Assembly: GCA_964510945.1 (NCBI GenBank)
Contig: CAZEED010000002.1
Location: forward strand, 80,924-144,923
DNA: 64,000 nt
Reading direction: 5' to 3'
Source: an uncultured Candidatus Saccharibacteria bacterium
Lineage (GTDB): Bacteria > Patescibacteriota > Saccharimonadia > Saccharimonadales > JAGQNJ01
In this document: in pieces, positions 1 through 64,000 of the stretch
Layout: the number at the start of each line of letters is the position of its first letter
Position numbering within the stretch: the stretch's first letter is position 1
Notes under the pieces: model-generated
What the model saw: the letters and a program-made list of their open reading frames with translations, nothing else
What the model was told of the DNA's origin: nothing
Databases searched by the model: none
Program-made: the position numbers and the translations under genes

Positions 1-2459
1 GCAGATTCATCGGCACCTTCGTAACAGGCTGCAGATTTAGCGGTTATAGTGTCGGCAATGTAGAACCTATACTTCATTAAATCAGTGTTAGTTGTATCCT
101 TGCATTTATCTGGAATATCTTTCATATCTGGCGCGGTAGTGGTCTGTATTTTGCCCGATGTACTTATAGTAGTTTTAAAGCAGTCGTCGCCATATTCATC
201 ATTCATTTCGTTTAGTTTTGCAAAATTATCTTTTTCCATATATTTTGCAATTTCGTAAGGGTTTTCGTAATCATCATTCGTTTGCTCATCAAAGCTAAAG
301 CCATACTCTGGGAAACCGTAATCGTACTCAACGGAAGCTGCTTTTGCCCTACCGCCAAGAATATTACCTAAATTACCAAATATGTTTCCAAAGTTAGAGA
401 TTGGTGATTGAATCGCATATGCGACAGATGATGTTGGGGAGGCAAATCTAGGATTATTAAAGACAGCTGAGGCAAATAGAGAATTTGTTTCTTTAGGATC
501 CAGGTACCGTGCATACAGACTTTTACTCTTCATATCATAGCGTTCTAGTTCTTTACGTGTATTGTCTAACGTAATTTCTTCATTTTCAGTTAACTCACGT
601 CCTCCGATACTCAATGCCTCATCATTGGCATTAAGTCTGTTACCAAAATTAATACAGCTCCCCCATTGCGGTCCATCAGCACATTGCAGAGCAGTTCCAG
701 CGAGAATATAGATTAATGAATCAATCCAATCTGAGAAGAGAAAACCAGCCCCTGCGAAAAGCGCATTAGTTGATAATGAAGCCGCAACCGCAGATGTCCC
801 ACCGGAAAAGCCCGCCGCTATTAAATCTGCTATATCAGCTGGACAAAGCGAAAGAGTATCTGTTCCAATACATAAATTTGTCAAGATGTCGCAGGATCCT
901 TCTCCTAGAGGAACGCCTGCGACACTAATAGAGTTAACAATATTATCGGCAACCTTAAAAAGCAAAGGTTTGTCTTTGCCTGGTTTTGAGCTGGCCGGCA
1001 AATCGGCAGGACTGACCTGTTGTCCGGCATTTACTCCCTCTGTTGCCGTCCTAGGGCCAATTGGTTCGTTGCCTAATTCTGCTTGAATGCTGTCTGATGC
1101 AAAGGCGCTTAATTTGCCAATATCTGTTTCGCCGGAAAACCTAGTGAATAATGCGCCAAGCTCATCTGAATTAACATCTTGGCCGTACTGTATTTGCGCA
1201 CCCATAGCTAGCCCATCAAGTCCCATTCGCATCAGTGGCTGTATGATTTCCGCCATCCTTATATCGTCAATAGTTGCACCTATCTTATCTACGTTACACA
1301 TAAGTTCATACAATCCGACAAAACCAGTCGTGGTTGCCACTGCTGCTAGTAACTTAGCTTTTACGCCAGCAGGGGTATCAGCACTAAACGCATCTGGTGT
1401 ATCTTGACGTAATCTTTGTCTAGAATCGGCATCAAGTTCGTCTTGACTTGGAGCTGGCTTTAGCCTATCCGGAGCATCTACCCCTGTTCTTACACGATCA
1501 TCTTGATGTTGCCTTACACTCCTTGTGTAGTCAAGAATTGACTCGCCTGCTTCTCTGTAGAAGTTTTGTAGTGGGTGAAATCCGCCGGCGTAGCGTTTTT
1601 TGGCTAGTCTGTGGGTGACCGCGCTGACAATGCCATCTTCCCCCCTTGCTATTCTTAGATCATCTGCCATAGTCCTAATACGGGTTCTGCTCCCAATTCC
1701 ACGACTGGCATCTAGTTGCATGTACCTGCCAGTACCCTGACTGCCGTTAACATCAATTTCGCTTGGGACATAACCCTTATCTATCATCTTGTCTAGTGCG
1801 TCTTTAGCCCTAGGATTATCGGTATCAAAAGTAAAACTAGTTAATGATCTGTTGTTATAGTTTGGTTCAATACCGATGCCTCGCATTCGCGTGTCTAATT
1901 TGTCTACGAGCTTATTGCCAATTCTACCCAAGTTATTGTTAATACCCCTACCTCTAGCGTAACGCCATAACTTAGTGAGTCTGCCGTCTTGCATGTTAGT
2001 GTTGCTTTCGTGGTGAAAGTCTTGCATGAGATTTGCCATGTGTAAGAATGCTAAAGGACCGCTAGACACCATCAGTATGCCGGCGATGCTACCTAGACCC
2101 AGTATGCCAGCAACACCACCGGCGGCTTGTTTGCCTGTAATCTTAAAACGAAATCTTTTTTTGTTAGGGTTGTCTTTATCGTTAAAAAGGCTTGGTTCAT
2201 CGTCATTGTCGTTTGAGCTGGAAGTGGTCTTACTATCTAGCAAACTCTTTTCGTCTTTACCGGCTTTATGAGCCGAACCGTCATAGCCTAATTTTTCGCG
2301 CCTTGCAATATCATCCGCTGCTCCATTATGCGCATTACGATCCATGGAGTCTTCTTCATCTTTGTGAATACCCATTAATTCTCGGATCTTATCATCAGAG
2401 GTATTATTTTCACCAGTTAGACTATTATCTTCGGTTTTCTCTGGATCGTATACAGACAT
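1..2459 (-). CDS. Large membrane-anchored protein, N-terminal ~819 codons (the 3-prime end runs off the window start); first visible gene of the T4SS-like cluster
   Basis: Manual minus-strand translation from ATG at 2459-2457 (MSVYDPEKTEDNSLTGENNTSDDKIRELMG...) showed no stop in the parts checked. It is absent from the ORF track, presumably because no stop lies in the window. One hydrophobic segment (AAGGVAGILGLGSIAGILMVSSGPLAFL) follows an acidic N-terminus. No catalytic motif recognised. Confidence 0.6.
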   Translation of the reverse strand, partial: MSVYDPEKTEDNSLTGENNTSDDKIRELMGIHKDEEDSMDRNAHNGAADDIARREKLGYDGSAHKAGKDEKSLLDSKTTSSSNDNDDEPSLFNDKDNPNKKRFRFKITGKQAAGGVAGILGLGSIAGILMVSSGPLAFLHMANLMQDFHHESNTNMQDGRLTKLWRYARGRGINNNLGRIGNKLVDKLDTRMRGIGIEPNYNNRSLTSFTFDTDNPRAKDALDKMIDKGYVPSEIDVNGSQGTGRYMQLDASRGIGSRTRIRTMADDLRIARGEDGIVSAVTHRLAKKRYAGGFHPLQNFYREAGESILDYTRSVRQHQDDRVRTGVDAPDRLKPAPSQDELDADSRQRLRQDTPDAFSADTPAGVKAKLLAAVATTTGFVGLYELMCNVDKIGATIDDIRMAEIIQPLMRMGLDGLAMGAQIQYGQDVNSDELGALFTRFSGETDIGKLSAFASDSIQAELGNEPIGPRTATEGVNAGQQVSPADLPASSKPGKDKPLLFKVADNIVNSISVAGVPLGEGSCDILTNLCIGTDTLSLCPADIADLIAAGFSGGTSAVAASLSTNALFAGAGFLFSDWIDSLIYILAGTALQCADGPQWGSCINFGNRLNANDEALSIGGRELTENEEITLDNTRKELERYDMKSKSLYARYLDPKETNSLFASAVFNNPRFASPTSSVAYAIQSPISNFGNIFGNLGNILGGRAKAASVEYDYGFPEYGFSFDEQTNDDYENPYEIAKYMEKDNFAKLNEMNDEYGDDCFKTTISTSGKIQTTTAPDMKDIPDKCKDTTNTDLMKYRFYIADTITAKSAACYEGADES

Positions 2460-2508
2460 TTATTATTGGTTACCCTCGTTGTGAGCTTTTTCTACACATC
2501 TATTTATA

Positions 2509-4437
2509 TTATATCGCAGGTGGAGTACTTGTACTGCTTAAGTTGATGCTACCCTGCCCACTAGCGATTGTTCCTTTGGCATTAATCTCCTCAATCTGCT
2601 CTGGATTGGTGGTGATTAGGCTGGTTTCGGTATCACTGGCGGTAATCTGGATATGAACATGGTTTTGCCCAGCAAAGAAAAGGCCTTGCCCAATCGGGAA
2701 TTGACTTAATCGTTTTGCTTCGTTTTCTGTTAGCTTAAAGACATCGGCTAGCATGTCGACCGCCGAAGGTGATTGTTTTAGTAACAGTTGTAGTGAGGCG
2801 TTGGCTACAATTGCCCTGCCTAGTCGGCTACCAATAAAGTCTTCGACATCTTGAGTAATAGTAGTTATGCCGAGGTTATATTTTCGGGCTCGTTTAGCCA
2901 GAGAGAACATAAAGTTCGCGGAATCTTCGTAACGCATGATTTGCCAAGCCTCATCAATAATCAAAATGCGCTTTTTCTTGTCAGATTTAGTGACGTTCCA
3001 AATATGGTTAAGGACGATATACATCGCCACGGGTCGGAGTTCGTCTTCTAGATCGCGAACGTTAAAGACCACCATTTGGTTTTTCATCTCGATATTTGAT
3101 TGTTGTGAGAATATGCCAGCAAAAGTACCGCTCGTATATTTGCGCAGTCTTTGGGCTAGCTGTGGCCCTGTTCCGCCCATGTGCAGTAAGGTGTCGTACA
3201 GATCTGTTATAGTTGGCGGGATAGAATTGTGAGTCAACGGGTCTTGGGTTATTCCGGCTTTGGCATACGTCTCTATTAAGGCGGCGTCTAGATCGGCTTC
3301 TTCTACTGGTGATAATGCTGGGGCCGATACTCCGCCACTGGCCTGCGAGGCTAACATTTGAGCCTGCGCACCGCCCATCATTAGACGAAGCAGACCGTGC
3401 AAAGTTATCAGGTTGCTCCGCAGGGCGTTGTCGGCTTCGTCCACATCAATTACTTTAGGCAAATCAAAGGGGTTAATTCTAGTGTTAGAGTTAAGGCTTA
3501 GTCGGACGTATGCCCCCGCTACAGCTTCACACATACGTTGGTATTCATTTTCGGGATCGACGATAACAACTTCAGTACCAAACATCATGGAACGCAGAGC
3601 CTCGAGCTTTACAGCAAAGGATTTACCGGCACCCGATTTAGCAAAAACCACAGCATTGCCATTTTCTAAACTGAAGCGGTCGAATATCACTAGGCCCGAA
3701 TTATGCATATTAATGCCATAGAGTACGCCATCATCTTGGCTAAGGTCGGCACTTGTGAACGGGAAGCTAGTACTGGCGGCACCAGTACTCATGTTCCGCC
3801 TAATCTCTAATTGGTCGGTAAACTGCGGAACGGTGCTAGCGAGGGCCTGCTCTTGTTGTGAGGTAGCTGGCTTTGAGTATACTAACTGTTGCCCAAGCAT
3901 AGATTCAACTTTATGAGCGACGTATTCTAGCTCATCTAGGCTGTTACCATAAAGAGTAAAATAAAAACCAATTCTAAAAAATCTTTCTTCGCCGACTTGT
4001 AATTTGTCGCGGATTTCTTCAGCATCAATAATTGAAGCTTGTTTGCCTGGGTCTCGGACTCGGCCTTTTTCTTCGTCAATTTGGATTCCGGCCTCCATTT
4101 GCGATACTTTTTTGCGTAAGCTCTCTAATACTAGACGACTTTCAACTGGGTAAATAAACATCGAAATATCAACAATCTCATCAAGGTTGATTAGTCCACT
4201 AGTCCAACCGGTAGTTAGTGACCTCGGATAACCAAAGACGTAATATGTGCGGGCAAACCGACTGCCTATTTGAAAATGTGTACTACTGAGCTCTATCGAG
4301 CTAGGTGCAATAAAGTCACGGAGCGCCGTTACACCTTTGCGATAGATTTCGCCGACTTCTTGTTCTTCTCGACGACGTTGAGCCTCGGCCAGTTCTTTTG
4401 GATCAGTTATTGCCTTTTTCCCTCCAAATAAACCCAT
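2509..4437 (-). CDS. virB4: VirB4/TrbE/PrgJ-family type IV secretion ATPase
   Basis: 642 aa. Walker A is VVFAKSGAGKSFAVKLE, Walker B is RILIIDEAWQIM, followed by LGITTITQDVEDF. The N-terminal part (DFIAPSSIELSSTHFQIGSRFARTYYVFGYPRSLTTGW) matches the VirB4 middle-domain pattern recalled from Gram-positive systems. Confidence 0.9.
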   Translation of the reverse strand: MGLFGGKKAITDPKELAEAQRRREEQEVGEIYRKGVTALRDFIAPSSIELSSTHFQIGSRFARTYYVFGYPRSLTTGWTSGLINLDEIVDISMFIYPVESRLVLESLRKKVSQMEAGIQIDEEKGRVRDPGKQASIIDAEEIRDKLQVGEERFFRIGFYFTLYGNSLDELEYVAHKVESMLGQQLVYSKPATSQQEQALASTVPQFTDQLEIRRNMSTGAASTSFPFTSADLSQDDGVLYGINMHNSGLVIFDRFSLENGNAVVFAKSGAGKSFAVKLEALRSMMFGTEVVIVDPENEYQRMCEAVAGAYVRLSLNSNTRINPFDLPKVIDVDEADNALRSNLITLHGLLRLMMGGAQAQMLASQASGGVSAPALSPVEEADLDAALIETYAKAGITQDPLTHNSIPPTITDLYDTLLHMGGTGPQLAQRLRKYTSGTFAGIFSQQSNIEMKNQMVVFNVRDLEDELRPVAMYIVLNHIWNVTKSDKKKRILIIDEAWQIMRYEDSANFMFSLAKRARKYNLGITTITQDVEDFIGSRLGRAIVANASLQLLLKQSPSAVDMLADVFKLTENEAKRLSQFPIGQGLFFAGQNHVHIQITASDTETSLITTNPEQIEEINAKGTIASGQGSINLSSTSTPPAI

Positions 4438-4439
4438 AA

Positions 4440-5297
4440 TTAGATCCCCCCATCAATCGATGGTTTTGGCGCATGACCCTGACCTTTTACAATTACGGGT
4501 GCGGAGACATCATCGAAATTGTGAAGTTGTTGTCTGGTGGCGGTGTCAGGATTGTAAAAGTCATAGTACAGCTCGATTAATTCTTGGGTATCAAGAGGTA
4601 CAGCCTGAACGCCACATTGTTGTAGACCACCTATGACAGCTTGGATTCGGTTACGCAACTCGTCTTTTGCTTCACCAAGGACTTGCTCGGTTACTGTTAC
4701 TTGTGGTTGTTTAGACTTCAACATCCCAGATAATCCACTGAAAAAGTTTTTACTTTGAGTTATAGCCTTCTTTACAGAGACATTTGAGAAAAACGGCACC
4801 ACAATATAAAAATACTTGTCCATAATGTTAGATTCGGTTGAGAGATCTGTGATGAAGTCGATGTAATCGTCCATCAGTATGCCTAGCAACATATTGTCTT
4901 CTTGACTACGAGTCTTTGCCAGCTTGTCTAGGTATGGCCTGATGTCTACTTTTTGTGAGCGGATAAAGATTTGAATATCAAAATATAGTGAGTTTAAAAA
5001 CGCTTGATAACCGGCCTCGACCGACTCTTGTTCTTGGGCGCTCATTAGATCAAAGTTGATACTCTTTGCCATTACTACTGATCTGAACGATCCGTCGCTC
5101 ATGATTACGATGCCGTCACGGATTTCAGCAATTTGTAACATGTTTTGGGTACTAGTTCTGTTGATTTTGACTTCTGCATTTTTTTGAGGAGTGGCTGGGG
5201 GTTTATTAGGCGTGTTGGTAGGCTGTATTGTGCCCGGCTGAGGCGCCGACGGTGCTTGCTTTACTTGTTGTGGTTGTTGATTAGATTTAGGATTCAT
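4440..5297 (-). CDS. Protein resembling the N-terminal domain of Gram-positive VirB4 ATPases, encoded separately 2 nt upstream of virB4; P/Q-rich N-terminus
   Basis: 285 aa. The segments IAEIRDGIVIMSDGSFRSVVMAKSINFDLMSAQEQESVEAGYQAFLNSLYFDIQIFIRSQKVDIRPYL and LDTQELIELYYDFYNP fit the VirB4 N-domain pattern from memory. The TAA stop at 4442-4440 lies 2 nt before the virB4 ATG. A G-rich SD-like GGGGGGA sits upstream of that ATG. Confidence 0.55.
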   Translation of the reverse strand: MNPKSNQQPQQVKQAPSAPQPGTIQPTNTPNKPPATPQKNAEVKINRTSTQNMLQIAEIRDGIVIMSDGSFRSVVMAKSINFDLMSAQEQESVEAGYQAFLNSLYFDIQIFIRSQKVDIRPYLDKLAKTRSQEDNMLLGILMDDYIDFITDLSTESNIMDKYFYIVVPFFSNVSVKKAITQSKNFFSGLSGMLKSKQPQVTVTEQVLGEAKDELRNRIQAVIGGLQQCGVQAVPLDTQELIELYYDFYNPDTATRQQLHNFDDVSAPVIVKGQGHAPKPSIDGGI

Positions 5298-5441
5298 CCC
5301 GTAGCGACCTTATGTGTTTTTATATAATTTGAGGGCATATTGTAACTAATACTCTTGGAAGTATGTTGATCAGTTTTTGTATTTTGTTGAGTTTTATCGG
5401 GATTCATTAGCTTGCCCACCAATAGGCGATTTTTAGTGTTA

Positions 5442-6413
5442 CTAATGAAGAGATATTACTACTTCATCATCTGTATCACCGTCACTTACTTCAGAGTCTT
5501 GTGTTATGTTAATCTCCGAAGAAAGCTTACGCTTATTAACACCGTTAAGTATATCAGTATTTGCCTGTGGTGTCATAGGTTGTTTTGTATTGGTTGTTGA
5601 TGATGAGCTAGGCCTAGGGTTTAGGGGTTTAGAAATCGGGATTGTTGGTTGTGGGGTACTAGATTTTAAGATGATTTGTGGCGACGGCGTGGTGTTTTTT
5701 GGCTTAATAGTATTAGGCAAACTCGGAGCTACGATAGTAGGTGTAACCGGTTGACTATATTGTTCGGCCACACTTTGTATATTAGCCAATAGTTCTTGTC
5801 TGTGGATAAGCTCGGACTCATCTACCATATCTGTTAGATTGGCTGCTAGTGGATTGCTGGTCGAGGTATCCAGTACATCTGAGGCAGGCTTAATGGCGGT
5901 TAGGACCTCGTCGTCGGGCGTTTTTTGGATTGGCAGTAATCTTTCAGGGTTATCATTATTAATAAAACTTCTATTACCGGGGTTAACATTTTTTACAATC
6001 CAGCCTCGGGTATCCATTGTGGAGGCGAGGGTTTTTAGACGGCTTTTTACTTCGGATTTGCTAAGTCCGTCTGAATAGTGATGTTCTATCTTTTTTGGTA
6101 CCGTGATGGTGACCAAATGTTCAATGCCCTCTTGATCCCAGATGCGTTTTTTTGTAAAGAAAAAGAACCGTACTTTAGCGAGTAACCATATTTCTGATGA
6201 TTGATCGCGACCAAATGGGGCAGCAAGTAGCAAGAAAAAGATTAACGGTGGCAATAATGGAATTACAAGAAACCAAGCTTTAGTAGATACTAGCCGAAAA
6301 TCAATAAACCCAATAGCAACTACGATAGATGCATAAATAAACTGACGCAAAGTAAAAGGACCTAGCAGTTTGTCCTCTGCCTCTATATCCTGGATTACTT
6401 TATACTCTGCCAT
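5442..6413 (-). CDS. PrgI-family (VirB3-like) T4SS membrane protein with a P/S/T-rich C-terminal tail
   Basis: The N-terminus MAEYKVIQDIEAEDKLLGPFTLRQFIYASIVVAIGF followed by two hydrophobic helices is the characteristic PrgI-family start. Position immediately upstream of the VirB4 genes supports the call. Confidence 0.6.
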   Translation of the reverse strand: MAEYKVIQDIEAEDKLLGPFTLRQFIYASIVVAIGFIDFRLVSTKAWFLVIPLLPPLIFFLLLAAPFGRDQSSEIWLLAKVRFFFFTKKRIWDQEGIEHLVTITVPKKIEHHYSDGLSKSEVKSRLKTLASTMDTRGWIVKNVNPGNRSFINNDNPERLLPIQKTPDDEVLTAIKPASDVLDTSTSNPLAANLTDMVDESELIHRQELLANIQSVAEQYSQPVTPTIVAPSLPNTIKPKNTTPSPQIILKSSTPQPTIPISKPLNPRPSSSSTTNTKQPMTPQANTDILNGVNKRKLSSEINITQDSEVSDGDTDDEVVISLH

Positions 6414-6486
6414 ACTTACATATTAGCAAAAGCGGAATAATTTTGTTTAGGAAAAACCAAGCCTCTAATATTAAAACTCAATTAAG

Positions 6487-7818
6487 TTAATTATTGCTCG
6501 TGTTGTTTGAGTCGATTCTGTATGCCCTGTTTCCCACCCAACGAAATTGTGGGTTTACATCTGGAGTTGTTGGCGTTCTTTCTAGTTTTTTGACGATTCT
6601 GCGAGGCATAGCTGCTTTTGCTTCCGCTTTTTTACGAGCTAAGTCTGCATCAAACTTTGCATCCTCAAGGTGCGCTTCATTCCATACTTTACTTATATCT
6701 TCATCTGGGAAGCGATCTCTGTCTTCTAGATGAGCCTCATCCCAGACCTTACTTATTTGCCTATTAGCCTTACGTTTTGCTCGCTCTTTTACTTCTCTGT
6801 CATGTAGTTCAGACTGTCTTTTAGCCTCAACTGACTTTTCTCGGTGTTTTCGGGCTTTTTCTCGTGCCTTTGCACTATCTGATCCATATAAACCACCAGA
6901 CTCATGAAGGATTTGGCCGGCTTTTTTGGTAACAAGTTCTTCAACTCCAACTACCCGTGTTCTATTTCTTTCTGTTGTTCCGGCTTTTGCTACTTGCTGT
7001 ACTATTCTGTCGCCATGTCTGTTTGTTCTTGTAACAAAACCACTAGATTTTGTAGCCTTTATATGAAGCTGTTTTCTCTCCATATCTTCTCTGCTAATTG
7101 CACCGCTACGGTATTGTTCTCTAACTTCACTGAGACGTTCGCGCTGTCGCAACCACGGTTTAATCCCTGCCGTCTGGTTAGAGCTTTTACCTGATTTACT
7201 CTTGAGCACACGTTGTCCACCTAGCTTTCTAGCACGTCTATAAGCTCTATTTTCAATAAATTCTTCAAATTTACTATTTGCAGGTACTGCTTCGACAGTC
7301 TTTCTTCCATCAACTTCTATCACATCAGCAATTCCTTGCGCTTCAACTTCATCAACACCAATTACTTTAGCAATTAGTAACCCGCCTAATTGACGGTAAA
7401 ATTTTGATCTATGTTTGTCTTTTTCAGATTTATCAGTAGATTCTATGGCTTTTCTCTCGGATTTTAACTCTCGCCAAGCGCTAGCATCACGTTTAGCTTC
7501 AGCTCTCTTGTCGCCATAGTCTGACCAGCTTTCGCTGGTTTTTTCTCTAACGGTACTGAATATTCGTTTTATACCACCTATGGCTGTACGACCCGCATCG
7601 ATACTGTGTCCGATTAAATCCTCTGATTTATCCTTAGTCCACTCGCTTGCGGTTGCGGCTACTTGACCGGCACGCTCCAGAAATCTGTCATCGGCTTCAG
7701 TATAAAATGCAGAAGCAGTGCGTACTCTGTCGCCAAAGCTCTGATTAGTCTCGTCTTGTGGACGAGGTTGTTGTAGTTCTTCCAGGGGTGGTGTTTGTTT
7801 TGGCGGAAGTTCCGACAT
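6487..7818 (-). CDS. Hypothetical highly charged (K/R/E-rich) protein in the T4SS-like operon
   Basis: 443-aa ORF with an ATG start. Carries an internal tandem motif ISKVW[DN]EAHLED x2 near the C-terminus. No recognisable domain. Confidence 0.6.
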   Translation of the reverse strand: MSELPPKQTPPLEELQQPRPQDETNQSFGDRVRTASAFYTEADDRFLERAGQVAATASEWTKDKSEDLIGHSIDAGRTAIGGIKRIFSTVREKTSESWSDYGDKRAEAKRDASAWRELKSERKAIESTDKSEKDKHRSKFYRQLGGLLIAKVIGVDEVEAQGIADVIEVDGRKTVEAVPANSKFEEFIENRAYRRARKLGGQRVLKSKSGKSSNQTAGIKPWLRQRERLSEVREQYRSGAISREDMERKQLHIKATKSSGFVTRTNRHGDRIVQQVAKAGTTERNRTRVVGVEELVTKKAGQILHESGGLYGSDSAKAREKARKHREKSVEAKRQSELHDREVKERAKRKANRQISKVWDEAHLEDRDRFPDEDISKVWNEAHLEDAKFDADLARKKAEAKAAMPRRIVKKLERTPTTPDVNPQFRWVGNRAYRIDSNNTSNN

Positions 7819-7909
7819 GAGTGTATATTAACACAAGCTTTATCTATAGTCAATAGCATGATATAGGTTCAATATCTTGTATTAAACCTCACCAAATAAC
7901 GCTGTAATT

Positions 7910-9712
7910 TTATCGATTCTCTTCTTCTGGTGCCCGATAAGTTCTTGCTTCTGAATGCGCGACATCAGACCAAGTTTCAGCCCTGGTGACTCGCCTAACT
8001 CCCCTTGTTCTATCGATAGGATCCGACCAAGATGCTGCGTACCTTGGGTCAGCTGCTGCCCTTGCTGAATTGTATTTCTCATCGTAAGTTACAGTTGCAG
8101 GTAGGCCGGTTGTAGGATCAATTCTACCGGTTGCAGTTGCCATGTAAGCTTCTAGCTCGCCAGGACCACCGCCTGGAGGCCTTCCATGAGCATCTAAAGC
8201 CTCTCTTTGGGCGATAAGAGCATCTCGTGTGGCCCCTGTGGAGTTAGGAATCATTGCGTCTAGTTCTTGACGAAATACAGCAGCTTGGTGCAGAGCATCT
8301 GGGTCTCCAGTAGCCATGCGATCAATAATCTCTTCACCCATTCCTTGAATTGTGGAAGGTTGAGCATTAGCGAGTTGATACAATGATGCTTTTTCGCCAC
8401 CTTCGGTTGCTGTTCCGGCTCCAAGATCGAAACGCCCAGCACCCCTGGCATGATACTGAAATGCTCCAAGCGCTTCTGCAGCTTTACTATCATTACCATC
8501 GGCTAGCCTGCTAGCACCAGCCGCTACTAAGCCATTAGCCCCCGCACCAAGCGAACGGGCTTTATTCTGAGCAAGACCGTTAAACGCGGCTGCTGCGTTG
8601 GTCTTTGTCACACCTACGGCACGTGCAGCTGCAGTAGCTTGTGAGACTCTAGCATCAGCTTGCGCAAGAGCGTCAGCGTGAGATGCCCCCTTGGCTCGTT
8701 GCTGTTCATACCAGTGATTTCTAAGTTCTGCTTGTGCTTGTTTCATTCCTTCGCTTGTACCTCCACTTAAACCGAGTAATGCAGTTGCATCATCATTATT
8801 TAGCATCATAGATTGCAATTCAGGGTTCTTGGCTGCTTCTGTTTCTGCAACCTGCTTCTTAAGTTTAACAGCTTCTCGACCTCGTTTTCCAAGCCCAAAT
8901 CTATTGGTTGCCCCAACGCCTAAACCTGCACCGATTCTGTTAACCCTTCGTCCCAGAGCTGTTCGTTCTTTCATATTGCCGCCCATGAAATTCTGACCGC
9001 GTTCTGCCCATTTTTTCTTTTGGCGGTTTTTGCCCATACCTTGGGCCCAGTTTTGGGCACCGGCACCACGTTGCGCTATTGCGCCACCCATGGCTGCGAA
9101 GGCACTACCAGCAAGCGAAAAGGTTTTTGGGATAAGAAGTAATGGCACAAAAAATCCTGCCAGTACAATAGTAGTCTTTACGATGTCTCCGTTAGGATCG
9201 TGCCCTGCGATAAAGGCAAATATTCTGCCCGCGGCAATCATTGCCATAATCAGCGGGAACATCAGCAGGAGTTTGGTAAAGTTGTCCCACCACATCTTCC
9301 AAAACCGCTCGGTATTGGGTAAGATCCAGGCGACGAGTGCTATTGGCGAGAGAAGTACTAATAGAATCAGTAGGGCTCGCCGCACAGCAAGACTCAAAAA
9401 AGCCACTAATACAGCTATTACCACAAAAGCAGCGATTGCTAGTACTCCACCACCAAAGGCTACACCTACGGTTGCAAATAACAGGGTTGTACCGAGTGTT
9501 GTGGCACTAGAGCTTGATGATCCAGCCAGCAGAGAATCTAGGCCAAAATTCGCCGATCCTCCAAATGCTCCGTACATTAAACCTTCAATACCAAAGGCTA
9601 TCTGGTTAGTGATAAAAATAGCACCGGTTGTAATAAACCACGATAATTGGATCAGAATAACAGCAATAGCTAGTCGTGGTAGAACCTTCTTTACCGTATA
9701 AGCATCAAACAT
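7910..9712 (-). CDS. Polytopic membrane protein, VirB6/TrbL-like candidate, with a long Ala/Gly-rich soluble C-terminal half
   Basis: 600 aa. The first ~230 aa contain about 6 hydrophobic helices. Operon context with VirB4 and PrgI-like genes. No sequence motif is diagnostic by eye. Confidence 0.5.
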   Translation of the reverse strand: MFDAYTVKKVLPRLAIAVILIQLSWFITTGAIFITNQIAFGIEGLMYGAFGGSANFGLDSLLAGSSSSSATTLGTTLLFATVGVAFGGGVLAIAAFVVIAVLVAFLSLAVRRALLILLVLLSPIALVAWILPNTERFWKMWWDNFTKLLLMFPLIMAMIAAGRIFAFIAGHDPNGDIVKTTIVLAGFFVPLLLIPKTFSLAGSAFAAMGGAIAQRGAGAQNWAQGMGKNRQKKKWAERGQNFMGGNMKERTALGRRVNRIGAGLGVGATNRFGLGKRGREAVKLKKQVAETEAAKNPELQSMMLNNDDATALLGLSGGTSEGMKQAQAELRNHWYEQQRAKGASHADALAQADARVSQATAAARAVGVTKTNAAAAFNGLAQNKARSLGAGANGLVAAGASRLADGNDSKAAEALGAFQYHARGAGRFDLGAGTATEGGEKASLYQLANAQPSTIQGMGEEIIDRMATGDPDALHQAAVFRQELDAMIPNSTGATRDALIAQREALDAHGRPPGGGPGELEAYMATATGRIDPTTGLPATVTYDEKYNSARAAADPRYAASWSDPIDRTRGVRRVTRAETWSDVAHSEARTYRAPEEENR

Positions 9713-9898
9713 ACTATTCCTTACTTACTGCTTGTCCTATTATCATAACTAGTCCGATAACCACAAGCAATACACTAGCTATATTCCTAAAGTAAGACCA
9801 AGCCTCCTTCAACCCATCATCATTAATCTCTGCCCTACCCACCTGCAACATATCAGCTATAGCATTAACCATAGAATCTACAGAAGAGTCGACGATAC
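9711..9898. repeat. 188-bp direct repeat, copy 1 (3-prime end of paralog A plus its stop and flank)
   Basis: Aligned by eye with 10555-10742. One mismatch (A at 9885 versus G at 10729). Similarity drops sharply beyond 9898. Confidence 0.9.
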
Positions 9899-10553
9899 TC
9901 AAGACTAAGCAGACTAGCCATGCACCCGGAAAATCAAAACTGTCTTCACACTTCGGCTCACTATCGTCGGTGCTTGCTGGTGGTGCGGTAGCGGATCCTG
10001 GGGCTTCTGGAGCTTCAACCGGATCCGGCACACCATCAGCATCATCATCAGTACGATCAACAAAATCTTCTGCTATTTCAGTATCGCCGATTGTAGGTTC
10101 TGTTTCGCCTACTGATCTGTCGAGTTTGTCTTTGGATACACGAATTCCTGCAGAATTACTGGAAGGCGAATTCAATAGGCTAGCAAATTGCCACTCGCTA
10201 TTTAGCATAAAATCATCAGAAGATAGAATAAATTGAGGGAGGTCATCTACTGTTTCGGCTCGTTGGTTTGGCCTACAATAAATATATAACCACTTTTTGC
10301 CGTTATCTTTTTTTCTCTTCAGCGTATCTACAAGAGGATTGTTTCCCCCAGCATCCTCTATTAAGTCAATATCTGCTTGAGTTGGGGTTCTCGTTACGTA
10401 TGCACAAGGAAAATCTGTCAAGACGTCTTCTAGGCTATCCAACGAGGGCTCTGCAAGCACAATCCTTGGCGAAAATATCAAGATAAACATCGGTGCTAAC
10501 ACTAAAAGTATCATGAGATAGCTTTGAAGTCTTTTTAAAATGATTTTGTTCAA
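9714..10553 (-). CDS. Secreted/membrane-anchored protein, paralog A: variable acidic ectodomain plus a conserved C-terminal two-helix module
   Basis: 279 aa, TTG start with a signal-peptide-like N-terminus (MNKIILKRLQSYLMILLVLAPMFILIFSPRIVLA). The C-terminal ~62 aa are identical to those of the next gene (...IVDSSVDSMVNAIADMLQVGRAEINDDGLKEAWSYFRNIASVLLVVIGLVMIIGQAVSKE). Confidence 0.7.
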   Translation of the reverse strand: MNKIILKRLQSYLMILLVLAPMFILIFSPRIVLAEPSLDSLEDVLTDFPCAYVTRTPTQADIDLIEDAGGNNPLVDTLKRKKDNGKKWLYIYCRPNQRAETVDDLPQFILSSDDFMLNSEWQFASLLNSPSSNSAGIRVSKDKLDRSVGETEPTIGDTEIAEDFVDRTDDDADGVPDPVEAPEAPGSATAPPASTDDSEPKCEDSFDFPGAWLVCLVLSIVDSSVDSMVNAIADMLQVGRAEINDDGLKEAWSYFRNIASVLLVVIGLVMIIGQAVSKE

Positions 10554-10554
10554 G

Positions 10555-10742
10555 ATACTATTCCTTACTTACTGCTTGTCCTATTATCATAACTAGTCCG
10601 ATAACCACAAGCAATACACTAGCTATATTCCTAAAGTAAGACCAAGCCTCCTTCAACCCATCATCATTAATCTCTGCCCTACCCACCTGCAACATATCAG
10701 CTATAGCATTAACCATAGAATCTACAGAGGAGTCGACGATAC
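10555..10742. repeat. 188-bp direct repeat, copy 2 (3-prime end of paralog B)
   Basis: Same as copy 1, offset 844 bp. Confidence 0.9.
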
Positions 10743-11670
10743 CGAGCACAAAACAAACAATAAATCCCCCGGTAAAATTAAATTGTTCATCGCAAGTCTT
10801 TGGGCTTTCCGGCACAGGTTGGCCAAGACCTAAATCTAATCCGTCACCACAGGCATCTACTGAAAAATCAGCTGGCCCCACAGTACGAACCACTCTTTTA
10901 TTACCCGTCATATTAAGATTGCCAGTATCGAGGAAGACTATATTCGTTCTACCACGACAATCTATTCTGGAATTGTAAAGTAACTCGTATGTATATTTGC
11001 CCGGGTCTACTCTTTTCATGTATTCTCTTTCGTTCGAGTTGATTCCAGTAGGAGTAAAAATAATCGGATCTCCACCACCTTCTGGAGTAATAGAAACTCT
11101 AACTAATTCTGCCTCAGAATCTGTTTTGGGGAATGGTGTTTTTTGCAGATTATTTTCTGGATCCAAAAACGAGAGCACAAAAGTTAACCTTACCTTGTTT
11201 TCTATCTCATCAGTTACATCGATGGTTGTTTCTTTATCGCGTCCACATTCATTGGTTAGATCCACATTTTTTGTAATCTCATCACCCCTACTTGTAGTTA
11301 CTGTTAGTGTGAATTTTGCAAATTCGGCAGTGAATATATCGTTTCCGCCTGTTTCACACCAACCCTTAATATCGATATTGGTAACCTCGAAGTGATCTTC
11401 GTGCCTAGATAGTTCATACGTACTTTCAACACCCTCTAGCTCATCTTGTCGGTCAATTCTTAAGGTTGCATCTGGGTCATCTGGTTCCAGGTAGACAATT
11501 AGCGCTGAATCTTGTGGGTCATCGGGATCTGCATGTCCTGCTGATACTTTATGAGTAGAAAATAATGTCACGCTGGCGACAGGCATTATTAGGGTAAACA
11601 TAAAAATGCTAAGAAACACTAAAATCCTAGACTCTATATTTTTAGATGGCTTTGTTTTGAATGACATCAT
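10558..11670 (-). CDS. Secreted/membrane-anchored protein, paralog B: different Cys-containing ectodomain plus the same C-terminal two-helix module
   Basis: 370 aa with an N-terminal signal/anchor (ILVFLSIFMFTLIMPVASVTLF). Shares the motif C-x-[DE]-x-F-[DN]-F-x-G-x-[WF]-[LI]-V-C and the identical C-terminus with paralog A. The N-terminal ~290 aa show no similarity to paralog A. Confidence 0.7.
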   Translation of the reverse strand: MMSFKTKPSKNIESRILVFLSIFMFTLIMPVASVTLFSTHKVSAGHADPDDPQDSALIVYLEPDDPDATLRIDRQDELEGVESTYELSRHEDHFEVTNIDIKGWCETGGNDIFTAEFAKFTLTVTTSRGDEITKNVDLTNECGRDKETTIDVTDEIENKVRLTFVLSFLDPENNLQKTPFPKTDSEAELVRVSITPEGGGDPIIFTPTGINSNEREYMKRVDPGKYTYELLYNSRIDCRGRTNIVFLDTGNLNMTGNKRVVRTVGPADFSVDACGDGLDLGLGQPVPESPKTCDEQFNFTGGFIVCFVLGIVDSSVDSMVNAIADMLQVGRAEINDDGLKEAWSYFRNIASVLLVVIGLVMIIGQAVSKE

Positions 11671-11736
11671 GCTTACGCTATAATTAAACCATCATCTATA
11701 TCAAAATAGTAATGTTTGTTACTGCACATCAAAAAA

Positions 11737-12318
11737 ATGAATCCGCAAAATCAAAAACCAGAAAACACTAATCCAGACCTTGATTTTATTCGTAATATCA
11801 CCGATCCATTAGAAGCGCCTGTAAAAAAAGGTTTAGATAAAAAGATTATCGTGATAATTGTTTTAGTGGTTATTACCATTGTCGTTATGGTGTTCGGGAT
11901 GATGACTGGCGCAAATAATAAAGTGCAGAAGTCTAGCAAAACCACTAATACATCAATTAGCAGCGATGCAAATGTATCTAAGGCAAAGGATACTCTAATA
12001 CAATATTTTGAATTGATGGCGCAAGGAAACCTCGAGGAAGCCTACAAGTTTTTCAGCGGTGATGCACCGATGACAAAAGAATTATTTGTAAAAGAGAATA
12101 GCACGCTACCAACACAACTAAACTTTTCTAGTTGTGAACCCGTAAGCTCAAACTCTGGATTGGTTGATAAAGAGGGTAAATTGATCCAAACATTTAGGTG
12201 TGATAGCAAGGATGGAAAACAAAGCATAGATTTTGAGTTTCATATGGATAGCTCGGATAACGGGAGTTTAACTATCCACGAGTATTTTATATATTGGCCA
12301 AACTTAGGAATAGAATGA
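11737..12318 (+). CDS. Hypothetical N-terminally membrane-anchored protein, first gene of the plus-strand pilin operon
   Basis: The ORF track starts at TTG 11716, but ATG at 11737 (MNPQNQKPENT...) is preferred. Single TM helix IIVIIVLVVITIVVMVFGMMTG followed by a small soluble domain. Confidence 0.6.
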   Translation: MNPQNQKPENTNPDLDFIRNITDPLEAPVKKGLDKKIIVIIVLVVITIVVMVFGMMTGANNKVQKSSKTTNTSISSDANVSKAKDTLIQYFELMAQGNLEEAYKFFSGDAPMTKELFVKENSTLPTQLNFSSCEPVSSNSGLVDKEGKLIQTFRCDSKDGKQSIDFEFHMDSSDNGSLTIHEYFIYWPNLGIE

Positions 12319-12349
12319 AATATAATATTACCCTAATGGATGCTAGCAA

Positions 12350-13054
12350 ATGATAAGAAGAATCTTTACCTTGTCGTTTCTATATACTTTCAGTGCTATT
12401 TTTATTAGTTCTGGATTACTAATGATGCTTTTCTCTGCCACAGTAATTGCAGAATCTTCAGATGTCTTTCATTTTACGTGCAGATCTCAAGATGGCTCCG
12501 AAGATGATGTTGTTTTAGGCCGAGGAAACCCACCTAAAATAAAATGCGCTACTAGGACTTCGACCCTAGGACGAGCAAATATAGGTCAAGATGACCCCGA
12601 TAACAAATACGATAGTTTTAGAATAACCTGTCAAACCGGAGAGCCAAAACTAAATATACTATCTACATTACCAGAGTGTTCAGACGGATCATCTCCGGTG
12701 GTAGAAGATCTTGACGAAGGTTCGCTAGCCGTTCCTCCTGTAGCGACTACACCTCCTGGCTCCGGGGGGGCTGCCACGGGTCGGTTTGAGTGCACGGGTG
12801 ATGCTTGTGTGACCGACAATCCGATCACAAGATTCTTGATAACCGTTGTTAACTTTTTAAGTGCACTGGTTGGAATAATAGTGATTGCTGTAATTATAAT
12901 AGCCGGGATTCAATACACAACATCAGGGGGGAACCCTCAACAAGCGGCGCAGGCGAAAAAACGAATTATTAATGCCGTCACGGCGCTAGTGGCCTTCTTT
13001 TTCTTGTTTGCGATTTTGCAGTGGTTGATACCAGGGGGTATATTTAAGTCATGA
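12350..13054 (+). CDS. VirB2/TrbC-like T4SS pilin paralog 1, with a ~150-aa extra N-terminal ectodomain
   Basis: The C-terminus LITVVNFLSALVGIIVIAVIIIAGIQYTTSGGNPQQAAQAKKRIINAVTALVAFFFLFAIL matches the two-helix pilin module shared by the next five genes. Cys pair FECTGDAC precedes it. Pro-rich linker VPPVATTPPGSGG. Confidence 0.7.
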   Translation: MIRRIFTLSFLYTFSAIFISSGLLMMLFSATVIAESSDVFHFTCRSQDGSEDDVVLGRGNPPKIKCATRTSTLGRANIGQDDPDNKYDSFRITCQTGEPKLNILSTLPECSDGSSPVVEDLDEGSLAVPPVATTPPGSGGAATGRFECTGDACVTDNPITRFLITVVNFLSALVGIIVIAVIIIAGIQYTTSGGNPQQAAQAKKRIINAVTALVAFFFLFAILQWLIPGGIFKS

Positions 13055-13431
13055 ATCTAATCCCTGCATTGCTATCTAGATTTGCTGCAGCTTGCCCTGA
13101 GCAATCAGTCTTTGGTATCCCGACTTGGTATAAATATTTGCCTGCAGAGACAGTTAACGGTGAATGTAAACTACTCGGTGATTTTGCTCAAAGTAAGTTG
13201 GACTCACTACTAGGTATTGGGCTGGCGATCACTGAGATATTACTTTTTATTGCCGGTTTTTTGGCTATCGTATACGTTGTCTACGGTGGGTTTCGCTACG
13301 TTTTAAGCCAAGGTGAGCCAGAGAATACAAAAATTGCTAAAGACGCTATTTTAAATGCGGTAATTGGGCTGGTTATTGCAGTACTTGCCAGCGCTATTGT
13401 TAGATTTATTGGGAATAGTATATCGACATGA
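13051..13431 (+). CDS. VirB2/TrbC-like T4SS pilin paralog 2
   Basis: 126 aa. Module is LLFIAGFLAIVYVVYGGFRYVLSQGEPENTKIAKDAILNAVIGLVIAVLASAIVRFI. ATGA overlap with the upstream gene. Confidence 0.7.
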   Translation: MNLIPALLSRFAAACPEQSVFGIPTWYKYLPAETVNGECKLLGDFAQSKLDSLLGIGLAITEILLFIAGFLAIVYVVYGGFRYVLSQGEPENTKIAKDAILNAVIGLVIAVLASAIVRFIGNSIST

Positions 13432-13742
13432 TCAACATCCAGTATCTGATGATTAGAGTTGCGCAGTTAATTCCAAATCCGGGCACTAAGTTACCGAATC
13501 AAAATGTGACCGAAGCTAGCCTGCAGACTACGATTGCTAATGTCTTTACGATTGTTTTTGGTGCATTGGGAGCTATCTCGGTGTTAATTATCACGCTAGC
13601 TGGCCTGCAGTACATCATGTCTGGTGGCGATCCAGCCAAGACTGCCAAGGCCAAAGATACCATTATGTACGCTGTAATTGGGTTAGTTGTGGCTGTTTCT
13701 GCGGGGGCGATTGTTAATTTTGTACTTAAGAAGGCGACTTAA
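13428..13742 (+). CDS. VirB2/TrbC-like T4SS pilin paralog 3
   Basis: 104 aa. Module is FGALGAISVLIITLAGLQYIMSGGDPAKTAKAKDTIMYAVIGLVVAVSAGAIVNFV. ATGA overlap with the upstream gene. No Cys pair and no obvious signal peptide. Confidence 0.65.
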   Translation: MINIQYLMIRVAQLIPNPGTKLPNQNVTEASLQTTIANVFTIVFGALGAISVLIITLAGLQYIMSGGDPAKTAKAKDTIMYAVIGLVVAVSAGAIVNFVLKKAT

Positions 13743-13746
13743 GAAT

Positions 13747-14127
13747 ATGCTGAGAAAACTCTCATTACTACTGCTAACAATTTTTAGTTGTTTTTATGTA
13801 GCGTTCCCAGCTGTAGTACTAGCGACTGATCCAATCGAACAAGTTTGCCAGATTAATCCAGATTCGTCGGTTTGTAAATCATCTACAACCGAAAATCCTA
13901 TATTTGGCTCAAAAGGCATAATAACTAGAATCACAAAAGTATTAGGGTTTGTTGTCGGAGTAGCCGCCGTGATCATGATTATTATCAACGGATTTAAGTT
14001 TGTGCTATCGAATGGCAATCCCGAGAATGTAACCAAGGCAAAGAACGGAATAATTTTTGCCATAATTGGGCTTTTGGTTGCCTTGTTTGCAGAGGCTATT
14101 GCAATTTTTGTAATGCAGAGGCTATAG
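13747..14127 (+). CDS. VirB2/TrbC-like T4SS pilin paralog 4
   Basis: The track ORF starts at 13687 and overlaps the previous gene. ATG 13747 gives a signal peptide MLRKLSLLLLTIFSCFYVAFPAVVLA, a Cys pair QVCQINPDSSVC, and the module VGVAAVIMIIINGFKFVLSNGNPENVTKAKNGIIFAIIGLL. Confidence 0.75.
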   Translation: MLRKLSLLLLTIFSCFYVAFPAVVLATDPIEQVCQINPDSSVCKSSTTENPIFGSKGIITRITKVLGFVVGVAAVIMIIINGFKFVLSNGNPENVTKAKNGIIFAIIGLLVALFAEAIAIFVMQRL

Positions 14128-14153
14128 TATTAACAGAAAAAAGGATAACAAAA

Positions 14154-14609
14154 ATGAACAAATCAAAAATCAAAAACATCTTTTTAAGCTTTATGCTCGT
14201 GCTGGGTATGATTACGCCAGTATCTTTTGCTATTCAATCTAATGCTTTTGCTTTGGTAGATGATACTCCAGCCGGTGATGGCATTGACCCAACCGCCGAG
14301 GTATCTTCGGCACAAAGCGATGTATGTAATGGAATCAAGGCCACCGGCGGGACATGTGATGATGCCCCAGGCGCCAAAACTGTCAAAGACATTATTGCAC
14401 TTGCAATCAATATTCTGAGCTTTATTGTCGGAGTAGCCGCCGTGATCATGATTATTATCAACGGATTTAAGTTTGTGACTTCTAGCGGGGAAACAGCGGC
14501 AGTGGCTAGCGCCAAGAACGGAATAATCTTTGCAGTTATTGGTTTGGTGGTGGTTGCTTTGGCTCAAGTAATTGTCAGATTCGTAGTTAATAGAGCGACT
14601 GGTCTATAG
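14154..14609 (+). CDS. VirB2/TrbC-like T4SS pilin paralog 5
   Basis: Signal peptide, Cys pair DVCNGIKATGGTC, and module VGVAAVIMIIINGFKFVTSSGETAAVASAKNGIIFAVIGLVV. Confidence 0.75.
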   Translation: MNKSKIKNIFLSFMLVLGMITPVSFAIQSNAFALVDDTPAGDGIDPTAEVSSAQSDVCNGIKATGGTCDDAPGAKTVKDIIALAINILSFIVGVAAVIMIIINGFKFVTSSGETAAVASAKNGIIFAVIGLVVVALAQVIVRFVVNRATGL

Positions 14610-14681
14610 ATACACTTGTATTGCGTATCAACAATGCTTATGATAAATTTAAACTAACAACAAACATAAGGAAACACACTA

Positions 14682-15101
14682 ATGAATAAACTTATCAAGC
14701 GAATAACTTTAACTACAATAGCTTTATTTACAATTTTAGCACCGGCAGGTCTTGCCGTCTCCCCAGTTTTTGCAGTTTCGGACGCTAATATCGATGATAA
14801 CCTATGTAAGGGTGCAAATCTTGATGTTACCGATGGTACCTGTTCTACTGATCCCGTAGAAGCACAACAGACTGTAAACGATATTATCGCAACCGTTATT
14901 AATATATTCTCGATCGTTGTTGGTGTAACAGCGGTGATTATGATAATTGTTGGAGGCTTTCAGTATATTACCTCTGGTGGTGATAGTGGTAAGGTGACGA
15001 CAGCCAAGAACACCATATTATTTGCGATAGTCGGTCTAGTTATAGTCGCGCTTGCTCAGGTAATAGTTAACTTTGTCCTATCAAAAGCCATAGACGTTTA
15101 A
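14682..15101 (+). CDS. VirB2/TrbC-like T4SS pilin paralog 6
   Basis: Signal peptide, Cys pair NLCKGANLDVTDGTC, and module VGVTAVIMIIVGGFQYITSGGDSGKVTTAKNTILFAIVGLVI. Confidence 0.75.
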   Translation: MNKLIKRITLTTIALFTILAPAGLAVSPVFAVSDANIDDNLCKGANLDVTDGTCSTDPVEAQQTVNDIIATVINIFSIVVGVTAVIMIIVGGFQYITSGGDSGKVTTAKNTILFAIVGLVIVALAQVIVNFVLSKAIDV

Positions 15102-15128
15102 TCGCTTACGAAGGTTAAGTTTAAAAAA

Positions 15129-15159
15129 GACCCACCAAAATTGGTGGGTCTAATTTTTT
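15129..15159 (+). terminator. Rho-independent terminator of the pilin operon
   Basis: Hairpin GACCCACCA-aaa-TGGTGGGTC followed by a T-run (taatttttt). Confidence 0.8.
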
Positions 15160-15291
15160 GTGGGTGTTTGTTTGATATTATTGTAACGCTTGAGATTATG
15201 TCATTACAAACCAGACTCGTTACCTAGCCTGTTAATGTCCAATTGTTATAATTACAATATGCCAGAATTCGTTGCATTGGCTATAAATATT

Positions 15292-15321
15292 AAAAAAGCA
15301 CCATTTTGGCGGTGCTTTTTT
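15292..15321. terminator. Bidirectional terminator (hsp20 on the minus strand; possible short plus-strand transcript)
   Basis: Stem GCACC/GGTGC with an 8-nt loop, flanked by an A-run upstream and a T-run downstream. Lies 20 nt past the hsp20 stop. Confidence 0.6.
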
Positions 15322-15340
15322 AATAAATCGAAGGTTTTTG

Positions 15341-15835
15341 TTACATTACCTGGATTTTTTTAACGGTGTCTTGTTTAACTTTCGTGAACGAGATTGTAAG
15401 CACGCCGTCTTTGAGTACTGCTTCTACGCCTTCCTCTTTGACCTGTACGGGCAATGCAATGCTTCTAGAGAATTCACCCCAGTAACATTCTTGAACGAAG
15501 TAATTAACTACATCATCTTCGTTACCAGCCGATAGTGTGCCTCTGATGCTAAGCGTGTTATCTGATATGTTTACGTCTAGATCGCTTTTGTTGACCCCTG
15601 CTGTTCGAGCCTTTACTACTAACTTTTCTTTAGTCTCGTATACGTCAACTGCTAATTGACCAGGTACTACTGATTCTTCTTCGTCCCATTCTTCGCCGGC
15701 AGCTTGTTGTGCGCCCGTGGCTGATTCTGGACTTTCGCTTTTTGTGGCTTCTACCACATCATCGTCGCTTAAAAAAGCGGCAGTTAACTCGTCTTCTATT
15801 AATAAATCCTCATCGTTTCGGCTTTTACGAGCCAT
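15341..15835 (-). CDS. Hsp20/alpha-crystallin family small heat-shock protein
   Basis: LAVDVYETKEKLVVKARTAGVNKSDLDVNISDNTLSIRG ... GVLTISFTK matches the alpha-crystallin domain pattern. Confidence 0.9.
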   Translation of the reverse strand: MARKSRNDEDLLIEDELTAAFLSDDDVVEATKSESPESATGAQQAAGEEWDEEESVVPGQLAVDVYETKEKLVVKARTAGVNKSDLDVNISDNTLSIRGTLSAGNEDDVVNYFVQECYWGEFSRSIALPVQVKEEGVEAVLKDGVLTISFTKVKQDTVKKIQVM

Positions 15836-15964
15836 GGTTGTTACCCTCCACTAAATGTAATTGTTATGTTGGCACCTTTTTATTTCTTATGCAAGTATAG
15901 CGTATTATGTAAGGAGTTAGCAATGGTTTGAACACAAAAATTACAACGCAATTAACACAACACT

Positions 15965-16633
15965 ATGAACCCGATTTATAACCTTATTAGTCTTTTAACC
16001 CCGTATGACTGCTTGTTTTGTGATCGCGAGGGGGCTTTGGTATGTAATAATTGTCGGCTGGAGATAATCGATTCTATACCTAGTAGGTGTTTTTTATGTA
16101 AATCAGCTACGAATAATTACGATACTTGTAGCAAATGCCGAAAACTGACTCCGCTAAAGAGGGTTTACGTAGCCACTACTTATAATGAGAATGTAAAACG
16201 CTTAATTCATAAGATGAAGTTGGGGTCGGCACGTGAAGCTACGTCTGTTATAGCTAGATGTCTGGATGAACTTGCGCCATATTACGACAATCCAATTGTT
16301 TGCTTTGTACCTACGACACCTGCTCATGTGCGCCTGAGAGGCTTTAATCATACGCGGTTGATTGCCAAGGAGTTTGCGCGGATACGGGGGTATAGATCTA
16401 TAGAGTTGCTATCGAGGACCGATAGCGCAAAACAAGTGGGCAAATCCCGTCAAGAGAGATTGTCGCAGTTAAAGGGGGTGTTTGCTATCGAAGAAAAACT
16501 TAAACCCAAACAAACGGTTTTATTAATTGATGACGTGACGACTACTGGCGCAACTATTAACGAGGCTACAAAAACTCTCAAAAAGTCTGGGATTAAGAAT
16601 GTTGAAGCTTTAATCTTTGCCCAGACAATTTAA
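15965..16633 (+). CDS. comFC: ComF-family protein (ComFC-like phosphoribosyltransferase-domain competence protein)
   Basis: N-terminal Cys-rich motif (CLFCDREGALVCNNC ... CFLC ... CSKC) and a C-terminal PRTase motif VLLIDDVTTTGATINEA. Confidence 0.85.
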   Translation: MNPIYNLISLLTPYDCLFCDREGALVCNNCRLEIIDSIPSRCFLCKSATNNYDTCSKCRKLTPLKRVYVATTYNENVKRLIHKMKLGSAREATSVIARCLDELAPYYDNPIVCFVPTTPAHVRLRGFNHTRLIAKEFARIRGYRSIELLSRTDSAKQVGKSRQERLSQLKGVFAIEEKLKPKQTVLLIDDVTTTGATINEATKTLKKSGIKNVEALIFAQTI

Positions 16634-16661
16634 CGTATTTTTAGGTTAAACTATCTAATAA

Positions 16662-16749
16662 GGAGAGGTGCAGGAGTGGTTGAACTGGCCGCTCTCGAAA
16701 AGCGGTAAGGCGTAAGCCTTCGTGGGTTCGAATCCCACCCTCTCCGCCA
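16662..16749 (+). tRNA. tRNA-Ser (anticodon CGA), CCA encoded
   Basis: Acceptor GGAGAGG/CCTCTCC, anticodon arm CCGCT-CTCGAAA-AGCGG, long variable arm, T-arm GTGGG-TTCGAAT-CCCAC, 3-prime GCCA. Confidence 0.9.
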
Positions 16750-16792
16750 ATAAAATATCCCCACCTGACTAGAGTGGGGTTATTTTATTGAT

Positions 16793-16924
16793 AGAGTTCA
16801 AAGCCAACTGCTTGGCTTTGAAGGGATTCGAACAGTCGGAACGTAGTTTGCCGGTACTCGGCAAACCGTGAGACGAGCTCATGAGCAAATTGCAAAGCAA
16901 TTTGACTTGGGAGTCGTATATCCC
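16793..16924. ncRNA. Candidate structured RNA / tRNA-linked repeat, copy S-A (132 nt)
   Basis: Identical to 25902-26033 except for 5 substitutions confined to one hairpin. Helices: TTCAAAGCCAA/TTGGCTTTGAA, closing GGGAT/ATCCC, GTTTGCCG/CGGCAAAC, CAAATTGC/GCAATTTG. Single-stranded motifs AGTCGGAA (16834-16841) and TGAGACG (16869-16875). Strand undetermined. Confidence 0.55.
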
Positions 16925-16940
16925 ACCCTCTCCGCCAATA
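16920..16940 (+). repeat. 21-nt perfect duplicate of the tRNA-Ser(CGA) 3-prime end plus 3 flanking nt
   Basis: ATCCCACCCTCTCCGCCAATA occurs at 16732-16752 (within and just past the tRNA) and again at 16920-16940, a 188-bp period. Confidence 0.9.
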
Positions 16941-17030
16941 GATGTCCTGCATGTACCCCGCTCACCTAATTTAATTAACAAGCATATGCGCTATAATACG
17001 AAACATTAATAAGAATAAAACGAGGTAACT

Positions 17031-17621
17031 ATGGATCCAAACAATGCTCAAAATAATCAATCACCAACCCCAGTTAATCCCTCACCTATCCCTGGTGACG
17101 GCAATGATCCATCCCAACCAGTTATGCCCCCAGCTAATCAGTCACCTACATCTCAGGATGGTGGCAAAAAGAAGATGGTGATTATTGTGGTCGTTGTGCT
17201 TGTAGTATTGGCAGTAGTCGGTGCATTAGTTTTTGCCATGATGGGCAAAGATAGCGATAAGGATGCGACGCCAACAACACCAACACAAAACCAAGAAACG
17301 CCAGCTCAGACTGACGTAGCAGAGCCAGATAAAACAAGTGATTCTGATGCTCAATCTGGTGCCGTAGCCGTAACAATTAGTAATTTCGCATTTAGCCCGA
17401 GCACCATCAAGGTTAAAAAGGGCTCAACCGTAACTTGGACTAACAATGACAGTGCAGGCCACACCGTCACGTCAGATGATAATAGTGCCGTATCAGGATT
17501 AGATAGCGAATTAATCGCCCAAGGCAAGACCTTTTCGTTCACTTTTGATAAAGTTGGAGTCTACAGCTATCATTGCACGCCACACCCAAGTATGACCGGA
17601 ACCATTGAAGTCGTAGAATAG
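17031..17621 (+). CDS. Membrane-anchored cupredoxin (plastocyanin/amicyanin-like type-1 copper protein)
   Basis: Pro/Gln-rich N-terminus, TM helix MVIIVVVVLVVLAVVGALVFAMM, and a C-terminal domain with the copper ligand pattern GHTV ... YSYHCTPHPSMTG (His, Cys, His, Met). Confidence 0.85.
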   Translation: MDPNNAQNNQSPTPVNPSPIPGDGNDPSQPVMPPANQSPTSQDGGKKKMVIIVVVVLVVLAVVGALVFAMMGKDSDKDATPTTPTQNQETPAQTDVAEPDKTSDSDAQSGAVAVTISNFAFSPSTIKVKKGSTVTWTNNDSAGHTVTSDDNSAVSGLDSELIAQGKTFSFTFDKVGVYSYHCTPHPSMTGTIEVVE

Positions 17622-17685
17622 ACTGTTTTTAACTCACTATTCTGGCAATTTATGGGGCTACGTGTTAGTATGGCCTCTGTTATAT

Positions 17686-17741
17686 GTACCCGTAGCCTAA
17701 GCGTGATAGAGCGCATCCCTCAGGGTGGATGAGGCCAGAGG
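17686..17741 (+). pseudogene. 5-prime portion of a tRNA-Arg-like gene (acceptor through the T-stem 5-prime strand), with an 8-nt anticodon loop
   Basis: GTACCCGTAGCCTAAGCGTGATAGAGCGCATCC-CTCAGGGT-GGATGAGGCCAGAGG is collinear with positions 1-53 of the intact tRNA-Arg at 17890. It stops exactly where the T-loop should start. Confidence 0.7.
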
Positions 17742-17853
17742 CGAGAACAGCCCGATGGCTGTTCGCAGAGTCGGAAGCCTGGCGCAAATTATTGCCCAAG
17801 CTGAGACGGGGTCGCATAATTTGTTCAACAAACAAATATCTGCGACAGAATCC
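17742..17853. ncRNA. Candidate structured RNA, divergent member (R-up) of the S-element family
   Basis: Same order of elements as S-A and S-B. Hairpin GAACAGCC/GGCTGTTC, then AGTCGGAA (17769-17776), an imperfect hairpin GCCTGGCGCAA/TTGCCCAAGC, TGAGACG (17802-17808), and helix GTCGCA/TGCGAC enclosing hairpin ATTTGTT/AACAAAT. Spacing between the two motifs is 33 nt versus 35 nt in S. Confidence 0.5.
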
Positions 17854-17889
17854 TGATTCGAACCTTTACATGATAAATTTTGCAAATAT

Positions 17890-17966
17890 GTACCCGTAGC
17901 TCAGCTGGATAGAGCGCATCCTTGCGGAGGATGAGGCCAGAGGTTCGAATCCTCTCGGGTACACCA
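17890..17966 (+). tRNA. tRNA-Arg (anticodon GCG), CCA encoded
   Basis: Acceptor GTACCCG/CGGGTAC, D-arm GCTC-AGCTGGATA-GAGC, anticodon arm CATCC-TTGCGGA-GGATG, T-arm AGAGG-TTCGAAT-CCTCT, 3-prime ACCA. Confidence 0.9.
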
Positions 17967-18110
17967 TCCTCCGTCGTTTGCCTTTCTGGCAAACTATGAA
18001 GGTTTTTTTATTTGATTGAGGATTCGAGCCGATAGGCGAAAACAGTTGGGAACTGTTTGAGTTATAAATATTTCTAGCGAAATGCTTTAGCTCTTGAGCG
18101 GATAACATAA

Positions 18111-18133
18111 TTCGAATCTTCTCGGCTACACCA
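18111..18133 (+). pseudogene. 3-prime portion of a tRNA-Arg-like gene (T-loop, T-stem 3-prime strand, acceptor 3-prime strand, CCA)
   Basis: TTCGAAT-CTTCT-CGGCTAC-A-CCA. It pairs with the 5-prime fragment at 17686-17741: the T-stem gives 5/5 pairs including one G-U, and the acceptor gives 6/7 pairs. Confidence 0.65.
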
Positions 18134-18202
18134 AGTCCCTTAAGTTAATTGTTATTCTTAAATAGCTAACCTATACTCAATTATATAAATTATGGATTTA
18201 TA

Positions 18203-18886
18203 GTGAATAAACTAAATAAATATGGTTTTGGACTAGTCGAGATCATCTTGTTGATTACAATTATCGTTGCCTTAGGATTAATTGGCTATTATGTTTATTC
18301 TAACGCCCACATGAGTGATGAGGGCAATAAACCAATCAATGATGCTGATGCCTCTAGTCCCCAGACTACCGAATACGCAAATAAAGAATTTGGCTTTAAG
18401 TTTAGCTATCCAACACCTAGTGAGCGCGATGCTCCGGTAGTAAGTGATACAACTCCTAATGTTGGGCCGGTTTTGGGTAAATCCTACAGCATAACTCTTG
18501 AACCAAAATTTGTTGGCGGTTTTGTTACGAATAATTTTGCAATGGCACCAGATAAAGTTGACGAAATGCCACTAGGCTTTAGCCTCTATGATGGTTGTAG
18601 GCCCGATGATACCGTCCAAAAACAGGCTATTTTGTATAAATCTAAAGATGTTTGTGTAGTTGTGAATGCATCAGAAGAATTAGCGCCAGGCTCAGATGTA
18701 AAATCACTTTACGCTACCATGGTTGTTCAAAAAAAGTTTACAAAAAATGATCAGATTGCCGGCCTAGAGTTCGCTCGGTCACCCGTTGCGATAAAAAGTC
18801 TAGACAAAGCAAAACTAAAATTAACTTACGGCGAGCAGGTCAACAATGACACAACCGTCTTTGCAAAATCAATCCACGAATTGTAG
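18203..18886 (+). CDS. Protein with a prepilin-type (type IV pilin-like) N-terminal cleavage/methylation motif
   Basis: GTG start. MNKLNKYG/FGLVEIILLITIIVALGLIGYYVY fits the G-F-x-L-x-E class III signal followed by a hydrophobic helix. Confidence 0.6.
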   Translation: MNKLNKYGFGLVEIILLITIIVALGLIGYYVYSNAHMSDEGNKPINDADASSPQTTEYANKEFGFKFSYPTPSERDAPVVSDTTPNVGPVLGKSYSITLEPKFVGGFVTNNFAMAPDKVDEMPLGFSLYDGCRPDDTVQKQAILYKSKDVCVVVNASEELAPGSDVKSLYATMVVQKKFTKNDQIAGLEFARSPVAIKSLDKAKLKLTYGEQVNNDTTVFAKSIHEL

Positions 18887-18921
18887 ATCAAATCAAGGTA
18901 TTTGTGCAATAATCTATTAAT

Positions 18922-21213
18922 ATGTCTGATCAGTCAGAAGAAGATTTTACAGATCAAGAACAGTTACCTCGTATTAGGCTAGGGTATGAAAGTGCTCGGG
19001 AATTTATTAATGCGGCAGGTGATCAAACAAATGCAGTCCCGGAAGGCTCAGTTGTCATTGCTGAACCATATGTTGTTCAACCTGAAGATACCGAAACGGT
19101 TGTGGGGTCGTTGTTTGCGGTAGTTGAAGAAGGGGCGCCAGTTGCGAGCGATATTGCCACAGCTGGAAATGCCCGTATGGTAAATATTATCGAGGCGTTA
19201 TCTACTCCAGAAGTGTCTGATCTATTGGTCTCTCAAGGTATTCCTAGTGCCGTGAGTCTTTCAAAACTATTTTACAATGACGCTGTTATTGAGAAGAGAG
19301 ACGGTTATCCATACGATATGATTGGTACCAGACTCGAGCAAACTTTACCCACTGACGAGTATACTCGTCAGCAGAATGACCTTGTAACGAAACTTTTCGT
19401 GGAGACTTTAGCAAGTCTAGGAACAGATTTTGTAAAGATCCAGCCAATTATGCAAAAAGCTGAGACTGCAAGTCAAGCCTCAAGAAGGTCTCGTGAAGAT
19501 GTAGAGTTATTGACAGAAGAGATATTGTTAACTGCCGCCGATCAATTACGTAAAGATACTACGCTTAGCTCATCTGAATTAACATCGTCTGTCCATGTAT
19601 TAATTAATGCCTCTATGCAAGGGGGCGTCGCTGGTAGTCGTAGAGATAAAATACTGTCAACTGTGTTTGGAATACCCGAAGAACAGGCCAAACTTTTTTT
19701 GGACACCTCCCTGTCTATTAATCCAAATGCTTCAATTTTATTTGATGAGCGTGCTGTGAGTGTTTCAGAAACGGGTAGTAAGCTTGAGATTGATAGTTTG
19801 TTAAAATCGTTGTATACACAAGCGTTTCGTCAATCTTGGACCTTTTTATCTGATCAAAGATATTCATTAGATAAAATTACGGATACAACTAGATCACAAC
19901 TTTGGGAGTTTATTACATCAACTTCAGAGCTAGTTCAAGCAGTCGAGACTGACAACAGGACAACTCAATTACAGCAAAACCTTATGGAGATGGCTGGAAG
20001 GTTTTTTGCTGACGATAGCGACGTCTATAGCTCAGAAGAGCTAGGCTCGGTTGAATTTCAGGATGATCATCGTGCGTCAACTATAGAGCTACATGAAAAA
20101 CAGCCAAAAAAAGTTGAAGTAGACACTAACTTGCCTTCTGAGAGGTTGCTAGGAATCTTATCTAGGGTCACAAGCCGGGATAGAAGATTCTTAGTCGGCA
20201 GTGATCCCGCTATGGTCCAGTCGGATATTGAACAAATTGAATTGATCCGTGAAACACTTGTCGAGCGAGAGCCAGAATTAGAACAAACGATATTAGTTCG
20301 CCTAAGCCAGCATTTTATGGCGCTTGGCGGAGATTACCTTGCACTTGGCGAGGATGCGATTGAGGGGATTACTGACCAAAATGCCAGAGAAGCGTTAATA
20401 GAATCTATGGGCTATGCTCGTGCAATGGAAAGTGTTAGCTCGCAGGATGAGGCTAAGCTTCAGGCACAAAAAATATGTACAGATTCAGAGCCAACGGCTC
20501 GAGAGATGACTGAGGCACAACAAGCCCGTGCTGACCAGCTAGCGGAAAAAATACGCCAAGACGATTCTAGCTTGGTCCTACGGGTTGGTGATCCTGAGGT
20601 TTTGATTGACATTCTCTTTGGCGCAAAGCGGGTCAAATCTATGTGGGAAACTGCTATGACTAATGGTACGTCAACATACTCAATTGTTTTGGGATCTTCT
20701 GAAGGCCCAAGTTATTTACAAAGTCGAGTAACTGCCGAGCGCGCTATGGGGATTGCTGATCATATGGATCACCCTACTCTTATAGAGCCTGCCATTAGCA
20801 CATATATACGGCCGGGAGATGAACCTCCAGTTTCGACAGACGGCTATGGTTTTATCGAGATATCATTAAGGAAAGATGCTGTTCGTGATAGATCGGTGTA
20901 TGTTGATGGTGATTCCGCAAATCAAGCAAATAATGGTGAGCACAAATTTATGAGACTTGATGATGCTATTACTTCTGCGGCTGAGAAAAAAATCTTGGTG
21001 GAAGATGAAGTAATTGAAAGACCTGGTGGTCCCAAAGAACCAAAGGGCTGGGATTATGTTGAAGGATTGATTTTGGGCGGGGTGTCGCGAGATGATATTG
21101 GGCCTGAAATTCGCATATATACTGGTCGAGGCGAAATATCAAAACCGGAAGCTGAAAAGCTCGCGAAAATTATTACTGACCGTGATCCATCTATTAAAGT
21201 TACAATTATCTAA
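18922..21213 (+). CDS. Large acidic hypothetical protein (763 aa)
   Basis: Long ORF with no TM segment, signal peptide or motif recognised. Confidence 0.6.
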   Translation: MSDQSEEDFTDQEQLPRIRLGYESAREFINAAGDQTNAVPEGSVVIAEPYVVQPEDTETVVGSLFAVVEEGAPVASDIATAGNARMVNIIEALSTPEVSDLLVSQGIPSAVSLSKLFYNDAVIEKRDGYPYDMIGTRLEQTLPTDEYTRQQNDLVTKLFVETLASLGTDFVKIQPIMQKAETASQASRRSREDVELLTEEILLTAADQLRKDTTLSSSELTSSVHVLINASMQGGVAGSRRDKILSTVFGIPEEQAKLFLDTSLSINPNASILFDERAVSVSETGSKLEIDSLLKSLYTQAFRQSWTFLSDQRYSLDKITDTTRSQLWEFITSTSELVQAVETDNRTTQLQQNLMEMAGRFFADDSDVYSSEELGSVEFQDDHRASTIELHEKQPKKVEVDTNLPSERLLGILSRVTSRDRRFLVGSDPAMVQSDIEQIELIRETLVEREPELEQTILVRLSQHFMALGGDYLALGEDAIEGITDQNAREALIESMGYARAMESVSSQDEAKLQAQKICTDSEPTAREMTEAQQARADQLAEKIRQDDSSLVLRVGDPEVLIDILFGAKRVKSMWETAMTNGTSTYSIVLGSSEGPSYLQSRVTAERAMGIADHMDHPTLIEPAISTYIRPGDEPPVSTDGYGFIEISLRKDAVRDRSVYVDGDSANQANNGEHKFMRLDDAITSAAEKKILVEDEVIERPGGPKEPKGWDYVEGLILGGVSRDDIGPEIRIYTGRGEISKPEAEKLAKIITDRDPSIKVTII

Positions 21214-21286
21214 TGCTATAACAATCTTTGCTTGAATTAACAGAGTATAATAAGAGTAGGTATTTAATTAGAAAGGACGTCATATT

Positions 21287-21484
21287 ATGGAGTTTAATTT
21301 ACTAGGATTCACTATTAGTACTATTTGGGCAGTATTTATATTAATTATTTGGATTGGGATTGCCTTTTGGCCGGCCAGAGTAGCTGGGCGCAAAGGACAT
21401 AGTTTTTTAGGCTACTTTATCTTTAGTCTCTTCTTCTTTCCGCTAGCTTTATTGGTTGCCTACCTAGCGCCAGATCGACTTTAA
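21287..21484 (+). CDS. Small two-helix membrane protein
   Basis: 65 aa with two hydrophobic segments separated by ARVAGRKGHS. SD-like AAAGGA upstream. Confidence 0.5.
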   Translation: MEFNLLGFTISTIWAVFILIIWIGIAFWPARVAGRKGHSFLGYFIFSLFFFPLALLVAYLAPDRL

Positions 21485-21496
21485 TATTTAGTAATC

Positions 21497-21754
21497 GTGG
21501 AACCGTTAATCATTGATGTTAGAGAATCAGCCGAATACTCTACTGGACATGTAGAGGGGTCGATTAATATCCCCCCATCTGAATTAATAGAAGGCGCCAA
21601 AGCGCTAAAAGACATTCCTAAAGACACCCCAATTATTTTGTATTGCCGAAGTGGCAGCCGATCACAAGTTGCAATTAATTTATTACGACAACAGGGCTTT
21701 AATAATCTAACTAACGGCATAAATCAACAAAACGTCGAAAAAAATTACCTCTAA
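21497..21754 (+). CDS. Rhodanese-domain sulfurtransferase (single domain)
   Basis: IIDVRESAEYSTGHVEGSINIP and the active-site loop ILYCRSGSRSQVA. GTG start. Confidence 0.85.
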   Translation: MEPLIIDVRESAEYSTGHVEGSINIPPSELIEGAKALKDIPKDTPIILYCRSGSRSQVAINLLRQQGFNNLTNGINQQNVEKNYL

Positions 21755-23226
21755 CTAAATGTTATAACAGTAGTGCCAACCGGCGCCCAGTTAAAGAGCC
21801 ATCCTGCTTGGCTAACGTTCATCCCGACGCAACCGTGTGATGCGTTAATATTGCCCAGATAACTATCGGGACGCCAATAAACTCCGTGGATAGCATAGTC
21901 TGCATAAAAATAGTTTACGTATGGCACGGCAGGCTGAAAGTATCTTGTCCCGTCGGCATTTGGTCCGGCCATGTCTTGTGAGGCAATCTTCGAGTAGATC
22001 TTGTAGGTGCCTTCTACAGTTGGGGTTCCTGGTGCGCCGGCGCTAATTAAAAATGTGTTCACTAATTTGGTATTTTCATAGGCATACAGAACTTTTGAGG
22101 TTAGATCTACGGCAATCCATTTATCATGAGGTGTGGCTGTGACAGTTTTATAGGTCTGATATTGCACAGACAAGGTCTGATTAATAGTAGATTTTTTTAG
22201 CATTTGTTTGGATATTTCAGATGCCAGAGCTTCTTTGTTAACTATATCAACCCCATTTCGACCAGGAATCAGAACTCTAGAACTTCCAGGCAAGACGATA
22301 GCATTTTGCGGTGGCGACACGTAAGGAGTAGCGATACTATCCAAGTACTCAAGTACTTTACCGCTGTTAATTGCCACATCGATGGTCTTGTTTTTTGATG
22401 CTGGGGTAATTTCCAACCATTGCCCGATGTCTGCCGGTGTGGCAGTAATCTTTACACCCGTAATGTCAAAATTTACACTCCGTTTTAAGTAAGTATCTAC
22501 TATTTTTTTGGCTGCAATCGCGTCTTTTTTAACTACTTTGGCGTAGATATTAGATTTCTCGAGGGTTATTGGATCTTGGTCTAGATATGAGATATGACTG
22601 AGCAAAGTAGTTTGCGGATCATCGACAACATAGCCCTTGCCGTTTTTTTCACTGACTACTTTTGAAACCCCGTTAGTAACTTTAACGGTGGCGTCTTTTG
22701 GTTTTATTAAGACTACAGTGAGTTGTTTAGCTACAAATTTATCTGTCTTTTTCTGGTCTAGGGTTAGGTCGAGAGGAATATTATATTTAGCCCAAAAAGC
22801 CAATCTTTTTAGTAAGTTATTAGGTTTTTTAGTTGCAAGCGCATTCTCTATGGACGTATCTAGGTCAATGATTACCCCTGTTTTTGATAAAGTGTATGTT
22901 TTGGAGGATTTTGGTCCTTTCACCGTGATTTTATACTCGGTTGCTTCTTTCTCAAGATCTGCTTTTAGCCTACTTACGTCAGTTTGTTGGTTTATTTGAT
23001 GACCGGCTAGGCTAACAGAGACAAATGAATACTTTAAGCTAATAGCTAATAGTATCCCAAGCCCAACCACTAGGCCGAACAATACGTAACCCAAGATTTT
23101 CACTGATTTATTTTTTGTGCGCGGATTCGGGTTCTTTTTTTGTGATGTTTCGGATTTTACGCGTTCAATAGTAACTGCTTTATGTAGTGGCGCCTGCTTA
23201 AGCACATGCTTCTTGAATAATCCCAT
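21751..23226 (-). CDS. Membrane-anchored L,D-transpeptidase (YkuD-domain) protein
   Basis: N-terminal TM helix, long linker domain, and a C-terminal YkuD catalytic motif INASHGCVGMNVSQAGWLFNW. Confidence 0.8.
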   Translation of the reverse strand: MGLFKKHVLKQAPLHKAVTIERVKSETSQKKNPNPRTKNKSVKILGYVLFGLVVGLGILLAISLKYSFVSVSLAGHQINQQTDVSRLKADLEKEATEYKITVKGPKSSKTYTLSKTGVIIDLDTSIENALATKKPNNLLKRLAFWAKYNIPLDLTLDQKKTDKFVAKQLTVVLIKPKDATVKVTNGVSKVVSEKNGKGYVVDDPQTTLLSHISYLDQDPITLEKSNIYAKVVKKDAIAAKKIVDTYLKRSVNFDITGVKITATPADIGQWLEITPASKNKTIDVAINSGKVLEYLDSIATPYVSPPQNAIVLPGSSRVLIPGRNGVDIVNKEALASEISKQMLKKSTINQTLSVQYQTYKTVTATPHDKWIAVDLTSKVLYAYENTKLVNTFLISAGAPGTPTVEGTYKIYSKIASQDMAGPNADGTRYFQPAVPYVNYFYADYAIHGVYWRPDSYLGNINASHGCVGMNVSQAGWLFNWAPVGTTVITFS

Positions 23227-23298
23227 TATTTTCTCACCAATTAGTATTACTTATACTTTAGCATTTTATATCCGAGATCGGGATTAATTTGTTACAAT

Positions 23299-23577
23299 AT
23301 GCTTATGGCAAAATTAAAAATTTCAAACGATCAAGAAAACGGCGCAACAATGGCATTGATTACAGTAATTATAGGGCTCTTAATGGCGGTTATCGGTTTT
23401 ATTTGGAGCCAGTATACTGTCGGAGACCCAAATTACGTTGGGTCAAATATTGCTGCTGGCTTACTAATCTTTTTTGGACTAGTATTAGCAGCTGCCGGGT
23501 TACTTGTTGCAGCAGTTATCGTAATTAATACCTCAGTTAAAAGCAGTAAAAAGAAGTCTAAAAAACGAAAAAAATAG
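23299..23577 (+). CDS. Small membrane protein with a polybasic C-terminal tail
   Basis: 92 aa with two or three hydrophobic helices and the tail KSSKKKSKKRKK. Alternative ATG at 23305 lies 6 nt after a TACAAT box. Confidence 0.5.
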   Translation: MLMAKLKISNDQENGATMALITVIIGLLMAVIGFIWSQYTVGDPNYVGSNIAAGLLIFFGLVLAAAGLLVAAVIVINTSVKSSKKKSKKRKK

Positions 23578-23985
23578 ATGGACACGATAAAGTATCTATA
23601 TACTTATTTACTAACTGTTCCGGTTTTTTTTGCTATTGATATGATTTGGCTTGGTTTAGTAGCCAAGGGTTTATATGCAAAAGAACTATCTAAATTCTTA
23701 ACTGATAAACCAAATTGGGTCGCTGCGGCAGTATTCTATCTTGCCTATATTGCCGGGATTATTGTTTTGGCCGTAATGCCGGCAGTGGAAAAACAATCAC
23801 TGATAAAGGCCGTAGTTTTAGGCGGAGTTTTTGGTGGTCTGGCTTACGCAACTTATGATCTAACTAATCTTGCCACACTAAAAGATTGGCCAATAAAGAT
23901 TGTAATCATAGACATAATCTGGGGTATGTTACTGACCGCTATTGTTGCCGCAATTAGTTATCAGATCGCAAACTGGGTAAGGTGA
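23578..23985 (+). CDS. DUF2177-like integral membrane protein
   Basis: 135 aa, 4 TM helices, N-terminal pattern [21 protein letters not shown] recalled from DUF2177. Confidence 0.45.
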
Positions 23986-24755
23986 ATATGAACGAAGTAA
24001 TTATTCAATCCGCAGTAATTGTCTGGGTGTATATGACGCTTTGGTCTATTTACGCCATCGTTAATAAACGTAACGATGTTGCTGATTTCGCATGGGGCCT
24101 TGGTTTTCCAGTTCTGGCAATGATCCTACTCCAAATTAACTCATCTACATCCGTAAAAGCTTTACTGATAACAATGCTAATATCGATATGGGGTATCCGG
24201 CTGGCCCTTCATATTTATCCTCGGCTTAGTAAAAAACATGAAGATTTTCGTTATGATCAGATGCGCTTAAAGTGGGGTAAATCCGCTAATATCAGATCAT
24301 ATTTTCAAGTATTTATGCTACAAGGTTTATTTTTGCTTCTTATTAGCGCTTCGACCATGGTTGCGGTGAATGGTAGTGAAACGTTTTTTAATATCAACGC
24401 TGTTGGTATTGCGGTGTGGGTTATTGGCTTTTTGTTCGAATCTATCGGTGATTATCAGCTTAGTCGTTTTATCAAGAATCCTGCCAACAAGGGAAAAGTT
24501 ATGACTGAAGGCCTATGGAGATATACGCGTCACCCCAACTATTTTGGCGAAATTACTCAGTGGTGGGGTATATGGTTGATTGTAATTGGTGCTACGAATT
24601 GGCAATTTGCCATAATTAGCCCAATAACAATTACCATTTTGATATATTTTGTATCGGGTGTACCACTGTTAGAGAAAAAGTACAAAGACAACCATGCCTA
24701 TAAAGAATATGCAAAAAAGACTAGCAAATTCTTTCCCCTTCCCCCTCGTAAATAA
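23982..24755 (+). CDS. DUF1295 / steroid-5-alpha-reductase-like membrane protein
   Basis: [14 protein letters not shown] motif in a polytopic protein. Confidence 0.75.
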
Positions 24756-24838
24756 TATTAGATATCAAACTAGACACATAAGCATAAGTATGTTACTATG
24801 TTTATAGTTTATTAAATAAATACAAAAAAGGATAAAAA

Positions 24839-25087
24839 ATGTCTTCACCAGAAAAAGGAACACACATTACAGTAACCGAAGCTGATTTAGCAGGGTCACA
24901 AGATGTCGGAGTAACTCACGAATCTCGTAATATAGACGTCAGCAGACAATTGCCGCCGTTAACTTCAGACCACTTTCGACAAGGGGCAGAGGATGTCTTG
25001 GCGGGTCGTTTGTCACCGGATGCATCACCAAAGCTAGTAGCTAGTGAACAGGCGTACGCTAGAACTATTCTTGGCGAAAATAATTAG
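24839..25087 (+). CDS. Hypothetical small protein
   Basis: 82-aa ORF with the SD-like AAAGGA upstream. No motif. Confidence 0.4.
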   Translation: MSSPEKGTHITVTEADLAGSQDVGVTHESRNIDVSRQLPPLTSDHFRQGAEDVLAGRLSPDASPKLVASEQAYARTILGENN

Positions 25088-25647
25088 AATCTAATCTTGT
25101 GCATTAATTTGTCGACTTTGTCTTGTTGACGCTCTTCTTGTGGCAACATTGCGCCGAGTGCATCGACAATCTTTTTTTCATCATCTGGTGCAAAATATAC
25201 TGTTATTGCTGGCATAAATCTTTTTAGTGGTAATAATGCTATAGAGCTAATAGCTCCCTCTTCGACAATGGCGAAGGATTTGAACATCGATACGGGGTAT
25301 AGTTTTGCACCTATATGGATGCCTTGAGAGTCCAGTTTATAGCTTAGTGTTTCTGGCTTTCGGCCGGCAAAGTAGCCTATGCCAACGGCTAATACGCTCA
25401 GCACGACAATAGATATATAGTCACGTGTTACAAAGAATGTTACTCCAATAATACCGATACTTGCTAACCCAAATTGTACAAACCACATGTTCCCTTTTTC
25501 ATGCTCGACATATTCTGATGCGGTCCACTCAACGTTTTTTATTGAGTTTGTTGTGGGGGCAGGACTTTGTTGCCCATTAGTAGGGTTAGCAGTTTGATCG
25601 TTTGTAAATTTCCAGCCCGCAGACTGCCCCGCATTATCATTATCCAT
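25084..25647 (-). CDS. Hypothetical membrane protein (two TM helices plus a soluble C-domain)
   Basis: The track ORF starts at GTG 25653. ATG at 25647 is preferred because a TAGAAT box lies 6 nt upstream. Confidence 0.55.
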   Translation of the reverse strand: MDNDNAGQSAGWKFTNDQTANPTNGQQSPAPTTNSIKNVEWTASEYVEHEKGNMWFVQFGLASIGIIGVTFFVTRDYISIVVLSVLAVGIGYFAGRKPETLSYKLDSQGIHIGAKLYPVSMFKSFAIVEEGAISSIALLPLKRFMPAITVYFAPDDEKKIVDALGAMLPQEERQQDKVDKLMHKIRF

Positions 25648-25715
25648 AAGCACATTCTACATTGCATTAACAAATACTGGAAGAGTTGTCTTGGGTGTTC
25701 ATGTGAGATTTCCTC

Positions 25716-25724
25716 TGTTATAAT
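25716..25724 (+). promoter_or_regulatory. Extended -10 promoter element TGTTATAAT upstream of tRNA-Ser(GCU)
   Basis: CCTCTGTTATAAT lies 35 nt upstream of the tRNA. The same 13-mer core recurs at 26054-26067 and, as CCTCTGTTATAT, at 17674-17685. Confidence 0.6.
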
Positions 25725-25759
25725 GGCGAAAGCCTTTGCAATATTTGCAGATAAAATCC

Positions 25760-25852
25760 GGAGAGGTACCCAAGTGGCTGAAGGGGACGGTTTGCTAAAT
25801 CGTTAGTGGGGCGCAAGTTCCAGCGAGGGTTCGAATCCCTCCCTCTCCGCCA
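25760..25852 (+). tRNA. tRNA-Ser (anticodon GCU), CCA encoded
   Basis: Acceptor GGAGAGG/CCTCTCC, anticodon arm ACGGT-TTGCTAA-ATCGT, long variable arm, T-arm GAGGG-TTCGAAT-CCCTC. Confidence 0.9.
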
Positions 25853-25857
25853 AAAAA

Positions 25858-25892
25858 ACGACCGCACTCATATTTTGAGTGGGGTCGTTTTT
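25858..25892. terminator. Rho-independent terminator after tRNA-Ser(GCU), bidirectional in form
   Basis: 13-bp stem ACGACCGCACTCA/TGAGTGGGGTCGT with one mismatch. A-run upstream and T-run downstream. Confidence 0.8.
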
Positions 25893-25901
25893 ACGAGAGC
25901 G

Positions 25902-26033
25902 AGAGTTCAAAGCCAACTGCTTGGCTTTGAAGGGATTCGAACAGTCGGAACGTAGTTTGCCGGTACTCGGCAAACCGTGAGACGAGCTCATGAGCAAATT
26001 ATGGAGTAATTTGACTTGGGAGTCGTATATCCC
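25902..26033. ncRNA. Candidate structured RNA / tRNA-linked repeat, copy S-B (132 nt)
   Basis: See copy S-A. The only differences (GCAAAGC versus ATGGAGT within CAAATT...AATTTG) keep the hairpin paired. Confidence 0.55.
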
Positions 26034-26058
26034 GACACTATAAATAGGCTTAGGCCTC

Positions 26059-26067
26059 TGTTATAAT
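26059..26067 (+). promoter_or_regulatory. Extended -10 promoter element TGTTATAAT upstream of tRNA-Ser(UGA)
   Basis: GGCCTCTGTTATAAT ends 11 nt before the tRNA 5-prime end. Confidence 0.65.
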
Positions 26068-26078
26068 TCATGAGTCAT

Positions 26079-26168
26079 GGAGAGGTGCCCGAGTGGTTGA
26101 AGGGACCGGTCTTGAAAACCGGCAGGCCCGCAAGGGTCTCGTGGGTTCGAATCCCACCCTCTCCGCCA
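26079..26168 (+). tRNA. tRNA-Ser (anticodon UGA), CCA encoded
   Basis: Acceptor GGAGAGG/CCTCTCC, anticodon arm CCGGT-CTTGAAA-ACCGG, long variable arm, T-arm GTGGG-TTCGAAT-CCCAC. Confidence 0.9.
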
Positions 26169-26197
26169 TCCTTGGTAGCGAAGCCATCTAGGCTTAG

Positions 26198-27247
26198 TTA
26201 TGAAGGATTTTTTTGATCAAGATTTAATGGTGTTTTGTTTTCTACTGGTATTTTCGGCTTTAGTCTATTAATGAAGATTGTGAAGATAATAACGCCTATT
26301 ACGCCGATTATTAACAGAGTAATTCCAGAATTTTGCAAAATCCGTGCCCAGTCTGAGAAGATGGTTTCTGCTAGTTTTTTGAGCGACTCTATCGGTGCTT
26401 GGCTAGAGTTGTCACTGGTGGTTGGCATTAGATTGCTGATTGAAAATCTTAACATTATGGCTGAAATAGTCAGAAAGACCCCTGTAATTAGTAGAGTCAC
26501 ACTCCCCTTTCTGGCTCCATGAAGTTTCGTTTTGCTCAGCATTACAACCCCAACCAAACTGATAATCAGCAATATAAATGCGTAGGGAAAGATCTTTTCA
26601 ACAAGTTGAAAAAGTTTAGGTATAGTCTCTGGCGTGTTCTCGTTAATTGGCGCCGAAAAGCCCAGATCCTCGGCTTCTTTATTAGTTAGGCTCCCATCGC
26701 TGGTTGTGCTGTCAGAGAACACATCGTTATTGAGGTTAGCTTGGTCAATTGCTTCATCAATTAATTGATTAACGTTAGTACCGCTTGGGATGCAGTCAAT
26801 ATTACTGATATCTTCAAGATTAGGGATCTGCCCGTAGGCACAAGTTGGGAGTGTTTTGGCTCGCACTTTCAAAGCCTTAGAATACGTACTAACGAAAGAA
26901 TCTTTAATCTTGTCGATATTAATAACTATTTTCGGTGTTTTTGTCTCTCCGTTAAGCCAAGCGTAGCTGGCATCAATAACAGGATTGGCAATCTTTTGAA
27001 TATTTTCTGGTGAGGCTGCGGTCGCGATGGATTTGGCTAATAATTTGTTACTGGGATCATCTTTGGTGGCCTGTTTGACAATAATTTTGCTTGTCTCTAT
27101 ATATAGACCTGATTCAGTAATAGAATTTGCTAGATATTCCTTGTCGCCAATCGTGTGATGAAAGCTATATACAAACACTAATGTGTAAATCGCCGGTGCT
27201 AAAAGCCCAACAGACAAAATTAAACCGATTTTTTTCAGGATATTCAC
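26198..27247 (-). CDS. Hypothetical membrane protein (N-terminal anchor, ~200-aa ectodomain, C-terminal multi-TM region)
   Basis: 349-aa ORF with a GTG start. No motif. Confidence 0.6.
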   Translation of the reverse strand: MNILKKIGLILSVGLLAPAIYTLVFVYSFHHTIGDKEYLANSITESGLYIETSKIIVKQATKDDPSNKLLAKSIATAASPENIQKIANPVIDASYAWLNGETKTPKIVINIDKIKDSFVSTYSKALKVRAKTLPTCAYGQIPNLEDISNIDCIPSGTNVNQLIDEAIDQANLNNDVFSDSTTSDGSLTNKEAEDLGFSAPINENTPETIPKLFQLVEKIFPYAFILLIISLVGVVMLSKTKLHGARKGSVTLLITGVFLTISAIMLRFSISNLMPTTSDNSSQAPIESLKKLAETIFSDWARILQNSGITLLIIGVIGVIIFTIFINRLKPKIPVENKTPLNLDQKNPS

Positions 27248-27358
27248 TATGTCCTTGATTATACCTTAAGCGAAAAAGTACTTGTATATTTTTGTAATTT
27301 GTGCTAATATAGTGTTGTTAAACAATAAAAAACAAAAAAACTAAACAAGGAAAAAATC

Positions 27359-28336
27359 ATGAGCGAACGAGCACCAAAACTAGAGCAAGCACCAAAATCA
27401 AAGCCGGAAGGACGTGTCGCTAGACATCTCGGACGTTTAGCACATAGAATTAAAACTGGCGAAACTCCAGAGCAAACTTCTGCTCGAGGTATGGCTCAAA
27501 TTCGTGCCGAACAAGATGCTAGGAGTGATGAAGTTAGACGCAAAGGATCAGAAGCCCGAAAAAGTGTTACTGCATCAGCTGAAGCAATTAAAGATAAGCT
27601 ATATGGCAAAAAACTAAAAGGTCTACGTGATGCGCTTGCTTCAAGGGTTTCCGAGGAGTCTGCTGTAGTAGTAGATAAGGCATCGGAGCGTATAACTAAT
27701 AGAATAGAGAAGAAAATGAAGCCTGAAACGGAGATAATTGGTAGCAGTAAAGAATGGGGCATGGGTTTAGAAGATGAATGGAAAGCTCAATATGCACCAA
27801 CTGAACATTCTGTACGAAGTGAAGCCGCCCGAGTAGAAGCCGAACAAGAGTCAGTAGCGAGCGAGTTTGGTGTACTAGCTGGCTTGGCTGAGAGATCAGT
27901 CAAGGGTGGTAAACCAACTGGTACAGTTATAGGCCAACATGAGACTCCTGAATCTAAAGCTGCAAGAATGAAAGGCGATTATTTTGGTGGCCCACCACTT
28001 GAAGGTCAATATGGATGGAGCGGTGAGTCGGTCGACTTGATCTATGAAGCATTAGGTGCAGAGCGCCCTAGGGGCATGACTGAAGAAAAGCGTATCGCTG
28101 AACGTAAAAAACACTCAGTTGCAGCCGTGGAAACAGTTACTCCTTCAGGTGTTAGAATAGTAGAAACTTGGAGAATTGGACAAAGAGGTGATGAATACGC
28201 ACCAGTAGATGATTACACGGATGCAGGAACTAAACCTATAACAAATATGCATGGCGCAAAGATTGATGGCGAGATACACCACATTAACTTCTATCCTCCA
28301 AAACCACCAGAAGCTGAACAAGCTCCTGCCGCATAG
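27359..28336 (+). CDS. Hypothetical charged soluble protein
   Basis: 325-aa ORF with SD-like AAGGA upstream and a terminator downstream. Confidence 0.6.
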   Translation: MSERAPKLEQAPKSKPEGRVARHLGRLAHRIKTGETPEQTSARGMAQIRAEQDARSDEVRRKGSEARKSVTASAEAIKDKLYGKKLKGLRDALASRVSEESAVVVDKASERITNRIEKKMKPETEIIGSSKEWGMGLEDEWKAQYAPTEHSVRSEAARVEAEQESVASEFGVLAGLAERSVKGGKPTGTVIGQHETPESKAARMKGDYFGGPPLEGQYGWSGESVDLIYEALGAERPRGMTEEKRIAERKKHSVAAVETVTPSGVRIVETWRIGQRGDEYAPVDDYTDAGTKPITNMHGAKIDGEIHHINFYPPKPPEAEQAPAA

Positions 28337-28356
28337 AGAGTCTGTGTTAATTAAAT

Positions 28357-28381
28357 AGACGTCCGAGAGGGCGTCTTTTTA
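28357..28381 (+). terminator. Rho-independent terminator
   Basis: AGACGTCC-gaga-GGGCGTCT followed by TTTTT. Confidence 0.8.
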
Positions 28382-28410
28382 ATACCTGCACAATGTTATA
28401 ATTTCAATCA

Positions 28411-28806
28411 ATGGCAGATTCGATATTTACCAAGATTATAAAGGGGGAGATTCCTTGTCATAAGCTGTATGAAGATGACAAGACTATCGCTTTTTTGGAT
28501 ATTCATCCTATTGCTGATGGTCATACGTTGATTGTGCCTAAAAAACAGATTGAATTTGTCTGGGATTTGCCTAACGAGGATTACCAGGCTGTGATGAAAA
28601 CGACCAAAATTGTTGCCCTAAGGCTCCGAGAGGTACTTCCCTTCACCTTCGTTAGTGAGCGAATTGTTGGTGTTGATGTACCACACGCGCACGTCCAGTT
28701 AATCCCTTTTAATCATTCGGATGAACTAAGCCGACAGCAAGATATGAGCTCTGAGCCCGATCATGAGGCTTTGGCTAAAATAGCAGAACGACTCAAGATT
28801 AGTTAA
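28411..28806 (+). CDS. HIT-family (histidine triad) nucleotide hydrolase/transferase, with a variant triad
   Basis: The N-terminus ADSIFTKIIKGEIPCHKLYEDDKTIAFLDIHP is typical of Hint-like proteins. The triad region reads VPHAHVQLIPF (H-x-H-x-Q rather than H-x-H-x-H). Confidence 0.8.
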   Translation: MADSIFTKIIKGEIPCHKLYEDDKTIAFLDIHPIADGHTLIVPKKQIEFVWDLPNEDYQAVMKTTKIVALRLREVLPFTFVSERIVGVDVPHAHVQLIPFNHSDELSRQQDMSSEPDHEALAKIAERLKIS

Positions 28807-28884
28807 ATCCCTAAAAGCCGATGCCCGCTAACCCAAAGAAGCACAATATTCCACTATACCTAATGTAAGTGGTAGTATATTGAT

Positions 28885-29067
28885 ATGTCTAATGGATTAG
28901 TCGCATTTATGTTAGGAGCTGGGGCTGGGGCTTGGGTTTACTCTGTAATGATGAAGCGAACAGGTAGCAATACTACTAACTCTTTGGTTGTGGCAGGGAT
29001 AGCGGGGTTGTTTGGGTTTGTGGCAATGCTAGTCCTACTGTCTTTTATAAAAAATATGCTTGGCTAG
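28885..29067 (+). CDS. Small two-helix membrane protein
   Basis: 60-aa ORF, Gly/Ala-rich helices. Confidence 0.4.
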   Translation: MSNGLVAFMLGAGAGAWVYSVMMKRTGSNTTNSLVVAGIAGLFGFVAMLVLLSFIKNMLG

Positions 29068-29123
29068 CATTAAAGCGCTAATAATACTTCCCTCTCAATA
29101 CAAAAACTAGTATTATATGGTTA

Positions 29124-29984
29124 ATGGATAATGTGGGTGAACAGCAAGTGGTTGAGAAATTTGGCAAACGTTTGCAAGAAGCGCGCCAGCAAGCGGGACT
29201 AACCCAGCAAGATTTATGTGATCAGGCCGATTTGTCATATTCTACGTTGGCAAAGATTGAGCGTGGGGCAATTAAATCTCCATCGGTTTTTACTGTCGAG
29301 AAGATTGCCGATGTTATTGGCGTAACCGTTGACAGCCTACTAGGTAGGCAATCTGAAGTGACAACAGCTGAAAAAAAGATTTCAAAGAGTGGAATAAGAT
29401 TTGTGTACTTTGATATTAACGGTTGTTTGGTGCGGTTTTTTCACCGAGCATTTACGCAACTGGCAGAAGAATCTGGTGTGTCACTAGAAAAGATCGAATC
29501 TGTATTCTGGCGTTATAACGATCAGATTAACAGAGGTGAGATGACTATGGACGAGTTTAACAAGCTTCTTGCTACTCATCTTGGGAAAGATAATGTCGCT
29601 TGGCAGGACTACTACCTAGATGCGGTTGATCCAATTAAGGAAATGCACGAATTAGTAAATTGGGCTCATGAACATTACAAGATTGGTCTATGTAGCAACA
29701 GTATGCCTGGGATAATCGATAACTTACTTGAAAAAGATCTAATCCCCGATATTGATTACGATGTAGTTATCGATAGCTCGGAAGTCCATTCAATAAAGCC
29801 AGAAAAAAAGATTTATGAAATAGCAGAAGAAAAAGCCGGTGTGAAGCCGGATGAAATACTGCTGATAGACGATACTAGAGCCAATCTGATGGCCGCAGAG
29901 CGTATGGACTGGAAAGTGCTTTGGTTTGATGATTATCGCGCGTCAGACAGCGTAGAACGCGTCAAACAAGTACTCGAGTTCTAG
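29124..29984 (+). CDS. XRE-type helix-turn-helix domain fused to a HAD-superfamily hydrolase-like domain
   Basis: HTH: FGKRLQEARQQAGLTQQDLCDQADLSYSTLAKIERG. HAD motifs: I VYFDINGCL (D-x-N instead of D-x-D), II GLCSNS, III HSIKPEKK, IV LLIDDTRANL. Confidence 0.7.
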   Translation: MDNVGEQQVVEKFGKRLQEARQQAGLTQQDLCDQADLSYSTLAKIERGAIKSPSVFTVEKIADVIGVTVDSLLGRQSEVTTAEKKISKSGIRFVYFDINGCLVRFFHRAFTQLAEESGVSLEKIESVFWRYNDQINRGEMTMDEFNKLLATHLGKDNVAWQDYYLDAVDPIKEMHELVNWAHEHYKIGLCSNSMPGIIDNLLEKDLIPDIDYDVVIDSSEVHSIKPEKKIYEIAEEKAGVKPDEILLIDDTRANLMAAERMDWKVLWFDDYRASDSVERVKQVLEF

Positions 29985-31249
29985 GCAGCTATTTTTTCTC
30001 TCTTATCAGCTCGACGATCACTGCGTGCTTTGCGACGTTCTGCTTGTTGTAATTGTCGACGAGCAGCTCTGTTGGCAGCTTTCTTTGGTTCTCTGGTACG
30101 AGTGAGTTTACTTAACGCCATAAAGCCACCCATCAAAACAGCGGCCATTACTTCGGGATTTAGGTCTCCTCCGTATTCTTCGGTTTGTTCGGTTCTGACA
30201 TAGCGAGTTCGGGGAACGTTACGCACAACTTCTTTTGTTCCTTCGAGCTGCAGTTCTGATACACGACCGCGGGCCAACTCTTGGTCTAGTTCTTGGCCAC
30301 GCAACGAATCAATTTGATCTTGTGTTAGAACAACTTCTTCGCCATCAATTCGTGGATCAACTAGCACGGTAAAACCATGCTCATGCAGTACGTCAGACAG
30401 GGCTCGAGCGGCTATCATTGCTCGTGCAAGATAAAGTGTACGTTGCTCGGGGTCTAGCTTTCCTAGTGTGCCATTAAACTCATCACTAGCCCGTCCAAAT
30501 GCTCCAAAAGAAGTAACAGTAAATCTATTAGGGTTACCTAGATTACTAACAAGTTCTTCGGCTGCATCGTGGGCTAACTGGTATTCTTCACCAGTAAGTG
30601 AAAGATCAGTTGCAACAGGGTTTGATTCTGAATTAGCAGTAGTATATGTATTATTACGTTGCACTTGGCGTTCTTGAACGCGTCTCTCTTGAGTTACTAC
30701 ACGAGTTGTCTCAAAAGGAGAGCGTTCAGGTATGCCGGGAATTAATTCACGTAGGTTTCTGACGAATGGCGTGTTTGCGCCTAGACTGCCTGGAAGGAAA
30801 GATCTATCGTGTGAAGTCACATCTTCAATCGAAGCCGGCACATTAGTTCTATTCTCTTGTAAATCGGCATCAGTTTCAAATAGCCCCAACATGGAACCGG
30901 CAGTTAATGCAGCACTGGCAGCTACAGCACCCATGTAGCGACGAACTCTACGACCCCTAGAAAGCCTCCATCGACGTTCTGCAAGCGAAGTTGTGTCGTC
31001 TAAAAGGCTATCCTCTTCTGGTGTTGTCGGTTCTTCACTGTAACGTTTTACACGTGCATTACGAGTGTGATCGTGTATGGCGTCTATTTCCTTTGGACCA
31101 TGTAGTGCAACTACTACTGTTTTCGGATCAATCATGTCTACTGTCAATCCACGTTCTTGCATGTATGCATTGGCTGACTCAAGAAGCTCGGTAGCATTAA
31201 GAGTATTTGGGGTCTGTTTCGCTGGTCTTTCTTGAATTACAGTTGTCAT
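29981..31249 (-). CDS. Hypothetical membrane protein with a basic C-terminal tail
   Basis: 422 aa with a central TM (AVAASAALTAGSMLGLF) and a C-terminal TM plus an R/K-rich tail. There is a weak OmpA-C-like resemblance (GRASDEFNGTLGKLDPEQRTLYLARAMIAARAL) that I do not trust. Confidence 0.55.
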   Translation of the reverse strand: MTTVIQERPAKQTPNTLNATELLESANAYMQERGLTVDMIDPKTVVVALHGPKEIDAIHDHTRNARVKRYSEEPTTPEEDSLLDDTTSLAERRWRLSRGRRVRRYMGAVAASAALTAGSMLGLFETDADLQENRTNVPASIEDVTSHDRSFLPGSLGANTPFVRNLRELIPGIPERSPFETTRVVTQERRVQERQVQRNNTYTTANSESNPVATDLSLTGEEYQLAHDAAEELVSNLGNPNRFTVTSFGAFGRASDEFNGTLGKLDPEQRTLYLARAMIAARALSDVLHEHGFTVLVDPRIDGEEVVLTQDQIDSLRGQELDQELARGRVSELQLEGTKEVVRNVPRTRYVRTEQTEEYGGDLNPEVMAAVLMGGFMALSKLTRTREPKKAANRAARRQLQQAERRKARSDRRADKREKIAA

Positions 31250-31342
31250 AATTCACTATATACTAACATAAACATATGCATTATGTCAATGATATTGTAT
31301 AGTCTACTTGAGTTTTTAGTGGGGTGAGATTTACTGGAGTAA

Positions 31343-31771
31343 TTAGTTAGTATTTGTTATTCCTAGTGTTAATGCAGTGATAGGAAACAGCCAATTTTCG
31401 TTTCCGTCATGGCCGAGATTAGAGTTTGGTCTAGATCTTTGTGTTAGTGCCTCAATAAGAAGATGGTCGTCTTCGCGTTGTTGCTGAGCCGCATTTAATA
31501 ATTGTTTTGTGTCTGTCATTAGACCAACTTCTGATCCTAAAACTAAATCGACACAACTATGTGATTTATGAAGTCGTCCCATATCTTTAGGCAACAGCAG
31601 TTCTTGACCGAATCTAACTGCCAAACCGCCCAATCTATTAACAGGAACATCACGCAATATTTCTTCTGCATTGTAGTGGTTGAATTGCCAAACTTTAACA
31701 GGATTATTGTAAACGTTTTCCGCCCATTCTGAACTAATTCTTCCGGTTAAAAATTCAACTGGTTCATCCAT
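31343..31771 (-). CDS. Hypothetical protein
   Basis: 142-aa ORF. No motif. Confidence 0.45.
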   Translation of the reverse strand: MDEPVEFLTGRISSEWAENVYNNPVKVWQFNHYNAEEILRDVPVNRLGGLAVRFGQELLLPKDMGRLHKSHSCVDLVLGSEVGLMTDTKQLLNAAQQQREDDHLLIEALTQRSRPNSNLGHDGNENWLFPITALTLGITNTN

Positions 31772-31863
31772 TGCATACTCCTTTATATATCGTTAAGATT
31801 ACGCGTTGTTGAAATATTTGCAAGCACAAGCAAAATGTGGTGCTTTCGATGAAAAAAAGCTAG

Positions 31864-34425
31864 CTAATCGAGTTTTTTGGATTCTGATTGGAGTTTTTCT
31901 AGAGTGGTTTTGGTTTGAGATAGTTCGTCTTTTGTCTGGCTTACTACTTGTTCAGGAGCATTATCGACGTATGATTTGTTAGATAGCCTTTTTTCTAGGG
32001 CTTTTATGCGATCTTGTGCTTCGCTAATTTTATCCTCTAGTTCATCTTTATAGGCATCTAATTTTTCATCAGATACGTCTAGCCAAACATCAAGAGCATC
32101 ACTTACTACTTTTAGACCACTTCCCTGCTTTACATTCTCAATTGATCCGAGTCCTGCTAGTTGCGTTATTAAATCGCTGTTTTCCTCAATTAATATGTTG
32201 TTTTGGTGTTGAAGTACAGGTTTTTTTAGCTTCAATGCCGTTTTGAGCTGGCGAATTTCAGTTACTAGATTTTGAATATCAGAGAATTGTTTTGCGGAGT
32301 CATTATTAGATTCTGGAGCGATAGGCCAACTTTCAATTGCCAATACTGATTTTTCATTTTCGTGAAAATTTTGCCAGATTGATTCTGTTAAAAATGGGGC
32401 AAATGGGTGTGCAAGCTTTAGGATTGTAAAAAGACTCTCTTTTAATAACGGAACGTTCGGAGACGATTTTGAAGCTTCGATGTACCAATCCGCAAAGTCA
32501 TCCCACACCAAATGATAGAGATTATCATAGGCGCTAGCATAGCGGTGGTTCTCTAAATCTTTGCTAATCGCCTCTGTAGAGTGTTGTAACTTGCTCAACA
32601 TCCAATGATCGGCGATTGTTGAGGGTTTTGGTTCTGGTGAACCATTGCCAGAGTCATCAACTTTATCTTCGATGAACCGTGCGATGTTCCATAGCTTATT
32701 GCAAAAGTTTCGGGCACCGACAATTTTGCTCTCGTCGTATGGTCGGTTATTCCCTGCCGCTTCATCTGCGATGATGCCCATTCTGAAGGCATCTGATCCA
32801 TATTGATCAACTTTAATTTGTGGGTCGACGGTATTGCCCTTACTCTTACTCATTTTGGCACCGTGTTCGTCCTGAATCAGGCCGTGAAGATAGACTTCTT
32901 TGAACGGAATCTCCCCTGTTACGTACAACCCCAACATTATCATACGGGACACCCAAGGGTATAGGATATCGGCGGCCGTCTCCATTAGGCTGAGCGGGTA
33001 GAATTCCTTAAAATAATCGTCATCTGGATAGCCGAGTGTGGCGTATGGCCAGCTAGAGCTCGAGAACCAGGTGTCAAATACATCTGGATCATGACGGTAA
33101 GTCTTATTCCCAATTTTGATCGTTTCTTGGTCTACCCTATCGTCAAAAATCCAGTCATCTGGCTCATCGATGTTCTGAAAGGCTGGGATTGGAATACCCC
33201 AAGCAATTTGGCGGCTAAGATTCCAATCTCGGATGCCTTCTAAATACAAGATTAGTTGGTCTTTTTTGTTGTCTGGATAGAATTTAATTTGGTTAGTTTT
33301 TAGGATCTGGATGGCACTTTTAGCGAGCGGCTTTACGTCAATAAACCATTGATCCCGTAGTAGCGGCTGAATCACTGTTCCGCACTTGTAACAGTGGCCA
33401 ACGCTGTGCTGATAAGGCTCTTCTTTGACTAGATACCCTTGTTTTTTAAGCTCACTAACAGTTGCTTTTCTGGCATCATCAACGGGTAGATTAATGTATG
33501 CTTCAGGTACCTCGTGATTCATGTTACCTTCAAAATCGACGACAGTAATCATCGGCAAATCGTGGCGAGTGGCGACTTCAAAGTCATTTTGATCATGCGC
33601 CGGCGTAATCTTAACTGCTCCTGTGCCAAACTCAGAATCAACCATGTCATCAGAAATTATTGGGATTTCACGATTTGTCAGGGGTAGTTTGATAGTTTTG
33701 CCTACAAATTTTGCGTATCTTTTATCTTTTGGATTAACGGCTACGGCTGTATCGCCAAACATTGTTTCTGGTCTGGTTGTAGCTACGACCAGTTCCCCGC
33801 TCTTATCTGTCAGCGGATAGCGGATGTGCCACAAATGGCTATCTTCGTTCTTGTACGATACCTCAATGTCAGCAAAACCAGTACCGTGATGTGTGCAGAA
33901 GTTTACGAGTCTCTCACCTCTGTAGATTAGCTTGTCGTCCCACATTTTTTTAAAGGTTTTGTAAGCACGATCAACGATTTTTTTATCAAGCGTATAAACG
34001 TACTGGCTCCAGTCTAGGCTGGCGCCAAGCTTACGAAATTGAGACTCGTAATTCTCTTTATTTTCTGCCACAAAATCCCAGATTTGTTGATATAACTCTT
34101 CTCGGGTGTAATCAAAGCGCGACTTCCCTTTTGAGGCTAGGTGTTTTTCGTAGACTACTTGGGTTTCGAATCCAGCATGGTCTGCCCCTGGGAGCATCAG
34201 GGTTGCCTCCCCTTTCATACGGTGATAACGAACGGCAATATCTTCGATCGCCAATGTTAGCCCATAGCCAATATGTAAGTTGGCGTTGGCGTTAGGCGGT
34301 GGAATTACAAGGCTATAAGAGTCGTCACTACCTCTGTTTTTGGGCACAAATGCTTTATGTTTCTCCCATAGAGTGTATATTTCTTTCTCTTGTTTGGCTG
34401 GTTCGTAAACCTTGTCTAACTTCAT
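31864..34425 (-). CDS. valS: Valine--tRNA ligase
   Basis: PPPNANANLHIGYG (HIGH region), TRPETMFGDTAVAVNPKD, GAKMSKSKGN, and a C-terminal coiled coil. Confidence 0.95.
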   Translation of the reverse strand: MKLDKVYEPAKQEKEIYTLWEKHKAFVPKNRGSDDSYSLVIPPPNANANLHIGYGLTLAIEDIAVRYHRMKGEATLMLPGADHAGFETQVVYEKHLASKGKSRFDYTREELYQQIWDFVAENKENYESQFRKLGASLDWSQYVYTLDKKIVDRAYKTFKKMWDDKLIYRGERLVNFCTHHGTGFADIEVSYKNEDSHLWHIRYPLTDKSGELVVATTRPETMFGDTAVAVNPKDKRYAKFVGKTIKLPLTNREIPIISDDMVDSEFGTGAVKITPAHDQNDFEVATRHDLPMITVVDFEGNMNHEVPEAYINLPVDDARKATVSELKKQGYLVKEEPYQHSVGHCYKCGTVIQPLLRDQWFIDVKPLAKSAIQILKTNQIKFYPDNKKDQLILYLEGIRDWNLSRQIAWGIPIPAFQNIDEPDDWIFDDRVDQETIKIGNKTYRHDPDVFDTWFSSSSWPYATLGYPDDDYFKEFYPLSLMETAADILYPWVSRMIMLGLYVTGEIPFKEVYLHGLIQDEHGAKMSKSKGNTVDPQIKVDQYGSDAFRMGIIADEAAGNNRPYDESKIVGARNFCNKLWNIARFIEDKVDDSGNGSPEPKPSTIADHWMLSKLQHSTEAISKDLENHRYASAYDNLYHLVWDDFADWYIEASKSSPNVPLLKESLFTILKLAHPFAPFLTESIWQNFHENEKSVLAIESWPIAPESNNDSAKQFSDIQNLVTEIRQLKTALKLKKPVLQHQNNILIEENSDLITQLAGLGSIENVKQGSGLKVVSDALDVWLDVSDEKLDAYKDELEDKISEAQDRIKALEKRLSNKSYVDNAPEQVVSQTKDELSQTKTTLEKLQSESKKLD

Positions 34426-34461
34426 TTAACTAGCGTATCACATCTGTTAGGGCTCTTAAAA

Positions 34462-34490
34462 TAAAAAAACCTCCTTAAAACTTAAGGGGT
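34462..34490 (-). terminator. Terminator-like hairpin plus T-run inside the valS leader (candidate attenuator)
   Basis: The minus strand reads CCCCTTAAG-tttt-AAGGAGG TTTTTTT about 40 nt upstream of the valS ATG. A TTGCGT-17 nt-TATAAT promoter lies at 34683-34655, upstream of it. Confidence 0.45.
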
Positions 34491-34713
34491 TTCACGTGAA
34501 AGAAGCACAAACTAATACAAGAACTTAATCTTAAAAGCCTTTCTACAAAATTTCCCACAACCAATAATTTTGTTTGAGCCGCCTACAAATAGGCCTATGT
34601 TCGATCTCCATGGTTCTTAGAGATAGTACCTTCACGCTTTTTGTTTTCATAAGCATTATACTACTAGCCTAACAGAGACGCAATATTGACAATACAATGC
34701 TAGTATTATACAG

Positions 34714-35775
34714 CTACATTGATAAATTTGGTTGGATATCTAGAGAGTATGGGTCGGTGGTTGGTTGATTTAATTTCATCTTGTAGCAACCTAGGGTGGC
34801 GATCATGGCGCCGTTGTCGGTACAGAGCTTTGGGTCTGTGTATTCGATAGGGCAGGGTAGTTGTTCGGAAAGCTGTCGACGTAATTCGCCACTAGCAGCT
34901 ACGCCACCGGCTATTACCACACTTTTTGGCGAAAATTCTTCGTAGGCTAACAATGCTTTATCTACCACTGTTTCTATGGCAGTTTTTTGAAAACTAGCCG
35001 CAATATCAGAGATTTGAGCTTTTGTAAGGTGCTTAGAGATATCTTGCGAGGGATAAGTGTAATCTTTACCAATCTTAGCCTGCGCGAGCCTTAAAACAGC
35101 TGTCTTTAGCCCAGAGAAGCTAAAGTCGTAGGGGCTGTCTAGCTTTGATTTGGGTAATTTGAATTTATCCGGATCTCCGTCTACGGCTGCTTTAGCAATG
35201 CTTGGTCCGCCAGGGTAGGGAAGACCGAGAATCTTCGCCACTTTATCAAAGGCTTCGCCTATAGCGTCGTCGCGCGTTCTGCCCAGTAGTTGGTATTTAA
35301 AGTGATCTTCGAATAGAGCTAGCTGAGTATGTCCACCGCTGACAATTACGGCTAGAAGGGGAAAGTCAGGCTGATTTGGGGGTAGTTTGTAACCAGATAG
35401 AGAGGCGCTAGTTAAAAAGTTGGCATAGACATGTCCTTCGACATGATTACAAGGGTAGAGGGGCTTTTTGTGGATAATTGCCAGAGTTCTGGCAGCCATG
35501 ACGCCTACTAGTAGAGACCCGCCAAGGCCTGCCCCATATGTAACGGCAATTCCGTCAATATCGTCCCAGGTGCACTTGGCCTCTGTTAATGCCTGTTTTA
35601 TAACAGGATTTATGGCTTCGATATGCGATCTTGCGGCGATTTCTGGTACAACCCCACCAAACTGGATATGAAGATTCATGCTACTAGCCACAACATTCGA
35701 CAGCAGTTTTTTACCATCCTCGACGACAGCGGCAGCTGTTTCATCACAACTCGTCTCAATCCCAAGTATTTTCAC
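34714..35775 (-). CDS. tsaD: tRNA N6-adenosine threonylcarbamoyltransferase TsaD (Kae1/Gcp)
   Basis: MKILGIETSCDETAAAVV ... HVEGHVYANF ... VSGGHTQL. Confidence 0.95.
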   Translation of the reverse strand: MKILGIETSCDETAAAVVEDGKKLLSNVVASSMNLHIQFGGVVPEIAARSHIEAINPVIKQALTEAKCTWDDIDGIAVTYGAGLGGSLLVGVMAARTLAIIHKKPLYPCNHVEGHVYANFLTSASLSGYKLPPNQPDFPLLAVIVSGGHTQLALFEDHFKYQLLGRTRDDAIGEAFDKVAKILGLPYPGGPSIAKAAVDGDPDKFKLPKSKLDSPYDFSFSGLKTAVLRLAQAKIGKDYTYPSQDISKHLTKAQISDIAASFQKTAIETVVDKALLAYEEFSPKSVVIAGGVAASGELRRQLSEQLPCPIEYTDPKLCTDNGAMIATLGCYKMKLNQPTTDPYSLDIQPNLSM

Positions 35776-35837
35776 TACAGACTAGAATAGCAGATTAGAG
35801 TAAAATACCTTTTTTTGTTTGAAGTAGACCGCGCCTA

Positions 35838-36320
35838 TTATTCTACTTTTAGTGTAGACACTTTTATGGTAACTGGGCTAGATTTTTCTCCAGAGCCATT
35901 AATTCCACCAGTTTGTGACTTGCGATAATTCCTACGATCCAAAGAGGATAGTGGCGCGACGGCACTATGCGTTTTTCTGTCACTTAACTGGGCAAAATCA
36001 TGTCCGTCAAGTTCGGTCTTATCATCTCTCTTTCCAAAAGGGTAAAATTGCTTATCTTTTGCAACTGCCCGGTCAACTGTAACTTCAACCTCAGAGTAAC
36101 GACCTTCTTGACTCTCTGAAAGGCTAAGTGTCCCATCTACTGTTTCCTCGTAAACTTCTCTTAGAGTACGAATTACCCCATATACACCAAGCCCACGCAA
36201 GTCGTAAGGTTCGTCAAAGGAATCGCCTTCTAAGATATATCTGCGAGCAGATTCGTATATCTCCAAAACTTCTTCTGGTGTTTCTAGGTACGGTTCCTGC
36301 TCAAATCCAGTCACTGTCAT
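35838..36320 (-). CDS. Hypothetical protein
   Basis: The track ORF extends to 36362. ATG at 36320 (MTVTGFEQ...) is preferred because a TATAGT box lies 6 nt upstream. Confidence 0.5.
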   Translation of the reverse strand: MTVTGFEQEPYLETPEEVLEIYESARRYILEGDSFDEPYDLRGLGVYGVIRTLREVYEETVDGTLSLSESQEGRYSEVEVTVDRAVAKDKQFYPFGKRDDKTELDGHDFAQLSDRKTHSAVAPLSSLDRRNYRKSQTGGINGSGEKSSPVTIKVSTLKVE

Positions 36321-36409
36321 ACTGATACTATAGCATATAATTCTAATCACTGCAATAATCATGATATGCGGATGCTATCCGAAAAAGTTTTGAGTTATAA
36401 TGAGTCTAA

Positions 36410-37759
36410 ATGAGTTTTCGAGGGATTGTAAAAAAAGTTATTCCAACCGGGCTTTTTAAAAAAGTCGAACCATATGGGCATTTATGTGAGGCGATTTTAG
36501 TACAAACTTTAGCTGGACGACCAGCTAAGAATCTAAAAGTTATCGGTGTAACAGGTACTAACGGCAAGACTAGCACTGCATTTTTGATACATAAAATGAT
36601 GGTTGAGGCTAAACTTAAAACTGGCCTAATGACCACTGTTGCCTATGGCGTAAATAACGACATTAAACCTCAGATAGAGCATATGACTAGCGTGTCGCCA
36701 GGGCAATTAGCTAAACGGCTGAAATATATGCGCAGTAAGAATGTGGAGTGGCTAGTGCTAGAGGTTACATCGCATGCTTTGGCGCAACATCGGATATGGG
36801 GTGTGCCAATCAGTGTGGCCGTAATGACAAATGTTACGCACGAGCATCTAGATTATCACGGAACATTTGCCAAATATCGCGATGCCAAACGGATGCTATT
36901 TAAGCTCGCAAACAAAAATAAAAAAGGCCTACAAACTGGCATAATTAATGGGGAAGATCCCAGCGCGGGACTGTTTAGTGTAGATGTAAGAAATCATTTA
37001 TCTTACGGCATTAAAGAGGGTGATATTAGGGCTAAGCACATCGATCTAAAACCATCAGGTAGTCGATATGCGGCTACTATTGGCAAAGATGAATATTGGA
37101 TAAAGTGTAATCTGCCTGGCACATTTAATGTGTTTAATTCAATGGCTGCGGTAGGCGTGGGGCGAACGATTGGGCTGAGTAAAGATCAGATAGAGAAGGG
37201 GATTGAAGCTTTGCAGGGTGTAGAGGGCCGGATGACGCGTATAGATGAAGGTCAACCTTACGATGTCATTGTTGATTATGCCCATACACCAGATAGTTTT
37301 GAGAAGTTATTTAAGGATATAAAACCTGTAGTTAAGGGCAAATTGATTGTAATGTTTGGCTCGGCAGGGCGTCGAGATGAAGGAAAACGAGCAACTCAAG
37401 GTCAATTAGCCGGAAAATACGCAGATGAAATAGTAATAACAGAGGAAGACGATCGAGATATCGATGGACAAGAGATTATGGATGCCATTGCGCGAGGCGC
37501 TGAAAAAGAGGGTAAAATGCGCGATAAAGATATGTTTTTAGTACATGATCGAACAGAAGCCATCAAATTTACGCTTGGACGGGCTAAAAAGGGCGACACT
37601 GTGTTACTTTTGGGCAAAGGCCATGAAAAAGACATCCTGCGAAACGGACCACGTGCTGCAGAACTACGCCATCTTAAACAAGATGACCACAACCCAGACC
37701 GGGTAAAAGAAGACCCGTGGGACGAAATCAAAACCACCAAAACTCTACTAACAAAATAA
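36410..37759 (+). CDS. murE: Mur ligase, MurE-like (UDP-MurNAc-L-Ala-D-Glu:diamino acid ligase)
   Basis: VIGVTGTNGKTSTAFL P-loop and DYAHTPDSFEKL. The N-terminal domain is short relative to typical MurE. Confidence 0.8.
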   Translation: MSFRGIVKKVIPTGLFKKVEPYGHLCEAILVQTLAGRPAKNLKVIGVTGTNGKTSTAFLIHKMMVEAKLKTGLMTTVAYGVNNDIKPQIEHMTSVSPGQLAKRLKYMRSKNVEWLVLEVTSHALAQHRIWGVPISVAVMTNVTHEHLDYHGTFAKYRDAKRMLFKLANKNKKGLQTGIINGEDPSAGLFSVDVRNHLSYGIKEGDIRAKHIDLKPSGSRYAATIGKDEYWIKCNLPGTFNVFNSMAAVGVGRTIGLSKDQIEKGIEALQGVEGRMTRIDEGQPYDVIVDYAHTPDSFEKLFKDIKPVVKGKLIVMFGSAGRRDEGKRATQGQLAGKYADEIVITEEDDRDIDGQEIMDAIARGAEKEGKMRDKDMFLVHDRTEAIKFTLGRAKKGDTVLLLGKGHEKDILRNGPRAAELRHLKQDDHNPDRVKEDPWDEIKTTKTLLTK

Positions 37760-37829
37760 ATAAACATAAGAGTATTGCATTATAAGCAATATCATGCTAA
37801 TATACTTATGGATATTCAATTAAATAAAA

Positions 37830-38558
37830 ATGTCAGAAACAATAACAATACCAGCTGAAACATTTGCATATACTGAAAGAGATGAAAAACTTAGGCGTCT
37901 GCTTGGTGTGGATTACGATTATGCTATAGAAAGTGGATTGTTAGACATATTCTCACGAGATTCAGAAACCGGTGACGACGGAGCTCTTCACATTCTAACC
38001 GGTATAAGTAAAGAAATACCAAATGGCGGTGAAGTAGTTGAAGGATTTCATCACGCACCATCTGCTGAGTTAGTAACTAATGAAGGTGAAATGCAGAATA
38101 CATATGTTGCCGGCCCCGTTATGGGTAGTATTGCCGCAAAGAGGCGTAATGAATTTGTACGGTATCCATTTGGCCCACACAACAAGCATGTTGTTATTGA
38201 AGGTCGACCTAAATTATCCGCCGATGATGATGGTGGTCAGGGTCTTAAATTCGCAAGAAATAGTATGTACCCAGATGAATACGATCCGCTAGCAGTTCTT
38301 GAAACTGTAAAGTACGCATATGATTCGCGTGACCCAGAAGCTGACATAAGATCTGAGCGTCAAGGTGAAGTACGTTTTGTTAACGAGTCAACCGCGCCAT
38401 TGATAGACGGTTTAAACGATGATGGCACACCAAAGACGCCACTTCGAATCAGGTTAGTTATGGATAAAGATCATAAAATAATTTCTGCAATTCCTATATC
38501 CAGACCTAACATCTTAAAATTGACAAAAGGGGAGATTGACGAACATCTAGGTTTGTAA
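37830..38558 (+). CDS. Candidate bacterial EndoU-like ribonuclease-fold protein
   Basis: GALHILTGISKEIPNGGEVVEGFHHAPS and KFARNSMYPDEYDPLAVLETVKYAY resemble the H-I-L-x-G ... G-G-H-H ... K-x-x-x-F-P pattern of bacterial EndoU toxin domains, recalled from memory. No secretion signal. Confidence 0.4.
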   Translation: MSETITIPAETFAYTERDEKLRRLLGVDYDYAIESGLLDIFSRDSETGDDGALHILTGISKEIPNGGEVVEGFHHAPSAELVTNEGEMQNTYVAGPVMGSIAAKRRNEFVRYPFGPHNKHVVIEGRPKLSADDDGGQGLKFARNSMYPDEYDPLAVLETVKYAYDSRDPEADIRSERQGEVRFVNESTAPLIDGLNDDGTPKTPLRIRLVMDKDHKIISAIPISRPNILKLTKGEIDEHLGL

Positions 38559-38590
38559 AAAGCACATAATTGTGTTAGCATATATCTCTT

Positions 38591-38902
38591 ATGGATAGAC
38601 AAGAATATATGGAGCCTGTGTTCACTGATTTGGCATTTGAAATATTTGCTGAAGCCGTAGGTGTAGAAGCAGTAAGAAATGTATTTTCTCGAGATAGAGA
38701 GGCTAAAGCTATTGGTTGGGATAGTGGAGTTACGATAGAAAACAATGAAAATAGTGCATGGTGGACTGCTACTACTGATGAAAAAGATCTTTCATTTGTT
38801 ATTGGGTCATTTCGAATGACGATTCCACTGAATCGGGCTGAAAAAATTCTAGACACTTTCACTTCAGTTTACGACAAGCACAAGACCAAAGAGACAGAAT
38901 AA
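38591..38902 (+). CDS. Small hypothetical protein immediately downstream of the EndoU-like gene (possible cognate partner)
   Basis: 103-aa ORF, 32-nt gap, same strand. No motif. Confidence 0.4.
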   Translation: MDRQEYMEPVFTDLAFEIFAEAVGVEAVRNVFSRDREAKAIGWDSGVTIENNENSAWWTATTDEKDLSFVIGSFRMTIPLNRAEKILDTFTSVYDKHKTKETE

Positions 38903-38930
38903 TACTCTTTCGTTAACTGGATAAAAATGC

Positions 38931-39785
38931 TTATAAAGTTAAGGTGGTGCAACGGATGTAGCCGCCACCTTTGAAAAGTTCTGTAGCTGGGATAGTGATT
39001 GTTTTGAAACCTGCGTTTTCTATATCTTTTTTTAGTTTTGGAGCGTAGTGGCTCATGACCACCGCTTCGCCATTTGAGACCAGATTGCAGGCAAAGCCTT
39101 TAACGGCTTCTTCATACGTGACTTCAATTTTTTCTATGTCTGTTATTTTGTCGATTTTTGCTTGGCTCTCGGGTGTAAATGCGTCTCGGCACCAGGCGAT
39201 TAGATTTGGCGAAAGTACAGCAATGGCAAGATCAATATCGTAGAAGAAGCTATCCGGCCAACCAGTTATTTTGTTAATAACTGGTTTTTTTTGTTTATCT
39301 AGGGTTGGTATAGCCTGCAAGCTGATAACTTTATATCCCAGATTTTTTGCTAACTGATCATGGACTTCTTTGTCGGTTCGGTAACCAGTACCCGCAAATA
39401 GATAGTCCCCGCAAGGCAGGGCATCGCCTTGCCCGCTAAATTTTAAGCCTTTGGGTAGAAATACTAGTCGTTTTCCTAGTTTGCTCAGTATCTCGGCAGC
39501 GTAGTCTTCTTCGTCGGTGCGCTTGTTTGGTAGAGAAGCCATGACGGCGGTGTCACCTCTACAAAGAGCCCAATTAGCAGTATATACACCATCCTGACAA
39601 CCTCTAGGTGGATGGACTTGAATAACTTCGACGCCAATGCTTTGCAATGCGTGTTTTATGGAATCGTGTTCTTGTTTAGCCTTAGCTAGATCTACAGGAT
39701 TTGTGGCATCCATAAGTGCATTAATGGCGAACCCATCATTAAAGTAGTCAGCTCCAGACATCAGTACTTTTTTGTTTATGAGCAT
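38931..39785 (-). CDS. Guanidino-group-modifying enzyme superfamily protein (amidinotransferase/DDAH/YkgA-like)
   Basis: 284 aa ending in KGGGYIRCTTLTL (the C-terminal catalytic Cys motif of this superfamily). Internal FFYDIDLAI aligns with the F-x-H-L-D region. Confidence 0.7.
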   Translation of the reverse strand: MLINKKVLMSGADYFNDGFAINALMDATNPVDLAKAKQEHDSIKHALQSIGVEVIQVHPPRGCQDGVYTANWALCRGDTAVMASLPNKRTDEEDYAAEILSKLGKRLVFLPKGLKFSGQGDALPCGDYLFAGTGYRTDKEVHDQLAKNLGYKVISLQAIPTLDKQKKPVINKITGWPDSFFYDIDLAIAVLSPNLIAWCRDAFTPESQAKIDKITDIEKIEVTYEEAVKGFACNLVSNGEAVVMSHYAPKLKKDIENAGFKTITIPATELFKGGGYIRCTTLTL

Positions 39786-39824
39786 TAGAGATTAGTATAC
39801 CAAACCACTGAAAAACATAAATAA

Positions 39825-39851
39825 TTAGCACTCGGGGGTTGCAAGTGCCAA
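39825..39851 (+). promoter_or_regulatory. CIRCE-like inverted repeat (HrcA operator) upstream of groES
   Basis: TTAGCACTC-GGGGGTTGC-AAGTGCCAA versus the consensus TTAGCACTC-N9-GAGTGCTAA. The left arm is perfect and the right arm matches 7/9. Confidence 0.75.
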
Positions 39852-39908
39852 TTTTGTTTTGTAAAATATGGCTTACCAAACGTGTCAAATAAATGAAGGA
39901 GGAAGATT

Positions 39909-40178
39909 ATGGCAATACCCATTAATCCATTAGCAGGTTACGTGGTGGTCCAAGCAGAGGACGCCGAGAAAAAGACAGCGAGCGGGCTATATCTACCTGA
40001 CAGTGCCAAAGAAAAACCAAAAACTGCCAAAGTTGTAGCGGTAGGAGAAGGTATCAACGACGTAAAAGTTGGCCAGAGAGTTATTTATAAGAATGAATAT
40101 GAAGCGACGACAGTAAAAGTTAAAGACGAAGAATACACACTGGTTTTTATTAAAAATATAATCGCAACCGTAAATTAG
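39909..40178 (+). CDS. groES: Co-chaperonin GroES
   Basis: 89 aa. PLAGYVVVQAEDAEKKTASGLYLPDSAKEKPKTAKVVAVGEG. SD AAGGAGG upstream. Confidence 0.95.
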   Translation: MAIPINPLAGYVVVQAEDAEKKTASGLYLPDSAKEKPKTAKVVAVGEGINDVKVGQRVIYKNEYEATTVKVKDEEYTLVFIKNIIATVN

Positions 40179-40188
40179 GAGGTTTTTG

Positions 40189-41838
40189 ATGGCAAATAGA
40201 GTTTTTTATGATGAAGATGCGCGCAGGCGAGTGCTCGAGGGCGCTAGGATTTTATACGAAGCAGTAAAAACAACTATGGGGCCAAAAGGCCGTAACGTAA
40301 TTATTGATAAGTCATACGGCAACCCAACTGTCACGCACGATGGCGTAACAGTAGCAAAAGGTGTAGAGATTGAAGATAAAGATGACGAGACTCTCGGCTA
40401 CAAAGTTGGCGCCGAACTAATAAAACAAGCGGCCAACAAGATGAATGACGTGGCTGGTGACGGGACTACAACCGTAACGGTTTTGACTTATCATATCTTA
40501 AACGAAGCTAATAAATTAATTGCAGCTGGGCATAACCCAATGTTGCTACGAAAAGGTTTAGAACAAGCGGCGCACGATGTTATCAAGCAACTGGCTGGAA
40601 TGAGCGAGGACATCAAGGCTAACCAAAAACGTGTAGCGGAAGTGGCTACAATCTCGGCTGGTGATAGTCAGATTGGCGACATGATTGCTGATGTAATCAG
40701 TAAAGTTGGTAAAGATGGTGTTGTAACTGTCGAAGAAGGCCAAAGTCTAGAGCTAGAAAGTGAAGTTGTAGAAGGCTTTACCATGGATCGCGGTTTTGTT
40801 AGCCCGTACATGGTTACTGATACTACCCGCATGGAAGCAGTTGTTGATAAACCAGTAATTGTGGTGACCGATAAAAAGATAAGTTCTGTTCAAGAGTTTT
40901 TGCCAATTTTAGAAAAAGCCGCCAATGAGGGCAAAAAAGACCTAATAATTATTGCTGATGATGTTGAGGGGGAAGTGCTTGGTACGTTAATCCTAAACAA
41001 ATTGAAGGGCGTTCTAAACGCTGTGGCCGTTAAGGCTCCAAGCTTTGGTGACAGGCGTAAAGAAGAGTTGCAAGATATCGCCACTTTGACCGGTGCAACG
41101 GTAATTAGCGAAGACCAAGGACATACCTTTGAGAACATGGCCGAGCAAGATATTTTTGGATCTGCACGAAAAGTAATTGTTACAAAAGACGACACCACCA
41201 TTGTTGAGGGCGCAGGTTCAGCATCTGCAGTAAAAGCACGCATTGCTCAAATAACGTCTCAGGCTAATATCGCAACCAGTGAATATGACAAAGAAAACCT
41301 AGATAAGCGACGAGCCGCTTTGCAGGGCAAAGTTGCAGTGATAAAAGTTGGTGGAGCGACCGAAACCGAGATCGAAGAAAAGAAATATCGTGTTGATGAT
41401 GCTGTAGCTGCCGTGAAAGCGGCGCTAGACGAAGGAATCGTTGCCGGTGGAGGTGTAACGCTCGCAGAACTTAGCGAGAAAATTGTTGTTGAAGCTAGCG
41501 ATGACCTTGCACACGGAAAACAACTGTTAAAAACTGCCTTACTACGACCATTTTACGAGCTACTTCAAAACTCTGGGTTAAACCCTGACGAGTGGTGGCC
41601 ACAAGTACGCAAAGCAAAGTCAGGACAGGGTATAGACGTGACTAATCCGACCAAGCTTGTTGATCTAAAAAGTACTGGAATAGTCGACCCTACTCGGGTA
41701 ACTCGTGAAGCTGTGCAGAATTCTGTCTCGATCGCTGGGACGGCTATGACTATGGGTGCACTTGTTGCAGAAGTACCAAAGGAAGAGTCAGCCCCAGCTG
41801 GTGGTGGAATGCCCGGTGGTGGCATGATGGGCATGTAG
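40189..41838 (+). CDS. groEL: Chaperonin GroEL
   Basis: ATG at 40189 lies 6 nt after AGGAGG (the track begins at TTG 40186). [23 protein letters not shown]-terminal [12 protein letters not shown]. Confidence 0.95.
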
Positions 41839-41982
41839 GTCAATCTACCTTACTTGAGCCTGTAAGTAGCAGTAATAGTGACCTAGTATAGTCAACTGCT
41901 ATGTTAGATTTATAGGAATAGTTGCAAAAACTACTAAAATCTAGTATTATAGTGCTATAGGTTTTAAAGGGGAGACGAAAAC

Positions 41983-42417
41983 ATGGCTATTTGGCCGTTT
42001 AATAAGAAAAAATTAGATCAATCAATGTTACCTGATGAGGTATCAGAATATTATAAAGAGGAAAAGGGCGAATCTGGACGACGGTCTTGGGTGTCAGCAT
42101 TATTAACTGTGGCGATTACAGCGCTTCTTGCAGTTGTGCTATTTTTTGGTGGTAAGTGGGTATATCAATCAATCTTTGGCAATAATGATGAAAGTAACGA
42201 GACTCAGACGGCACAACAAGACCAAACTGAAAACGTGAATCAGGGTAATCAAGATAAATCGTCCGATTCGACAACAGATAATAATGATTCGACGGCGGTT
42301 GCTGATGATGACGCAGTAGATAAGACACCGTCGTCAGGGGCAGATTCTGAATCAACACCTACGACTGGTGCAAACGAAATACCTGACACTGGCCCCGGCC
42401 CTGGTGGATTACAGTAA
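41983..42417 (+). CDS. Hypothetical membrane-anchored low-complexity acidic protein
   Basis: 144 aa with one TM (VSALLTVAITALLAVVLFFGG) and a D/S/T/N-rich tail. Confidence 0.5.
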   Translation: MAIWPFNKKKLDQSMLPDEVSEYYKEEKGESGRRSWVSALLTVAITALLAVVLFFGGKWVYQSIFGNNDESNETQTAQQDQTENVNQGNQDKSSDSTTDNNDSTAVADDDAVDKTPSSGADSESTPTTGANEIPDTGPGPGGLQ

Positions 42418-42438
42418 ACAAAGTTCGAGCGTCGAGTT

Positions 42439-43086
42439 ATGGCCTTATCTTTAGAACCCGTTGAATTTAAGCGGGCATCGGATATACATGAATTTGCAGT
42501 ACTTCTTACTCAGGTACGAGCTCAAACCCTTGGCGGTGCAATTTTGTCGTTACACCCAAGCGACAAAACCCCTCTTATTAATCCCGAACAACTTGTAGCA
42601 ACCAAAGATCCATTTGATTATTCTCAGGAAAGGATTGATGAGTTGACGGGTAATTTATTCGGCATTACTGTTCAAATGGTCTGTGCGACCAGTAGCCTGA
42701 TTCCAAAGAGTTGGATTTCGTCCGCAGATATTGATGTTCCGTTGCACGTTGATCCAACCTTGACAACTATCTATGGTCGTTATAGGTCTTCACTCTCACA
42801 CCACTACACTCCATACGGCTCTGGAATATTTGAAGCAGCACGAGTGTTGGGATCAAATGAAGAACTTAAAGGTATTAAACGACCAAGAGACCGTTTGTTA
42901 GAAATAGGTCACCAGATGTCCGATGAATTCAAAGAGGTTAAAGCTCAGATCCCTATTAATCAAGGAGATGTGGTCGCGTTCCCTGCTAATGGGCAAACTA
43001 TAGGTTATGGTAGAGATCAAATGCTAAATCCCCTAATGCATAGAGTAATTACGACTTCCGATATTCGAGCAGTAATTGTTCGCTAG
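42439..43086 (+). CDS. Hypothetical protein, possible 2OG-Fe(II) oxygenase fold
   Basis: H-x-D (PLHVDPT) and a distal His (NPLMHRV) followed by IRAVIV fit the facial triad plus Arg pattern. Weak. Confidence 0.35.
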   Translation: MALSLEPVEFKRASDIHEFAVLLTQVRAQTLGGAILSLHPSDKTPLINPEQLVATKDPFDYSQERIDELTGNLFGITVQMVCATSSLIPKSWISSADIDVPLHVDPTLTTIYGRYRSSLSHHYTPYGSGIFEAARVLGSNEELKGIKRPRDRLLEIGHQMSDEFKEVKAQIPINQGDVVAFPANGQTIGYGRDQMLNPLMHRVITTSDIRAVIVR

Positions 43087-43686
43087 CTATTTCTTTTTGT
43101 TGGTGAAGTAGTTGATTTCGTTAACGATATCTAGCATGGCCTGAGCACGTTTTTTATCATCTTTGATGTCTTTAGCAGCATTAAAAACTGATCCGATTAG
43201 AGATTGATCGTCGGTTGCTTGAATCATCATCAGTAGTGTCATGGTCTTCTCTTCTGGGGTTTGGTCTAGTTTGTCTATAAGTGGCGAGAGTTCTTCGAGG
43301 GCGCTACGCTTTATGTCCATCAGCTCACTGGATGGAGCGGGGGATGAGTCTGATGTTGCTGAGAAATCTACACTATCTGTTTTGTCAGCATCATCTGAAT
43401 CTGTTGCGGGAACTATTGGATCGTCGGTTTCTGACTTGTCATCATCATCGCCTTGATCATTTGCTGGAGTTTCGTTAGCGTCTGTTGATGCGTTGATATT
43501 CTCAACGATGTCGTTGATGTCCTTGTCTTGATTATCATCATTATTTGATGTATCAGATGAATCATCATCTGAAGTTGTCGAATTATTATCGTCTACACCA
43601 AGTAGCTTCTCATCAGCCGGTGTTGTGCTGATAGGATGAATTACATTGTCGTTATCTTTTTTGTCTTCTTTGTCGTGCCCGAACAT
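43087..43686 (-). CDS. Hypothetical very acidic low-complexity protein
   Basis: 199 aa, D/S/N-rich, structured C-terminal ~70 aa. Confidence 0.5.
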   Translation of the reverse strand: MFGHDKEDKKDNDNVIHPISTTPADEKLLGVDDNNSTTSDDDSSDTSNNDDNQDKDINDIVENINASTDANETPANDQGDDDDKSETDDPIVPATDSDDADKTDSVDFSATSDSSPAPSSELMDIKRSALEELSPLIDKLDQTPEEKTMTLLMMIQATDDQSLIGSVFNAAKDIKDDKKRAQAMLDIVNEINYFTNKKK

Positions 43687-43756
43687 AGTGCCCCCTTAAT
43701 AATGTATGATTATAATGGATATTATATAGTAATCAATCAAAAGTTTGGAGTGCTAG

Positions 43757-44785
43757 ATGCTGGATGATTTAAAACAGATACATTATAGAGATAAAAGTGA
43801 CGCACTGGGTATAGCCGAGAAACAATGGCAACAGTTAGAACACGATTTTGAAGTAGAAAATATTGAAGGTAATTTTGAAAACGTCGTCTACGTAGGTATG
43901 GGCGGATCGGCGTTATCGGCAAGATTAAGCATGACATGGCCGGGCTATAACGTGCCTTTTGAGATTGTCTCTAATTATAATATTCCGCACTACGTATCAA
44001 AAAATACGTTGTTTGTGGTCTGTAGTTATTCTGGTAATACCGAAGAAACTATATCAGCCTATAATCAGGCGAATAAAACTGAGGCTACAATTGTAGTAAT
44101 TTCTTGCGGTGGTGAACTAGAGAGATTAGCCGCAGAACGAGGGCATATTTTTGTGCAGATTCCGCCGGTATCTCAACCAAGGTTTGCGACCTTATATATT
44201 CTAAAGGCGCTGATCACTGTTTTAGAGCGAGCGGGACTAGTTAAGGTATATGATGCAGAGAATCAGATACATAGCGCATCAGAGTTTTTAAAAGAATCGA
44301 TTAATGCATGGTTGCCAACAGTGCCGACGGCTAAAAACGAAGCAAAACAAATAGCTCAGGATGTTATGGGTACGAGTGCGGTAATCTACTCAGGGCCACT
44401 ATTGGCGCCAGTGGCATATAAATGGAAAATTAGCTTTAACGAGAACGCTAAAAACGTGGCGTGGTGTGGGCAATATCCAGAGTTTGATCATAATGAATTT
44501 GTAGGCTGGTTGGCCCAGCCTATAGAAAAACCCTACACCGTTATTGACCTTCGTAGCAATCTAGAACATCCGCAAGTGCAAAAACGCTTCATGCTTAGCG
44601 ATAAATTATTGTCGGGCAAACGACCTCATCCAATTGTGGTAGAAGTAGAAGGTGATAGTATTCTAGAACAATTGCTTTACGCAGTTGCACTGGGCGATTT
44701 TGTTAGTCTCTACACCGCAATTCTAAATAATGTCGATCCAACTGAAGTTGCCTTGATGGAAAAACTCAAAAAAGAACTAGCCTAA
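43757..44785 (+). CDS. Bifunctional phosphoglucose/phosphomannose isomerase family (SIS domain)
   Basis: VGMGGSALSARL, VVCSYSGNTEET. Size and layout are typical of the PGI/PMI family. Confidence 0.75.
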   Translation: MLDDLKQIHYRDKSDALGIAEKQWQQLEHDFEVENIEGNFENVVYVGMGGSALSARLSMTWPGYNVPFEIVSNYNIPHYVSKNTLFVVCSYSGNTEETISAYNQANKTEATIVVISCGGELERLAAERGHIFVQIPPVSQPRFATLYILKALITVLERAGLVKVYDAENQIHSASEFLKESINAWLPTVPTAKNEAKQIAQDVMGTSAVIYSGPLLAPVAYKWKISFNENAKNVAWCGQYPEFDHNEFVGWLAQPIEKPYTVIDLRSNLEHPQVQKRFMLSDKLLSGKRPHPIVVEVEGDSILEQLLYAVALGDFVSLYTAILNNVDPTEVALMEKLKKELA

Positions 44786-44863
44786 ATCGGCTTGTCTTTT
44801 AGCTTGAGCAAAAATTCAATGCAGCCGCCGATAATGTAATCAATTTGGTCAAATGGAAACCAA

Positions 44864-45334
44864 CTATCCCCTGGGTTTACTTGCTCTATCAATTTTATTT
44901 CTAGCAAGCTTAGTTACTAAAGCTGCCGCCTTTGCTGCTGAAACAGGATTGGCTTGAATTGGTCGTTCTCTTGTAACTGGTTGACCAAAAACATGCTTAT
45001 ATCTTTTACCGTCTGGGAGTTGGCGATCTACATCTGCCCATCCAACAGCATCGGTAGCTGAAGTTTCATGCTCTGTAGCATATCTGCCCGCACCACTTTT
45101 TACAGCAGCATATGTCAAAGTATTACTACCCCGATCTTCTATTCTTGCACTCACAGGACGTGAGTCATCTGTGTTCGATGCTATCCCTCCTTGATAAAAA
45201 GTTGTTTCACCATATTTTTGCGGTTCGGCATGGGTTGGAGACTCAGGTCCATTTAGAACTACACGTAATTCATCATCGGCTTGTCTTATTGTTTCTTCCT
45301 GACCATGCATTTCTATCAGTTCCGCTCGTTTCAT
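44864..45334 (-). CDS. Hypothetical protein
   Basis: 156-aa ORF. No motif. Confidence 0.45.
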   Translation of the reverse strand: MKRAELIEMHGQEETIRQADDELRVVLNGPESPTHAEPQKYGETTFYQGGIASNTDDSRPVSARIEDRGSNTLTYAAVKSGAGRYATEHETSATDAVGWADVDRQLPDGKRYKHVFGQPVTRERPIQANPVSAAKAAALVTKLARNKIDRASKPRG

Positions 45335-45438
45335 TTTTGTTTTGTCCTTTTTAGTTTTTGTTATATTCCAGACGGTTTAGTCTTAAATACATATTAGCAT
45401 ATGTTTAATACTTTGTCAATGATTTTATATCATTGATC

Positions 45439-45987
45439 CTAGATTGGTTTGTCTTTCAATTTAAGAAGATAGCCTATATAGCCGGCTATTAAATGTAGGC
45501 TGAACCAAATTATTAGTATTAATAAATAGGTTCTTGCACTTAGCAGTACGATCGGCATTGATAGGATAATACCTCCGATAATGAAATCAATTTGATCATA
45601 TGGGAACCAGCTGTCTCCTGGCTTAACATGTGATCGGCGTTTGAAAAAACTCTCTACCGCATCGCCAAGCAGAGCACCTAAACCAAGTAGTCCACCAAGT
45701 ACTGTCATAGTTAGGGCTGGACTGTTTGACGCTATCCCAAGCTCGTTGATAAAGTCCGGATAAATTAAAAATTGTATGTAGGCAGTTAGTGCACCAAATA
45801 TCATGCCGAAGATTAAACCACGCCAGCGTTTGTTGTCACCAAAGATTCGTTTGCCGTTAAAACTTTTACCGAAGTCCATTGGTGTATTTAACCTATTGAT
45901 CCTTGGTATTTTGTTGGCCCAAGTGGGGGAGGCATTGGCAATACCAGCCGGAAGGAAAAACCAGATTACAAGCAGTAATTCATTCAT
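45439..45987 (-). CDS. CDP-archaeol synthase-like (CarS/DUF46 family) membrane protein
   Basis: FLPAGIANASPTWANKIP, GDNKRWRGLIFG, GDAVESFFKRR, WFPYDQIDFIIG match the CarS/DUF46 pattern from memory. 4-nt overlap with the upstream PHP gene. Confidence 0.65.
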   Translation of the reverse strand: MNELLLVIWFFLPAGIANASPTWANKIPRINRLNTPMDFGKSFNGKRIFGDNKRWRGLIFGMIFGALTAYIQFLIYPDFINELGIASNSPALTMTVLGGLLGLGALLGDAVESFFKRRSHVKPGDSWFPYDQIDFIIGGIILSMPIVLLSARTYLLILIIWFSLHLIAGYIGYLLKLKDKPI

Positions 45988-46649
45988 TTAGTTGTTCTCT
46001 TTCGTCTATCAAATTTTTGGCGCAAGCGATGGGCTTTGGGGTAGAGGAGGGTCTTTAGCGGAGGGCGACTCATTTTCATATGACCAAGATTAAGTTGTTG
46101 AATTAGATTATGTACTGTTGGCTCTACTTGGGCCAATGAGTAGGCTGTACCTAGGCCTTTTTGGCCGTGAGCATCGCTACTGGCGGCGGCAACTTTTTGA
46201 TTTACCCTAGCCCAGACGCTGGCTTCAGGGCCCTTGTTCTGCATCAGCGCACGCCCGTTATAGACTTCTACTATGTCTATATAATCTTTTATTGAATCGA
46301 GTAGGCTTTTTGGCAGGCCTTTTCTGACGGTTTCAAACGGGTGAGGAATGTACACCAGACCACCTTGTTTTTTAATCTGCTTGGCTGCCTGTTCGGCGTG
46401 TAACCCTGGTTTTATGGTCTCGGACAAGAATAGTCCAATGATTTCGCCCTCGCGACAGGTGATTTCTTCGCCAACAATTATTTTGTCACCAAGACTGGCT
46501 TTTAAGGCGCGAGCATTTTTGGTTGTGTTGTGGTCGGTAATGGCTACGAAATCTAGTAGTCCTTCACCGATTACATTAATGTATTGATCGATTGTAATTC
46601 CGCCGTCAGGGCTTGCCGTAGAATGTGTGTGAAGATCAACTTTATACAT
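45984..46649 (-). CDS. PHP-domain metal-dependent phosphoesterase
   Basis: MYKVDLHTHSTASPDG, VAITDHN, IPHPFE, SSDAHG. Confidence 0.8.
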   Translation of the reverse strand: MYKVDLHTHSTASPDGGITIDQYINVIGEGLLDFVAITDHNTTKNARALKASLGDKIIVGEEITCREGEIIGLFLSETIKPGLHAEQAAKQIKKQGGLVYIPHPFETVRKGLPKSLLDSIKDYIDIVEVYNGRALMQNKGPEASVWARVNQKVAAASSDAHGQKGLGTAYSLAQVEPTVHNLIQQLNLGHMKMSRPPLKTLLYPKAHRLRQKFDRRKRTTK

Positions 46650-46653
46650 ATTG

Positions 46654-47283
46654 TTATAGCTCGGGTAGCACTTTTATTAATCGCCAAAAAGCCGTTAGCC
46701 AAGTTGTTATTGCGAGAATAACGATTGCGCCAGACAAAAAGTTAAATACTAGTCCAATGACCAAAACGAACATCCGAACTTCGTAACGCATCAGTCCACC
46801 TTTGAATAATCGGTTGATTTGATTGGCCGATAGATCCTTATCTTTAACGGCGGTTTCTGCCTTGGCTTTAACATAACTAACTAGCAACGCCCCAGCGCAG
46901 ACGGCTACAGTCCAAACCGCAAAAATCTCTAAATTATTTTGAACAAAAAAGTAGGCAACCCCAATGTATAACAAGCTTTCTTTCATTCGATCAGTGCTGG
47001 CATCAAGCACCATCCCGCGAGGGCTATCAGTCTTTTGTAAACGTGCCAGCTCGCCGTCAAGAGTGTCGAACAACCCAAATATTACTAATAAAATTGCTGC
47101 CGGAATAAAGCTACCTATAGCGATTAGGTAGGCAATTGGTAAATGCGCAACTAGGCTGATATAGGTGATAGCAGAAGGGGATATTTTACCGCGACTGAGT
47201 TTATTTAATAGACCTGCTATGCCTCTCATTGGTTTTCGGACGGATCTACCGGCAAAGTCAATTATCGAATCCATGACAATCAT
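46654..47283 (-). CDS. CDP-alcohol phosphatidyltransferase family protein
   Basis: DTLDGELARL ... DASTDRMKE corresponds to D-x2-D-G-x2-A-R ... D-x3-D. Multi-TM. Confidence 0.85.
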   Translation of the reverse strand: MIVMDSIIDFAGRSVRKPMRGIAGLLNKLSRGKISPSAITYISLVAHLPIAYLIAIGSFIPAAILLVIFGLFDTLDGELARLQKTDSPRGMVLDASTDRMKESLLYIGVAYFFVQNNLEIFAVWTVAVCAGALLVSYVKAKAETAVKDKDLSANQINRLFKGGLMRYEVRMFVLVIGLVFNFLSGAIVILAITTWLTAFWRLIKVLPEL

Positions 47284-47327
47284 TATAACCTGTAAGTGTA
47301 TAAAAAACCGAGTATACTAGTTAACAT

Positions 47328-48011
47328 ATGAGTGAGAGAAAAAGAGTCCCTTTCACGATGCAGGTTTTATTAACGTTGCTGGCCTCGTCGGCGATTAGTC
47401 TGGTGCTTTTAGGTATTAGAGTCTTGGTATCAGGCAAATTTAGCTTTTGGTTCTTATCTTGGAATTTGGTTTTAGCTTGGGTCCCCTTAATCTTTGCATT
47501 AGCTCTTCGTATCCGACTATTTAAACATCCGTTTTTAACATGGCAATCTATGGGATTGTTCATCTTGTGGCTAGGATTCTTGCCGAATAGCTTTTATTTA
47601 ATGAGTGACCTTATACATCTGCAAAGTTCTGGCGACACAGTCATCTTGTTCGATATTGCTATGGTAATGAGCTTTATTATTAACGGCTTAATACTGGGCT
47701 ATATGAGTGTATATATTGTCCATTCGTTACTACGACCACGGATGAGTAGATATCAATCGTGGTTTGTTATTCAACTGGTCTTTTTAGCGTCTAGTTTTGC
47801 TATTTATTTGGGTAGGTATTTACGGTGGAACACTTGGGATCTTTTATTTAATCCGTTTGGACTAATATTCGATATATCAGAACGCATTATTAACCCGGTG
47901 CTTCACATACAAACGTATATTGTTACCTTCACCTTTTTTATAGTACTTAGCGCAACCTATACAATTGTCTATCAACTAGCTCATGTATTGAGCGGGGAAG
48001 TAAAAAGTTAA
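47328..48011 (+). CDS. DUF1361-like integral membrane protein
   Basis: WNLVLAWVPLIFAL and GFLPNSFYLMSDLIHL resemble the DUF1361 signature. Confidence 0.6.
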   Translation: MSERKRVPFTMQVLLTLLASSAISLVLLGIRVLVSGKFSFWFLSWNLVLAWVPLIFALALRIRLFKHPFLTWQSMGLFILWLGFLPNSFYLMSDLIHLQSSGDTVILFDIAMVMSFIINGLILGYMSVYIVHSLLRPRMSRYQSWFVIQLVFLASSFAIYLGRYLRWNTWDLLFNPFGLIFDISERIINPVLHIQTYIVTFTFFIVLSATYTIVYQLAHVLSGEVKS

Positions 48012-48032
48012 TCTGATATACTGACATCTGTT

Positions 48033-49700
48033 ATGCAGGAGATTAGAGAATTATTCAAAACTGGAGTCAAAGAAGCATTTGGTGTTGAGATTGATTTTGA
48101 TTTATCTATTCCAGAAGAAAAATTTGGTGACTTTTCTAGCAATATCGCCCTAATACTAGCAAAAAAGCTAAATTTAAAACCACATCAGGTCGCTGAAAAA
48201 ATAATCGAAACACTTCCAAATAACAGCATTATAAATAAAATCGATATTGCTGGCCCAGGGTTTATCAACATTACTATAGCTGACGATGTGTTATTTGATT
48301 TAGCAAACAAAGCAACGACAATAAAGCCCCAAACCTACAAGGATGAGGTGGTAGTAGCCGAGTATTCTGACCCCAATCCTTTTAAGGTACTACATGCTGG
48401 GCACGTATATACAACGGTGGTAGGCGATGGCATTGCGACATTATTCGAAATAGCTGGCGCAAAAGTACATCGAGTTAATTTTGGTGGTGATGTTGGTCGT
48501 CACGTTGCTATTACCTTGTGGGTAATTTTACAAAAGCTCGGTGGCGAAAATCCTGAAAAACTTAATAATATCCCAGCAAAAGATAGAACACAGTGGCTAG
48601 CAGATTGTTATGTTGAAGGGAATAATATTTTCGAGACTGATGAATATATTAAAACAGAAATGATAGCGTTAAATAAACGAATATATAAAATCCATGCAGA
48701 TAATGACCATGAAAGTAATTTTGCCAAGATTTATTGGTTAGCTCGCCAGTGGAGCTATGAGGCTTTTGATGCTTTCTATGCACGACTCGGTGCAAAAATG
48801 GAAAAATACTATCCAGAAAGTGAAGTTGCTGATCTTGGGATAGCAAAAGTTAATGAACAACTAGCAAAGGGCGTTTTTGAAAAATCTGATGGTGCAGTTA
48901 TCTTTCCTGGCGAAAAATATGATCTTCACACAAGGGTTTTTATTAATTCCGAAGGCTTGCCAACCTATGAAGCTAAAGACATTGGTGTAGTACTACAAAA
49001 ATACGAAGATTATCATTTCGATAGATCAGTGATTGTTACAGACAACGAACAGCAACAGTACATGTCAGTAATTATAAAGGCGATTGAACAGTTTGCCCCA
49101 AAACTCGCGGCGGCTACAACTTATATTCCTCACGGAAAAGTAAAACTGGCTGGTGGAGTAAAAATGAGTTCACGTAAAGGAAATATCATTAAAGCTAGCG
49201 ATGTTTTAGATGTGACCGCACAGGCTCTGCTTGAATCAGATCGTAATCCTGAAGATGAAGTGGTTTTAGCAGCTGTAAAATATGCATTTTTGAAATATAG
49301 AATCGGGGGTGACATCATCTACGATCCAAAAGAGTCAGTTAGTTTACAGGGTAACAGCGGGCCGTACCTTCAGTATGCACATGCAAGGGCGTGTTCAATT
49401 TTGGCAAAAGTAAAAAATACTCCGCCGACTGAACACAATTTTGAATCTATGGAACGTAGTTTGGCGAGAAAAATTGGCGAATACCCAGAGGTAGTTGACA
49501 AGGCTGTAACTGACTTGATGCCACACCATATTGCAGTGTACCTATACGAATTAGCCCAAGCTTTTAATCGTTTTTATGAAAAAAACCGAGTTGTTGACGA
49601 TAAGCGGGAGTCAATTAGGGTGCAATTAGTAAAGGCATATAGAGATACTTTAGCTGACGGATTGTCTATTCTGAAGATTAAAGCCCCAGAGAAAATGTAA
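48033..49700 (+). CDS. argS: Arginine--tRNA ligase
   Basis: SDPNPFKVLHAGHV (HIGH), KMSSRKGN, C-terminal anticodon-binding helix bundle. Confidence 0.95.
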   Translation: MQEIRELFKTGVKEAFGVEIDFDLSIPEEKFGDFSSNIALILAKKLNLKPHQVAEKIIETLPNNSIINKIDIAGPGFINITIADDVLFDLANKATTIKPQTYKDEVVVAEYSDPNPFKVLHAGHVYTTVVGDGIATLFEIAGAKVHRVNFGGDVGRHVAITLWVILQKLGGENPEKLNNIPAKDRTQWLADCYVEGNNIFETDEYIKTEMIALNKRIYKIHADNDHESNFAKIYWLARQWSYEAFDAFYARLGAKMEKYYPESEVADLGIAKVNEQLAKGVFEKSDGAVIFPGEKYDLHTRVFINSEGLPTYEAKDIGVVLQKYEDYHFDRSVIVTDNEQQQYMSVIIKAIEQFAPKLAAATTYIPHGKVKLAGGVKMSSRKGNIIKASDVLDVTAQALLESDRNPEDEVVLAAVKYAFLKYRIGGDIIYDPKESVSLQGNSGPYLQYAHARACSILAKVKNTPPTEHNFESMERSLARKIGEYPEVVDKAVTDLMPHHIAVYLYELAQAFNRFYEKNRVVDDKRESIRVQLVKAYRDTLADGLSILKIKAPEKM

Positions 49701-50884
49701 TGTTAGATACAACCACAGAGATCATAACCCGCGTAGCTAAAAAAATTGGCTTATCCGCAGTAGAAACAAAAGAATTGCTTGAAGTCGATGCAATTCATGA
49801 GTTTGAGATTGCTCTCGGAGATACAAAGCTCAAAGCCTTTAGATCTCAGCACAATAACAAGTTGGGTCCCTACAAAGGTGGAATCAGATTCCATGAGTCA
49901 GTTGATCGCGATGAAGTCCATGCCTTATCAATCTTAATGTCACTAAAAACTGCAGCTGTTGGTCTTCCACTTGGTGGTGGCAAGGGTGGAATTGCTGTTG
50001 ATCCGCGCAAATTGAGTATTGATGAATTAGAAAATATTTCGCGTGATTTTGTACGTCATCTGCATCAACATATTGGTCCAGAAAAAGATATTCCAGCGCC
50101 TGATGTTAATACAAATTCGATGATTATTGATTGGATGGTCGACGAGTTCTCTGATATTACCGGCGATAAATCAAAGGCCAGCTTCACGGGAAAGAGCTTA
50201 AATAACGGGGGAAGTTTAGGTAGGGAAGCCGCCACTGGACAGGGGGGTGTGTATTGCCTAGAAGAATATCTAGCGCAGACTAAAAATAATAAAAAGTTAA
50301 AAATTGCCGTGCAGGGGTTTGGTAACGTAGGATCATTTTTTGCAAAAATTGCCTCAGATAATCCTAGCTGGCGAGTAGTTGCTGTAAGTGATTCTAGTGC
50401 AACGGTTATTGATGACAATGGTCTTGATCTCAATAAATTAATCGAATTTAAAAAAAGAGATCAATTAAAAAACTGTGACTTTGCTCGGACCGATAGTGTT
50501 GAAAAGATTTTTTCACTCGATGTTGATATTTTAGTGCTTGCGGCACTCGATAACGCCGTCAATGACTCAAATAAGCACACGATTAAATCTAGTACTTTAT
50601 TAGAGCTTGCCAATAGCCCGATAGATACAAGAGCTGAAGAATATTTATTAGGAAAAAATAAGGTTATTATTCCGGATATTATTGCTAATTCTGGAGGGGT
50701 AATTGTAAGTTTTCTAGAGTGGATGCAAAATAAGCAAGGACATAGTTGGACAGAGGTTGAGGTTAACGCTAGATTAAAGAAATTTATGATAACCGCTACA
50801 GATAATGTGATTAATGTTTCAAAGCAGAAGAACTTATCTTTAAAAGAAGCGGCAATTGCTCTGGCTCTAGAACGTCTCGTCTAA
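49700..50884 (+). CDS. Glu/Leu/Phe/Val dehydrogenase family (glutamate dehydrogenase-like)
   Basis: GPYKGGIRFH, GLPLGGGKGG, Rossmann motif VQGFGNVGS. Confidence 0.9.
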   Translation: MLDTTTEIITRVAKKIGLSAVETKELLEVDAIHEFEIALGDTKLKAFRSQHNNKLGPYKGGIRFHESVDRDEVHALSILMSLKTAAVGLPLGGGKGGIAVDPRKLSIDELENISRDFVRHLHQHIGPEKDIPAPDVNTNSMIIDWMVDEFSDITGDKSKASFTGKSLNNGGSLGREAATGQGGVYCLEEYLAQTKNNKKLKIAVQGFGNVGSFFAKIASDNPSWRVVAVSDSSATVIDDNGLDLNKLIEFKKRDQLKNCDFARTDSVEKIFSLDVDILVLAALDNAVNDSNKHTIKSSTLLELANSPIDTRAEEYLLGKNKVIIPDIIANSGGVIVSFLEWMQNKQGHSWTEVEVNARLKKFMITATDNVINVSKQKNLSLKEAAIALALERLV

Positions 50885-50927
50885 CTAGGTGTATAATTTA
50901 ACTATTCAATAATAAGGAGAGCAGAAT

Positions 50928-51353
50928 ATGCAGGTACTACTAGATTACATAAACGAACTTAATTGGCTAGCTGTTGTGGTGGCGTCAATGGCTGCTTTTG
51001 CCTCGGGGGCCGTTTGGTATGCCGAGCCAGTGTTTGGAAAAATTTGGATGAAAATGGTTGGTTTGACGCGTAAGGATACCGAAAAAGGCAATATGCCAAA
51101 AACTATGGGCTTATCTTTCTTGGCAACAATAGTCTCGGCGATGGCAATTGGTGTTTTAGTTCAAGTTTTGGATCTATCTACTGCGCTTCAAGGTGCATCA
51201 CTTGGTATTATGGTGGCTGTCGGAATACTAGCGACTAATAAATTGATGATGGCTCAATTTGAAATGCGTCCACTGGGCTATTCTGTCCTAACCTTGGGCG
51301 GTGATGTAGTGGCTCTGGGGATTATGGGTGCAATCCTAGCTGTCTGGCAATAG
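50928..51353 (+). CDS. DUF1761-like membrane protein
   Basis: 141 aa, 4 TM, GAVWYAEPVFGKIWMKMVG. Confidence 0.5.
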   Translation: MQVLLDYINELNWLAVVVASMAAFASGAVWYAEPVFGKIWMKMVGLTRKDTEKGNMPKTMGLSFLATIVSAMAIGVLVQVLDLSTALQGASLGIMVAVGILATNKLMMAQFEMRPLGYSVLTLGGDVVALGIMGAILAVWQ

Positions 51354-51357
51354 AATT

Positions 51358-51747
51358 ATGGACAATATCAAATCCCAAAAGCCAAGAAGATCAGTTGCTA
51401 CTAAGGCGCGTGCTAAAAGCAAAGCCGAATTTAGTGGATTTGTAGAGTTTTTGCGCACTCAAGGAGTGGTTGGATTAGCCATCGGTTTTATTATTGGTAC
51501 GCAAGCCAAAGTACTTGTCGATACCCTAAACGCTAGTTTTATTAACCCTTTGCTTGGTCTAATGCTTGGGAGTGGAGCAAATCTTAGTGCTCAAAAGTTC
51601 ACATTAACAATTGGTAGCAATAAGGCAGTTTTTGCTTGGGGACAATTTGTGTTTGTGCTAATCAATTTCATAATTACGGCAGTGATTATTTATATTGCGT
51701 ATAGGTGGCTTCGACTAGATAAGCTCGAAAAAGAAAAGAAAAAATAG
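51358..51747 (+). CDS. mscL: Large-conductance mechanosensitive channel MscL
   Basis: FVEFLRTQGVVGLAIGFIIGTQAKVLVDTLNASFINPLLG. Confidence 0.85.
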   Translation: MDNIKSQKPRRSVATKARAKSKAEFSGFVEFLRTQGVVGLAIGFIIGTQAKVLVDTLNASFINPLLGLMLGSGANLSAQKFTLTIGSNKAVFAWGQFVFVLINFIITAVIIYIAYRWLRLDKLEKEKKK

Positions 51748-51767
51748 ACCCCCGATTTTTAGAAAAT

Positions 51768-52775
51768 TTATTTTGAAGGAAGCTTAATCTTAAATATGGT
51801 ACCTACGCCGATTTCTGAACTGGCTGAAATGCTACCGTGATGTAAATCAACAATTTGTTTAGCAATCGATAAGCCTAGCCCATGTCCGTTGGATTTAGTT
51901 TTGTTTCTGGATATATCCCCTCGGTAAAATCTTTCAAAAATATGGGGCAGATCACTCGATTTTATCCCTTGTCCCTTGTCTGTTACGAAAATTTCGACTT
52001 GATTTCGCTGTTTTTTCGCCTCACATTTAATCATGGCTTTGTCGTTCGAATATTTTATTGCATTGTCAAAAAGTATTACAAACAGATTGATTAAATTTTC
52101 AATTTCTCCTAACACTAAGATGTCTTTACTTACTAAATTGACTATTTCAAATTCTGAATTTGGTTCTCTTTTTGATACGCGCTTTTCAGCTTGCGTTACT
52201 ACTTTTTGTAGATTTATTGGATGCAGTTGTGGGCTTTTTTGACTTTCTCTAGCTAGGTTAAGTAGCGAATCAGTCAGTATAGTCAGGTCATTTAATTCTT
52301 CTAGATTACTGCCCAAAATTTCTTTTAATTGTGGTTGAGTCAGATTTTTGTTTCTTAGAGCTACTTCAATTTCTGTTTGCATTGTGGCTAGAGGTGTTCT
52401 TAGTTCGTGGCTGGCATCTGCGGTAAATCTTTTTTGGGACTCAAGGGCTTTTTCGATTGGATCAAGAGTTCTCTTGGCTAACAAATAGCTTCCTAATCCG
52501 CCGATTGCTAAAATTGCCATATTTGCTACCAGTAGTCTCGAGACAATTCGGGCTTGGCCTAGGCTCAGAACATCCTCTAATTCATTTTCGATTTCGCCTT
52601 CCTCGTCAGTTATTCTTCTTGGTCGAGCTATGTTTAGCCGTTTTTGTTGCGCACGAAGTCCTCGTTCTAACTCTTTGGTCGAAATATCGTATAGATTAAG
52701 ACTAAAATAGACGCAAATCACTGCAATTATTGCCACGTAGAGCAAAGTTAGCTTTACTACCGCTGATTTAAACAC
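51768..52775 (-). CDS. Sensor histidine kinase (two TM helices, HisKA + HATPase_c)
   Basis: H-box FTADASHELRTPLA, N-box LFDNAIKY, G-boxes DKGQGI and GHGLGLSIAKQIV. Confidence 0.9.
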   Translation of the reverse strand: MFKSAVVKLTLLYVAIIAVICVYFSLNLYDISTKELERGLRAQQKRLNIARPRRITDEEGEIENELEDVLSLGQARIVSRLLVANMAILAIGGLGSYLLAKRTLDPIEKALESQKRFTADASHELRTPLATMQTEIEVALRNKNLTQPQLKEILGSNLEELNDLTILTDSLLNLARESQKSPQLHPINLQKVVTQAEKRVSKREPNSEFEIVNLVSKDILVLGEIENLINLFVILFDNAIKYSNDKAMIKCEAKKQRNQVEIFVTDKGQGIKSSDLPHIFERFYRGDISRNKTKSNGHGLGLSIAKQIVDLHHGSISASSEIGVGTIFKIKLPSK

Positions 52776-53453
52776 TTACGCTCCTCCTAACATGTATCCA
52801 AATCCACGTTTGGTATTAATTAATGAAGGTTTGTCAGGGAAGGGCTTATCGATTTTATTCCTTAGGTATCCAATAAATACCTCGACGTTATTGGGTAAGA
52901 TATCTGATTCAAAACTCCACACATGTTCAATAATTTGTTCTTTACTGTGTGGCTCTTCGGGATTTCGCATCAAATATTCTAGTAAGGCAAATTCCTTGTT
53001 TGTTAGGTCAATTGATATCGACCCGCGGGTAACTTTGAAGGCTTTGATATCCAGCGATAAATCCTTGTATTTCAAAACATTAGATTTTGTATTCTCGGGG
53101 CGTCGAAGTAATGCTCGGACCCGAGCCAGCAACTCGTCGAAAGAAAATGGCTTTACTAAATAATCATCAGCTCCAACATCGAGTCCTTCAATTCTGTCGC
53201 TTATCGAATCTTTAGCCGTTAAAAAAATGATGGGAGTCTGTATTTTTTTGGACCTTATCTTCTTAACGATCTCAATACCGGACAGATCTGGAAGCATGCG
53301 ATCTAGAATTAAGAGATCATATTTTATTGATAAAGCCATATTTAGACCTTCCATGCCGTTAAACGATACATCAACCGCATAATTTTCTTGTTTTAACCCT
53401 TTTTGAAGTGCAAGGGCTAGCTTTTCCTTGTCTTCGACAACCAATAATCGCAT
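52776..53453 (-). CDS. OmpR/PhoB-family response regulator
   Basis: Receiver domain (LLILDRMLPDLSG, KPF) plus a winged-helix C-terminus (LTNKEFALLEYL ... RGFGY). Confidence 0.9.
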   Translation of the reverse strand: MRLLVVEDKEKLALALQKGLKQENYAVDVSFNGMEGLNMALSIKYDLLILDRMLPDLSGIEIVKKIRSKKIQTPIIFLTAKDSISDRIEGLDVGADDYLVKPFSFDELLARVRALLRRPENTKSNVLKYKDLSLDIKAFKVTRGSISIDLTNKEFALLEYLMRNPEEPHSKEQIIEHVWSFESDILPNNVEVFIGYLRNKIDKPFPDKPSLINTKRGFGYMLGGA

Positions 53454-53470
53454 ATGCTCATTATAGGGGA

Positions 53471-53492
53471 AATTAGCTGAAAATTAGCTGAA
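53471..53492 (-). promoter_or_regulatory. Tandem 11-bp direct repeat (TTCAGCTAATT x2 on the minus strand) at the -35 position of the response-regulator promoter
   Basis: The minus strand reads TTCAGCTAATT TTCAGCTAATT tcccc TATAAT gagcat ATG. An 11-bp periodicity of direct repeats is typical of OmpR/PhoB boxes. Confidence 0.5.
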
Positions 53493-53493
53493 T

Positions 53494-53535
53494 AAAAAAC
53501 CTTGCGCATCACGAGGGATAGCGCAAGGTTTTTTG
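53494..53535. terminator. Bidirectional rho-independent terminator (ends the 53574-54074 gene)
   Basis: 9-bp stem ACCTTGCGC/GCGCAAGGT with a 13-nt loop, flanked by an A-run and a T-run. Confidence 0.8.
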
Positions 53536-53573
53536 GGTAGAACGTTAACAGGAAGGGTAGGTACTGCTAATGT

Positions 53574-54074
53574 CTAGCTGTTGGATTGGTCGTCAGGATC
53601 ATGCATTGGTCCGTGTTCACCAAATTCAGGACCGTGATGTCGTCCACGTCCAGGCATTGTCCATTTGTTGTGTATTCCGTTTTCTTTTGCCCATGCCTCC
53701 ATTTCTTTTTTATGATTATCTAAGGCAGTTTTTCTCTCTGCTGGACTCATATCCTTTAGTGATTCAAAAAAGGCTTTATTCTCATCTATTTTTGCCAGAA
53801 TTTTTGCCTTCTGATCCTCTGTTAATTTGCCATTTTGCACAGCCTTGGTTAGCCTGTTTTCTAATTTAGCTTTCCTCTCTTGCTGGTGCTCTGCTCGGTT
53901 TTCATCGAAAACACTCTGAACATCATCTTTGTTCAAGTTAAAGCGTGATGCAATTTTTGAGACAATATCGTCCTTATTAGGATTTTGTGCAGCCGAAACT
54001 GCTCCAATTCCCAGTGTTGATACGGCGATTGCTATCAGCGATCCCCCTAGTATTAAGTTTCTTTTTATTGCCAT
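53574..54074 (-). CDS. Exported helical protein (CpxP/Spy-like or DUF2680-like candidate) upstream of the two-component system
   Basis: Signal peptide MAIKRNLILGGSLIAIAVSTLGIGAVSA. K/E/D-rich helical repeats and a His-rich C-terminus. Confidence 0.45.
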   Translation of the reverse strand: MAIKRNLILGGSLIAIAVSTLGIGAVSAAQNPNKDDIVSKIASRFNLNKDDVQSVFDENRAEHQQERKAKLENRLTKAVQNGKLTEDQKAKILAKIDENKAFFESLKDMSPAERKTALDNHKKEMEAWAKENGIHNKWTMPGRGRHHGPEFGEHGPMHDPDDQSNS

Positions 54075-54183
54075 TTATTCAACCTTTCTGTGCAAGTAAA
54101 TGTGCACGTTTAATTAATGGTACCTATAAAGATACTCGCTAAAACTTAGAAAAAGCTTAAAAAGCGAATATAATGTTTTGTTA

Positions 54184-54570
54184 ATGGACGAGAAGGAATT
54201 AAAGACTAAATTAACTAAACAACAATATGAGGTCTTAAGAGAGAAAGCCACAGAAGCACCATTTAGTGGTAAGTTGCTTCATAACAATAAGTCAGGTAGC
54301 TATTTGTGTGCTGCATGTGGGGCAGAATTATTTGATTCAAAAACGAAGTTTGATTCTGGCAGTGGATGGCCAAGTTTTTATGACGTAAAAAAGTCTGAAA
54401 TAGTTAATTTGGATCAAGATAAAAGTCTAGGTATTAATCGAGTTGAGGTGACATGTGCAAAATGTGGCTCACATCTTGGACACTTGTTTGACGATGCACC
54501 TCAGACCCCGACAGGCAAGAGGTACTGTATTAATTCTTGTGCTCTGGATTTTAAGCCAGATAGTAGATAA
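54184..54570 (+). CDS. msrB: Peptide-methionine (R)-S-oxide reductase MsrB
   Basis: CAACGAELF, GSGWPSF, CAKCGSHLGH, RYCINS. ATG at 54184 preferred over the track TTG at 54178. Confidence 0.9.
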   Translation: MDEKELKTKLTKQQYEVLREKATEAPFSGKLLHNNKSGSYLCAACGAELFDSKTKFDSGSGWPSFYDVKKSEIVNLDQDKSLGINRVEVTCAKCGSHLGHLFDDAPQTPTGKRYCINSCALDFKPDSR

Positions 54571-54572
54571 GC

Positions 54573-55772
54573 GTGAATTACCGCAACCATGAGTCAAAAT
54601 CTCGCCCGCTTTTAAAGTTTTTGTTATTATTTATCATCGCTCTTACTATAGGGGCATTTGTTAGCTGGTTGATACTAACAAAGCAATCATCCCAAACAGT
54701 AAATACAAAATCTAATCCTATTAACTCTAGCAGTCCGACTGTTTTGTCAGTCAACAGCAGATACCTGTTTAATGGCACGATTTTTTGGGGCAGAGCAATT
54801 GAAAAATGGTCGGAAAATTCAGACGGATCATATGACTACAGCCATCCATTTAGTCTGTTAAAAACGTTCGATAGAGATAAATATGATGCTTGGGTTGCAG
54901 ATCTAGAGTGTCCGGTGCTTGATATCGATATTCCATATCAGGTGCAGGTAGATCAGCTAAAGTTTAATTGTCGCCCAGAATTTTTATCTGAAGCGGTGAA
55001 ATACTTTAACATTATCGATCTTGCTAATAACCACAGTGGAGATCAGGGATTGGATGGTTATAGCAAAACTAAGCAAGCTGTCATAAAAGCCGGCGCCCAG
55101 ACTTTTGGCCATTTTGATCCTTCGCTGACTGACGACACTTGTCAGGTTATTGCTTTGCCAGTTAGGCTAAAACTGTCGGATAAAAAACAAAAAGCTTCAT
55201 CTTTACCGGTGGCATTTTGTGCATGGCATTATTTTTACCGCACACCGGTGCCTGGAGAAATTGAAGTTATGAAAAAATATGCAAAATTGATGCCGGTGTT
55301 TGCTTTTGTGCATATGGGGCAAGAGTATCTGACTAGTGCAACTCCCATACAACAAGATATCGCCCATCAGGTTATTGATGCGGGGGCTGATTTTGTGATT
55401 GCCAATAATCCACATTGGGTACAAAACAGCGAAGTCTATAAGAAAAAACTAATTTTTTATTCGACTGGTAACTTTATCTTCGACCAAATAGACGCAGAGG
55501 GCATGCGTAGTGCTAGTGTTGATTTAAAGATGTCAGTTGATTATGACGATAGTTTACAAAAATGGCTTGATATAGGCGACAAGTGTCAAAAGCATACAAA
55601 TAACTGCTTAGAAATTGTCGCCGGTTTATCAAAGCCTCGTTATAAGTTAAAATTTGATCTTGTTGCTGGAGACAATAGCACGCATGTTACCAAAAAAGGC
55701 GATAAATCACTTCAATCAGCAATTGAAAAACGTGCAAATTGGACACAAACGCTCAGCGAGCTTGGGCAATGA
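54573..55772 (+). CDS. CapA/PgsA-family metallophosphatase-like protein, N-terminally anchored
   Basis: DLANNHSGDQG and HWVQNSE motifs. GTG start. Confidence 0.65.
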   Translation: MNYRNHESKSRPLLKFLLLFIIALTIGAFVSWLILTKQSSQTVNTKSNPINSSSPTVLSVNSRYLFNGTIFWGRAIEKWSENSDGSYDYSHPFSLLKTFDRDKYDAWVADLECPVLDIDIPYQVQVDQLKFNCRPEFLSEAVKYFNIIDLANNHSGDQGLDGYSKTKQAVIKAGAQTFGHFDPSLTDDTCQVIALPVRLKLSDKKQKASSLPVAFCAWHYFYRTPVPGEIEVMKKYAKLMPVFAFVHMGQEYLTSATPIQQDIAHQVIDAGADFVIANNPHWVQNSEVYKKKLIFYSTGNFIFDQIDAEGMRSASVDLKMSVDYDDSLQKWLDIGDKCQKHTNNCLEIVAGLSKPRYKLKFDLVAGDNSTHVTKKGDKSLQSAIEKRANWTQTLSELGQ

Positions 55773-56356
55773 CGCAAAACAAGGATATAATGACCGTTAT
55801 GAAAGATAAGAACGTCCGTCCAACCAAGTTGCTATGGGTAGACTTAGAAATGACTGGTCTCGACCCTAAAAAAGATGTAATTCTAGAGATTGCTGCTGAG
55901 ATAACAGATATGGATTTTAAAACGTTGGCAAGTTATGAGGCGAGGGTAAAACAGCCAAAAGCCATGGTAGTAAAGCGCATGCAGGCGAATAATTGGTGGC
56001 AAAGCTATCCAGAAAATCGCGATAATTTTGTAAATAACCTTGAAAGTGGCAAGCCAATTTTGCTTGTCGAACAAGAATTACTGGCAATCATGGAGCAAAC
56101 TTTTGGCAAGGAAACGGCAATACTGGCTGGCAATTCTATATACAATGATCGTAAATTTATTACTCAATGGATGCCAGCACTAGATTTAAAACTGCATTAT
56201 CGCATGCTAGATGTTAGTGCTTGGAAGATTGTCATGCACGGCAAATTTGGTAAAGCCTTCCAAAAGCCAGAGGTGCATCGTGCCTTTGAAGATATTCAGG
56301 GTTCCATCGCCGAGCTTCAATATTACCTAGATTGGTTCAAGAAGAATGGATCATAA
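55769..56356 (+). CDS. orn: Oligoribonuclease
   Basis: LLWVDLEMTGLDP, AGNSIYNDRKFI, HRAFEDIQGSIAEL. ATG at 55769 overlaps the upstream stop (ATGA). Confidence 0.9.
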   Translation: MTQNKDIMTVMKDKNVRPTKLLWVDLEMTGLDPKKDVILEIAAEITDMDFKTLASYEARVKQPKAMVVKRMQANNWWQSYPENRDNFVNNLESGKPILLVEQELLAIMEQTFGKETAILAGNSIYNDRKFITQWMPALDLKLHYRMLDVSAWKIVMHGKFGKAFQKPEVHRAFEDIQGSIAELQYYLDWFKKNGS

Positions 56357-56699
56357 AAAGCTCGAGGATATAATTTTATCTATGCCTACGGCTTGGCTGG
56401 ACTATCCCTTTGGCAAGGACGTGGCTGTGTATAAAATTGGACCAAAAGATGATGGCAAAATGTTTGCGCTCGTCCCAGAGAATACAGACCCTTTAAAGGT
56501 TAGCCTAAAGTGTGACCCGACGCTAGCAGTTCACCTGCGGGAAAAGTACGAATCCGTCATGCCGGGTTATCATCTCAATAAAAAACACTGGAATACGATC
56601 GTGCTGGCAGGACAATTAACAGATCAGGATATTAAAGATCTTGTAAGGCATTCTTACGAGTTGGTGGCAAAAGTAACTGGTGATATCCCGGGGATGTAG
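56346..56699 (+). CDS. MmcQ/YjbR-family protein
   Basis: LDYPFGKDVAVYKIG ... KMFAL ... HLNKKHWNT matches the family pattern from memory. Confidence 0.65.
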   Translation: MDHKKLEDIILSMPTAWLDYPFGKDVAVYKIGPKDDGKMFALVPENTDPLKVSLKCDPTLAVHLREKYESVMPGYHLNKKHWNTIVLAGQLTDQDIKDLVRHSYELVAKVTGDIPGM

Positions 56700-56706
56700 A
56701 TAACGG

Positions 56707-57360
56707 TTAGCGGACTATGCTTTCAAGCAGGAGTCCGGCATTTTGGTAATAATTTGCCACAGATTGTTTAGCCAGAGGCCCGCTTAATTTTACATTACTA
56801 GTCTTTAAGAAAGCTTGATATTCTTCTAAAGCAGTTTTCATATTACTTGTGAAGACCTCATCAAATCTACCGTTGGTTGCGGCCTGCGAAAGTTCGTTGA
56901 TTACTTTTGCGTCCGGCGCTACAGCATATTCTTTTTGCTTGGCTTTCTTGCCGTTCTTTGTGATTAACGCAATAGTTTGATTTTGGTCGGTTTGCAGGGT
57001 TTGAGAAGTAGCGATTGCCAGATTCTGAGCTTTTACTCCACCACTTTTGTCGGTACCGATTTTAGCCAGTGCAATTATTTGATTTTGTTTTTTTGCAATG
57101 AGCGTTAGTGTCTCAACATCACCACCACCACGACCACCCAAAACTAAACTGAAGACTAATACGAGTACCGTAAAAACAGCTAAACCAATTGCTATCATTT
57201 TTAATTTACTGGACGAACCATTAAATGAAAATTTTGATTTACCCGATGACGTAGGAGCGGGATTATTGATAAAATCATACTGATTAGTGTCCAGAGGTTG
57301 TTGTGGCGGTGGGGGTATTATCGGCACTGGTGGTTGAACTGGTTGTTGACTAGGATCCAT
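56707..57360 (-). CDS. Hypothetical membrane-anchored protein with a Pro/Gln-rich N-terminus
   Basis: 217 aa, one TM (MIAIGLAVFTVLVLVFSLVLGG). Confidence 0.55.
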   Translation of the reverse strand: MDPSQQPVQPPVPIIPPPPQQPLDTNQYDFINNPAPTSSGKSKFSFNGSSSKLKMIAIGLAVFTVLVLVFSLVLGGRGGGDVETLTLIAKKQNQIIALAKIGTDKSGGVKAQNLAIATSQTLQTDQNQTIALITKNGKKAKQKEYAVAPDAKVINELSQAATNGRFDEVFTSNMKTALEEYQAFLKTSNVKLSGPLAKQSVANYYQNAGLLLESIVR

Positions 57361-57483
57361 GGGTTATATTTAAGCATAAGAGACTTACAGATACCAGAAT
57401 TAGGTTTAATGTGCCAATGTGATTCTATACCCTAAGCAATGTTAATGCTTTCAGCTTTCAGCACTTAGCTATAAGCTATATAT

Positions 57484-59220
57484 ATGGATGCGGTAGAGGA
57501 TGTTAAACAGAGACTGGGTATTGAAGACGTTATTGGCGAATATATTGAGTTAAAACGGGCGGGGCGTAACCTAAAAGGCCTTAGCCCTTTTAGTAATGAA
57601 AAGACGGCTAGTTTTATGGTTAGTCCTGAAAAACAGATCTGGCACGATTTTAGTAGTGGTAAGGGTGGCAATATGTTTAGCTTTGTCATGGAGATGGAGG
57701 GGGTGGACTTTAAGGGCGCGCTAGAGATTCTTGCACGTAAGGCTGGCGTTGATTTGAGCAAATACCGCAGTGGAGACTATGCTAATCGAACCAAACAAAA
57801 AGATAGACTATATCAGTGCCTAGAGACAGCCACGAAGTTTTATCAACTGCAGTTTTCAAAAAACAAGACTGCCTTAGAATATATATTAAAAAAGCGGGCC
57901 TACACCAAAGAAACTGCCTTGAAGTTTAAAATTGGTTACTCGCCCAACACTGGTGATGCGCTAACTAAGTACCTAAGGGGTAAAAAGTTTAGTGATAAAG
58001 AGATAATCAGTGCTGGATTGGCTACAGATAGATATAGTCGAGTCTCTGACATGTTTCGCGGTCGGATTATGGTGCCACTCTGCGATGGTCAAGGGCGAGT
58101 GATTGGCTTTACAGCCCGATTATTAGCTGACGATGATAGCGGCCCAAAATATATTAATACGGCGCAAACAGTGCTTTATGATAAAGGCCGCAATGTTTTT
58201 GGACTACATCTTGCTAAAGATCAGATTAGAACAGATGGTTTTGTGGTCGTAGCAGAAGGGAACCTAGACGTTATCGCTTCCCACCAAGCTGGAATAGCTA
58301 ATGTGGTAGCGAGCGCTGGCACAGCCATGACCGAGATGCACTTAAAAGAGTTAGCTAGATTTACAGACGATGTGCGGTTAGCCTTTGATCAGGATAAGGC
58401 AGGGTTGAACGCCATGGAGCGAGTTATACCACTGGCGAGTAAAACTAATATAAATCTAAGTATAATTACGATTCCTGACGGTAAAGACCCTGACGAGTTA
58501 ATCAAAAAGGATCCTAAAGTGTGGCGAGAAGTGATTAATTCTTACGATTATGCGCTGGACTGGTTAATAAATCAGTACAGAGCTAAGAATGATCCTAGCT
58601 CGGCGCGTGGTAAAAAAGCCATTACTGATGCTATTTTGCCGGTTATCAATCAACTCACTGATTCGGTCGAACAAGATCATTATTTGACTCGGTTGGCTGA
58701 AATTGTTCAAGTCGATAAAAGTGCTTTGAACAAAAAATTTACACATACCAAAAAAGACATCGATAAATCGGTGCGCTACAAAAAAGTTGAGGTCGAGAAA
58801 GTGACCTCACAGCAAGCCGACAATACAAAATCACAGAACCAGCTATTAGCACTATGTCTAAAACATGTAGAGTTTCGTAATTTGTTAGAGAGTTTGGCCG
58901 TTGAAATGTTTAGTAGCGAGCCTGCTAGAGTTCTTTATGCTCGTCTTCTGGGGAGCGATAAGGCGTCAGAGCGGTTGCGAGAAAACGATGATTATGGTAA
59001 AATCCTGGAAGTACTTTATGAGGAACTCTATTCCAACCTCGAGTTTGTAGAGCTTCAATACGAAGCCACTCGATTGCAGGTCCACGTGATAGAGAATTAT
59101 GTCAAAAATCAAAAACATCAGTTAGCTCAGCAAATGAGGGAAGCGGATGAATCTGGACAAAACAAATTAATCGAGAGAGACCAAGAACTTAATCAAATGT
59201 TAAAGCGCACAAGGGGATAA
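57484..59220 (+). CDS. dnaG: DNA primase DnaG with a degenerate zinc-binding motif
   Basis: The N-terminus aligns to the CHC2 zinc finger, but the expected ligand positions read LSPFSNEKTASF...WHDFSSGKGG, i.e. S, S, D, S. TOPRIM motifs VVVAEGNLDVIA and AFDQDKAGLNA are present. Confidence 0.9.
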   Translation: MDAVEDVKQRLGIEDVIGEYIELKRAGRNLKGLSPFSNEKTASFMVSPEKQIWHDFSSGKGGNMFSFVMEMEGVDFKGALEILARKAGVDLSKYRSGDYANRTKQKDRLYQCLETATKFYQLQFSKNKTALEYILKKRAYTKETALKFKIGYSPNTGDALTKYLRGKKFSDKEIISAGLATDRYSRVSDMFRGRIMVPLCDGQGRVIGFTARLLADDDSGPKYINTAQTVLYDKGRNVFGLHLAKDQIRTDGFVVVAEGNLDVIASHQAGIANVVASAGTAMTEMHLKELARFTDDVRLAFDQDKAGLNAMERVIPLASKTNINLSIITIPDGKDPDELIKKDPKVWREVINSYDYALDWLINQYRAKNDPSSARGKKAITDAILPVINQLTDSVEQDHYLTRLAEIVQVDKSALNKKFTHTKKDIDKSVRYKKVEVEKVTSQQADNTKSQNQLLALCLKHVEFRNLLESLAVEMFSSEPARVLYARLLGSDKASERLRENDDYGKILEVLYEELYSNLEFVELQYEATRLQVHVIENYVKNQKHQLAQQMREADESGQNKLIERDQELNQMLKRTRG

Positions 59221-59229
59221 TTTATTATT

Positions 59230-60354
59230 ATGGCGAAGAAAAAAAAGAAGTTGACTTCAAAAGAGATCGAGTCAGCCAAGAAAAAGTTGTTAAAAAAAGC
59301 AGAAAAAGAAGAAAAAAAGCTCGAACAACGCGAGATCTTTAAGCTTATTCCAGATACTCCAGATAACATTGTTACACTAGAAAAATTTTATAAAGAACTA
59401 GATAAGGCAGAGATAGAGATTATCGAGGCGACCGAACCTAATGTCGAAGACTTTACCGACGAGTGGGTTGAAGAAGAGGAAGAAGAGAAGATCAAGGTTG
59501 AAGATAAGGTATTTCTTGATGATATTGCTGATGACTCCGTCCGACTTTATCTGCGAGAGATCGGGAAAATCCCACTTCTGAAACCTGACGAAGAACTAAA
59601 ATTAGCGTATGAAGTAGTGAATGGTAAAAAAGGCGCTAAAGACAAAATGGCTGAGGCAAACATGCGTCTTGTGGTGTCAATTGCCAAGCGATATGTCGGA
59701 CGCGGGTTGGACCTACTCGACCTGATTCAAGAGGGTAATACCGGATTACTTCGTGCTGTAGAAAAGTTTGATCCAGACAAAGGTTTTAAATTCAGTACTT
59801 ATGCAACATGGTGGATTAGACAAGCTATAACCCGTGCTATTGCCGATCAAGCTCGGACTATTCGTATTCCCGTACATATGGTTGAGACAATCAATAAATT
59901 ACTTCGTACGCAACGTCGATTAACTCAAGAGCTAAATCGAGAACCAACTAACGAAGAGATTGCTAAAGAGATGGAAATTGATGTCGAAAAAGTTGAACAC
60001 ATCATGAAGATTAAACAAGATATTTCTAGTCTAGATGCTAGTGTGCGTGAGGATGAAGAAGACAGCGTGCTGGGGGACTTTATTGAAGACGAAGATACCG
60101 TAACACCAGAAGAATCGGCCACGGGTTCCCTCCTAAAAGAACACGTCAAAATTATGCTAAGCGCCTTATCTGATAGAGAACAAAAGATATTAAAATTACG
60201 ATTCGGTCTAGAAGATGGACGATCGCATACACTGGAAGAAGTTGGTCAAGAATTCAACGTTACGCGTGAGCGTATTCGACAGATTGAAGCCAAAGCGCTT
60301 GCAAAACTTCGCAAACATAAAGATAGCCGCAAACTTCACGATTATATAAAATAG
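59230..60354 (+). CDS. rpoD: RNA polymerase sigma factor RpoD (sigma-70)
   Basis: [27 protein letters not shown] (region 2), [23 protein letters not shown] (region 4), K/E-rich N-terminus. Confidence 0.95.
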
Positions 60355-60602
60355 TTTTTTCCAAAAACAAAAAACTTGTTACTTTTGTTTTGTCAAAAGT
60401 AACCAAAACCAGTGGGCTATCCATTTGTCTTGATGTATATTCTTGTCAAGCCACACAACAGCTTGCGGAACTCGTCGATAAATCTCCTCAAACAGTCCTC
60501 AGCTTTTTTGTTGTGTGTTTGACGAATATCCTCAGGACAAGCCGGACGCCCAACAAACGCAAACTACATAATAATCGAAGTTTATTTGTTAATATATAGC
60601 CT

Positions 60603-61190
60603 ATGAAGATAGTTGGGATTTCTGGAACTAACGGTAGCGGAAAGGATACTGTATCAAAAATGTTAGCTGAAAAATACGGCTATTTGTTTGCAGATGCTTC
60701 GGCAATGTTAGTTGCGGAGCTTAATCAGAGAGGTTTGCCAATCGATCGAGCAAACAAAGCAAAACTTAGCGCTGAGTGGCGAAGAGAGTTTGGTATGGGT
60801 GCGATAGTTGATAAGGCTGTTGAAATGTTCAATAAATCTAGTAAAGCATATGCTGGCCTAGTAGTTGGTAGTCTTCGTCATCCTGGTGAAGTAGATAGCG
60901 TACACCAATTGAGCGGTGAAGTTGTATGGGTAGATGCTGATCCGCGCGTTAGATATGATCGAATACAAAAAAATCTTCACGAACGTCAAACAACTCACGC
61001 TGAGGAAGGAAAAAGTTTTGAGGAATTTTTAGCAGAACAAGAGCGGGAGATGACGCCTGTAGGTGACTCGGCTACCCTTAATATGAGTGCAGTTAAGGAA
61101 AAAGCTGATATATTCCTAGAAAATGACGGAAATGATGTTAAGACATTTAGAAATGAGGCCGAAAAAGCCTTAATAAAGTACTTGACATAA
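60603..61190 (+). CDS. P-loop nucleotide/nucleoside kinase-like protein (dNMP kinase / CoaE-like)
   Basis: MKIVGISGTNGSGKDTVSKML. Size and layout match small P-loop kinases. Confidence 0.55.
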   Translation: MKIVGISGTNGSGKDTVSKMLAEKYGYLFADASAMLVAELNQRGLPIDRANKAKLSAEWRREFGMGAIVDKAVEMFNKSSKAYAGLVVGSLRHPGEVDSVHQLSGEVVWVDADPRVRYDRIQKNLHERQTTHAEEGKSFEEFLAEQEREMTPVGDSATLNMSAVKEKADIFLENDGNDVKTFRNEAEKALIKYLT

Positions 61191-61286
61191 TCATAGATAT
61201 GTAGTATTTTAAAAGAGGTTTCGAAAAACCGACAACCCCCTCTAACAACAAAAGAGGAGGTTTTTTTATGCCAAAAGAACAATGCT

Positions 61287-61309
61287 AGCCGATATCTTCG
61301 GCTTTTTTT
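61287..61309 (+). terminator. Rho-independent terminator
   Basis: AGCCGA-tatct-TCGGCT followed by TTTTTT. A second weaker hairpin plus T-run lies at 61233-61267. Confidence 0.8.
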
Positions 61310-61355
61310 ATAGCCGAAATCATAAGTATATCAATTTAGATAAGGACCAATAATT

Positions 61356-62147
61356 ATGGAAAAAGATCAAAATATAGAACTTGCAAACGGAGGCATTTTA
61401 CTGCGAGAAGCAGGACTTAGAACGAGTGAGCCAAGTATCGAGGATCTCGATGATATTAGCTTAATATGGGGTGCGGCGCTTTACCGGATTCGAAACAACT
61501 CAGTTAAGGATGGGCTAGGAAATGATAGAGCTTGGCTTAAAGGGCGAGACATTTCAACAGAACCACCTTATTCAACTGATCCAGAAACGATAAGTTTGAC
61601 TCAAGATTACGATGGGGCCTGGCGTGATACCTACAGAACCTTGACAATTTCACCCACAAGTCCAATATCGTTTCGTTTTCAAAACATACATTGGAATGGC
61701 GATGAAGAATTAGATCAGGATATTACCTGGTCTTCTGAAGAAGAGGAGACGCTCGCGCAGGTTAAGGCGTTTGCCAACCGGTTAAGAGAAGATCCTGAAA
61801 CAATGGTAGACGATAGCGTATTTAAGCTAAGGTCTGAAAGCGAACAACCGGTCTTTGGGCAGACTGAAGCGGGAATAGAAATAAAAACCCAAGTACTGGA
61901 TTGGCTAAACGGAGCAACTACCATAGCTTTGTCCGAGTATCTATGGCTGGAGAAAGAAGTCGATAGCATAATTGGGGAAATGGGGGAATCGCTTGCCGAT
62001 ATGAAACCGACTAAGGCTCAGAAAAAAATAATAAAGAATCTACTAAAAAGACTTCACCCAGATGTTAATACTGGGGGTGACGAACTCTTCAAGAAGGTGT
62101 CAGAACATAGAGATAAGACAGATTGGAGAAAAAAGGATGAACAATAA
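61356..62147 (+). CDS. Hypothetical acidic protein with a C-terminal J-domain-like HPD segment
   Basis: KAQKKIIKNLLKRLHPDVNTGGDELFKKVSEH resembles J-domain helix II, the HPD loop and helix III. The rest is unassigned. Confidence 0.5.
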   Translation: MEKDQNIELANGGILLREAGLRTSEPSIEDLDDISLIWGAALYRIRNNSVKDGLGNDRAWLKGRDISTEPPYSTDPETISLTQDYDGAWRDTYRTLTISPTSPISFRFQNIHWNGDEELDQDITWSSEEEETLAQVKAFANRLREDPETMVDDSVFKLRSESEQPVFGQTEAGIEIKTQVLDWLNGATTIALSEYLWLEKEVDSIIGEMGESLADMKPTKAQKKIIKNLLKRLHPDVNTGGDELFKKVSEHRDKTDWRKKDEQ

Positions 62148-62775
62148 TATCCCGAAAGTCGTACTAACTGGTGGTCCATGCGCCGGAAAGTCTACGATTC
62201 TAAGTCGCATTCAGGAGTCGTTTCCAGAACAGGTAGAAACGGTCCCAGAGGCAGCAAATATGTTAATAGGTGGTGGCTTTCCATTGCCGAGCGATTCGCT
62301 ACCTTATAGCGAGAGGTGGCAGATGACTTTGCAGGACCCATTGTTTACCTTGCAACAATCATTGGAAGCCAATCATTCCGAGATTGCCACGCGTACTAAT
62401 AAACAACTACTGGTATGCGACCGCGGGCTACTGGATCAAGTGGCATACTTTAGGGGAGGGGTTAGCGAGTTTTTAGAACGCTATAAAGTTAGCGATGTCG
62501 GCGAGATAATTGGTCGATACAGTCTGGTTATACATCTAGCCTCGGTTGCGCTACTTGGCGAAAGCGCCTACCAACAAGCTTCATCTGCCCAAGAAAGAGT
62601 TGAAGACACTGTAGAGCAAGTTAGGGAAGCCGAGCAAAAAACGCTTGAAGCTTGGTCGTTGCACCCAAATCTCGTGACGATCGAACCGAATGATGATTTT
62701 CAGACGAAAGTTAAGGACGTGTTAAAGATAATAGATGAACAATTACGCGATATAGATCAAGGAGGTCAAGAATGA
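62137..62775 (+). CDS. P-loop ATPase/kinase (AAA_28 / NadR-like or dNK-like)
   Basis: ATG at 62137 (MNNNIPKVVLTGGPCAGKSTILSRI) is preferred over the track start at 62062. Walker B-like LLVCDRGLLDQVAYF. Confidence 0.65.
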   Translation: MNNNIPKVVLTGGPCAGKSTILSRIQESFPEQVETVPEAANMLIGGGFPLPSDSLPYSERWQMTLQDPLFTLQQSLEANHSEIATRTNKQLLVCDRGLLDQVAYFRGGVSEFLERYKVSDVGEIIGRYSLVIHLASVALLGESAYQQASSAQERVEDTVEQVREAEQKTLEAWSLHPNLVTIEPNDDFQTKVKDVLKIIDEQLRDIDQGGQE

Positions 62776-63611
62776 GTTGTGGTGGTCTATCAGGGGGATA
62801 TGGGCAAGGACAGAGTGTTAAAGTGGCGACTGTAGAAGCTATTCCAATTTATCCAGAGCTAGAGCCAATGCCATCGCCTAATAAGGGGATTGAAGCATTG
62901 CGAACGGCTCACGAGCTACTCGCGCAAACAGGACTTGTTGGATATTTGATAGGCGGAGTAGCGGAGGAAATGCAACTTAAAACTCATGATATACGCGATG
63001 AATATCTAACAGACCATAAAGATATAGATATATTGTTAGCCGAGGATTATAAGTGGCCCGAGAAACTATGGCAGTACGGAATTGACTGGTGGAAGATCAG
63101 AAGAGACGGCTCGATTGGCCGCGCGGGCCAATCAGTACCGTATGATGTGTTTTTGAAAATTCCACGATTTGATTTTAGCGTTAATAGCGAACATGAGTGG
63201 GCAGGTCTAGAGTCCGGTTTGTATCTACCGGATGCAGATGAAACTAGGGCCAAATGTTTGCTTGAAACCGCTAGTAAATTAGCGCGAATGCAAGAACCTA
63301 TTGAGTTATTAGATAATACGTACTTGGAATTTGAAGAAGACCTAACGACAAATTACAATATCAAATTTCGTGGACCTATTGGAGAAGATATTGATTATGA
63401 CAAAGAAGAGTATTGGACTGACTGGATTGAGCAAAGATCTTTGATTTACAGAGACGACTATGATTATTCTGCTGAGCCAATATTCAAAATAGTTCCACCT
63501 CCTGTACCTGAGAGTATGGAGCATCAAATAAAAACAGGGTCAATTCTACGCCAATCAAGAATAGAACGGATAAGAAAGTTGGGTAATCGATTGATAGACC
63601 AAAAATTTTGA
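62772..63611 (+). CDS. Hypothetical protein with a nucleotidyltransferase-fold-like motif
   Basis: GLVGYLIGGVAEEMQLKTHDIRDEYLTDHKDIDILLAED resembles the G-G ... H-x-D-I-D-I pattern of Lnu/ANT-type pol-beta-fold nucleotidyltransferases. ATGA overlap with the upstream gene. Confidence 0.45.
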   Translation: MSCGGLSGGYGQGQSVKVATVEAIPIYPELEPMPSPNKGIEALRTAHELLAQTGLVGYLIGGVAEEMQLKTHDIRDEYLTDHKDIDILLAEDYKWPEKLWQYGIDWWKIRRDGSIGRAGQSVPYDVFLKIPRFDFSVNSEHEWAGLESGLYLPDADETRAKCLLETASKLARMQEPIELLDNTYLEFEEDLTTNYNIKFRGPIGEDIDYDKEEYWTDWIEQRSLIYRDDYDYSAEPIFKIVPPPVPESMEHQIKTGSILRQSRIERIRKLGNRLIDQKF

Positions 63612-63653
63612 GCACATAGCCAATCATATCAGCCTGCCGTATACTAGTAATGT

Positions 63654-64000
63654 ATGGTTGAGGAGGAAAAAGGCGAGCGTAAGCGACTGGTGATAATCGA
63701 CGGCAAGAGCGTATTTTATCGCGGTTATTATGCTATGCCAAACTTGAGCACAAAAGACGGTGTTCCGACAGGCGGTGTGTTTGGATTTGCCAGCATGGCA
63801 CTCGAAGTTATGCGTAAACTAAAGCCAGACTACGTATGTGTAGCGTGGGATAAACAAAAAACAAATATCCGAAAACGTGTAGAGTTGTATCCAGAATACA
63901 AAGCTGGTCGCAAACCAGCACCGCCGGATTTTTACGATCAAATACCCCTACTGCACGACCTGCTAGAAGCTTTTGGCTGGCCACTTTACGAGTTAGATGA
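63654..64000 (+). CDS. polA: DNA polymerase I, N-terminal 5-prime-3-prime exonuclease domain (partial; runs off the window end)
   Basis: Manual translation MVEEEKGERKRLVIIDGKSVFYRGYYAMPNLSTKDGVPTGGVFGFASMALEVMRKLKPDYVCVAWDK...YKAGRKP matches the PolA/FEN N-terminal pattern. Confidence 0.9.
   Translation, partial: MVEEEKGERKRLVIIDGKSVFYRGYYAMPNLSTKDGVPTGGVFGFASMALEVMRKLKPDYVCVAWDKQKTNIRKRVELYPEYKAGRKPAPPDFYDQIPLLHDLLEAFGWPLYELD

Follow-up and report, generated by a model that had tools for sequence, protein, structure and literature searches.

The RtT RNA of Escherichia coli has been attributed to processing of the tyrT transcript (Bösl and Kersten 1991, as relayed in PMC2965389), and covariation support has been reported for part of the RtT structure held in Rfam (PMC8250186). 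The tyrT locus of E. coli K-12 carries four RtT units (133–137 bits), each of the form GGGGAAGGAUGAGAAG...GAGUAAUCCUUCCCCCACCACCA; the 19-nt tail of these units, AATCCTTCCCCCACCACCA, is the 3' end of tRNA-Tyr, and the annotated rttR gene opens 7 nt past tyrV, with its end exactly at the tail's CCA. The tyrT-distal repeats of E. coli, 178 bp in length, were sequenced in the 1970s. A second system that joins a tRNA to its trailer is the proteobacterial sX4 of Xanthomonas, described as an orphan sRNA, for which a Northern band of 280–300 nt was obtained vs. 156 nt expected from sequencing (PMC3300014); the size of this band would fit co-transcription of a tRNA and the element behind it. The literature retrieved contained no link between sX4 and RtT. 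Repeated tRNA 3' ends are also a feature of genomic islands that integrate into tRNA genes, whose integrase-less derivatives include CIMEs; classical tRNA att sites reportedly begin in the T-loop (Williams 2002).

Here we describe a window of 64,000 nt from an uncultured Saccharibacterium, in which a tRNA-Ser(CGA) gene is followed by a second copy of its own 3' end. Judging from sequence comparison, we consider it probable that the segment ending in this copy is a divergent RtT-like, tRNA-linked element that Rfam does not detect, with the duplication of the tRNA end as the hallmark of the class.

The repeated tRNA-Ser(CGA) end and the elements behind it

The 21-mer ATCCCACCCTCTCCGCCAATA is present on the + strand in two exact copies, with 0 mismatches (Table 1), vs. 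a chance expectation of 0 matches in 100 dinucleotide-preserving shuffles; its sole other near matches in the window are the 3' ends of two other tRNA-Ser genes. A sequence-only reading of this DNA had pointed to a perfect 21-nt duplication of the tRNA-Ser(CGA) end around 167 bp, and the exact match at both sites, with none in the shuffles, confirms it. Given the placement of tRNA-Ser(CGA), a gene adjoined by ComF, copy 1 therefore spans the end of the T-loop through CCA and into the trailer, comprising the last two T-loop bases (AT), the T-stem 3' strand, the acceptor 3' strand, G73, CCA and 3 trailer bases. This make-up, including the start of the repeat inside the T-loop, is as that reading had given it and agrees with the tRNA boundaries of both ARAGORN and Rfam. 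The CCA of the copy-2 tail ends at position 16937.

Table 1. Features of the tRNA-linked elements in the window
Feature	Position	Strand	Basis
tRNA-Ser(CGA), CCA encoded	16662–16749	+	ARAGORN; Rfam tRNA, 54.7 bits
Repeat copy 1: tRNA 3' end and 3 trailer bases	16732–16752	+	exact match
Trailer hairpin CCCCACC..GTGGGG (16759–16779), then T-run	16759–16789	+	terminator scan; sequence
P0, perfect 11-bp hairpin directly 5' of the S core	16797–16822	+	inverted repeat; fold
S element core, copy S-A: 5' motif GGGATTCGAAC, P1, P2, P3 with hairpin, long P4 arm	16820–16927	+	direct repeat 16793–16924; covariation
Repeat copy 2 (tail): ATCCC (P1 3' strand), acceptor 3' strand, G, CCA, then ATA	16920–16940	+	exact match; homology to the 19-nt E. 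coli RtT tail
Q: pseudo 5' part of tRNA-Arg (17686–17741) fused to S-related body (17742–17864)	17686–17864	+	sequence; orthologues
R, behind tRNA-Arg(GCG) (17890–17966), body unlike S, 5' motif GAGGATTCGAGC	18018–18133	+	direct repeat; sequence
S-B, S copy behind tRNA-Ser(GCT) (25760–25852)	25929–26036	+	direct repeat; covariance model, 94.3 bits

The 167 nt that separate the copies (16753–16919) hold a terminator-like hairpin, the perfect hairpin P0 and the body of the element that we call S. The trailer hairpin was terminator-like on both strands in the terminator scan, and the position of P0 is occupied by a different hairpin in one of the S copies of the related locus L001 (L001 19890–19911). 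S itself measures 132 nt, starts 44 nt after tRNA-Ser(CGA) and lies on the same strand; its body opens with GGGATTCGAAC (16823–16833) and closes with ...GTCGTAT right before the second ATCCC. These 132 nt (16793–16924) recur at 25902–26033 with 96% identity. The S-B copy stops at ATCCC and is without the acceptor/CCA tail; this absence, together with mismatches in several other tails, indicates that the acceptor/CCA part is not strictly required. In scans with a covariance model of the S class, S-A scored 97 bits, having been in the training set of the model. The sequence-only reading had proposed to look for further S copies adjoining 3' fragments of tRNA genes, and with S-B behind tRNA-Ser(GCT), as well as a third S behind tRNA-Ser(TGA) in L001, the arrangement is no one-off duplication. 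Matches to RGGATTCGARC in the window were confined to the antisense of tRNA T-arms and to element starts, besides one match with 1 mismatch at 25275.

Elements also accompany tRNA-Arg(GCG). The tail of R, TTCGAATCTTCTCGGCTACACCA, repeats the tRNA-Arg 3' end, from which it differs by 2 mismatches in the window. In L001 the orthologue has a perfect 23-nt tail and forms a tandem with a second R unit; both units end in an unaltered tRNA-Arg 3' end and have their own terminator hairpins. In Q, the tRNA-Arg part runs through the T-stem 5' strand and is decayed, while the body has the motif CGAGAAC, ends in GAATCCT.. and shares AGTCGGAAG and GAGACGGGGTCG with S. Q carries its own promoter, CCTCTGTTATAT, and lies directly upstream of a second promoter, which the real tRNA-Arg follows; orthologues are present in L001 and L008 and absent from L004, where a different tRNA-Arg allele directly follows the same promoter. 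We had considered that S and Q might be circularly permuted relative to each other, an idea that was dropped as the S-class model aligns Q collinearly, though weakly (17.4–20.7 bits). Q is better read as a tRNA-Arg copy with an S-related body in its T-loop. A 5'-side duplication resembling Q was seen in L003, where the first 17 nt of tRNA-Ser(GGA) (10663–10752, minus strand) are repeated ~950–1100 nt upstream, once exactly and once with 3 mismatches.

Two other repeat arrays were seen in the window. Positions 9708–9938 and 10552–10782 form a 231-nt direct repeat of 92% identity at the ends of two adjacent minus-strand ORFs in a type IV secretion region, and at 12953–15043 three or four small paralogous genes in tandem, whose relatives are T4SS pilin/TrbC-like, have repeated segments of 41–57 nt in common.

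Structure and conservation of the S body

To describe the S class, 15 sequences were aligned, six of them from this lineage and nine from metagenomes, and analysed with RNAalifold, which returned 29 pairs. Paired cells amounted to 92.8% vs. 73.0% in column shuffles (0/500 reached the observed value) and 35–47% with the partners slid; compensatory changes, on both sides of a pair, occurred in 20 of the 29 pairs. The architecture is a three-way junction with P1 (GGGAU/AUCCC), P2 (C.GUC/GAC.G), P3 with its hairpin, and a long P4 arm. The idea that the downstream repeat provides the closing-helix strand of S proved sound: the ATCCC formed by the first five bases of repeat copy 2 complements GGGAT at 16823–16827, and the helix, P1, is found in 15 of 15 aligned S-class sequences. 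P1 is invariant throughout the class, so that covariation does not prove P1 itself. The S core of the window shares 94% identity with that of L001, vs. 52.5% identity at the third codon positions of ComF for the same pair. As judged by these alignments, the S body is a conserved RNA structure of the + strand, and it is under strong purifying selection.

These figures bear directly on another explanation of the repeat, a neutral local duplication in which the 3' end of the tRNA was copied a single time, by slippage or unequal crossing-over, leaving a functionless sequence in between. A short direct repeat around a short segment is in keeping with such an event, as are the decayed tails (2 mismatches in the R of the window, 1 mismatch in L004). 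We nevertheless regard this explanation as highly improbable, given the 94% conservation of S against nearly saturated synonymous sites, the compensatory changes in 20 pairs, and the fact that the element occurs several times per genome and has analogues at more than 100 loci of other organisms.

We give equally little credence to the view that the minus strand is the functional one, as an antisense RNA, an anti-tRNA or a primer-binding-site-like sequence, or that the locus is a split, permuted or intron-bearing tRNA. The minus strand does fold well (z -4.2), and through the 21-mer it would be perfectly complementary to the 3' end of the tRNA over 18 nt, but the G-U pairs of the + strand become A-C pairs on the minus strand, which argues that the + strand, i.e. 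the strand of the tRNA, is the functional side. All elements are moreover oriented as their tRNA, and no reverse transcriptase domain was seen among the 20 ORFs scanned. A split or permuted tRNA is brought to mind by Q, which looks as though a body had taken the place of the T-loop in a tRNA-Arg gene; against this, S is without the 5' half of a tRNA, and neither ARAGORN nor Rfam recognizes a tRNA or tmRNA within the element.

Other categories were also tried. ARAGORN and the Rfam tRNA and tmRNA models made no call over 16790–16940, setting aside a tRNA or tmRNA gene, a permuted one included. A MITE was rejected as well: the only complementarity of the ends is GGGAT/ATCCC, and the flanking repeat is a tRNA end and confined to the 3' side of tRNA genes. 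By motif, strand or context reasoning from the sequences, we also rejected a hammerhead, a T-box, SRP RNA, a two-piece tmRNA, an IS200/IS605 omega-RNA, an integron attC and an LTR-type primer-binding site. Rfam scans of the window and its close relatives, at the gathering threshold and at permissive E-values, returned tRNAs only, with no RtT, ribozyme, SRP, 6S or tmRNA, and ORF translations of S matched nothing among 5.8 billion proteins.

Gain and loss of units in related genomes

ComF, which adjoins the tRNA, assigns the window to Saccharibacteria. A ComF search of genome contigs yielded 3 loci, and orthologous loci were then gathered through ComF homologues; differences in units were read from the alignment of these loci and from the raw sequences. 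At tRNA-Ser(CGA), the window and L001 (ComF 77% identical to that of the window) have the same order, i.e. the tRNA, a trailer with S, and a tail. In L008 (ComF 70% identical), the trailer is followed by a different body, T, and then by the tail, while L004, with a ComF 92% identical to that of the window, shows the tRNA, a trailer with the T body, a tail, the window's trailer with S, and a second tail; the L004 tails have 1 mismatch. Whole units, comprising trailer, body and tRNA-end copy, are thus present in some relatives and absent from others, with edges exactly at the repeated tRNA end. The presence of T in L004 vs. its absence from the window may reflect an insertion in L004 or a deletion in the lineage of the window.

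Further relatives extend this picture. In L005–L007, T is inverted along with its tRNA. L013 has a shorter T-like unit whose tail matches the acceptor sequence of L013 itself, and just 38 nt lie there between tRNA-Ser(GCT) and tRNA-Ser(TGA), a gap that represents an empty site for S-B. L002, from a distant Saccharibacterium, carries yet another body type with a perfect tail, and the third S copy of L001, behind tRNA-Ser(TGA), comes with the trailer that follows tRNA-Ser(GCT) in the window. The differences among the window, L001, L002, L004–L008 and L013 indicate that units are gained, lost and moved at the repeated tRNA end. The comparison of related tRNA-Ser loci for empty sites, which the sequence-only reading had called for, yields both an empty site for S-B, in L013, and an arrangement that differs among the window, L001, L004 and L008.

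Several smaller observations belong with these loci. The trailer and terminator of tRNA-Ser(TGA) in the window (26169–26215; TCCTTGGTAGCGAAGCC..ATGAAGGATTTTT) are the module that stands before the T body in L004 (895–940), and the same module also precedes the T body behind tRNA-Ser(CGA) in L008; the tRNA-Arg trailer shares its form. Trailers seem to travel together with units. In L001, a hairpin-forming insert of ~60 nt (10963–11021) is found between the ATCCC of S and a diverged tRNA-end tail (CCACCCTCTCTGCCA). L008 has a body of another type, U, behind tRNA-Ser(GCT) (15745–15924), with a tail derived from a Ser(TGA/CGA)-type 3' end; an intact tRNA-Ser(TGA) is missing downstream, and the U element appears to have replaced the 5' part of the tRNA-Ser(TGA) gene at this site. 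L008 also carries a bAvd-like gene, for an accessory protein of diversity-generating retroelements, at 18316–18654, ~8 kb from tRNA-Ser(CGA), which is absent from the window. The Logan contigs L005, L006, L007, L009, L010 and L012 end shortly after ComF or within the tRNA/element region, and the repeated units probably break short-read assemblies.

Such turnover raises the matter of an integrative element. The earlier reading had entertained a miniature or decayed form. As we spell it out, a site-specific (tyrosine or serine) recombinase encoded elsewhere would insert, at the T-loop region, a circle of ~190 bp bearing a copy of the tRNA 3' end, restoring the tRNA and displacing its old 3' end. 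Parts of the layout fit such an element. The repeat starts in the T-loop, which resembles classical tRNA att sites; units stack on the side proximal to the tRNA, as in L004, where the T tail is followed by exactly the trailer of the window, S and the old tail; and the module of trailer and S stands behind tRNA-Ser(GCT) in the window and behind tRNA-Ser(TGA) in L001. The likeness to island att sites and CIMEs extends to a direct repeat of the tRNA 3' end from the T-loop on, an intact tRNA on one side with a 3' fragment on the other, and accumulation in tandem. The differences from these islands are that the insert of the window is ~170–190 bp, without integrase or cargo, and that it forms a conserved structured RNA which includes the fragment.

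A direct repeat of the tRNA end and an empty site are hence both found; a recombinase inside or adjacent to the unit is not, as Pfam detected no integrase/recombinase or reverse transcriptase domain in the 20 ORFs (263–763 aa) scanned among the 47 window ORFs that reach 180 aa. A recombinase gene would not fit into the 167-nt insert, an exact-pattern scan of viral contigs for the S and T bodies gave 0 matches, and the tail flank in R units is without a convincing core-type inverted repeat. The body, moreover, is strongly selected and covaries as RNA, and the layout recurs at no fewer than 120 metagenome loci and at E. coli tyrT, where RtT is an annotated RNA gene described as a product of transcript processing. 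We therefore consider an integrative element unlikely. What stands of that suggestion is the presence and absence of units bounded by the tRNA end; the integrative origin itself does not fit the conserved body, the breadth of the layout or the 20 ORFs. The duplicated tRNA end is a part of the element itself, and it is among the traits that define a known class of RNA elements linked to tRNA genes.

For the RtT-like element that we favor, the repeated tRNA ends would offer a likely substrate for recombination: units could cross over unequally, be deleted between the direct repeats or, possibly, be excised and re-inserted at any gene sharing the 3' end. An excised circle, if formed, would show the junction ...GAGTCGTAT|ATCCCACCCTCTCCGCCAATAAAATATCC. 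Recombination at the repeated ends would explain the stacking seen in L004 and L001, the loss of units and their spread among tRNA-Ser genes sharing the 3' end.

Breadth in metagenomes and relation to RtT and sX4

An RtT-like unit is composed of a trailer, a structured RNA body of ~110–130 nt and the last ~18–21 nt of the tRNA, from the T-loop to CCA. With a generic pattern of GGATNNGAAC, 80–110 nt and ATCCCNCCCTCTCCGCC, we scanned metagenome contigs, where at least 120 loci share the tRNA-Ser-linked layout. From the matches listed, 115 elements were kept after 8 true tRNAs had been removed; among these, 80 of 115 have a same-strand tRNA-Ser upstream, of any anticodon, at a distance of 18–105 nt in all but one. 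The match to the tRNA 3' end is mostly 17–21 nt long, with 17 nt of that sequence demanded by the pattern itself, and a repeat of this length has its start in the T-loop. Identity past CCA in some of the elements points to tandem units, and GC content ranges from 46% to 73% over the set. P1 is often extended by its 5' strand into the acceptor part (GGAGGGAU/AUCCCUCC, GGGUGGGAU/AUCCCACCC), an extension that covaries weakly with the tail (6.06 vs. 5.60 in shuffles; 0/500). By BLAST, the S of the window groups with L056, L027 and L070 (77% over 119 nt, E 9e-19). A 27-nt pattern specific to S had 0 matches in the metagenome contigs, a collection that is evidently without the sample holding L004. 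In L095 and L100, the 5' strand pairs with the entire T-stem and acceptor 3' strand (18 bp), forming a complete acceptor-T minihelix, with a G-CCA overhang, that tRNA enzymes might accept as a substrate.

In a permissive scan with Rfam RF00391, three metagenome elements scored 42.5, 34.5 and 30.3 bits vs. the threshold of 45, and E. coli RtT clusters by BLAST with a large group of metagenome elements (77% over 69 nt, E 1e-10). The RtT model found no match in the window, either at the gathering threshold (45 bits) or at E up to 10, nor in L001, L004, L008 and L013 at E up to 1; S, R, Q, T and U all go undetected by it. BLAST gave no connection of the S body to the E. coli-type body, and the S-class covariance model does not see E. 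coli RtT, its scores being weak (13–29 bits) for Q, T and two other classes. In view of these negative results with Rfam, BLAST and the S-class model, our claim is that of a common architecture, motif and context, and not of homology of the bodies.

With respect to expression, the annotation of rttR in E. coli and the Northern result for sX4 indicate, for these relatives, that a stable RNA is released from the primary tRNA transcript. We surmise that S would be made by read-through from tRNA-Ser(CGA), with its 5' end set free by the cleavage that matures the 3' end of the tRNA, and its 3' end arising from tRNA-type processing at its own CCA tail (16937); the product would be ~188 nt long, and its closing helix and tail would imitate the 3' side of the T-stem and acceptor of the cognate tRNA. 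The terminator-like hairpin and T-run between the tRNA and S count against this scheme, with read-through across 16759–16789 being an assumption.

One may go further and regard RtT-like elements as one large, ununified superfamily of imitations of the top half of tRNA, with a structured domain in place of the T-loop, standing behind many tRNAs across bacteria, Saccharibacteria among them, hopping as self-contained ~190-bp cassettes from one tRNA gene to another with the same 3' end by recombination at the tRNA end, possibly via circles, and acting as RNA in a tRNA-specific role such as 3'-end processing, quality control or the sensing of charging in the stringent response. We put this forward as a speculative, rather doubtful extension. 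RtT-like elements are a known but poorly understood class, and what is new here is the breadth and modularity of that class: the architecture of RtT also goes with tRNA-Ser and tRNA-Arg, and it occurs in the ultra-small genome of a Saccharibacterium as well as in at least 120 metagenome loci, which argues that the class is functional and widespread and no E. coli curiosity. Covarying bodies and turnover at the level of units provide comparative material for defining an invariant core of 5' motif, P1 and tail. For annotation, tRNA-end repeats of this kind are not to be taken for integration scars.

Turning to the systems described at the outset, the Rfam model of sX4 (RF02223) is like the window in that it spans a tRNA-Ser and the trailer behind it, reaching as far as a GGGGG(A)UG motif, which forms pairs with the 3' strand of the tRNA. 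The metagenome locus L058 scores 100.8 bits with this model and has an RtT-like element behind its tRNA-Ser, whereas the tRNA-Ser region of the window scores 19 bits.

Compared with RtT, S-A differs in its partner tRNA (Ser, with Arg for other elements of the window, vs. Tyr in E. coli) and in a body whose sequence is unrelated to that of E. coli at the level of BLAST and Rfam, the RtT model giving no hit at its gathering threshold of 45 bits. P1 is 5 bp in the window, a terminator-like hairpin and the extra P0 hairpin lie between the tRNA and S, and a single unit follows tRNA-Ser(CGA) vs. 3.14 identical repeats at tyrT, the host being a Saccharibacterium. The features in common are a position 3' of a tRNA, a tRNA-end tail with CCA, and a 5' motif with a closing helix. 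S-A and the E. coli units both lie directly 3' of a tRNA gene on the same strand. Their tails are the last 19 nt of the tRNA, CCA included, in E. coli and 18 nt plus 3 trailer bases in the window, with the same start in the T-loop. Both open with the motif GGAU-NN-GAA(C/G), as GGAUGAGAAG in E. coli and GGGAUUCGAAC in the window, and both have a multi-hairpin junction body and can be stacked in tandem. In both, too, the 5' strand pairs with the tRNA-derived tail, the Rfam RtT consensus having the same P1 between its 5' strand and the T-stem/acceptor 3' strand of the tail.

Follow-up and report, generated by a model that had tools for sequence, protein, structure and literature searches.

Integration of mycobacteriophage Ms6 takes place in the T-loop of a tRNA-Ala, and the attP core of this phage carries the tRNA 3' end (PMC1762012); partial tRNAs are reported to remain as att remnants in arrays (bioRxiv 10.1101/2020.12.28.424599). 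The locus described here lies in a 64,000-nucleotide stretch of DNA from an uncultured Candidatus Saccharibacteria bacterium (the window, by which the whole stretch is meant), and it shares with T-loop tyrosine-integrase sites of the Ms6 and tycheposon-array kind an intact tRNA at one junction and a T-loop-to-CCA repeat at the other, together with tandem units, strain-variable content and breaks that fall exactly at the tRNA end. It differs in that the units are only ~150-230 nt long, with no integrase and no cargo except a tRNA gene in some, in that the putative crossover arm is a covarying three-way-junction fold inside a T-stem mimic, and in that split-tRNA 5' fragments with replacement tRNA genes and several module types are also present.

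A second comparison is with integron attC sites and the CTX-phage attP, on which host XerCD acts. Structure that is kept as sequence drifts, folding of one strand, a closing stem that rebuilds a target-like duplex, the lack of an own recombinase and arrays of genes with structured sites are common to both. The elements here, however, have neither integron core sites (RYYYAAC/GTTRRRY) nor a dif-like site, their target would be a tRNA T-arm, a single-stranded DNA form would be purely hypothetical, and any link to IntI or Xer would be conjectural. Archaeal tRNA introns (near 59/60) and the split tRNAs of Nanoarchaeum likewise interrupt the T-loop and have halves separated by DNA; in the present case the halves are decaying, no bulge-helix-bulge is evident and no copy has both complete exons. 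The splicing endonuclease for archaeal tRNA introns is not known from bacteria. The group I introns in Patescibacteria tRNAs lie in the anticodon loop, at 35/36 and classical sites, are recognized by group I intron models, and are self-splicing with intact exons (PMC13011429). They resemble the present elements as tRNA-associated structured RNAs of this bacterial group that were missed by standard annotation, and they differ from them in that the elements here occupy the T-loop with a ~100-nt core, have no Rfam group I match and have incomplete exons. The genomic context agrees with the known class of T-loop integration sites; what sets the present elements apart is how small they are, that no integrase accompanies them, that a covarying fold lies inside a split T-arm, and that replacement tRNAs and several module types occur. 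A literature search found nothing on T-loop-embedded modules in Saccharibacteria.

A structured repeat family beside the tRNA genes

The window has four tRNA genes, each with one such element alongside (Table 1). Two of the elements, S-A (16793-16924) and S-B (25902-26033), are 132 nt each and 96% identical in a repeat search of the window, with five substitutions (16892, 16893, 16894, 16895 and 16898 in S-A; 26001-26004 and 26007 in S-B). The first-pass annotation had placed all five in one hairpin with pairing preserved, and the S-A/S-B alignment bears this out: they fall in hairpin 3, which reads CAAATTGC-AAA-GCAATTTG in S-A and CAAATTAT-GGA-GTAATTTG in S-B, and pairing is retained, with one G-C pair turned into A-U and one C-G pair into U·G. 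The two-motif pattern AGTCGGAA-N(25-27)-TGAGACG gives three matches on the + strand of the window and none in 100 shuffles. R-up, proposed earlier as a diverged member, is a true one, since a covariance model built from S copies only matches it at 17737-17862 (E = 0.006-0.007) and also matches its orthologues in the related contigs L020 (13309-13433) and L022 (10855-10933), which are 91-93% identical. The fourth element, R-down, is not matched by the S-based model. The sequence and the tRNA gene calls also agree with the earlier claim that three copies stand beside tRNA genes or fragments, and the fold stability of all copies exceeds that of shuffles (z from -3.7 to -4.7).

Table 1. Positions of tRNA genes, modules and accompanying elements in the window, with modules of further types in other loci
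Feature	Coordinates	Strand	Basis
tRNA-Ser(CGA), intact	16662..16749	+	ARAGORN; Rfam tRNA 54.7 bits
Palindromic terminator-like hairpin, tRNA-Ser(CGA) to S-A	16750..16792	+	sequence; terminator scan match 16759-16779
S-A leader: AGAG (partial acceptor-5'-like run) and HP1 TTCAAAGCCA-ACTGCT-TGGCTTTGAA	16793..16822	+	
S-A core: three-way junction closed by T-stem mimic GGGAU/AUCCC	16823..16924	+	RNAalifold consensus; pair counts; covariance model 168 bits
S-A core, T-loop 5' half TTCGAAC	16827-16833	+	
S-A core, motif 1	16834-16841	+	
S-A core, HP2	16846-16866	+	
S-A core, motif 2	16869-16875	+	
S-A core, P3 plus HP3	16877-16915	+	
S-A core, T-loop 3' half TCGTATA	16914-16920	+	
Exact direct repeat of last 18 nt of tRNA-Ser(CGA), ATCCCACCCTCTCCGCCA	16920..16937	+	repeat family D3
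Promoter-like CCTCTGTTATAT, then decaying tRNA-Arg 5' part ending in T-stem 5' strand AGAGG	17674..17741	+	
R-up module	17742..17864	+	covariance model match 17737-17862
tRNA-Arg(GCG), intact, between R-up and R-down	17890..17966	+	ARAGORN; Rfam
Terminator cassette TCCTCCGTCG-hairpin-TATGAAGG-T run	17967..18017	+	sequence
R-down, degraded module without motifs 1 and 2	18018..18110	+	by-eye alignment with R-up and L020 13583-13677
tRNA-Arg 3' end fragment TTCGAATCTTCTCGGCTACACCA	18111..18133	+	2 changes in window; exact in L020
tRNA-Ser(GCT), intact	25760..25852	+	ARAGORN; Rfam
Terminator hairpin, tRNA-Ser(GCT) to S-B	25853..25901	+	sequence
S-B: leader, HP1, core 25932-26033	25902..26033	+	repeat search; covariance model
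tRNA-Ser(TGA), intact, own promoter, downstream of S-B	26079..26168	+	ARAGORN; Rfam
Type 2 modules	L022:15790-15923; L049:2256-2393; L070:4806-4912 (minus strand)		
Further module types in same slot	L239:2800-2899; L242:7105-7200; L022:10586-10722; L239:2345-2445		

For the fold, three R-up copies were aligned on structure with 10 distinct S copies, which align cleanly among themselves; together they represent five Saccharibacteria lineages. The RNAalifold consensus of the S copies consists of HP1, a closing helix, P2, and P3 enclosing HP3. The closing helix GGGAU/AUCCC is extended by CG/CG from two TTCGA halves, and P2 is made of GUC/GAC, an internal loop GGA/GA and RCG/CGY, followed by HP2. 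In the resulting 13-sequence alignment, which was fitted to the model and therefore somewhat favors structure, the 44 base pairs show standard pairs in 96.8% of cells (31-44% with partners slid), changes on both sides in 29 pairs (2-8 with partners slid) and a covariation score of 0.518 (0.04-0.10 with partners slid); none of 500 shuffles attained the observed values, except for the number of further pair types, where three did. An alignment made by MAFFT only already contains 20 double-change pairs. The nine-pair HP1 helix has changes on both sides in eight pairs across copies, and its loop AACTGCTT is kept in L038, L041 and L070. The 29 double-change pairs uphold the compensatory changes noticed at first, and further homologues and covariation were both found. 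Two other elements of that description did not hold. The two motifs had been described as single-stranded, but they pair with each other: the GUC of the first forms a helix with the GAC of the second, and the final base of motif 1 covaries with the base that opens motif 2 (A-U in nine sequences, G-C in four). Moreover, the helices do not all differ as had been stated; from S to its distant homologues they change gradually, with covariation.

Which strand folds? Cells with G·U number 24 and those with A·C four, and one G·U is present in 10 of 10 S copies (its bases are unpaired in all three R-up copies); it is therefore the tRNA-sense strand that folds. The junction and internal-loop bases GGGAUUCGAACAGUCGGAR and YGAGACG are invariant, as is the internal loop GGA/GA between GUC/GAC and RCG/CGY, which as a kink-turn would have a bulge of 1 nt instead of 3 nt. 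Palindromic protein sites in duplex DNA, considered as a source of the covariation, are disfavored by the 24:4 ratio of G·U to A·C and by the nested long-range helices. A protein-coding reading was rejected on the basis of the compensatory substitution pattern and of ORFs that are only short, spurious and on the minus strand. In a close strain (L007:1862-1869 and 1905), AGTCGAAA replaces the otherwise invariant AGTCGGAA of S-A; the contig has a coverage of 0.87x, and the variant may be a sequencing error or a real internal-loop variant.

The fold matches no Rfam family, which agrees with the earlier description. With Rfam 15 at the gathering threshold, tRNA alone reached threshold in the window and its relatives, and at E values up to 10 no match overlapped the core itself; the S-A leader is touched by one match only, a snoRNA hit at chance level on the minus strand (16730-16827, E = 3.4). 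The other module types, type 2 included, had no Rfam match either. Families ruled on in this way include RNase P, SRP, tmRNA, 6S, T-box, ribozymes, Y RNA, HEARO and IS605-orfB. ARAGORN found no tmRNA in the window or the other loci, and the acceptor 5' strand is only partial. A group I intron was rejected because the core has ~100 nt and three helices, no Intron_gpI match was obtained and no copy has both complete exons. Hammerhead and small ribozymes gave no fit by eye (the junction strands are AACA, GR and none) and no Rfam ribozyme match. Integron attC sites were rejected since the half-sites are TTCGAAC and TCGWAWAT rather than RYYYAAC/GTTRRRY and no integrase was found among the window ORFs scanned.

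T-loop junctions, tRNA tails and split tRNAs

The core sits between the halves of a T-arm, flanked 5' by GGGATTCGAAC and 3' by TCGTATATCCC, and usually precedes an exact copy of the last 18-23 nt of the neighboring tRNA. The copied tail matches the local tRNA, namely Ser(CGA) in the window, Arg(TCT) in L038 and Ser(GCT) in L041, and the Arg(GCG) tail of L020, which stands after the related R-down module, is a further exact case. In the window the repeat ATCCCACCCTCTCCGCCA comprises T-loop positions 59-60, the T-stem 3' strand, the acceptor 3' strand, G73 and CCA. Among the Saccharibacteria loci, 11 of 28 tRNAs have such a tail repeat 148-233 nt downstream, compared with 1 of 30 in unrelated loci; 10 of these 11 repeats fit the last 16 nt of their own tRNA with at most two mismatches, and the eleventh is a Ser(TGA)-like tail that stands behind tRNA-Ser(GCT) in L022. 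Upstream of the same 28 tRNAs no tail repeat was found except at tandem Ser genes. The tail is decayed in S-C, a further copy that follows tRNA-Ser(TGA) in L020, and in R-down of the window. S-B has no tail; its last bases are ATATCCC, and a promoter comes next, CCTCTGTTATAAT (26055-26067).

The T-arm relation extends beyond the tails. The T-stem 5' strand before S cores is TGGGA irrespective of the local tRNA (L038, L041, L070), the T-loop plus T-stem 3' strand of tRNA-Ser has its perfect reverse complement in GTGGGATTCGAAC of S, and AGAGGATTCGAACC of the L020 R-down stands in the same relation to tRNA-Arg. The earlier reading of the architecture was right as to the element family and had overlooked this split T-arm context, the tRNA tail copy, the promoter-bearing tRNA-Arg 5' fragment to which R-up is fused, and R-down.

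At two kinds of locus the tRNA itself is split. On the minus strand of L070, a tRNA-Tyr 5' part (acceptor GCTGGGG; Rfam tRNA 27.2 bits) leads into a type 2 module and TCGAATCCCTT; next come a quite different, intact tRNA-Tyr with a terminator, HP1, an S core and AATCCCTCCCCCAGCACCA. The tail of the S module, CCCCAGCACCA, fits the split tRNA-Tyr and not the intact one, and the two junctions have GGTGACTCGAA(A)TCCCT in common. As judged from its sequence, L070 holds a resident tRNA that was split at the T-loop by DNA bringing in another tRNA to replace it. The same arrangement, modules at both junctions included, is seen at the Arg locus in the window and in L020. Here the tRNA-Arg 5' fragment holds positions 1-53 (17686-17741; identified by comparison with tRNA-Arg(GCG) at 17890, by blast and by the promoter motif), and R-up runs in the order CGA, HPa, TTCGCAG, motif 1, HP2, motif 2, P3/HP3, AATCCT and GATTCGAACC, where AATCCT is the T-loop 3' half plus the start of the T-stem 3' strand; a promoter and the intact tRNA-Arg with its terminator follow. 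R-down begins with GAGGATTCGAGCC, an inverted T-arm piece, and continues with GATAGG, CGA and HPa, and across 17967-18133, from the terminator through the tail, the window and L020 are 87% identical. When examined as tRNA-targeting integrative elements, the loci show a direct repeat from T-loop to 3' end with an intact tRNA present. It is quite probable that the tail repeats and split tRNAs arose by insertion or recombination in tRNA T-loops.

Several minor features accompany these junctions. An extra hairpin insert of ~65 nt in L020 (10956-11020) splits a tRNA tail directly after ATCCC, and its junction ATCCC/TGTCCGTC turns up again in a second copy, which lies on a different contig from that genome (L049:2569-2580). 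The promoter-like CCTCTGTTATA(AT) occurs exactly three times in the window (17674-17684, 25712-25722 and 26055-26065), always in front of either a tRNA gene or the tRNA-Arg 5' fragment. A terminator cassette made of TCCTTCGTNGC, a variable hairpin and TATGAAGGATTTTT recurs after different tRNAs in different genomes (window 17967-18010 and 26169-26215; L020 13538-13580; L022 10541-10585; L070 ~4699-4655, minus strand), as if travelling together with the tRNA gene.

Occupancy in relatives and other module types

The ComF homologues of the window carry Saccharibacteria names, and its gene order is also found in contigs L001/L011, L002, L020 and L022. In L020 (ComF 77% identical) S stands behind all three tRNA-Ser genes and both R-up and R-down are present; L022 (ComF 70%) keeps R-up and has other structured modules after tRNA-Ser(CGA) and tRNA-Ser(GCT), ending in a tRNA-Ser tail. 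The two-motif pattern was scanned over 596 Gb of species-representative genomes and over JGI metagenomes. The genome scan returned 25 loci, eight of them real and from four Saccharibacteria assemblies (DAISWO01, CAZPAW01, RIFCSPHIGHO2_12_FULL_47_17, which is L038, and SMAG_U751, which is L041), and the metagenome scan returned 65, of which three on two to three contigs are real and L070 was added. The remaining loci were rejected as chance matches within GC-rich coding DNA. Within these collections the S/R family is confined to about five lineages, and in the viral contigs of IMG/VR no real S/R, type 2 or type 3 match was found (one badly chosen pattern gave chance matches only).

How stable is the occupancy of a given site? 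Behind tRNA-Ser(CGA), the window and L020 carry S, L022 and L239 have a different module type, and the site is empty in L041, where the Ser(CGA), Ser(TGA) and Arg genes are bare. L041 has its element after tRNA-Ser(GCT) and L038 after tRNA-Arg(TCT), each ending in the tail of its own tRNA. The interval from Ser(GCT) to Ser(TGA) contains S-B in the window and L020, and in L239 a 38-nt spacer without S-B. Occupied, empty and differently occupied sites are thus seen between species, with no precise excision product among them, and in contigs of close strains the divergence sets in precisely at the end of the tail (L007) or of the tRNA (L248).

Unrelated DNA directly after the CCA of tRNA-Ser(GCT) or tRNA-Ser(CGA) was also noted at L248:1-216 (minus strand) and L005:3988-4290; both contigs encode neighbor proteins identical to those of the window, and the GC-rich stretch of L005 may stem from chimeric assembly. 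L022 (15745-15925) lacks an intact tRNA-Ser(TGA) in the orthologous position and has just a module with a tail of the Ser(TGA) type behind it; the essential gene must therefore be elsewhere in that genome.

The other modules use the same T-loop slot. Type 2 has the order GGGTGAGAA-hairpin-TTCGCAAGGAAA-hairpin-TTTCGGG-hairpin-GAATCCC with the same T-stem mimic closure, and in three sequences 16 of its 37 predicted pairs have double changes; a variant of it follows tRNA-Ser(CGA) in L022 and L239. Type 3 (TTCGGCGTAGCGAGAGA...GAGCGGAG) follows tRNA-Arg(GCG) and tRNA-Ser(GCT) in L239 and L242, where it is preceded by ~9 nt of the local variable region and the T-stem 5' strand (AGTCACAAG, AGCGCGGAG).

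Origin and possible role of the modules

We tentatively favor the view, at somewhat less than an even chance, that these are miniature, integrase-less, trans-mobilized integrative cassettes targeting the T-loop, with the fold as their cis-acting arm. The repeat would be the conserved non-coding core of very small elements at the T-loops of Saccharibacteria tRNA genes, and a unit would run from a working tRNA gene through a terminator hairpin, HP1, the T-stem 5' strand and the ~100-nt core to the T-loop 3' half with the T-stem 3' strand, the acceptor 3' strand and CCA. It would originate by site-specific insertion into a tRNA T-loop, the displaced tail marking the far junction, and tRNA function would be retained because the incoming DNA brings either a matching tail or a whole replacement tRNA with promoter and terminator. 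The closing helix, made of the T-stem mimic and two palindromic TTCGA halves, would give a duplex like that of a T-arm gene from a single strand, so that the fold may serve as an attachment arm recombined in trans by a putative enzyme, as folded single-stranded DNA or as RNA. This explanation is preferred because of the covarying structure, the tail repeats, the split tRNA of L070, the turnover of sites, the strain-level breaks and the T-arm reverse complements. The earlier description as a functional RNA or RNA-structured mobile element keeps its structured family, real compensatory changes and tRNA link, and its mobile-element wording comes near to this reading.

Several observations count against such cassettes. 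Neither an integrase, a transposase nor a reverse transcriptase lies beside any copy; there is no ORF between the repeats and the neighbors are housekeeping or unknown genes. A 397-aa ORF upstream of the L049 array was considered as a recombinase and has no recombinase domain. No full-length autonomous element carrying a module was found, and this lack, with that of a nearby recombinase and of copies in IMG/VR, speaks against the reading. Ordinary double-stranded attP arms do not need intrastrand pairing, which also counts against it. Different module types stand at the two junctions of a split tRNA, which a single crossover does not explain, and cassettes leave the partial acceptor-5'-like run ahead of HP1 unaccounted for. 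The idea that S-A and S-B bound an island was rejected since the 9 kb between them hold mostly conserved genes without a recombinase, in an order that relatives share. The function of the fold is less certain than the probable origin of the tail repeats and split tRNAs by T-loop insertion.

Conservation between the window and L020 bears on the same question. S cores are 95.5-97% identical, compared with 86% for tRNA-Ser(CGA), 88% for the terminator before S-A, 74% for the flank past the S-A tail and 54% for the stretch before the S-B core, and R-up (91-93%) exceeds its fused pseudo-tRNA part (80-86%). Conservation of the core above its flanks suggests, from sequence comparison, selection on the resident copies, and both contrasts argue against a purely selfish trans-mobilized element. 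The hairpin-3 allele of S-B is the same in the window and the L020 species; the copies therefore predate the species split and were kept. Such retention fits a function of resident copies, as RNA or as a cis element, better than a purely selfish relic.

The main alternative, possible though rather unlikely, is accordingly that the modules are host-retained, tRNA-linked small RNAs or cis-acting RNA domains for which the integration-like context is an evolutionary origin only. They would be transcribed in tRNA sense by read-through or within a tRNA precursor, R-up by the promoter of its tRNA fragment, and would act as RNA, for example as a T-arm mimic bound by a tRNA-handling protein. Cores that are conserved like tRNAs amid neighboring non-coding DNA at 54-74%, the excess of R-up over the fused pseudo-tRNA, pairing (including the invariant G·U) that favors the tRNA-sense strand, the invariant junction and internal-loop bases, the GGA/GA loop that could form tandem G·A pairs, and the promoter-like sequence of R-up with no terminator before the next tRNA all accord with this proposal. 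However, the right-hand copies stand directly behind a terminator with no promoter detected, occupancy is patchy in relatives with unrelated module types at the same site, the tRNA-like end is dispensable (decayed in S-C of L020 and R-down of the window, absent from S-B), and the family is limited to about five lineages of the genomes and metagenomes scanned.

It is rather improbable that the module is a small T-loop-specific mobile insertion, MITE-like or intron-like, that kills the tRNA copy it enters and survives in redundant or displaced copies, the tail repeats and replacement tRNAs stemming from separate earlier integration or duplication events. Each module type does break the T-loop at a position of its own between the T-stem 5' and 3' strands, type 3 keeps its ~9 nt of local variable region and T-stem 5' strand, an otherwise complete tRNA 5' part precedes both R-up and the left module of L070, and S is flanked by TTCGA...TCGAA. 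On the other hand, TGGGA precedes S cores whatever the tRNA and so travels with the element, nearly all tRNA fragments have a module (at most one candidate bare fragment, in L049), and no uninterrupted tRNA with a module, as an intron would predict, was seen. The flanks, when examined for a MITE, are palindromic TTCGA halves only, with no longer inverted termini or terminal inverted repeats. A functionless decaying duplication of tRNA-flanking DNA, whose compensatory look would be one clustered mutation, could account for five S-A/S-B differences within 7 nt and is nevertheless effectively refuted by the fold and pair counts, since distant Saccharibacteria homologues retain all helices through many independent double changes and conservation is far above that of the flanks; we regard it as extremely improbable.

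If the cassette reading is true, a covariation-supported structured family with several sister types would be added to the very small non-coding repertoire of Saccharibacteria, and DNA would be seen to enter the T-loops of essential tRNAs without loss of the tRNA and apparently without an element-encoded recombinase. It would then bear on the exchange and replacement of tRNA genes and on the origin of tRNA-adjacent variable regions in ultra-small symbiont genomes, as well as on folded single-strand attachment sites beyond integrons and Xer-dependent phages. A more specific version, which we offer as a speculation with little probability, is that CPR bacteria have an undescribed class of integrase-less "tRNA-gene cassettes" for which the modules provide folded single-strand attachment sites (or guide-like RNAs). 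The stem that closes a module, GGGATTCGA/TCGAAAATCCC, would rebuild the duplex of the T-arm gene, a trans-acting recombinase would splice the cassette into the resident T-loop, and the tail or replacement tRNA of the cassette would keep the cell alive, an attC- or CTX-like system aimed at the sequence that is most conserved across all tRNA genes. Should they instead be host RNAs, they would form a new class of tRNA-mimicking small RNAs. Under either reading, annotation pipelines currently overlook both the elements and the surrounding tRNA fragments.

Elsewhere in the window, 12350-15101 and 13948-15043 hold paralogous small genes that match T4SS pilin families in related contigs; these paralogues share repeats of 41-57 nt (D4, D5), and TrbL- and PrgI-like genes lie upstream in relatives. 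A direct repeat of 231 nt, 92% identical (9708-9938 and 10552-10782), spans the adjacent minus-strand ORFs 9714-10553 and 10558-11670, which are probably paralogous genes.

Follow-up and report, generated by a model that had tools for sequence, protein, structure and literature searches.

A tRNA-Arg(GCG) gene flanked by tRNA-Arg fragments and candidate structured RNA modules in a Saccharibacteria genome

Tyrosine integrases are known to integrate into the T-loop region of tRNA genes, GOLLD and ROOL are large bacterial non-coding RNAs that adjoin or embed tRNA genes, and rRNA intervening sequences are cut out by RNase III without religation. Tandem direct repeats at ssrA that arose by serial island integration are described in Dehalococcoides (PMC3146451). 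Group I introns are frequent in the tRNAs of Patescibacteria, and an insertion near the 3′ end of tmRNA has been mentioned (PMC13011429). Split, permuted and multi-intron tRNA genes occur in archaea (Nanoarchaeum and Thermoproteales) and also in red-alga nucleomorphs (reviewed in PMC3978253).

The locus described here belongs to an uncultured Saccharibacteria bacterium and lies in a window of 64,000 nucleotides, which is the whole stretch of DNA that was analysed. An intact tRNA-Arg(GCG) gene is enclosed by two segments, R-up and R-down, and these in turn by two outer pieces of tRNA-Arg. The initial annotation read the arrangement as a tRNA-Arg gene split at its T-loop by a 369-bp mobile cassette carrying a replacement tRNA. 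We propose, with about even confidence, that it consists of one working tRNA-Arg(GCG) flanked by two separately acquired T-loop module units, and that the outer halves are non-functional. The features of the locus are as follows.

17674–17685, plus strand: promoter-like box CCTCTGTTATAT, directly adjoining the outer 5′ half (sequence)
17686–17741, plus strand: outer 5′ fragment, a decayed tRNA-Arg copy collinear with tRNA-Arg positions 1–53 (alignment)
17742–17867, plus strand: R-up module (conservation, fold, shared motifs)
17868–17889, plus strand: linker ACATGATAAATTTTGCAAATAT with a possible extended −10 box (TGATAAAT), joining R-up to the working gene
17890–17966, plus strand: intact working tRNA-Arg(GCG) with encoded CCA (ARAGORN; Rfam tRNA, 68.4 bits)
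17967–18009, plus strand: compound hairpin (TCCTCCGTCG, GTTTGCC/GGCAAAC, CTATGAAGG) followed by a T run, terminator-like (fold)
18018–18110, plus strand: R-down module (conservation, predicted fold, shared motifs)
18111–18133, plus strand: outer 3′ fragment, consisting of T-loop TTCGAAT, T-stem 3′ strand CTTCT, acceptor 3′ strand CGGCTAC, A and CCA

The working gene and its outer fragments

The outer 5′ fragment contains the acceptor 5′ strand, the D-arm, an anticodon arm with an 8-nt loop (CTCAGGGT), the variable loop and the T-stem 5′ strand AGAGG. It aligns to positions 1–54 of the intact gene with two 1-nt insertions and five mismatches, which lie in the D-loop and the anticodon loop. The 3′ fragment (TTCGAATCTTCTCGGCTACACCA) is identical to the 3′ end of the intact gene at 21 of 23 positions. 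Local alignment to tRNA-Arg gave scores of 36 for the 5′ half and 19 for the 3′ piece, against a background of 6.7 ± 1.8 for 60-nt tiles covering the whole window on both strands, among which no unrelated tile exceeded 16; the two pieces are therefore genuine tRNA-Arg fragments. They pair with each other at all five T-stem positions (AGAGG/CTTCT, including one G-U) and at six of seven acceptor positions (GTACCCG/CGGCTAC, with one C-C mismatch), and both breakpoints lie inside the T-loop. The initial annotation was accurate on the coordinates of the halves, their pairing, the 8-nt loop and the breakpoints, as well as on the promoter-like box and on the intact gene between the halves, which is the sole tRNA called there. 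ARAGORN called neither half in place, and the Rfam tRNA model gave no call on 17686–17741 or 18111–18133, even at E ≤ 10.

When the window halves were joined in silico, ARAGORN at a relaxed threshold returned a cloverleaf whose ‘anticodon’ has four bases (cagg) and whose D-stem is weakened, having one mismatch and one G-U. This joined molecule lacks the 7-nt anticodon loop, the intact D-arm and the full acceptor pairing of a canonical tRNA. The outer 5′ half is conserved in DAISWO01 (84% identity) and CAZPAW01 (93%), and the 12–23 mismatch of the D-stem and the loss of the D-loop GG are common to all three 5′ halves; the 8-nt anticodon loop is found in the window and in CAZPAW01. In the acceptor, the outer copy has a C-C mismatch in the window and C-A in DAISWO01, with compensation in neither. 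The joined halves of DAISWO01 give an Arg(gcg) tRNA with one acceptor mismatch, and the anticodon loop of its outer 5′ half is the same as that of its inner gene, which fits gene conversion. ARAGORN and the Rfam tmRNA models called no tmRNA in the window; the sequence GGATTCGA is one that we take to resemble the 5′ region of tmRNA.

All 77 bases of the inner gene are matched in DAISWO01 and CAZPAW01, the CAZPAW01 row having one extra alignment base. The core of the box that adjoins the outer 5′ half, CTCTGTTATA, also lies 5′ of tRNA-Ser(GCT) at 25713 and tRNA-Ser(TGA) at 26056 in the window, and related CCCCTGTT boxes lie 5′ of tRNA units in the loci L069, L135 and L138; the box may be a promoter. 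Another candidate promoter is the linker, which is 77–86% conserved and retains the motif TG.TAA(A/C)(T/C)T in three species. The hairpin that follows the gene is 73% identical in DAISWO01, where GCTGAC/GTCAGC takes the place of GTTTGCC/GGCAAAC in a compensatory manner. A simple, generic promoter and terminator scan did not list this hairpin and was uninformative.

A family of modules beside tRNA genes

R-up begins with CGAGAAC and proceeds through a P1 hairpin (GAACAGCC/GGCTGTTC), TTCGCAGAGTCGGAAG, a P2 hairpin, CTGAGACGG and a long P3 hairpin to an end composed of TTCGAA (17857–17862) and CCTTT (17863–17867), the latter being predicted to form a closing helix with AGAGG of the 5′ half. It is 94.4% and 92.9% identical in two other species, while its flanks are approximately 40% identical in the same alignment, and its fold z-score is −3.9. 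R-down runs from the T-stem-5′-like GAGGA and TTCGA through GCCGATAGG, CGAAAAC, a P1 hairpin (AAAACAGTT/AACTGTTT) and a second hairpin to CTTGAGCGGATAACATAA, and in its predicted fold GAGGATTCGA pairs with TTCGAATCTTC of the 3′ fragment. It is 95.7% identical in DAISWO01 and missing from CAZPAW01, and its end motifs, TTCG.GC.G.TAG.CGA and GAGCGGA, also occur in modules of L135 and L141. That the modules are 94–96% identical between species while the hairpin enclosed by them is only 73% identical points to purifying selection on the modules and away from a recently moved cassette, although the high identity of the modules could partly reflect horizontal spread or concerted evolution instead of function.

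Two related S modules are present elsewhere in the window.

16793–16924, running into 16921–16937, plus strand: S module copy 1, 3′ of tRNA-Ser(CGA) and its terminator (repeats, covariance model)
25902–26033, plus strand: S module copy 2, 3′ of tRNA-Ser(GCT) and its terminator (repeats, covariance model)

Copy 1 leads into TCCCACCCTCTCCGCCA (16921–16937), an exact 17-nt copy of the tRNA-Ser(CGA) 3′ end, and no tRNA 3′ end follows copy 2. The two copies are 96% identical and score 156.7 and 156.1 bits, respectively, with the S covariance model; the core of copy 2 is 99% identical to the DAISWO01 copy at the same tRNA. R-up carries TTCGNANAGTCGGAA..TGAGACG, a pattern common to the S elements (three matches in the window versus none expected), and matches the S-module covariance model weakly (17.3 bits). 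The initial annotation rightly saw a likeness to an S element where the R-down segment starts, and this likeness is due to homology; P1, which follows YGARAAC, can be aligned across R-up, R-down and the modules of L069, L019 and L011. As judged from these shared sequences, R-up, R-down and the S modules of the window are one family.

Covariation and the G-U pairs of the S modules, which lie on the tRNA strand, support RNA structure. In the S modules, 98.8% of cells are paired and 13 pairs have changed on both sides, compared to 7.3 ± 1.6 in shuffles (0 of 500), and slid controls reached at most 49% pairing. These values come from an S-only alignment with a hand-drawn structure, since RNAalifold missed the structure in a mixed S and R-up alignment in which P3 was misaligned. 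In R-up/R-down-type modules P1 is 98.2% paired, with five of eight pairs changed on both sides (0 of 500 shuffles). All 12 of the U/D-type modules that were folded gave multi-hairpin structures, most of them closed end to end by T-stem strands, and the S modules have the closing helix GGGA/TCCC. Each module (90–130 nt, three or four hairpins) is thus predicted to fold into a multi-hairpin domain whose closing helix is made of the two T-stem strands from a partial copy of the adjacent tRNA. P1 and core have been swapped between S subtypes, indicating recombination among modules. Covariation gives good support to the modules as a candidate new family of structured RNA, and no published description of them was found in the literature.

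In the window and 13 related loci, searches with the S covariance model and module motifs found copies only beside tRNA genes or tRNA fragments. The tRNA pieces at the modules always match the neighbouring tRNA, and their breakpoints are always in the T-loop. Module loci with such local pieces include tRNA-Ser(CGA) and tRNA-Ser(GCT) in the window, tRNA-Ser(TGA) in DAISWO01 and tRNA-Arg(TCT) in L087, where the unit has an exact 19-nt 3′ copy; the Ser and Arg(TCT) loci have downstream units only. In the distant relative L141, the module at tRNA-Ser(GCT) has the closing strands GGAG/CTCC, which are a copy of the local T-stem (GGGAG/CTCCC), and an exact 18-nt 3′ copy comes after it. Tandem arrays are found in DAISWO01 and L019. 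Nearly all of the partial T-arm copies observed carry a module, which hints that T-arm duplication and module insertion are mechanistically coupled. A relaxed module pattern matched 111 loci in metagenome contigs, the real ones being only L023, L069 and L087.

Several other identities for the modules were considered and rejected. A dispersed repeat of the MITE or IS type does not fit copies that occur only beside tRNAs or their fragments and in which convincing terminal inverted repeats were not seen. No consensus match to hammerhead or hairpin ribozyme cores or to group II domain V was apparent on inspection, and the Rfam scans were negative. Pairing of a tRNA-like acceptor helix within the S RNAs was inconsistent across copies, and a minus-strand, retroviral-type primer-binding site disagrees with the G-U pairs, which suggest that the plus strand is the structured one.

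Origin of the nested arrangement

The comparison draws on a small sample of about seven lineages, and breaks at these repeats are common among their contigs. Contigs from six relatives or near relatives end within approximately 60–230 nt of the genes flanking these loci, which suggests that metagenome assemblies of the clade are broken up by the repeats. Searches with the 763-aa neighbouring protein found no related locus in genome contigs, and the exact tRNA-Arg(GCG) pattern had no match in metagenome contigs. Where the locus is preserved, its two sides occur apart. In CAZPAW01 the tRNA is preceded by the 5′ half and R-up, and neither R-down nor the 3′ fragment is present. Conversely, tRNA-Arg(GCG) of L135 has a downstream module, built on the local T-stem CACAAG/CTTGT, and an exact local 3′ end, without a 5′ half or R-up. 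DAISWO01 has one upstream unit and two different downstream units in tandem, its 3′ fragment being a 23/23 exact copy that is present twice, and tRNA-Arg(GCG) and tRNA-Ser(CGA) of L141 are bare. These arrangements argue that the 369 bp did not enter as one inserted unit. The cassette reading of the initial annotation therefore stands in part: the fragments are genuine, with T-loop breakpoints and with relatives of the S element between them, and a nested tRNA-Tyr exists elsewhere, while a single 369-bp unit is not supported at this locus.

We propose that the local tRNA was partly copied in each unit, and that the T-stem strands of the copy close a 90–130-nt RNA domain in place of the 7-nt T-loop. 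The upstream unit would have kept the tRNA body (positions 1–53) and lost the acceptor 3′ strand, and the downstream unit would retain only a T-stem-5′-like stub, the T-loop, the 3′ strands of T-stem and acceptor, and CCA. A gene with both kinds of unit beside it would then look like a tRNA interrupted by 369 bp of inserted DNA. Such partial copies could arise by recombination in T-loop/T-stem sequence that is common to tRNA and module, either through unequal or short-homology exchange or through a site-specific recombinase. The modules may form leader and trailer domains of the tRNA transcript. Functional tRNA-Arg(GCG) would come from the inner gene alone, and the outer pieces would be by-products whose decay is slowed by occasional gene conversion from that gene. 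The role of the modules could lie in maturation or stability of the tRNA transcript, in tRNA mimicry or binding, or in selfish persistence in the T-loop. The coupling of T-arm duplication to module insertion hinted at above is left unexplained by this two-unit model.

More tentatively, we suggest that the R and S modules may form a class of structured RNA elements, not described before, that reside in T-loops in Saccharibacteria, each being either a self-propagating T-loop invader or a functional tRNA-mimicking leader/trailer matched to the cognate tRNA. In the former case, the tRNA-Tyr locus of metagenome contig L069 suggests that the element would at least sometimes travel as a cassette with a replacement tRNA. 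The nested layout is repeated there, and the outer halves pair at seven of seven acceptor positions (GCTGGGG/CCCCAGC), the only case of perfect complementarity, and when joined they form a well-formed tRNA-Tyr cloverleaf with a fully paired acceptor stem. The inner tRNA-Tyr has GCAGGGA/TCCCTGC, differing at two base pairs, and is only roughly 60% like the outer halves, as estimated by eye. The outer halves were thus once one gene, distinct from the inner tRNA-Tyr. Local duplication does not predict this locus, for which the simplest explanation is insertion in a single step or an inner gene that was replaced later. A search for relatives of this locus with its flanking protein found one contig, which breaks 66 nt upstream of the gene, and one protein to which no contig is assigned.

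The Arg locus itself could likewise be the product of a single insertion, in which a cassette of module, linker, tRNA, hairpin and second module used its T-arm-like ends to recombine with the T-loop of a resident cognate gene, although we consider this unlikely. Because the cassette would replace the tRNA destroyed by its insertion, only insertions into cognate genes would survive, and both nested cases are indeed cognate (Arg in Arg, Tyr in Tyr). The placement of both breakpoints in the T-loop, a module conservation across species that would suffice for homology arms, and the 7/7 pairing and good joined cloverleaf of the L069 halves, which differ from the inner gene in the body as well as at the two acceptor pairs, agree with such an event. 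It is opposed by the separate occurrence of the two sides in relatives, by the second downstream unit of DAISWO01, by the Ser and Arg(TCT) loci with downstream units only, and by the divergence of the inner hairpin (73%) relative to the modules, which indicates that the block was not recently transferred. In addition, no free copy of the 369-bp block, or copy at another site, was found in genome, metagenome or viral scans.

Slightly less probable is the idea that the fragments are fossil attachment sites, left when integrase-bearing islands or prophages repeatedly entered tRNA T-loops and were lost, with remnants of their arms. Integration into this region is, as noted, known behaviour of tyrosine integrases, and direct repeats of tRNA 3′ ends, exact or nearly so, do lie 3′ of intact genes (21/23 in the window, 23/23 twice in DAISWO01, and exact at the Ser, Arg(TCT) and L135 Arg loci), in tandem arrays in DAISWO01 and L019. 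In an attR, however, the foreign DNA lies outside an intact T-arm, whereas here the module is inside the T-arm copy, between the T-stem strands, and 5′ fragments are present too. Relics should also decay, but the modules are 94–99% conserved and show RNA-type covariation with G-U pairs. Pfam recognised no integrase, transposase, resolvase or reverse transcriptase among 60 ORFs of the 64-kb window (a recombinase elsewhere in the genome is possible). Three pattern scans of viral contigs found no module homologue, the single match (L021) being a chance one inside a coding region, and BLAST against phage and plasmid sequences matched only the tRNA portions.

It is very doubtful that the outer halves form a functional interrupted tRNA, expressed and joined or used as two pieces, with the modules as a T-loop intron or other excised sequence and the inner tRNA as a passenger. 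The joined halves do fold as cloverleaves, that of L069 being well formed and paired throughout its acceptor stem; T-stems close the modules, as they might an intron or intervening sequence; and group I introns are common in Patescibacteria tRNAs, an insertion near the tmRNA 3′ end also being mentioned (PMC13011429). Nevertheless, the window copy has an 8-nt anticodon loop, a weak D-stem, no D-loop GG and an uncompensated C-C pair, DAISWO01 has a different uncompensated mismatch, and CAZPAW01 lacks the 3′ half altogether; on these grounds a nested or unusually processed transcript, which the initial annotation had ranked second, is unlikely as a functional split tRNA. The promoter-like box adjoins position 1, so that transcripts may miss part of the acceptor 5′ strand, each unit has a complete closing helix of its own, and L069 differs in its 3′ fragment from a contig whose flanking gene encodes a 95% identical product. 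Rfam scans of the whole window at the gathering threshold, and of 17500–18300 and L069 4400–5200 at E ≤ 10, returned only tRNAs and noise, with no match to Intron_gpI or to any other intron or ribozyme family. It is equally improbable that tRNA-Arg was simply duplicated in tandem and that the outer copies then decayed independently: all pieces have the same orientation and resemble the inner gene, but decay leaves unexplained the constant T-loop breakpoints, the conserved, covarying modules common to the Ser, Tyr and Arg(TCT) loci, and the 94–96% module identity beside flanks of approximately 40%.

Significance and comparison with known systems

Saccharibacteria have tiny genomes and tend to shed non-essential DNA, yet several tRNA genes here carry 100–200 nt of non-coding sequence that is conserved almost like the tRNAs themselves, which suggests that tRNA genes are tied either to a function not yet recognised or to a highly successful selfish element. 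The module-linked tRNA-like fragments are a possible source of error in tRNA annotation, in the counting of pseudogenes and in attachment-site searches. If the cassette reading were true, it would represent horizontal replacement of a tRNA gene within its own coding sequence, and a selfish T-loop invader or a tRNA-mimicking leader/trailer would be a new kind of bacterial tRNA-linked genetic element.

Among known systems, integrase attachment remnants at tRNA genes and ssrA (the T-loop sublocation class; for tandem repeats in Dehalococcoides, PMC3146451) resemble this locus in that an intact tRNA is followed by a 3′-end repeat starting in the T-loop. In both, tandem arrays are possible and the fragment sequence follows the local tRNA. 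The present loci differ in that the foreign sequence lies between the T-stem strands of the copy, is 90–190 nt long, highly conserved and RNA-structured, and is accompanied by 5′ fragments, with no integrase gene and no phage or plasmid homologue found. Group I introns of the bacterial tRNA anticodon loop (PMC13011429) offer an example, in the same phylum, of a structured RNA interrupting a tRNA-like gene, and the one near the tmRNA 3′ end is a precedent for interruption of the T-loop region. Modules of 90–130 nt are nonetheless too small for a P3–P9 core of approximately 200 nt or more, do not match Intron_gpI or other Rfam models, and interrupt partial copies beside an intact gene.

Split tRNAs of the archaeal type also have halves encoded apart, with complementary acceptor strands and possible interruptions in the T-arm region. 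Here the host is a bacterium, the window halves are decayed, an intact cognate gene lies between them, one half is dispensable in a relative, and the mismatches are uncompensated, so that the halves are not co-evolving in the window or DAISWO01. Like rRNA intervening sequences, the modules are helix-closed, structured insertions in a conserved loop of a stable RNA, except that their host is a non-functional partial tRNA copy. Finally, the modules share with GOLLD and ROOL the properties of a conserved, structured RNA that is physically tied to tRNA genes, but they are much smaller, do not match those Rfam families, and are built on partial T-arm copies of the neighbouring tRNA.

Outer tRNA-Arg pieces and the tRNA genes around them

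The window is part of a Candidatus Saccharibacteria chromosome; public assemblies contain near-identical contigs, and its closest named relatives are Saccharibacteria MAGs. It is core chromosome, with a type IV secretion (T4SS) cluster, ArgRS, GroEL, DnaG, RpoD and others, as well as a Val/Ile/Leu-type aminoacyl-tRNA synthetase of class I. ARAGORN and Rfam both place four tRNA genes in it, all on the + strand:

16662-16749, + strand, tRNA-Ser(CGA)
17890-17966, + strand, tRNA-Arg(GCG)
25760-25852, + strand, tRNA-Ser(GCT)
26079-26168, + strand, tRNA-Ser(TGA)

The tRNA-Arg, which serves CGN codons, has the anticodon GCG and not ACG, the usual bacterial anticodon in this arginine tRNA, which might go with a lack of A34-to-inosine editing in the lineage. 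The T4SS cluster (2509-15101; TraG-like ATPase, PrgI-like protein) includes six or more paralogous pilin genes arranged in an array, and its synteny with HSP20 and ComFC is kept in all relatives compared.

Re-reading of 17000-19000 bore out the coordinates of the initial annotation exactly, including a 5′ half (17686-17741) that matches positions 1-53 of tRNA-Arg in order, collinear with the intact gene, and a 3′ fragment (18111-18133, TTCGAATCTTCTCGGCTACACCA) spanning T-loop to CCA. Aligned locally to the intact gene, the two pieces score 36 and 19, respectively, above the window-wide background of 6.7 ± 1.8, and they pair as had been described, 5/5 in the T-stem (one G-U) and 6/7 in the acceptor (one C-C). 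The 5′ half does have an 8-nt anticodon loop (17716-17723, CTCAGGGT; CTCATGGA at locus L015 of the related genome CAZPAW01).

In this clade tRNA units are preceded by a CYCTGTT box (window form CCTCTGTTATAAT, at 17675, 25713 and 26056), found also ahead of tRNA transcription units at L069, L135 and L138, loci of relatives. With 8 window matches against 2.5 expected, three of the eight preceding tRNA units, the box looks like a lineage-specific promoter element of the extended −10 type. It abuts position 1 of the 5′ half, which would probably place the start of transcription within the acceptor strand. Directly 3′ of CCA, several tRNAs carry a compound hairpin (17967-18009 and 26169-26214; also in L015 after tRNA-Ser(CGA), in L069 after tRNA-Tyr, and in L133), ordered TCCTYCGTCG, inner hairpin, (A/T)AGCTATGRAGGA and T run; the inner hairpin is variable and the outer CCTCC/GGAGG pairing constant across tRNAs and species.

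A family of structured modules

The segments between the outer pieces, R-up (upstream of the intact gene) and R-down (downstream), belong to one repeat family with an S element elsewhere in the window, to which the start of the downstream segment had been likened. The 132-nt S element occurs twice (96% identity), each copy 3′ of a tRNA-Ser and terminator; copy 1 (16793-16937) leads into 17 nt that reproduce the local tRNA-Ser 3′ end exactly, and after copy 2 (25902-26033) comes the tRNA-Ser(TGA) promoter. R-up and S share the motif TTCGNANAGTCGGAA-hairpin-TGAGACG (3 window matches vs 0 expected), and a T-loop-like GATTCGARC is present in all S, R-up and R-down segments (9 matches vs about 1 expected: four tRNAs, four modules, one ORF). 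Every covariance-model match to S lies next to a tRNA gene or a tRNA fragment. S modules are mosaic, and the exchange of P1 and core between two subtypes shows recombination among copies. A separate 25-nt direct repeat (24429-24453 and 26376-26400, 84% identity), whose first copy sits within a DUF1295 ORF and includes a T-loop-like GTTCGAATC, is probably due to chance.

Eight aligned S modules were scored against a hand-drawn structure consisting of P1, GGGA/UCCC as the closing helix (formed by T-stem strands), a small hairpin, P2, and P3 plus P3a. Paired cells reached 98.8%, and 13 pairs had both sides changed, compared with 7.3 ± 1.6 in shuffles (0/500); slid controls gave at most 49% pairing and at most two such pairs. 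Several G-U pairs would become C-A mismatches on the opposite strand. This marks the modules as structured RNA of the same strand as the tRNA genes. The first hairpin after YGARAAC aligns among R-up, R-down and the L011, L019 and L069 modules, with 98.2% pairing and both sides changed in 5/8 pairs (0/500 shuffles). Each of the 12 U/D-type modules folds into a multi-hairpin domain, in most cases closed end to end by its own T-stem strands. Fold z-scores are −3.9 for R-up, whose structure relies on three sequences that are very similar and on support at the level of the family, and −5.0 for an S module.

Conservation and separability in relatives

A motif search for the family recovered two other Saccharibacteria species from the genome collection, DAISWO01 (L011, L013, L019) and CAZPAW01 (L015), and three real metagenome loci (L023, L069, L087); the distribution of the family rests on about seven lineages. 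DNA identity to the window is 77-87% in flanking genes and 90-94% at the Arg locus.

Segment identity, window and DAISWO01
Upstream flank: 41%
5′ half: 84%
R-up: 94%
Linker: 86%
tRNA-Arg: 100%
Hairpin after tRNA: 73%
R-down: 96%
3′ fragment: 91%
Downstream flank: 39%

The hairpin 3′ of tRNA-Arg has diverged with compensatory changes (GTTTGCC/GGCAAAC in the window, GCTGAC/GTCAGC in DAISWO01) while the modules are 94-96% identical, and therefore the modules themselves are constrained; judged from these comparisons, the block from R-up to R-down is as a whole not simply young. Between the same two genomes (18020-18032 compared with 18123-18127), the R-down 5′ end changes from GATTCGAACC in DAISWO01 to GATTCGAGCC in the window and the 3′ fragment from CGGGTAC to CGGCTAC, jointly creating AGCCG/CGGCU complementarity, which in two sequences only may be an alternative pairing or coincidence.

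Relatives were ranked by protein identity of ComFC, encoded upstream of tRNA-Ser(CGA).

The tRNA-Arg(GCG) locus in relatives, with ComFC identity
DAISWO01, 77%: 5′ half, R-up, tRNA-Arg(GCG), then two downstream modules that differ from each other, both with an exact tRNA 3′-end copy at their end
CAZPAW01, 70%: 5′ half, R-up, tRNA-Arg(GCG), then directly promoter and next gene; lacks R-down and 3′ fragment
L135, 57%: unrelated leader at tRNA-Arg(GCG); lacks 5′ half and R-up
L141, 35%: bare tRNA-Arg(GCG)

After its terminator, L135 has a module between local T-stem strands (CACAAG ... CTTGT), then the exact local 3′ end. In L141 tRNA-Ser(CGA) is also bare, and tRNA-Ser(GCT) is followed by an L135-type module, closed by a local T-stem copy GGAG/CTCC (from GGGAG/CTCCC), and the exact local 3′ end. 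Stepwise, independent gain of an upstream unit (5′ half plus R-up) and one or more downstream units (module plus 3′ fragment) is the simplest history.

Units of this kind occur at other tRNAs. At L087 tRNA-Arg(TCT) is followed by an S-type module that ends with the tRNA's own 3′ end, copied exactly over 19 nt. L019 (2180-2570, DAISWO01 contig 2) is an array without an intact tRNA: a short CCA-ending fragment, hairpin, module with tRNA-Ser-like 3′ end (CGAATCCCTCTCTCTCCGCCA), terminator and S module. At L133 (5880-6096; ComFC 82% identical) a tRNA-Ser(CGA) plus module unit is inverted relative to ComFC. Many related contigs stop at or near these repeats: L133, L134, L137, L138 and L140 run on for 60-230 nt past ComFC, and L139 breaks off 66 nt upstream of the gene next to the tRNA-Tyr locus of L069, positions where the window or L069 carries tRNA and module repeats, which may fragment metagenome assemblies of this clade.

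Origin of the nested layout

We propose, at about an even chance, that the units are partial copies of the local tRNA in which the T-arm now serves as closing helix for a conserved RNA domain. The tRNA body would be retained in upstream units and the 3′ end in downstream ones, and the window's apparent split tRNA would be one of each around the working gene. Such copies could arise by recombination within shared T-loop/T-stem sequence, proposed because it fits the invariant breakpoint, the DAISWO01/L019 tandem arrays (3′ end, terminator, module) and the tracking of the local tRNA by the fragments.

The initial annotation had instead favored insertion, in one step, of a cassette carrying a replacement tRNA, which we now regard as unlikely. 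It finds its strongest evidence at L069, where the layout is complete at tRNA-Tyr: 5′ body to T-stem 5′ strand, module, linker, intact tRNA-Tyr, hairpin, S-type module and Tyr-type 3′ end. The outer acceptor strands (GCTGGGG, CCCCAGC) pair 7/7 and differ by two base pairs from the inner ones (GCAGGGA/TCCCTGC), and the outer body is well formed, resembling the inner only distantly. This pattern would also fit if the inner gene had been replaced later, between the conserved modules. A contig whose flanking-gene product shares 95% identity with the L069 one stops at the repeat and has a different 3′ fragment. At the Arg locus, however, the two sides are separable in relatives, and there the one-step account is not supported.

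That the pieces are classical attachment-site fossils is a doubtful idea; exact tRNA 3′-end copies recur, the 64-kb window has no recognisable gene for an integrase, transposase or reverse transcriptase, and no module homologues were found in viral contigs, phage genomes or plasmids. A functional interrupted tRNA is very improbable: the outer halves joined in silico give a cloverleaf at a relaxed threshold, but with a four-base 'anticodon' and weak D-stem, and neither half is called in place by ARAGORN or Rfam. Acceptor mismatches are uncompensated and differ between species, D-arm damage is common to three species, and two of them have an anticodon loop of 8 nt, the third having one identical to the inner gene's, which would fit gene conversion. 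Together the outer pieces do not make a functional tRNA; the probable start of transcription inside the acceptor strand points the same way. Plain duplication and decay, with the modules conserved as described, is equally remote.

The modules matched no Rfam family, introns, ribozymes, tmRNA and large non-coding RNAs included, and a literature search found no description of them. Formally, the 8-nt loop amounts to a four-base anticodon, as in frameshift-suppressor tRNAs; it is probably decay, because the remainder of the outer copy is damaged. The nearest published case to the modules is that of group I introns in anticodon loops of Patescibacteria tRNAs (PMC13011429).
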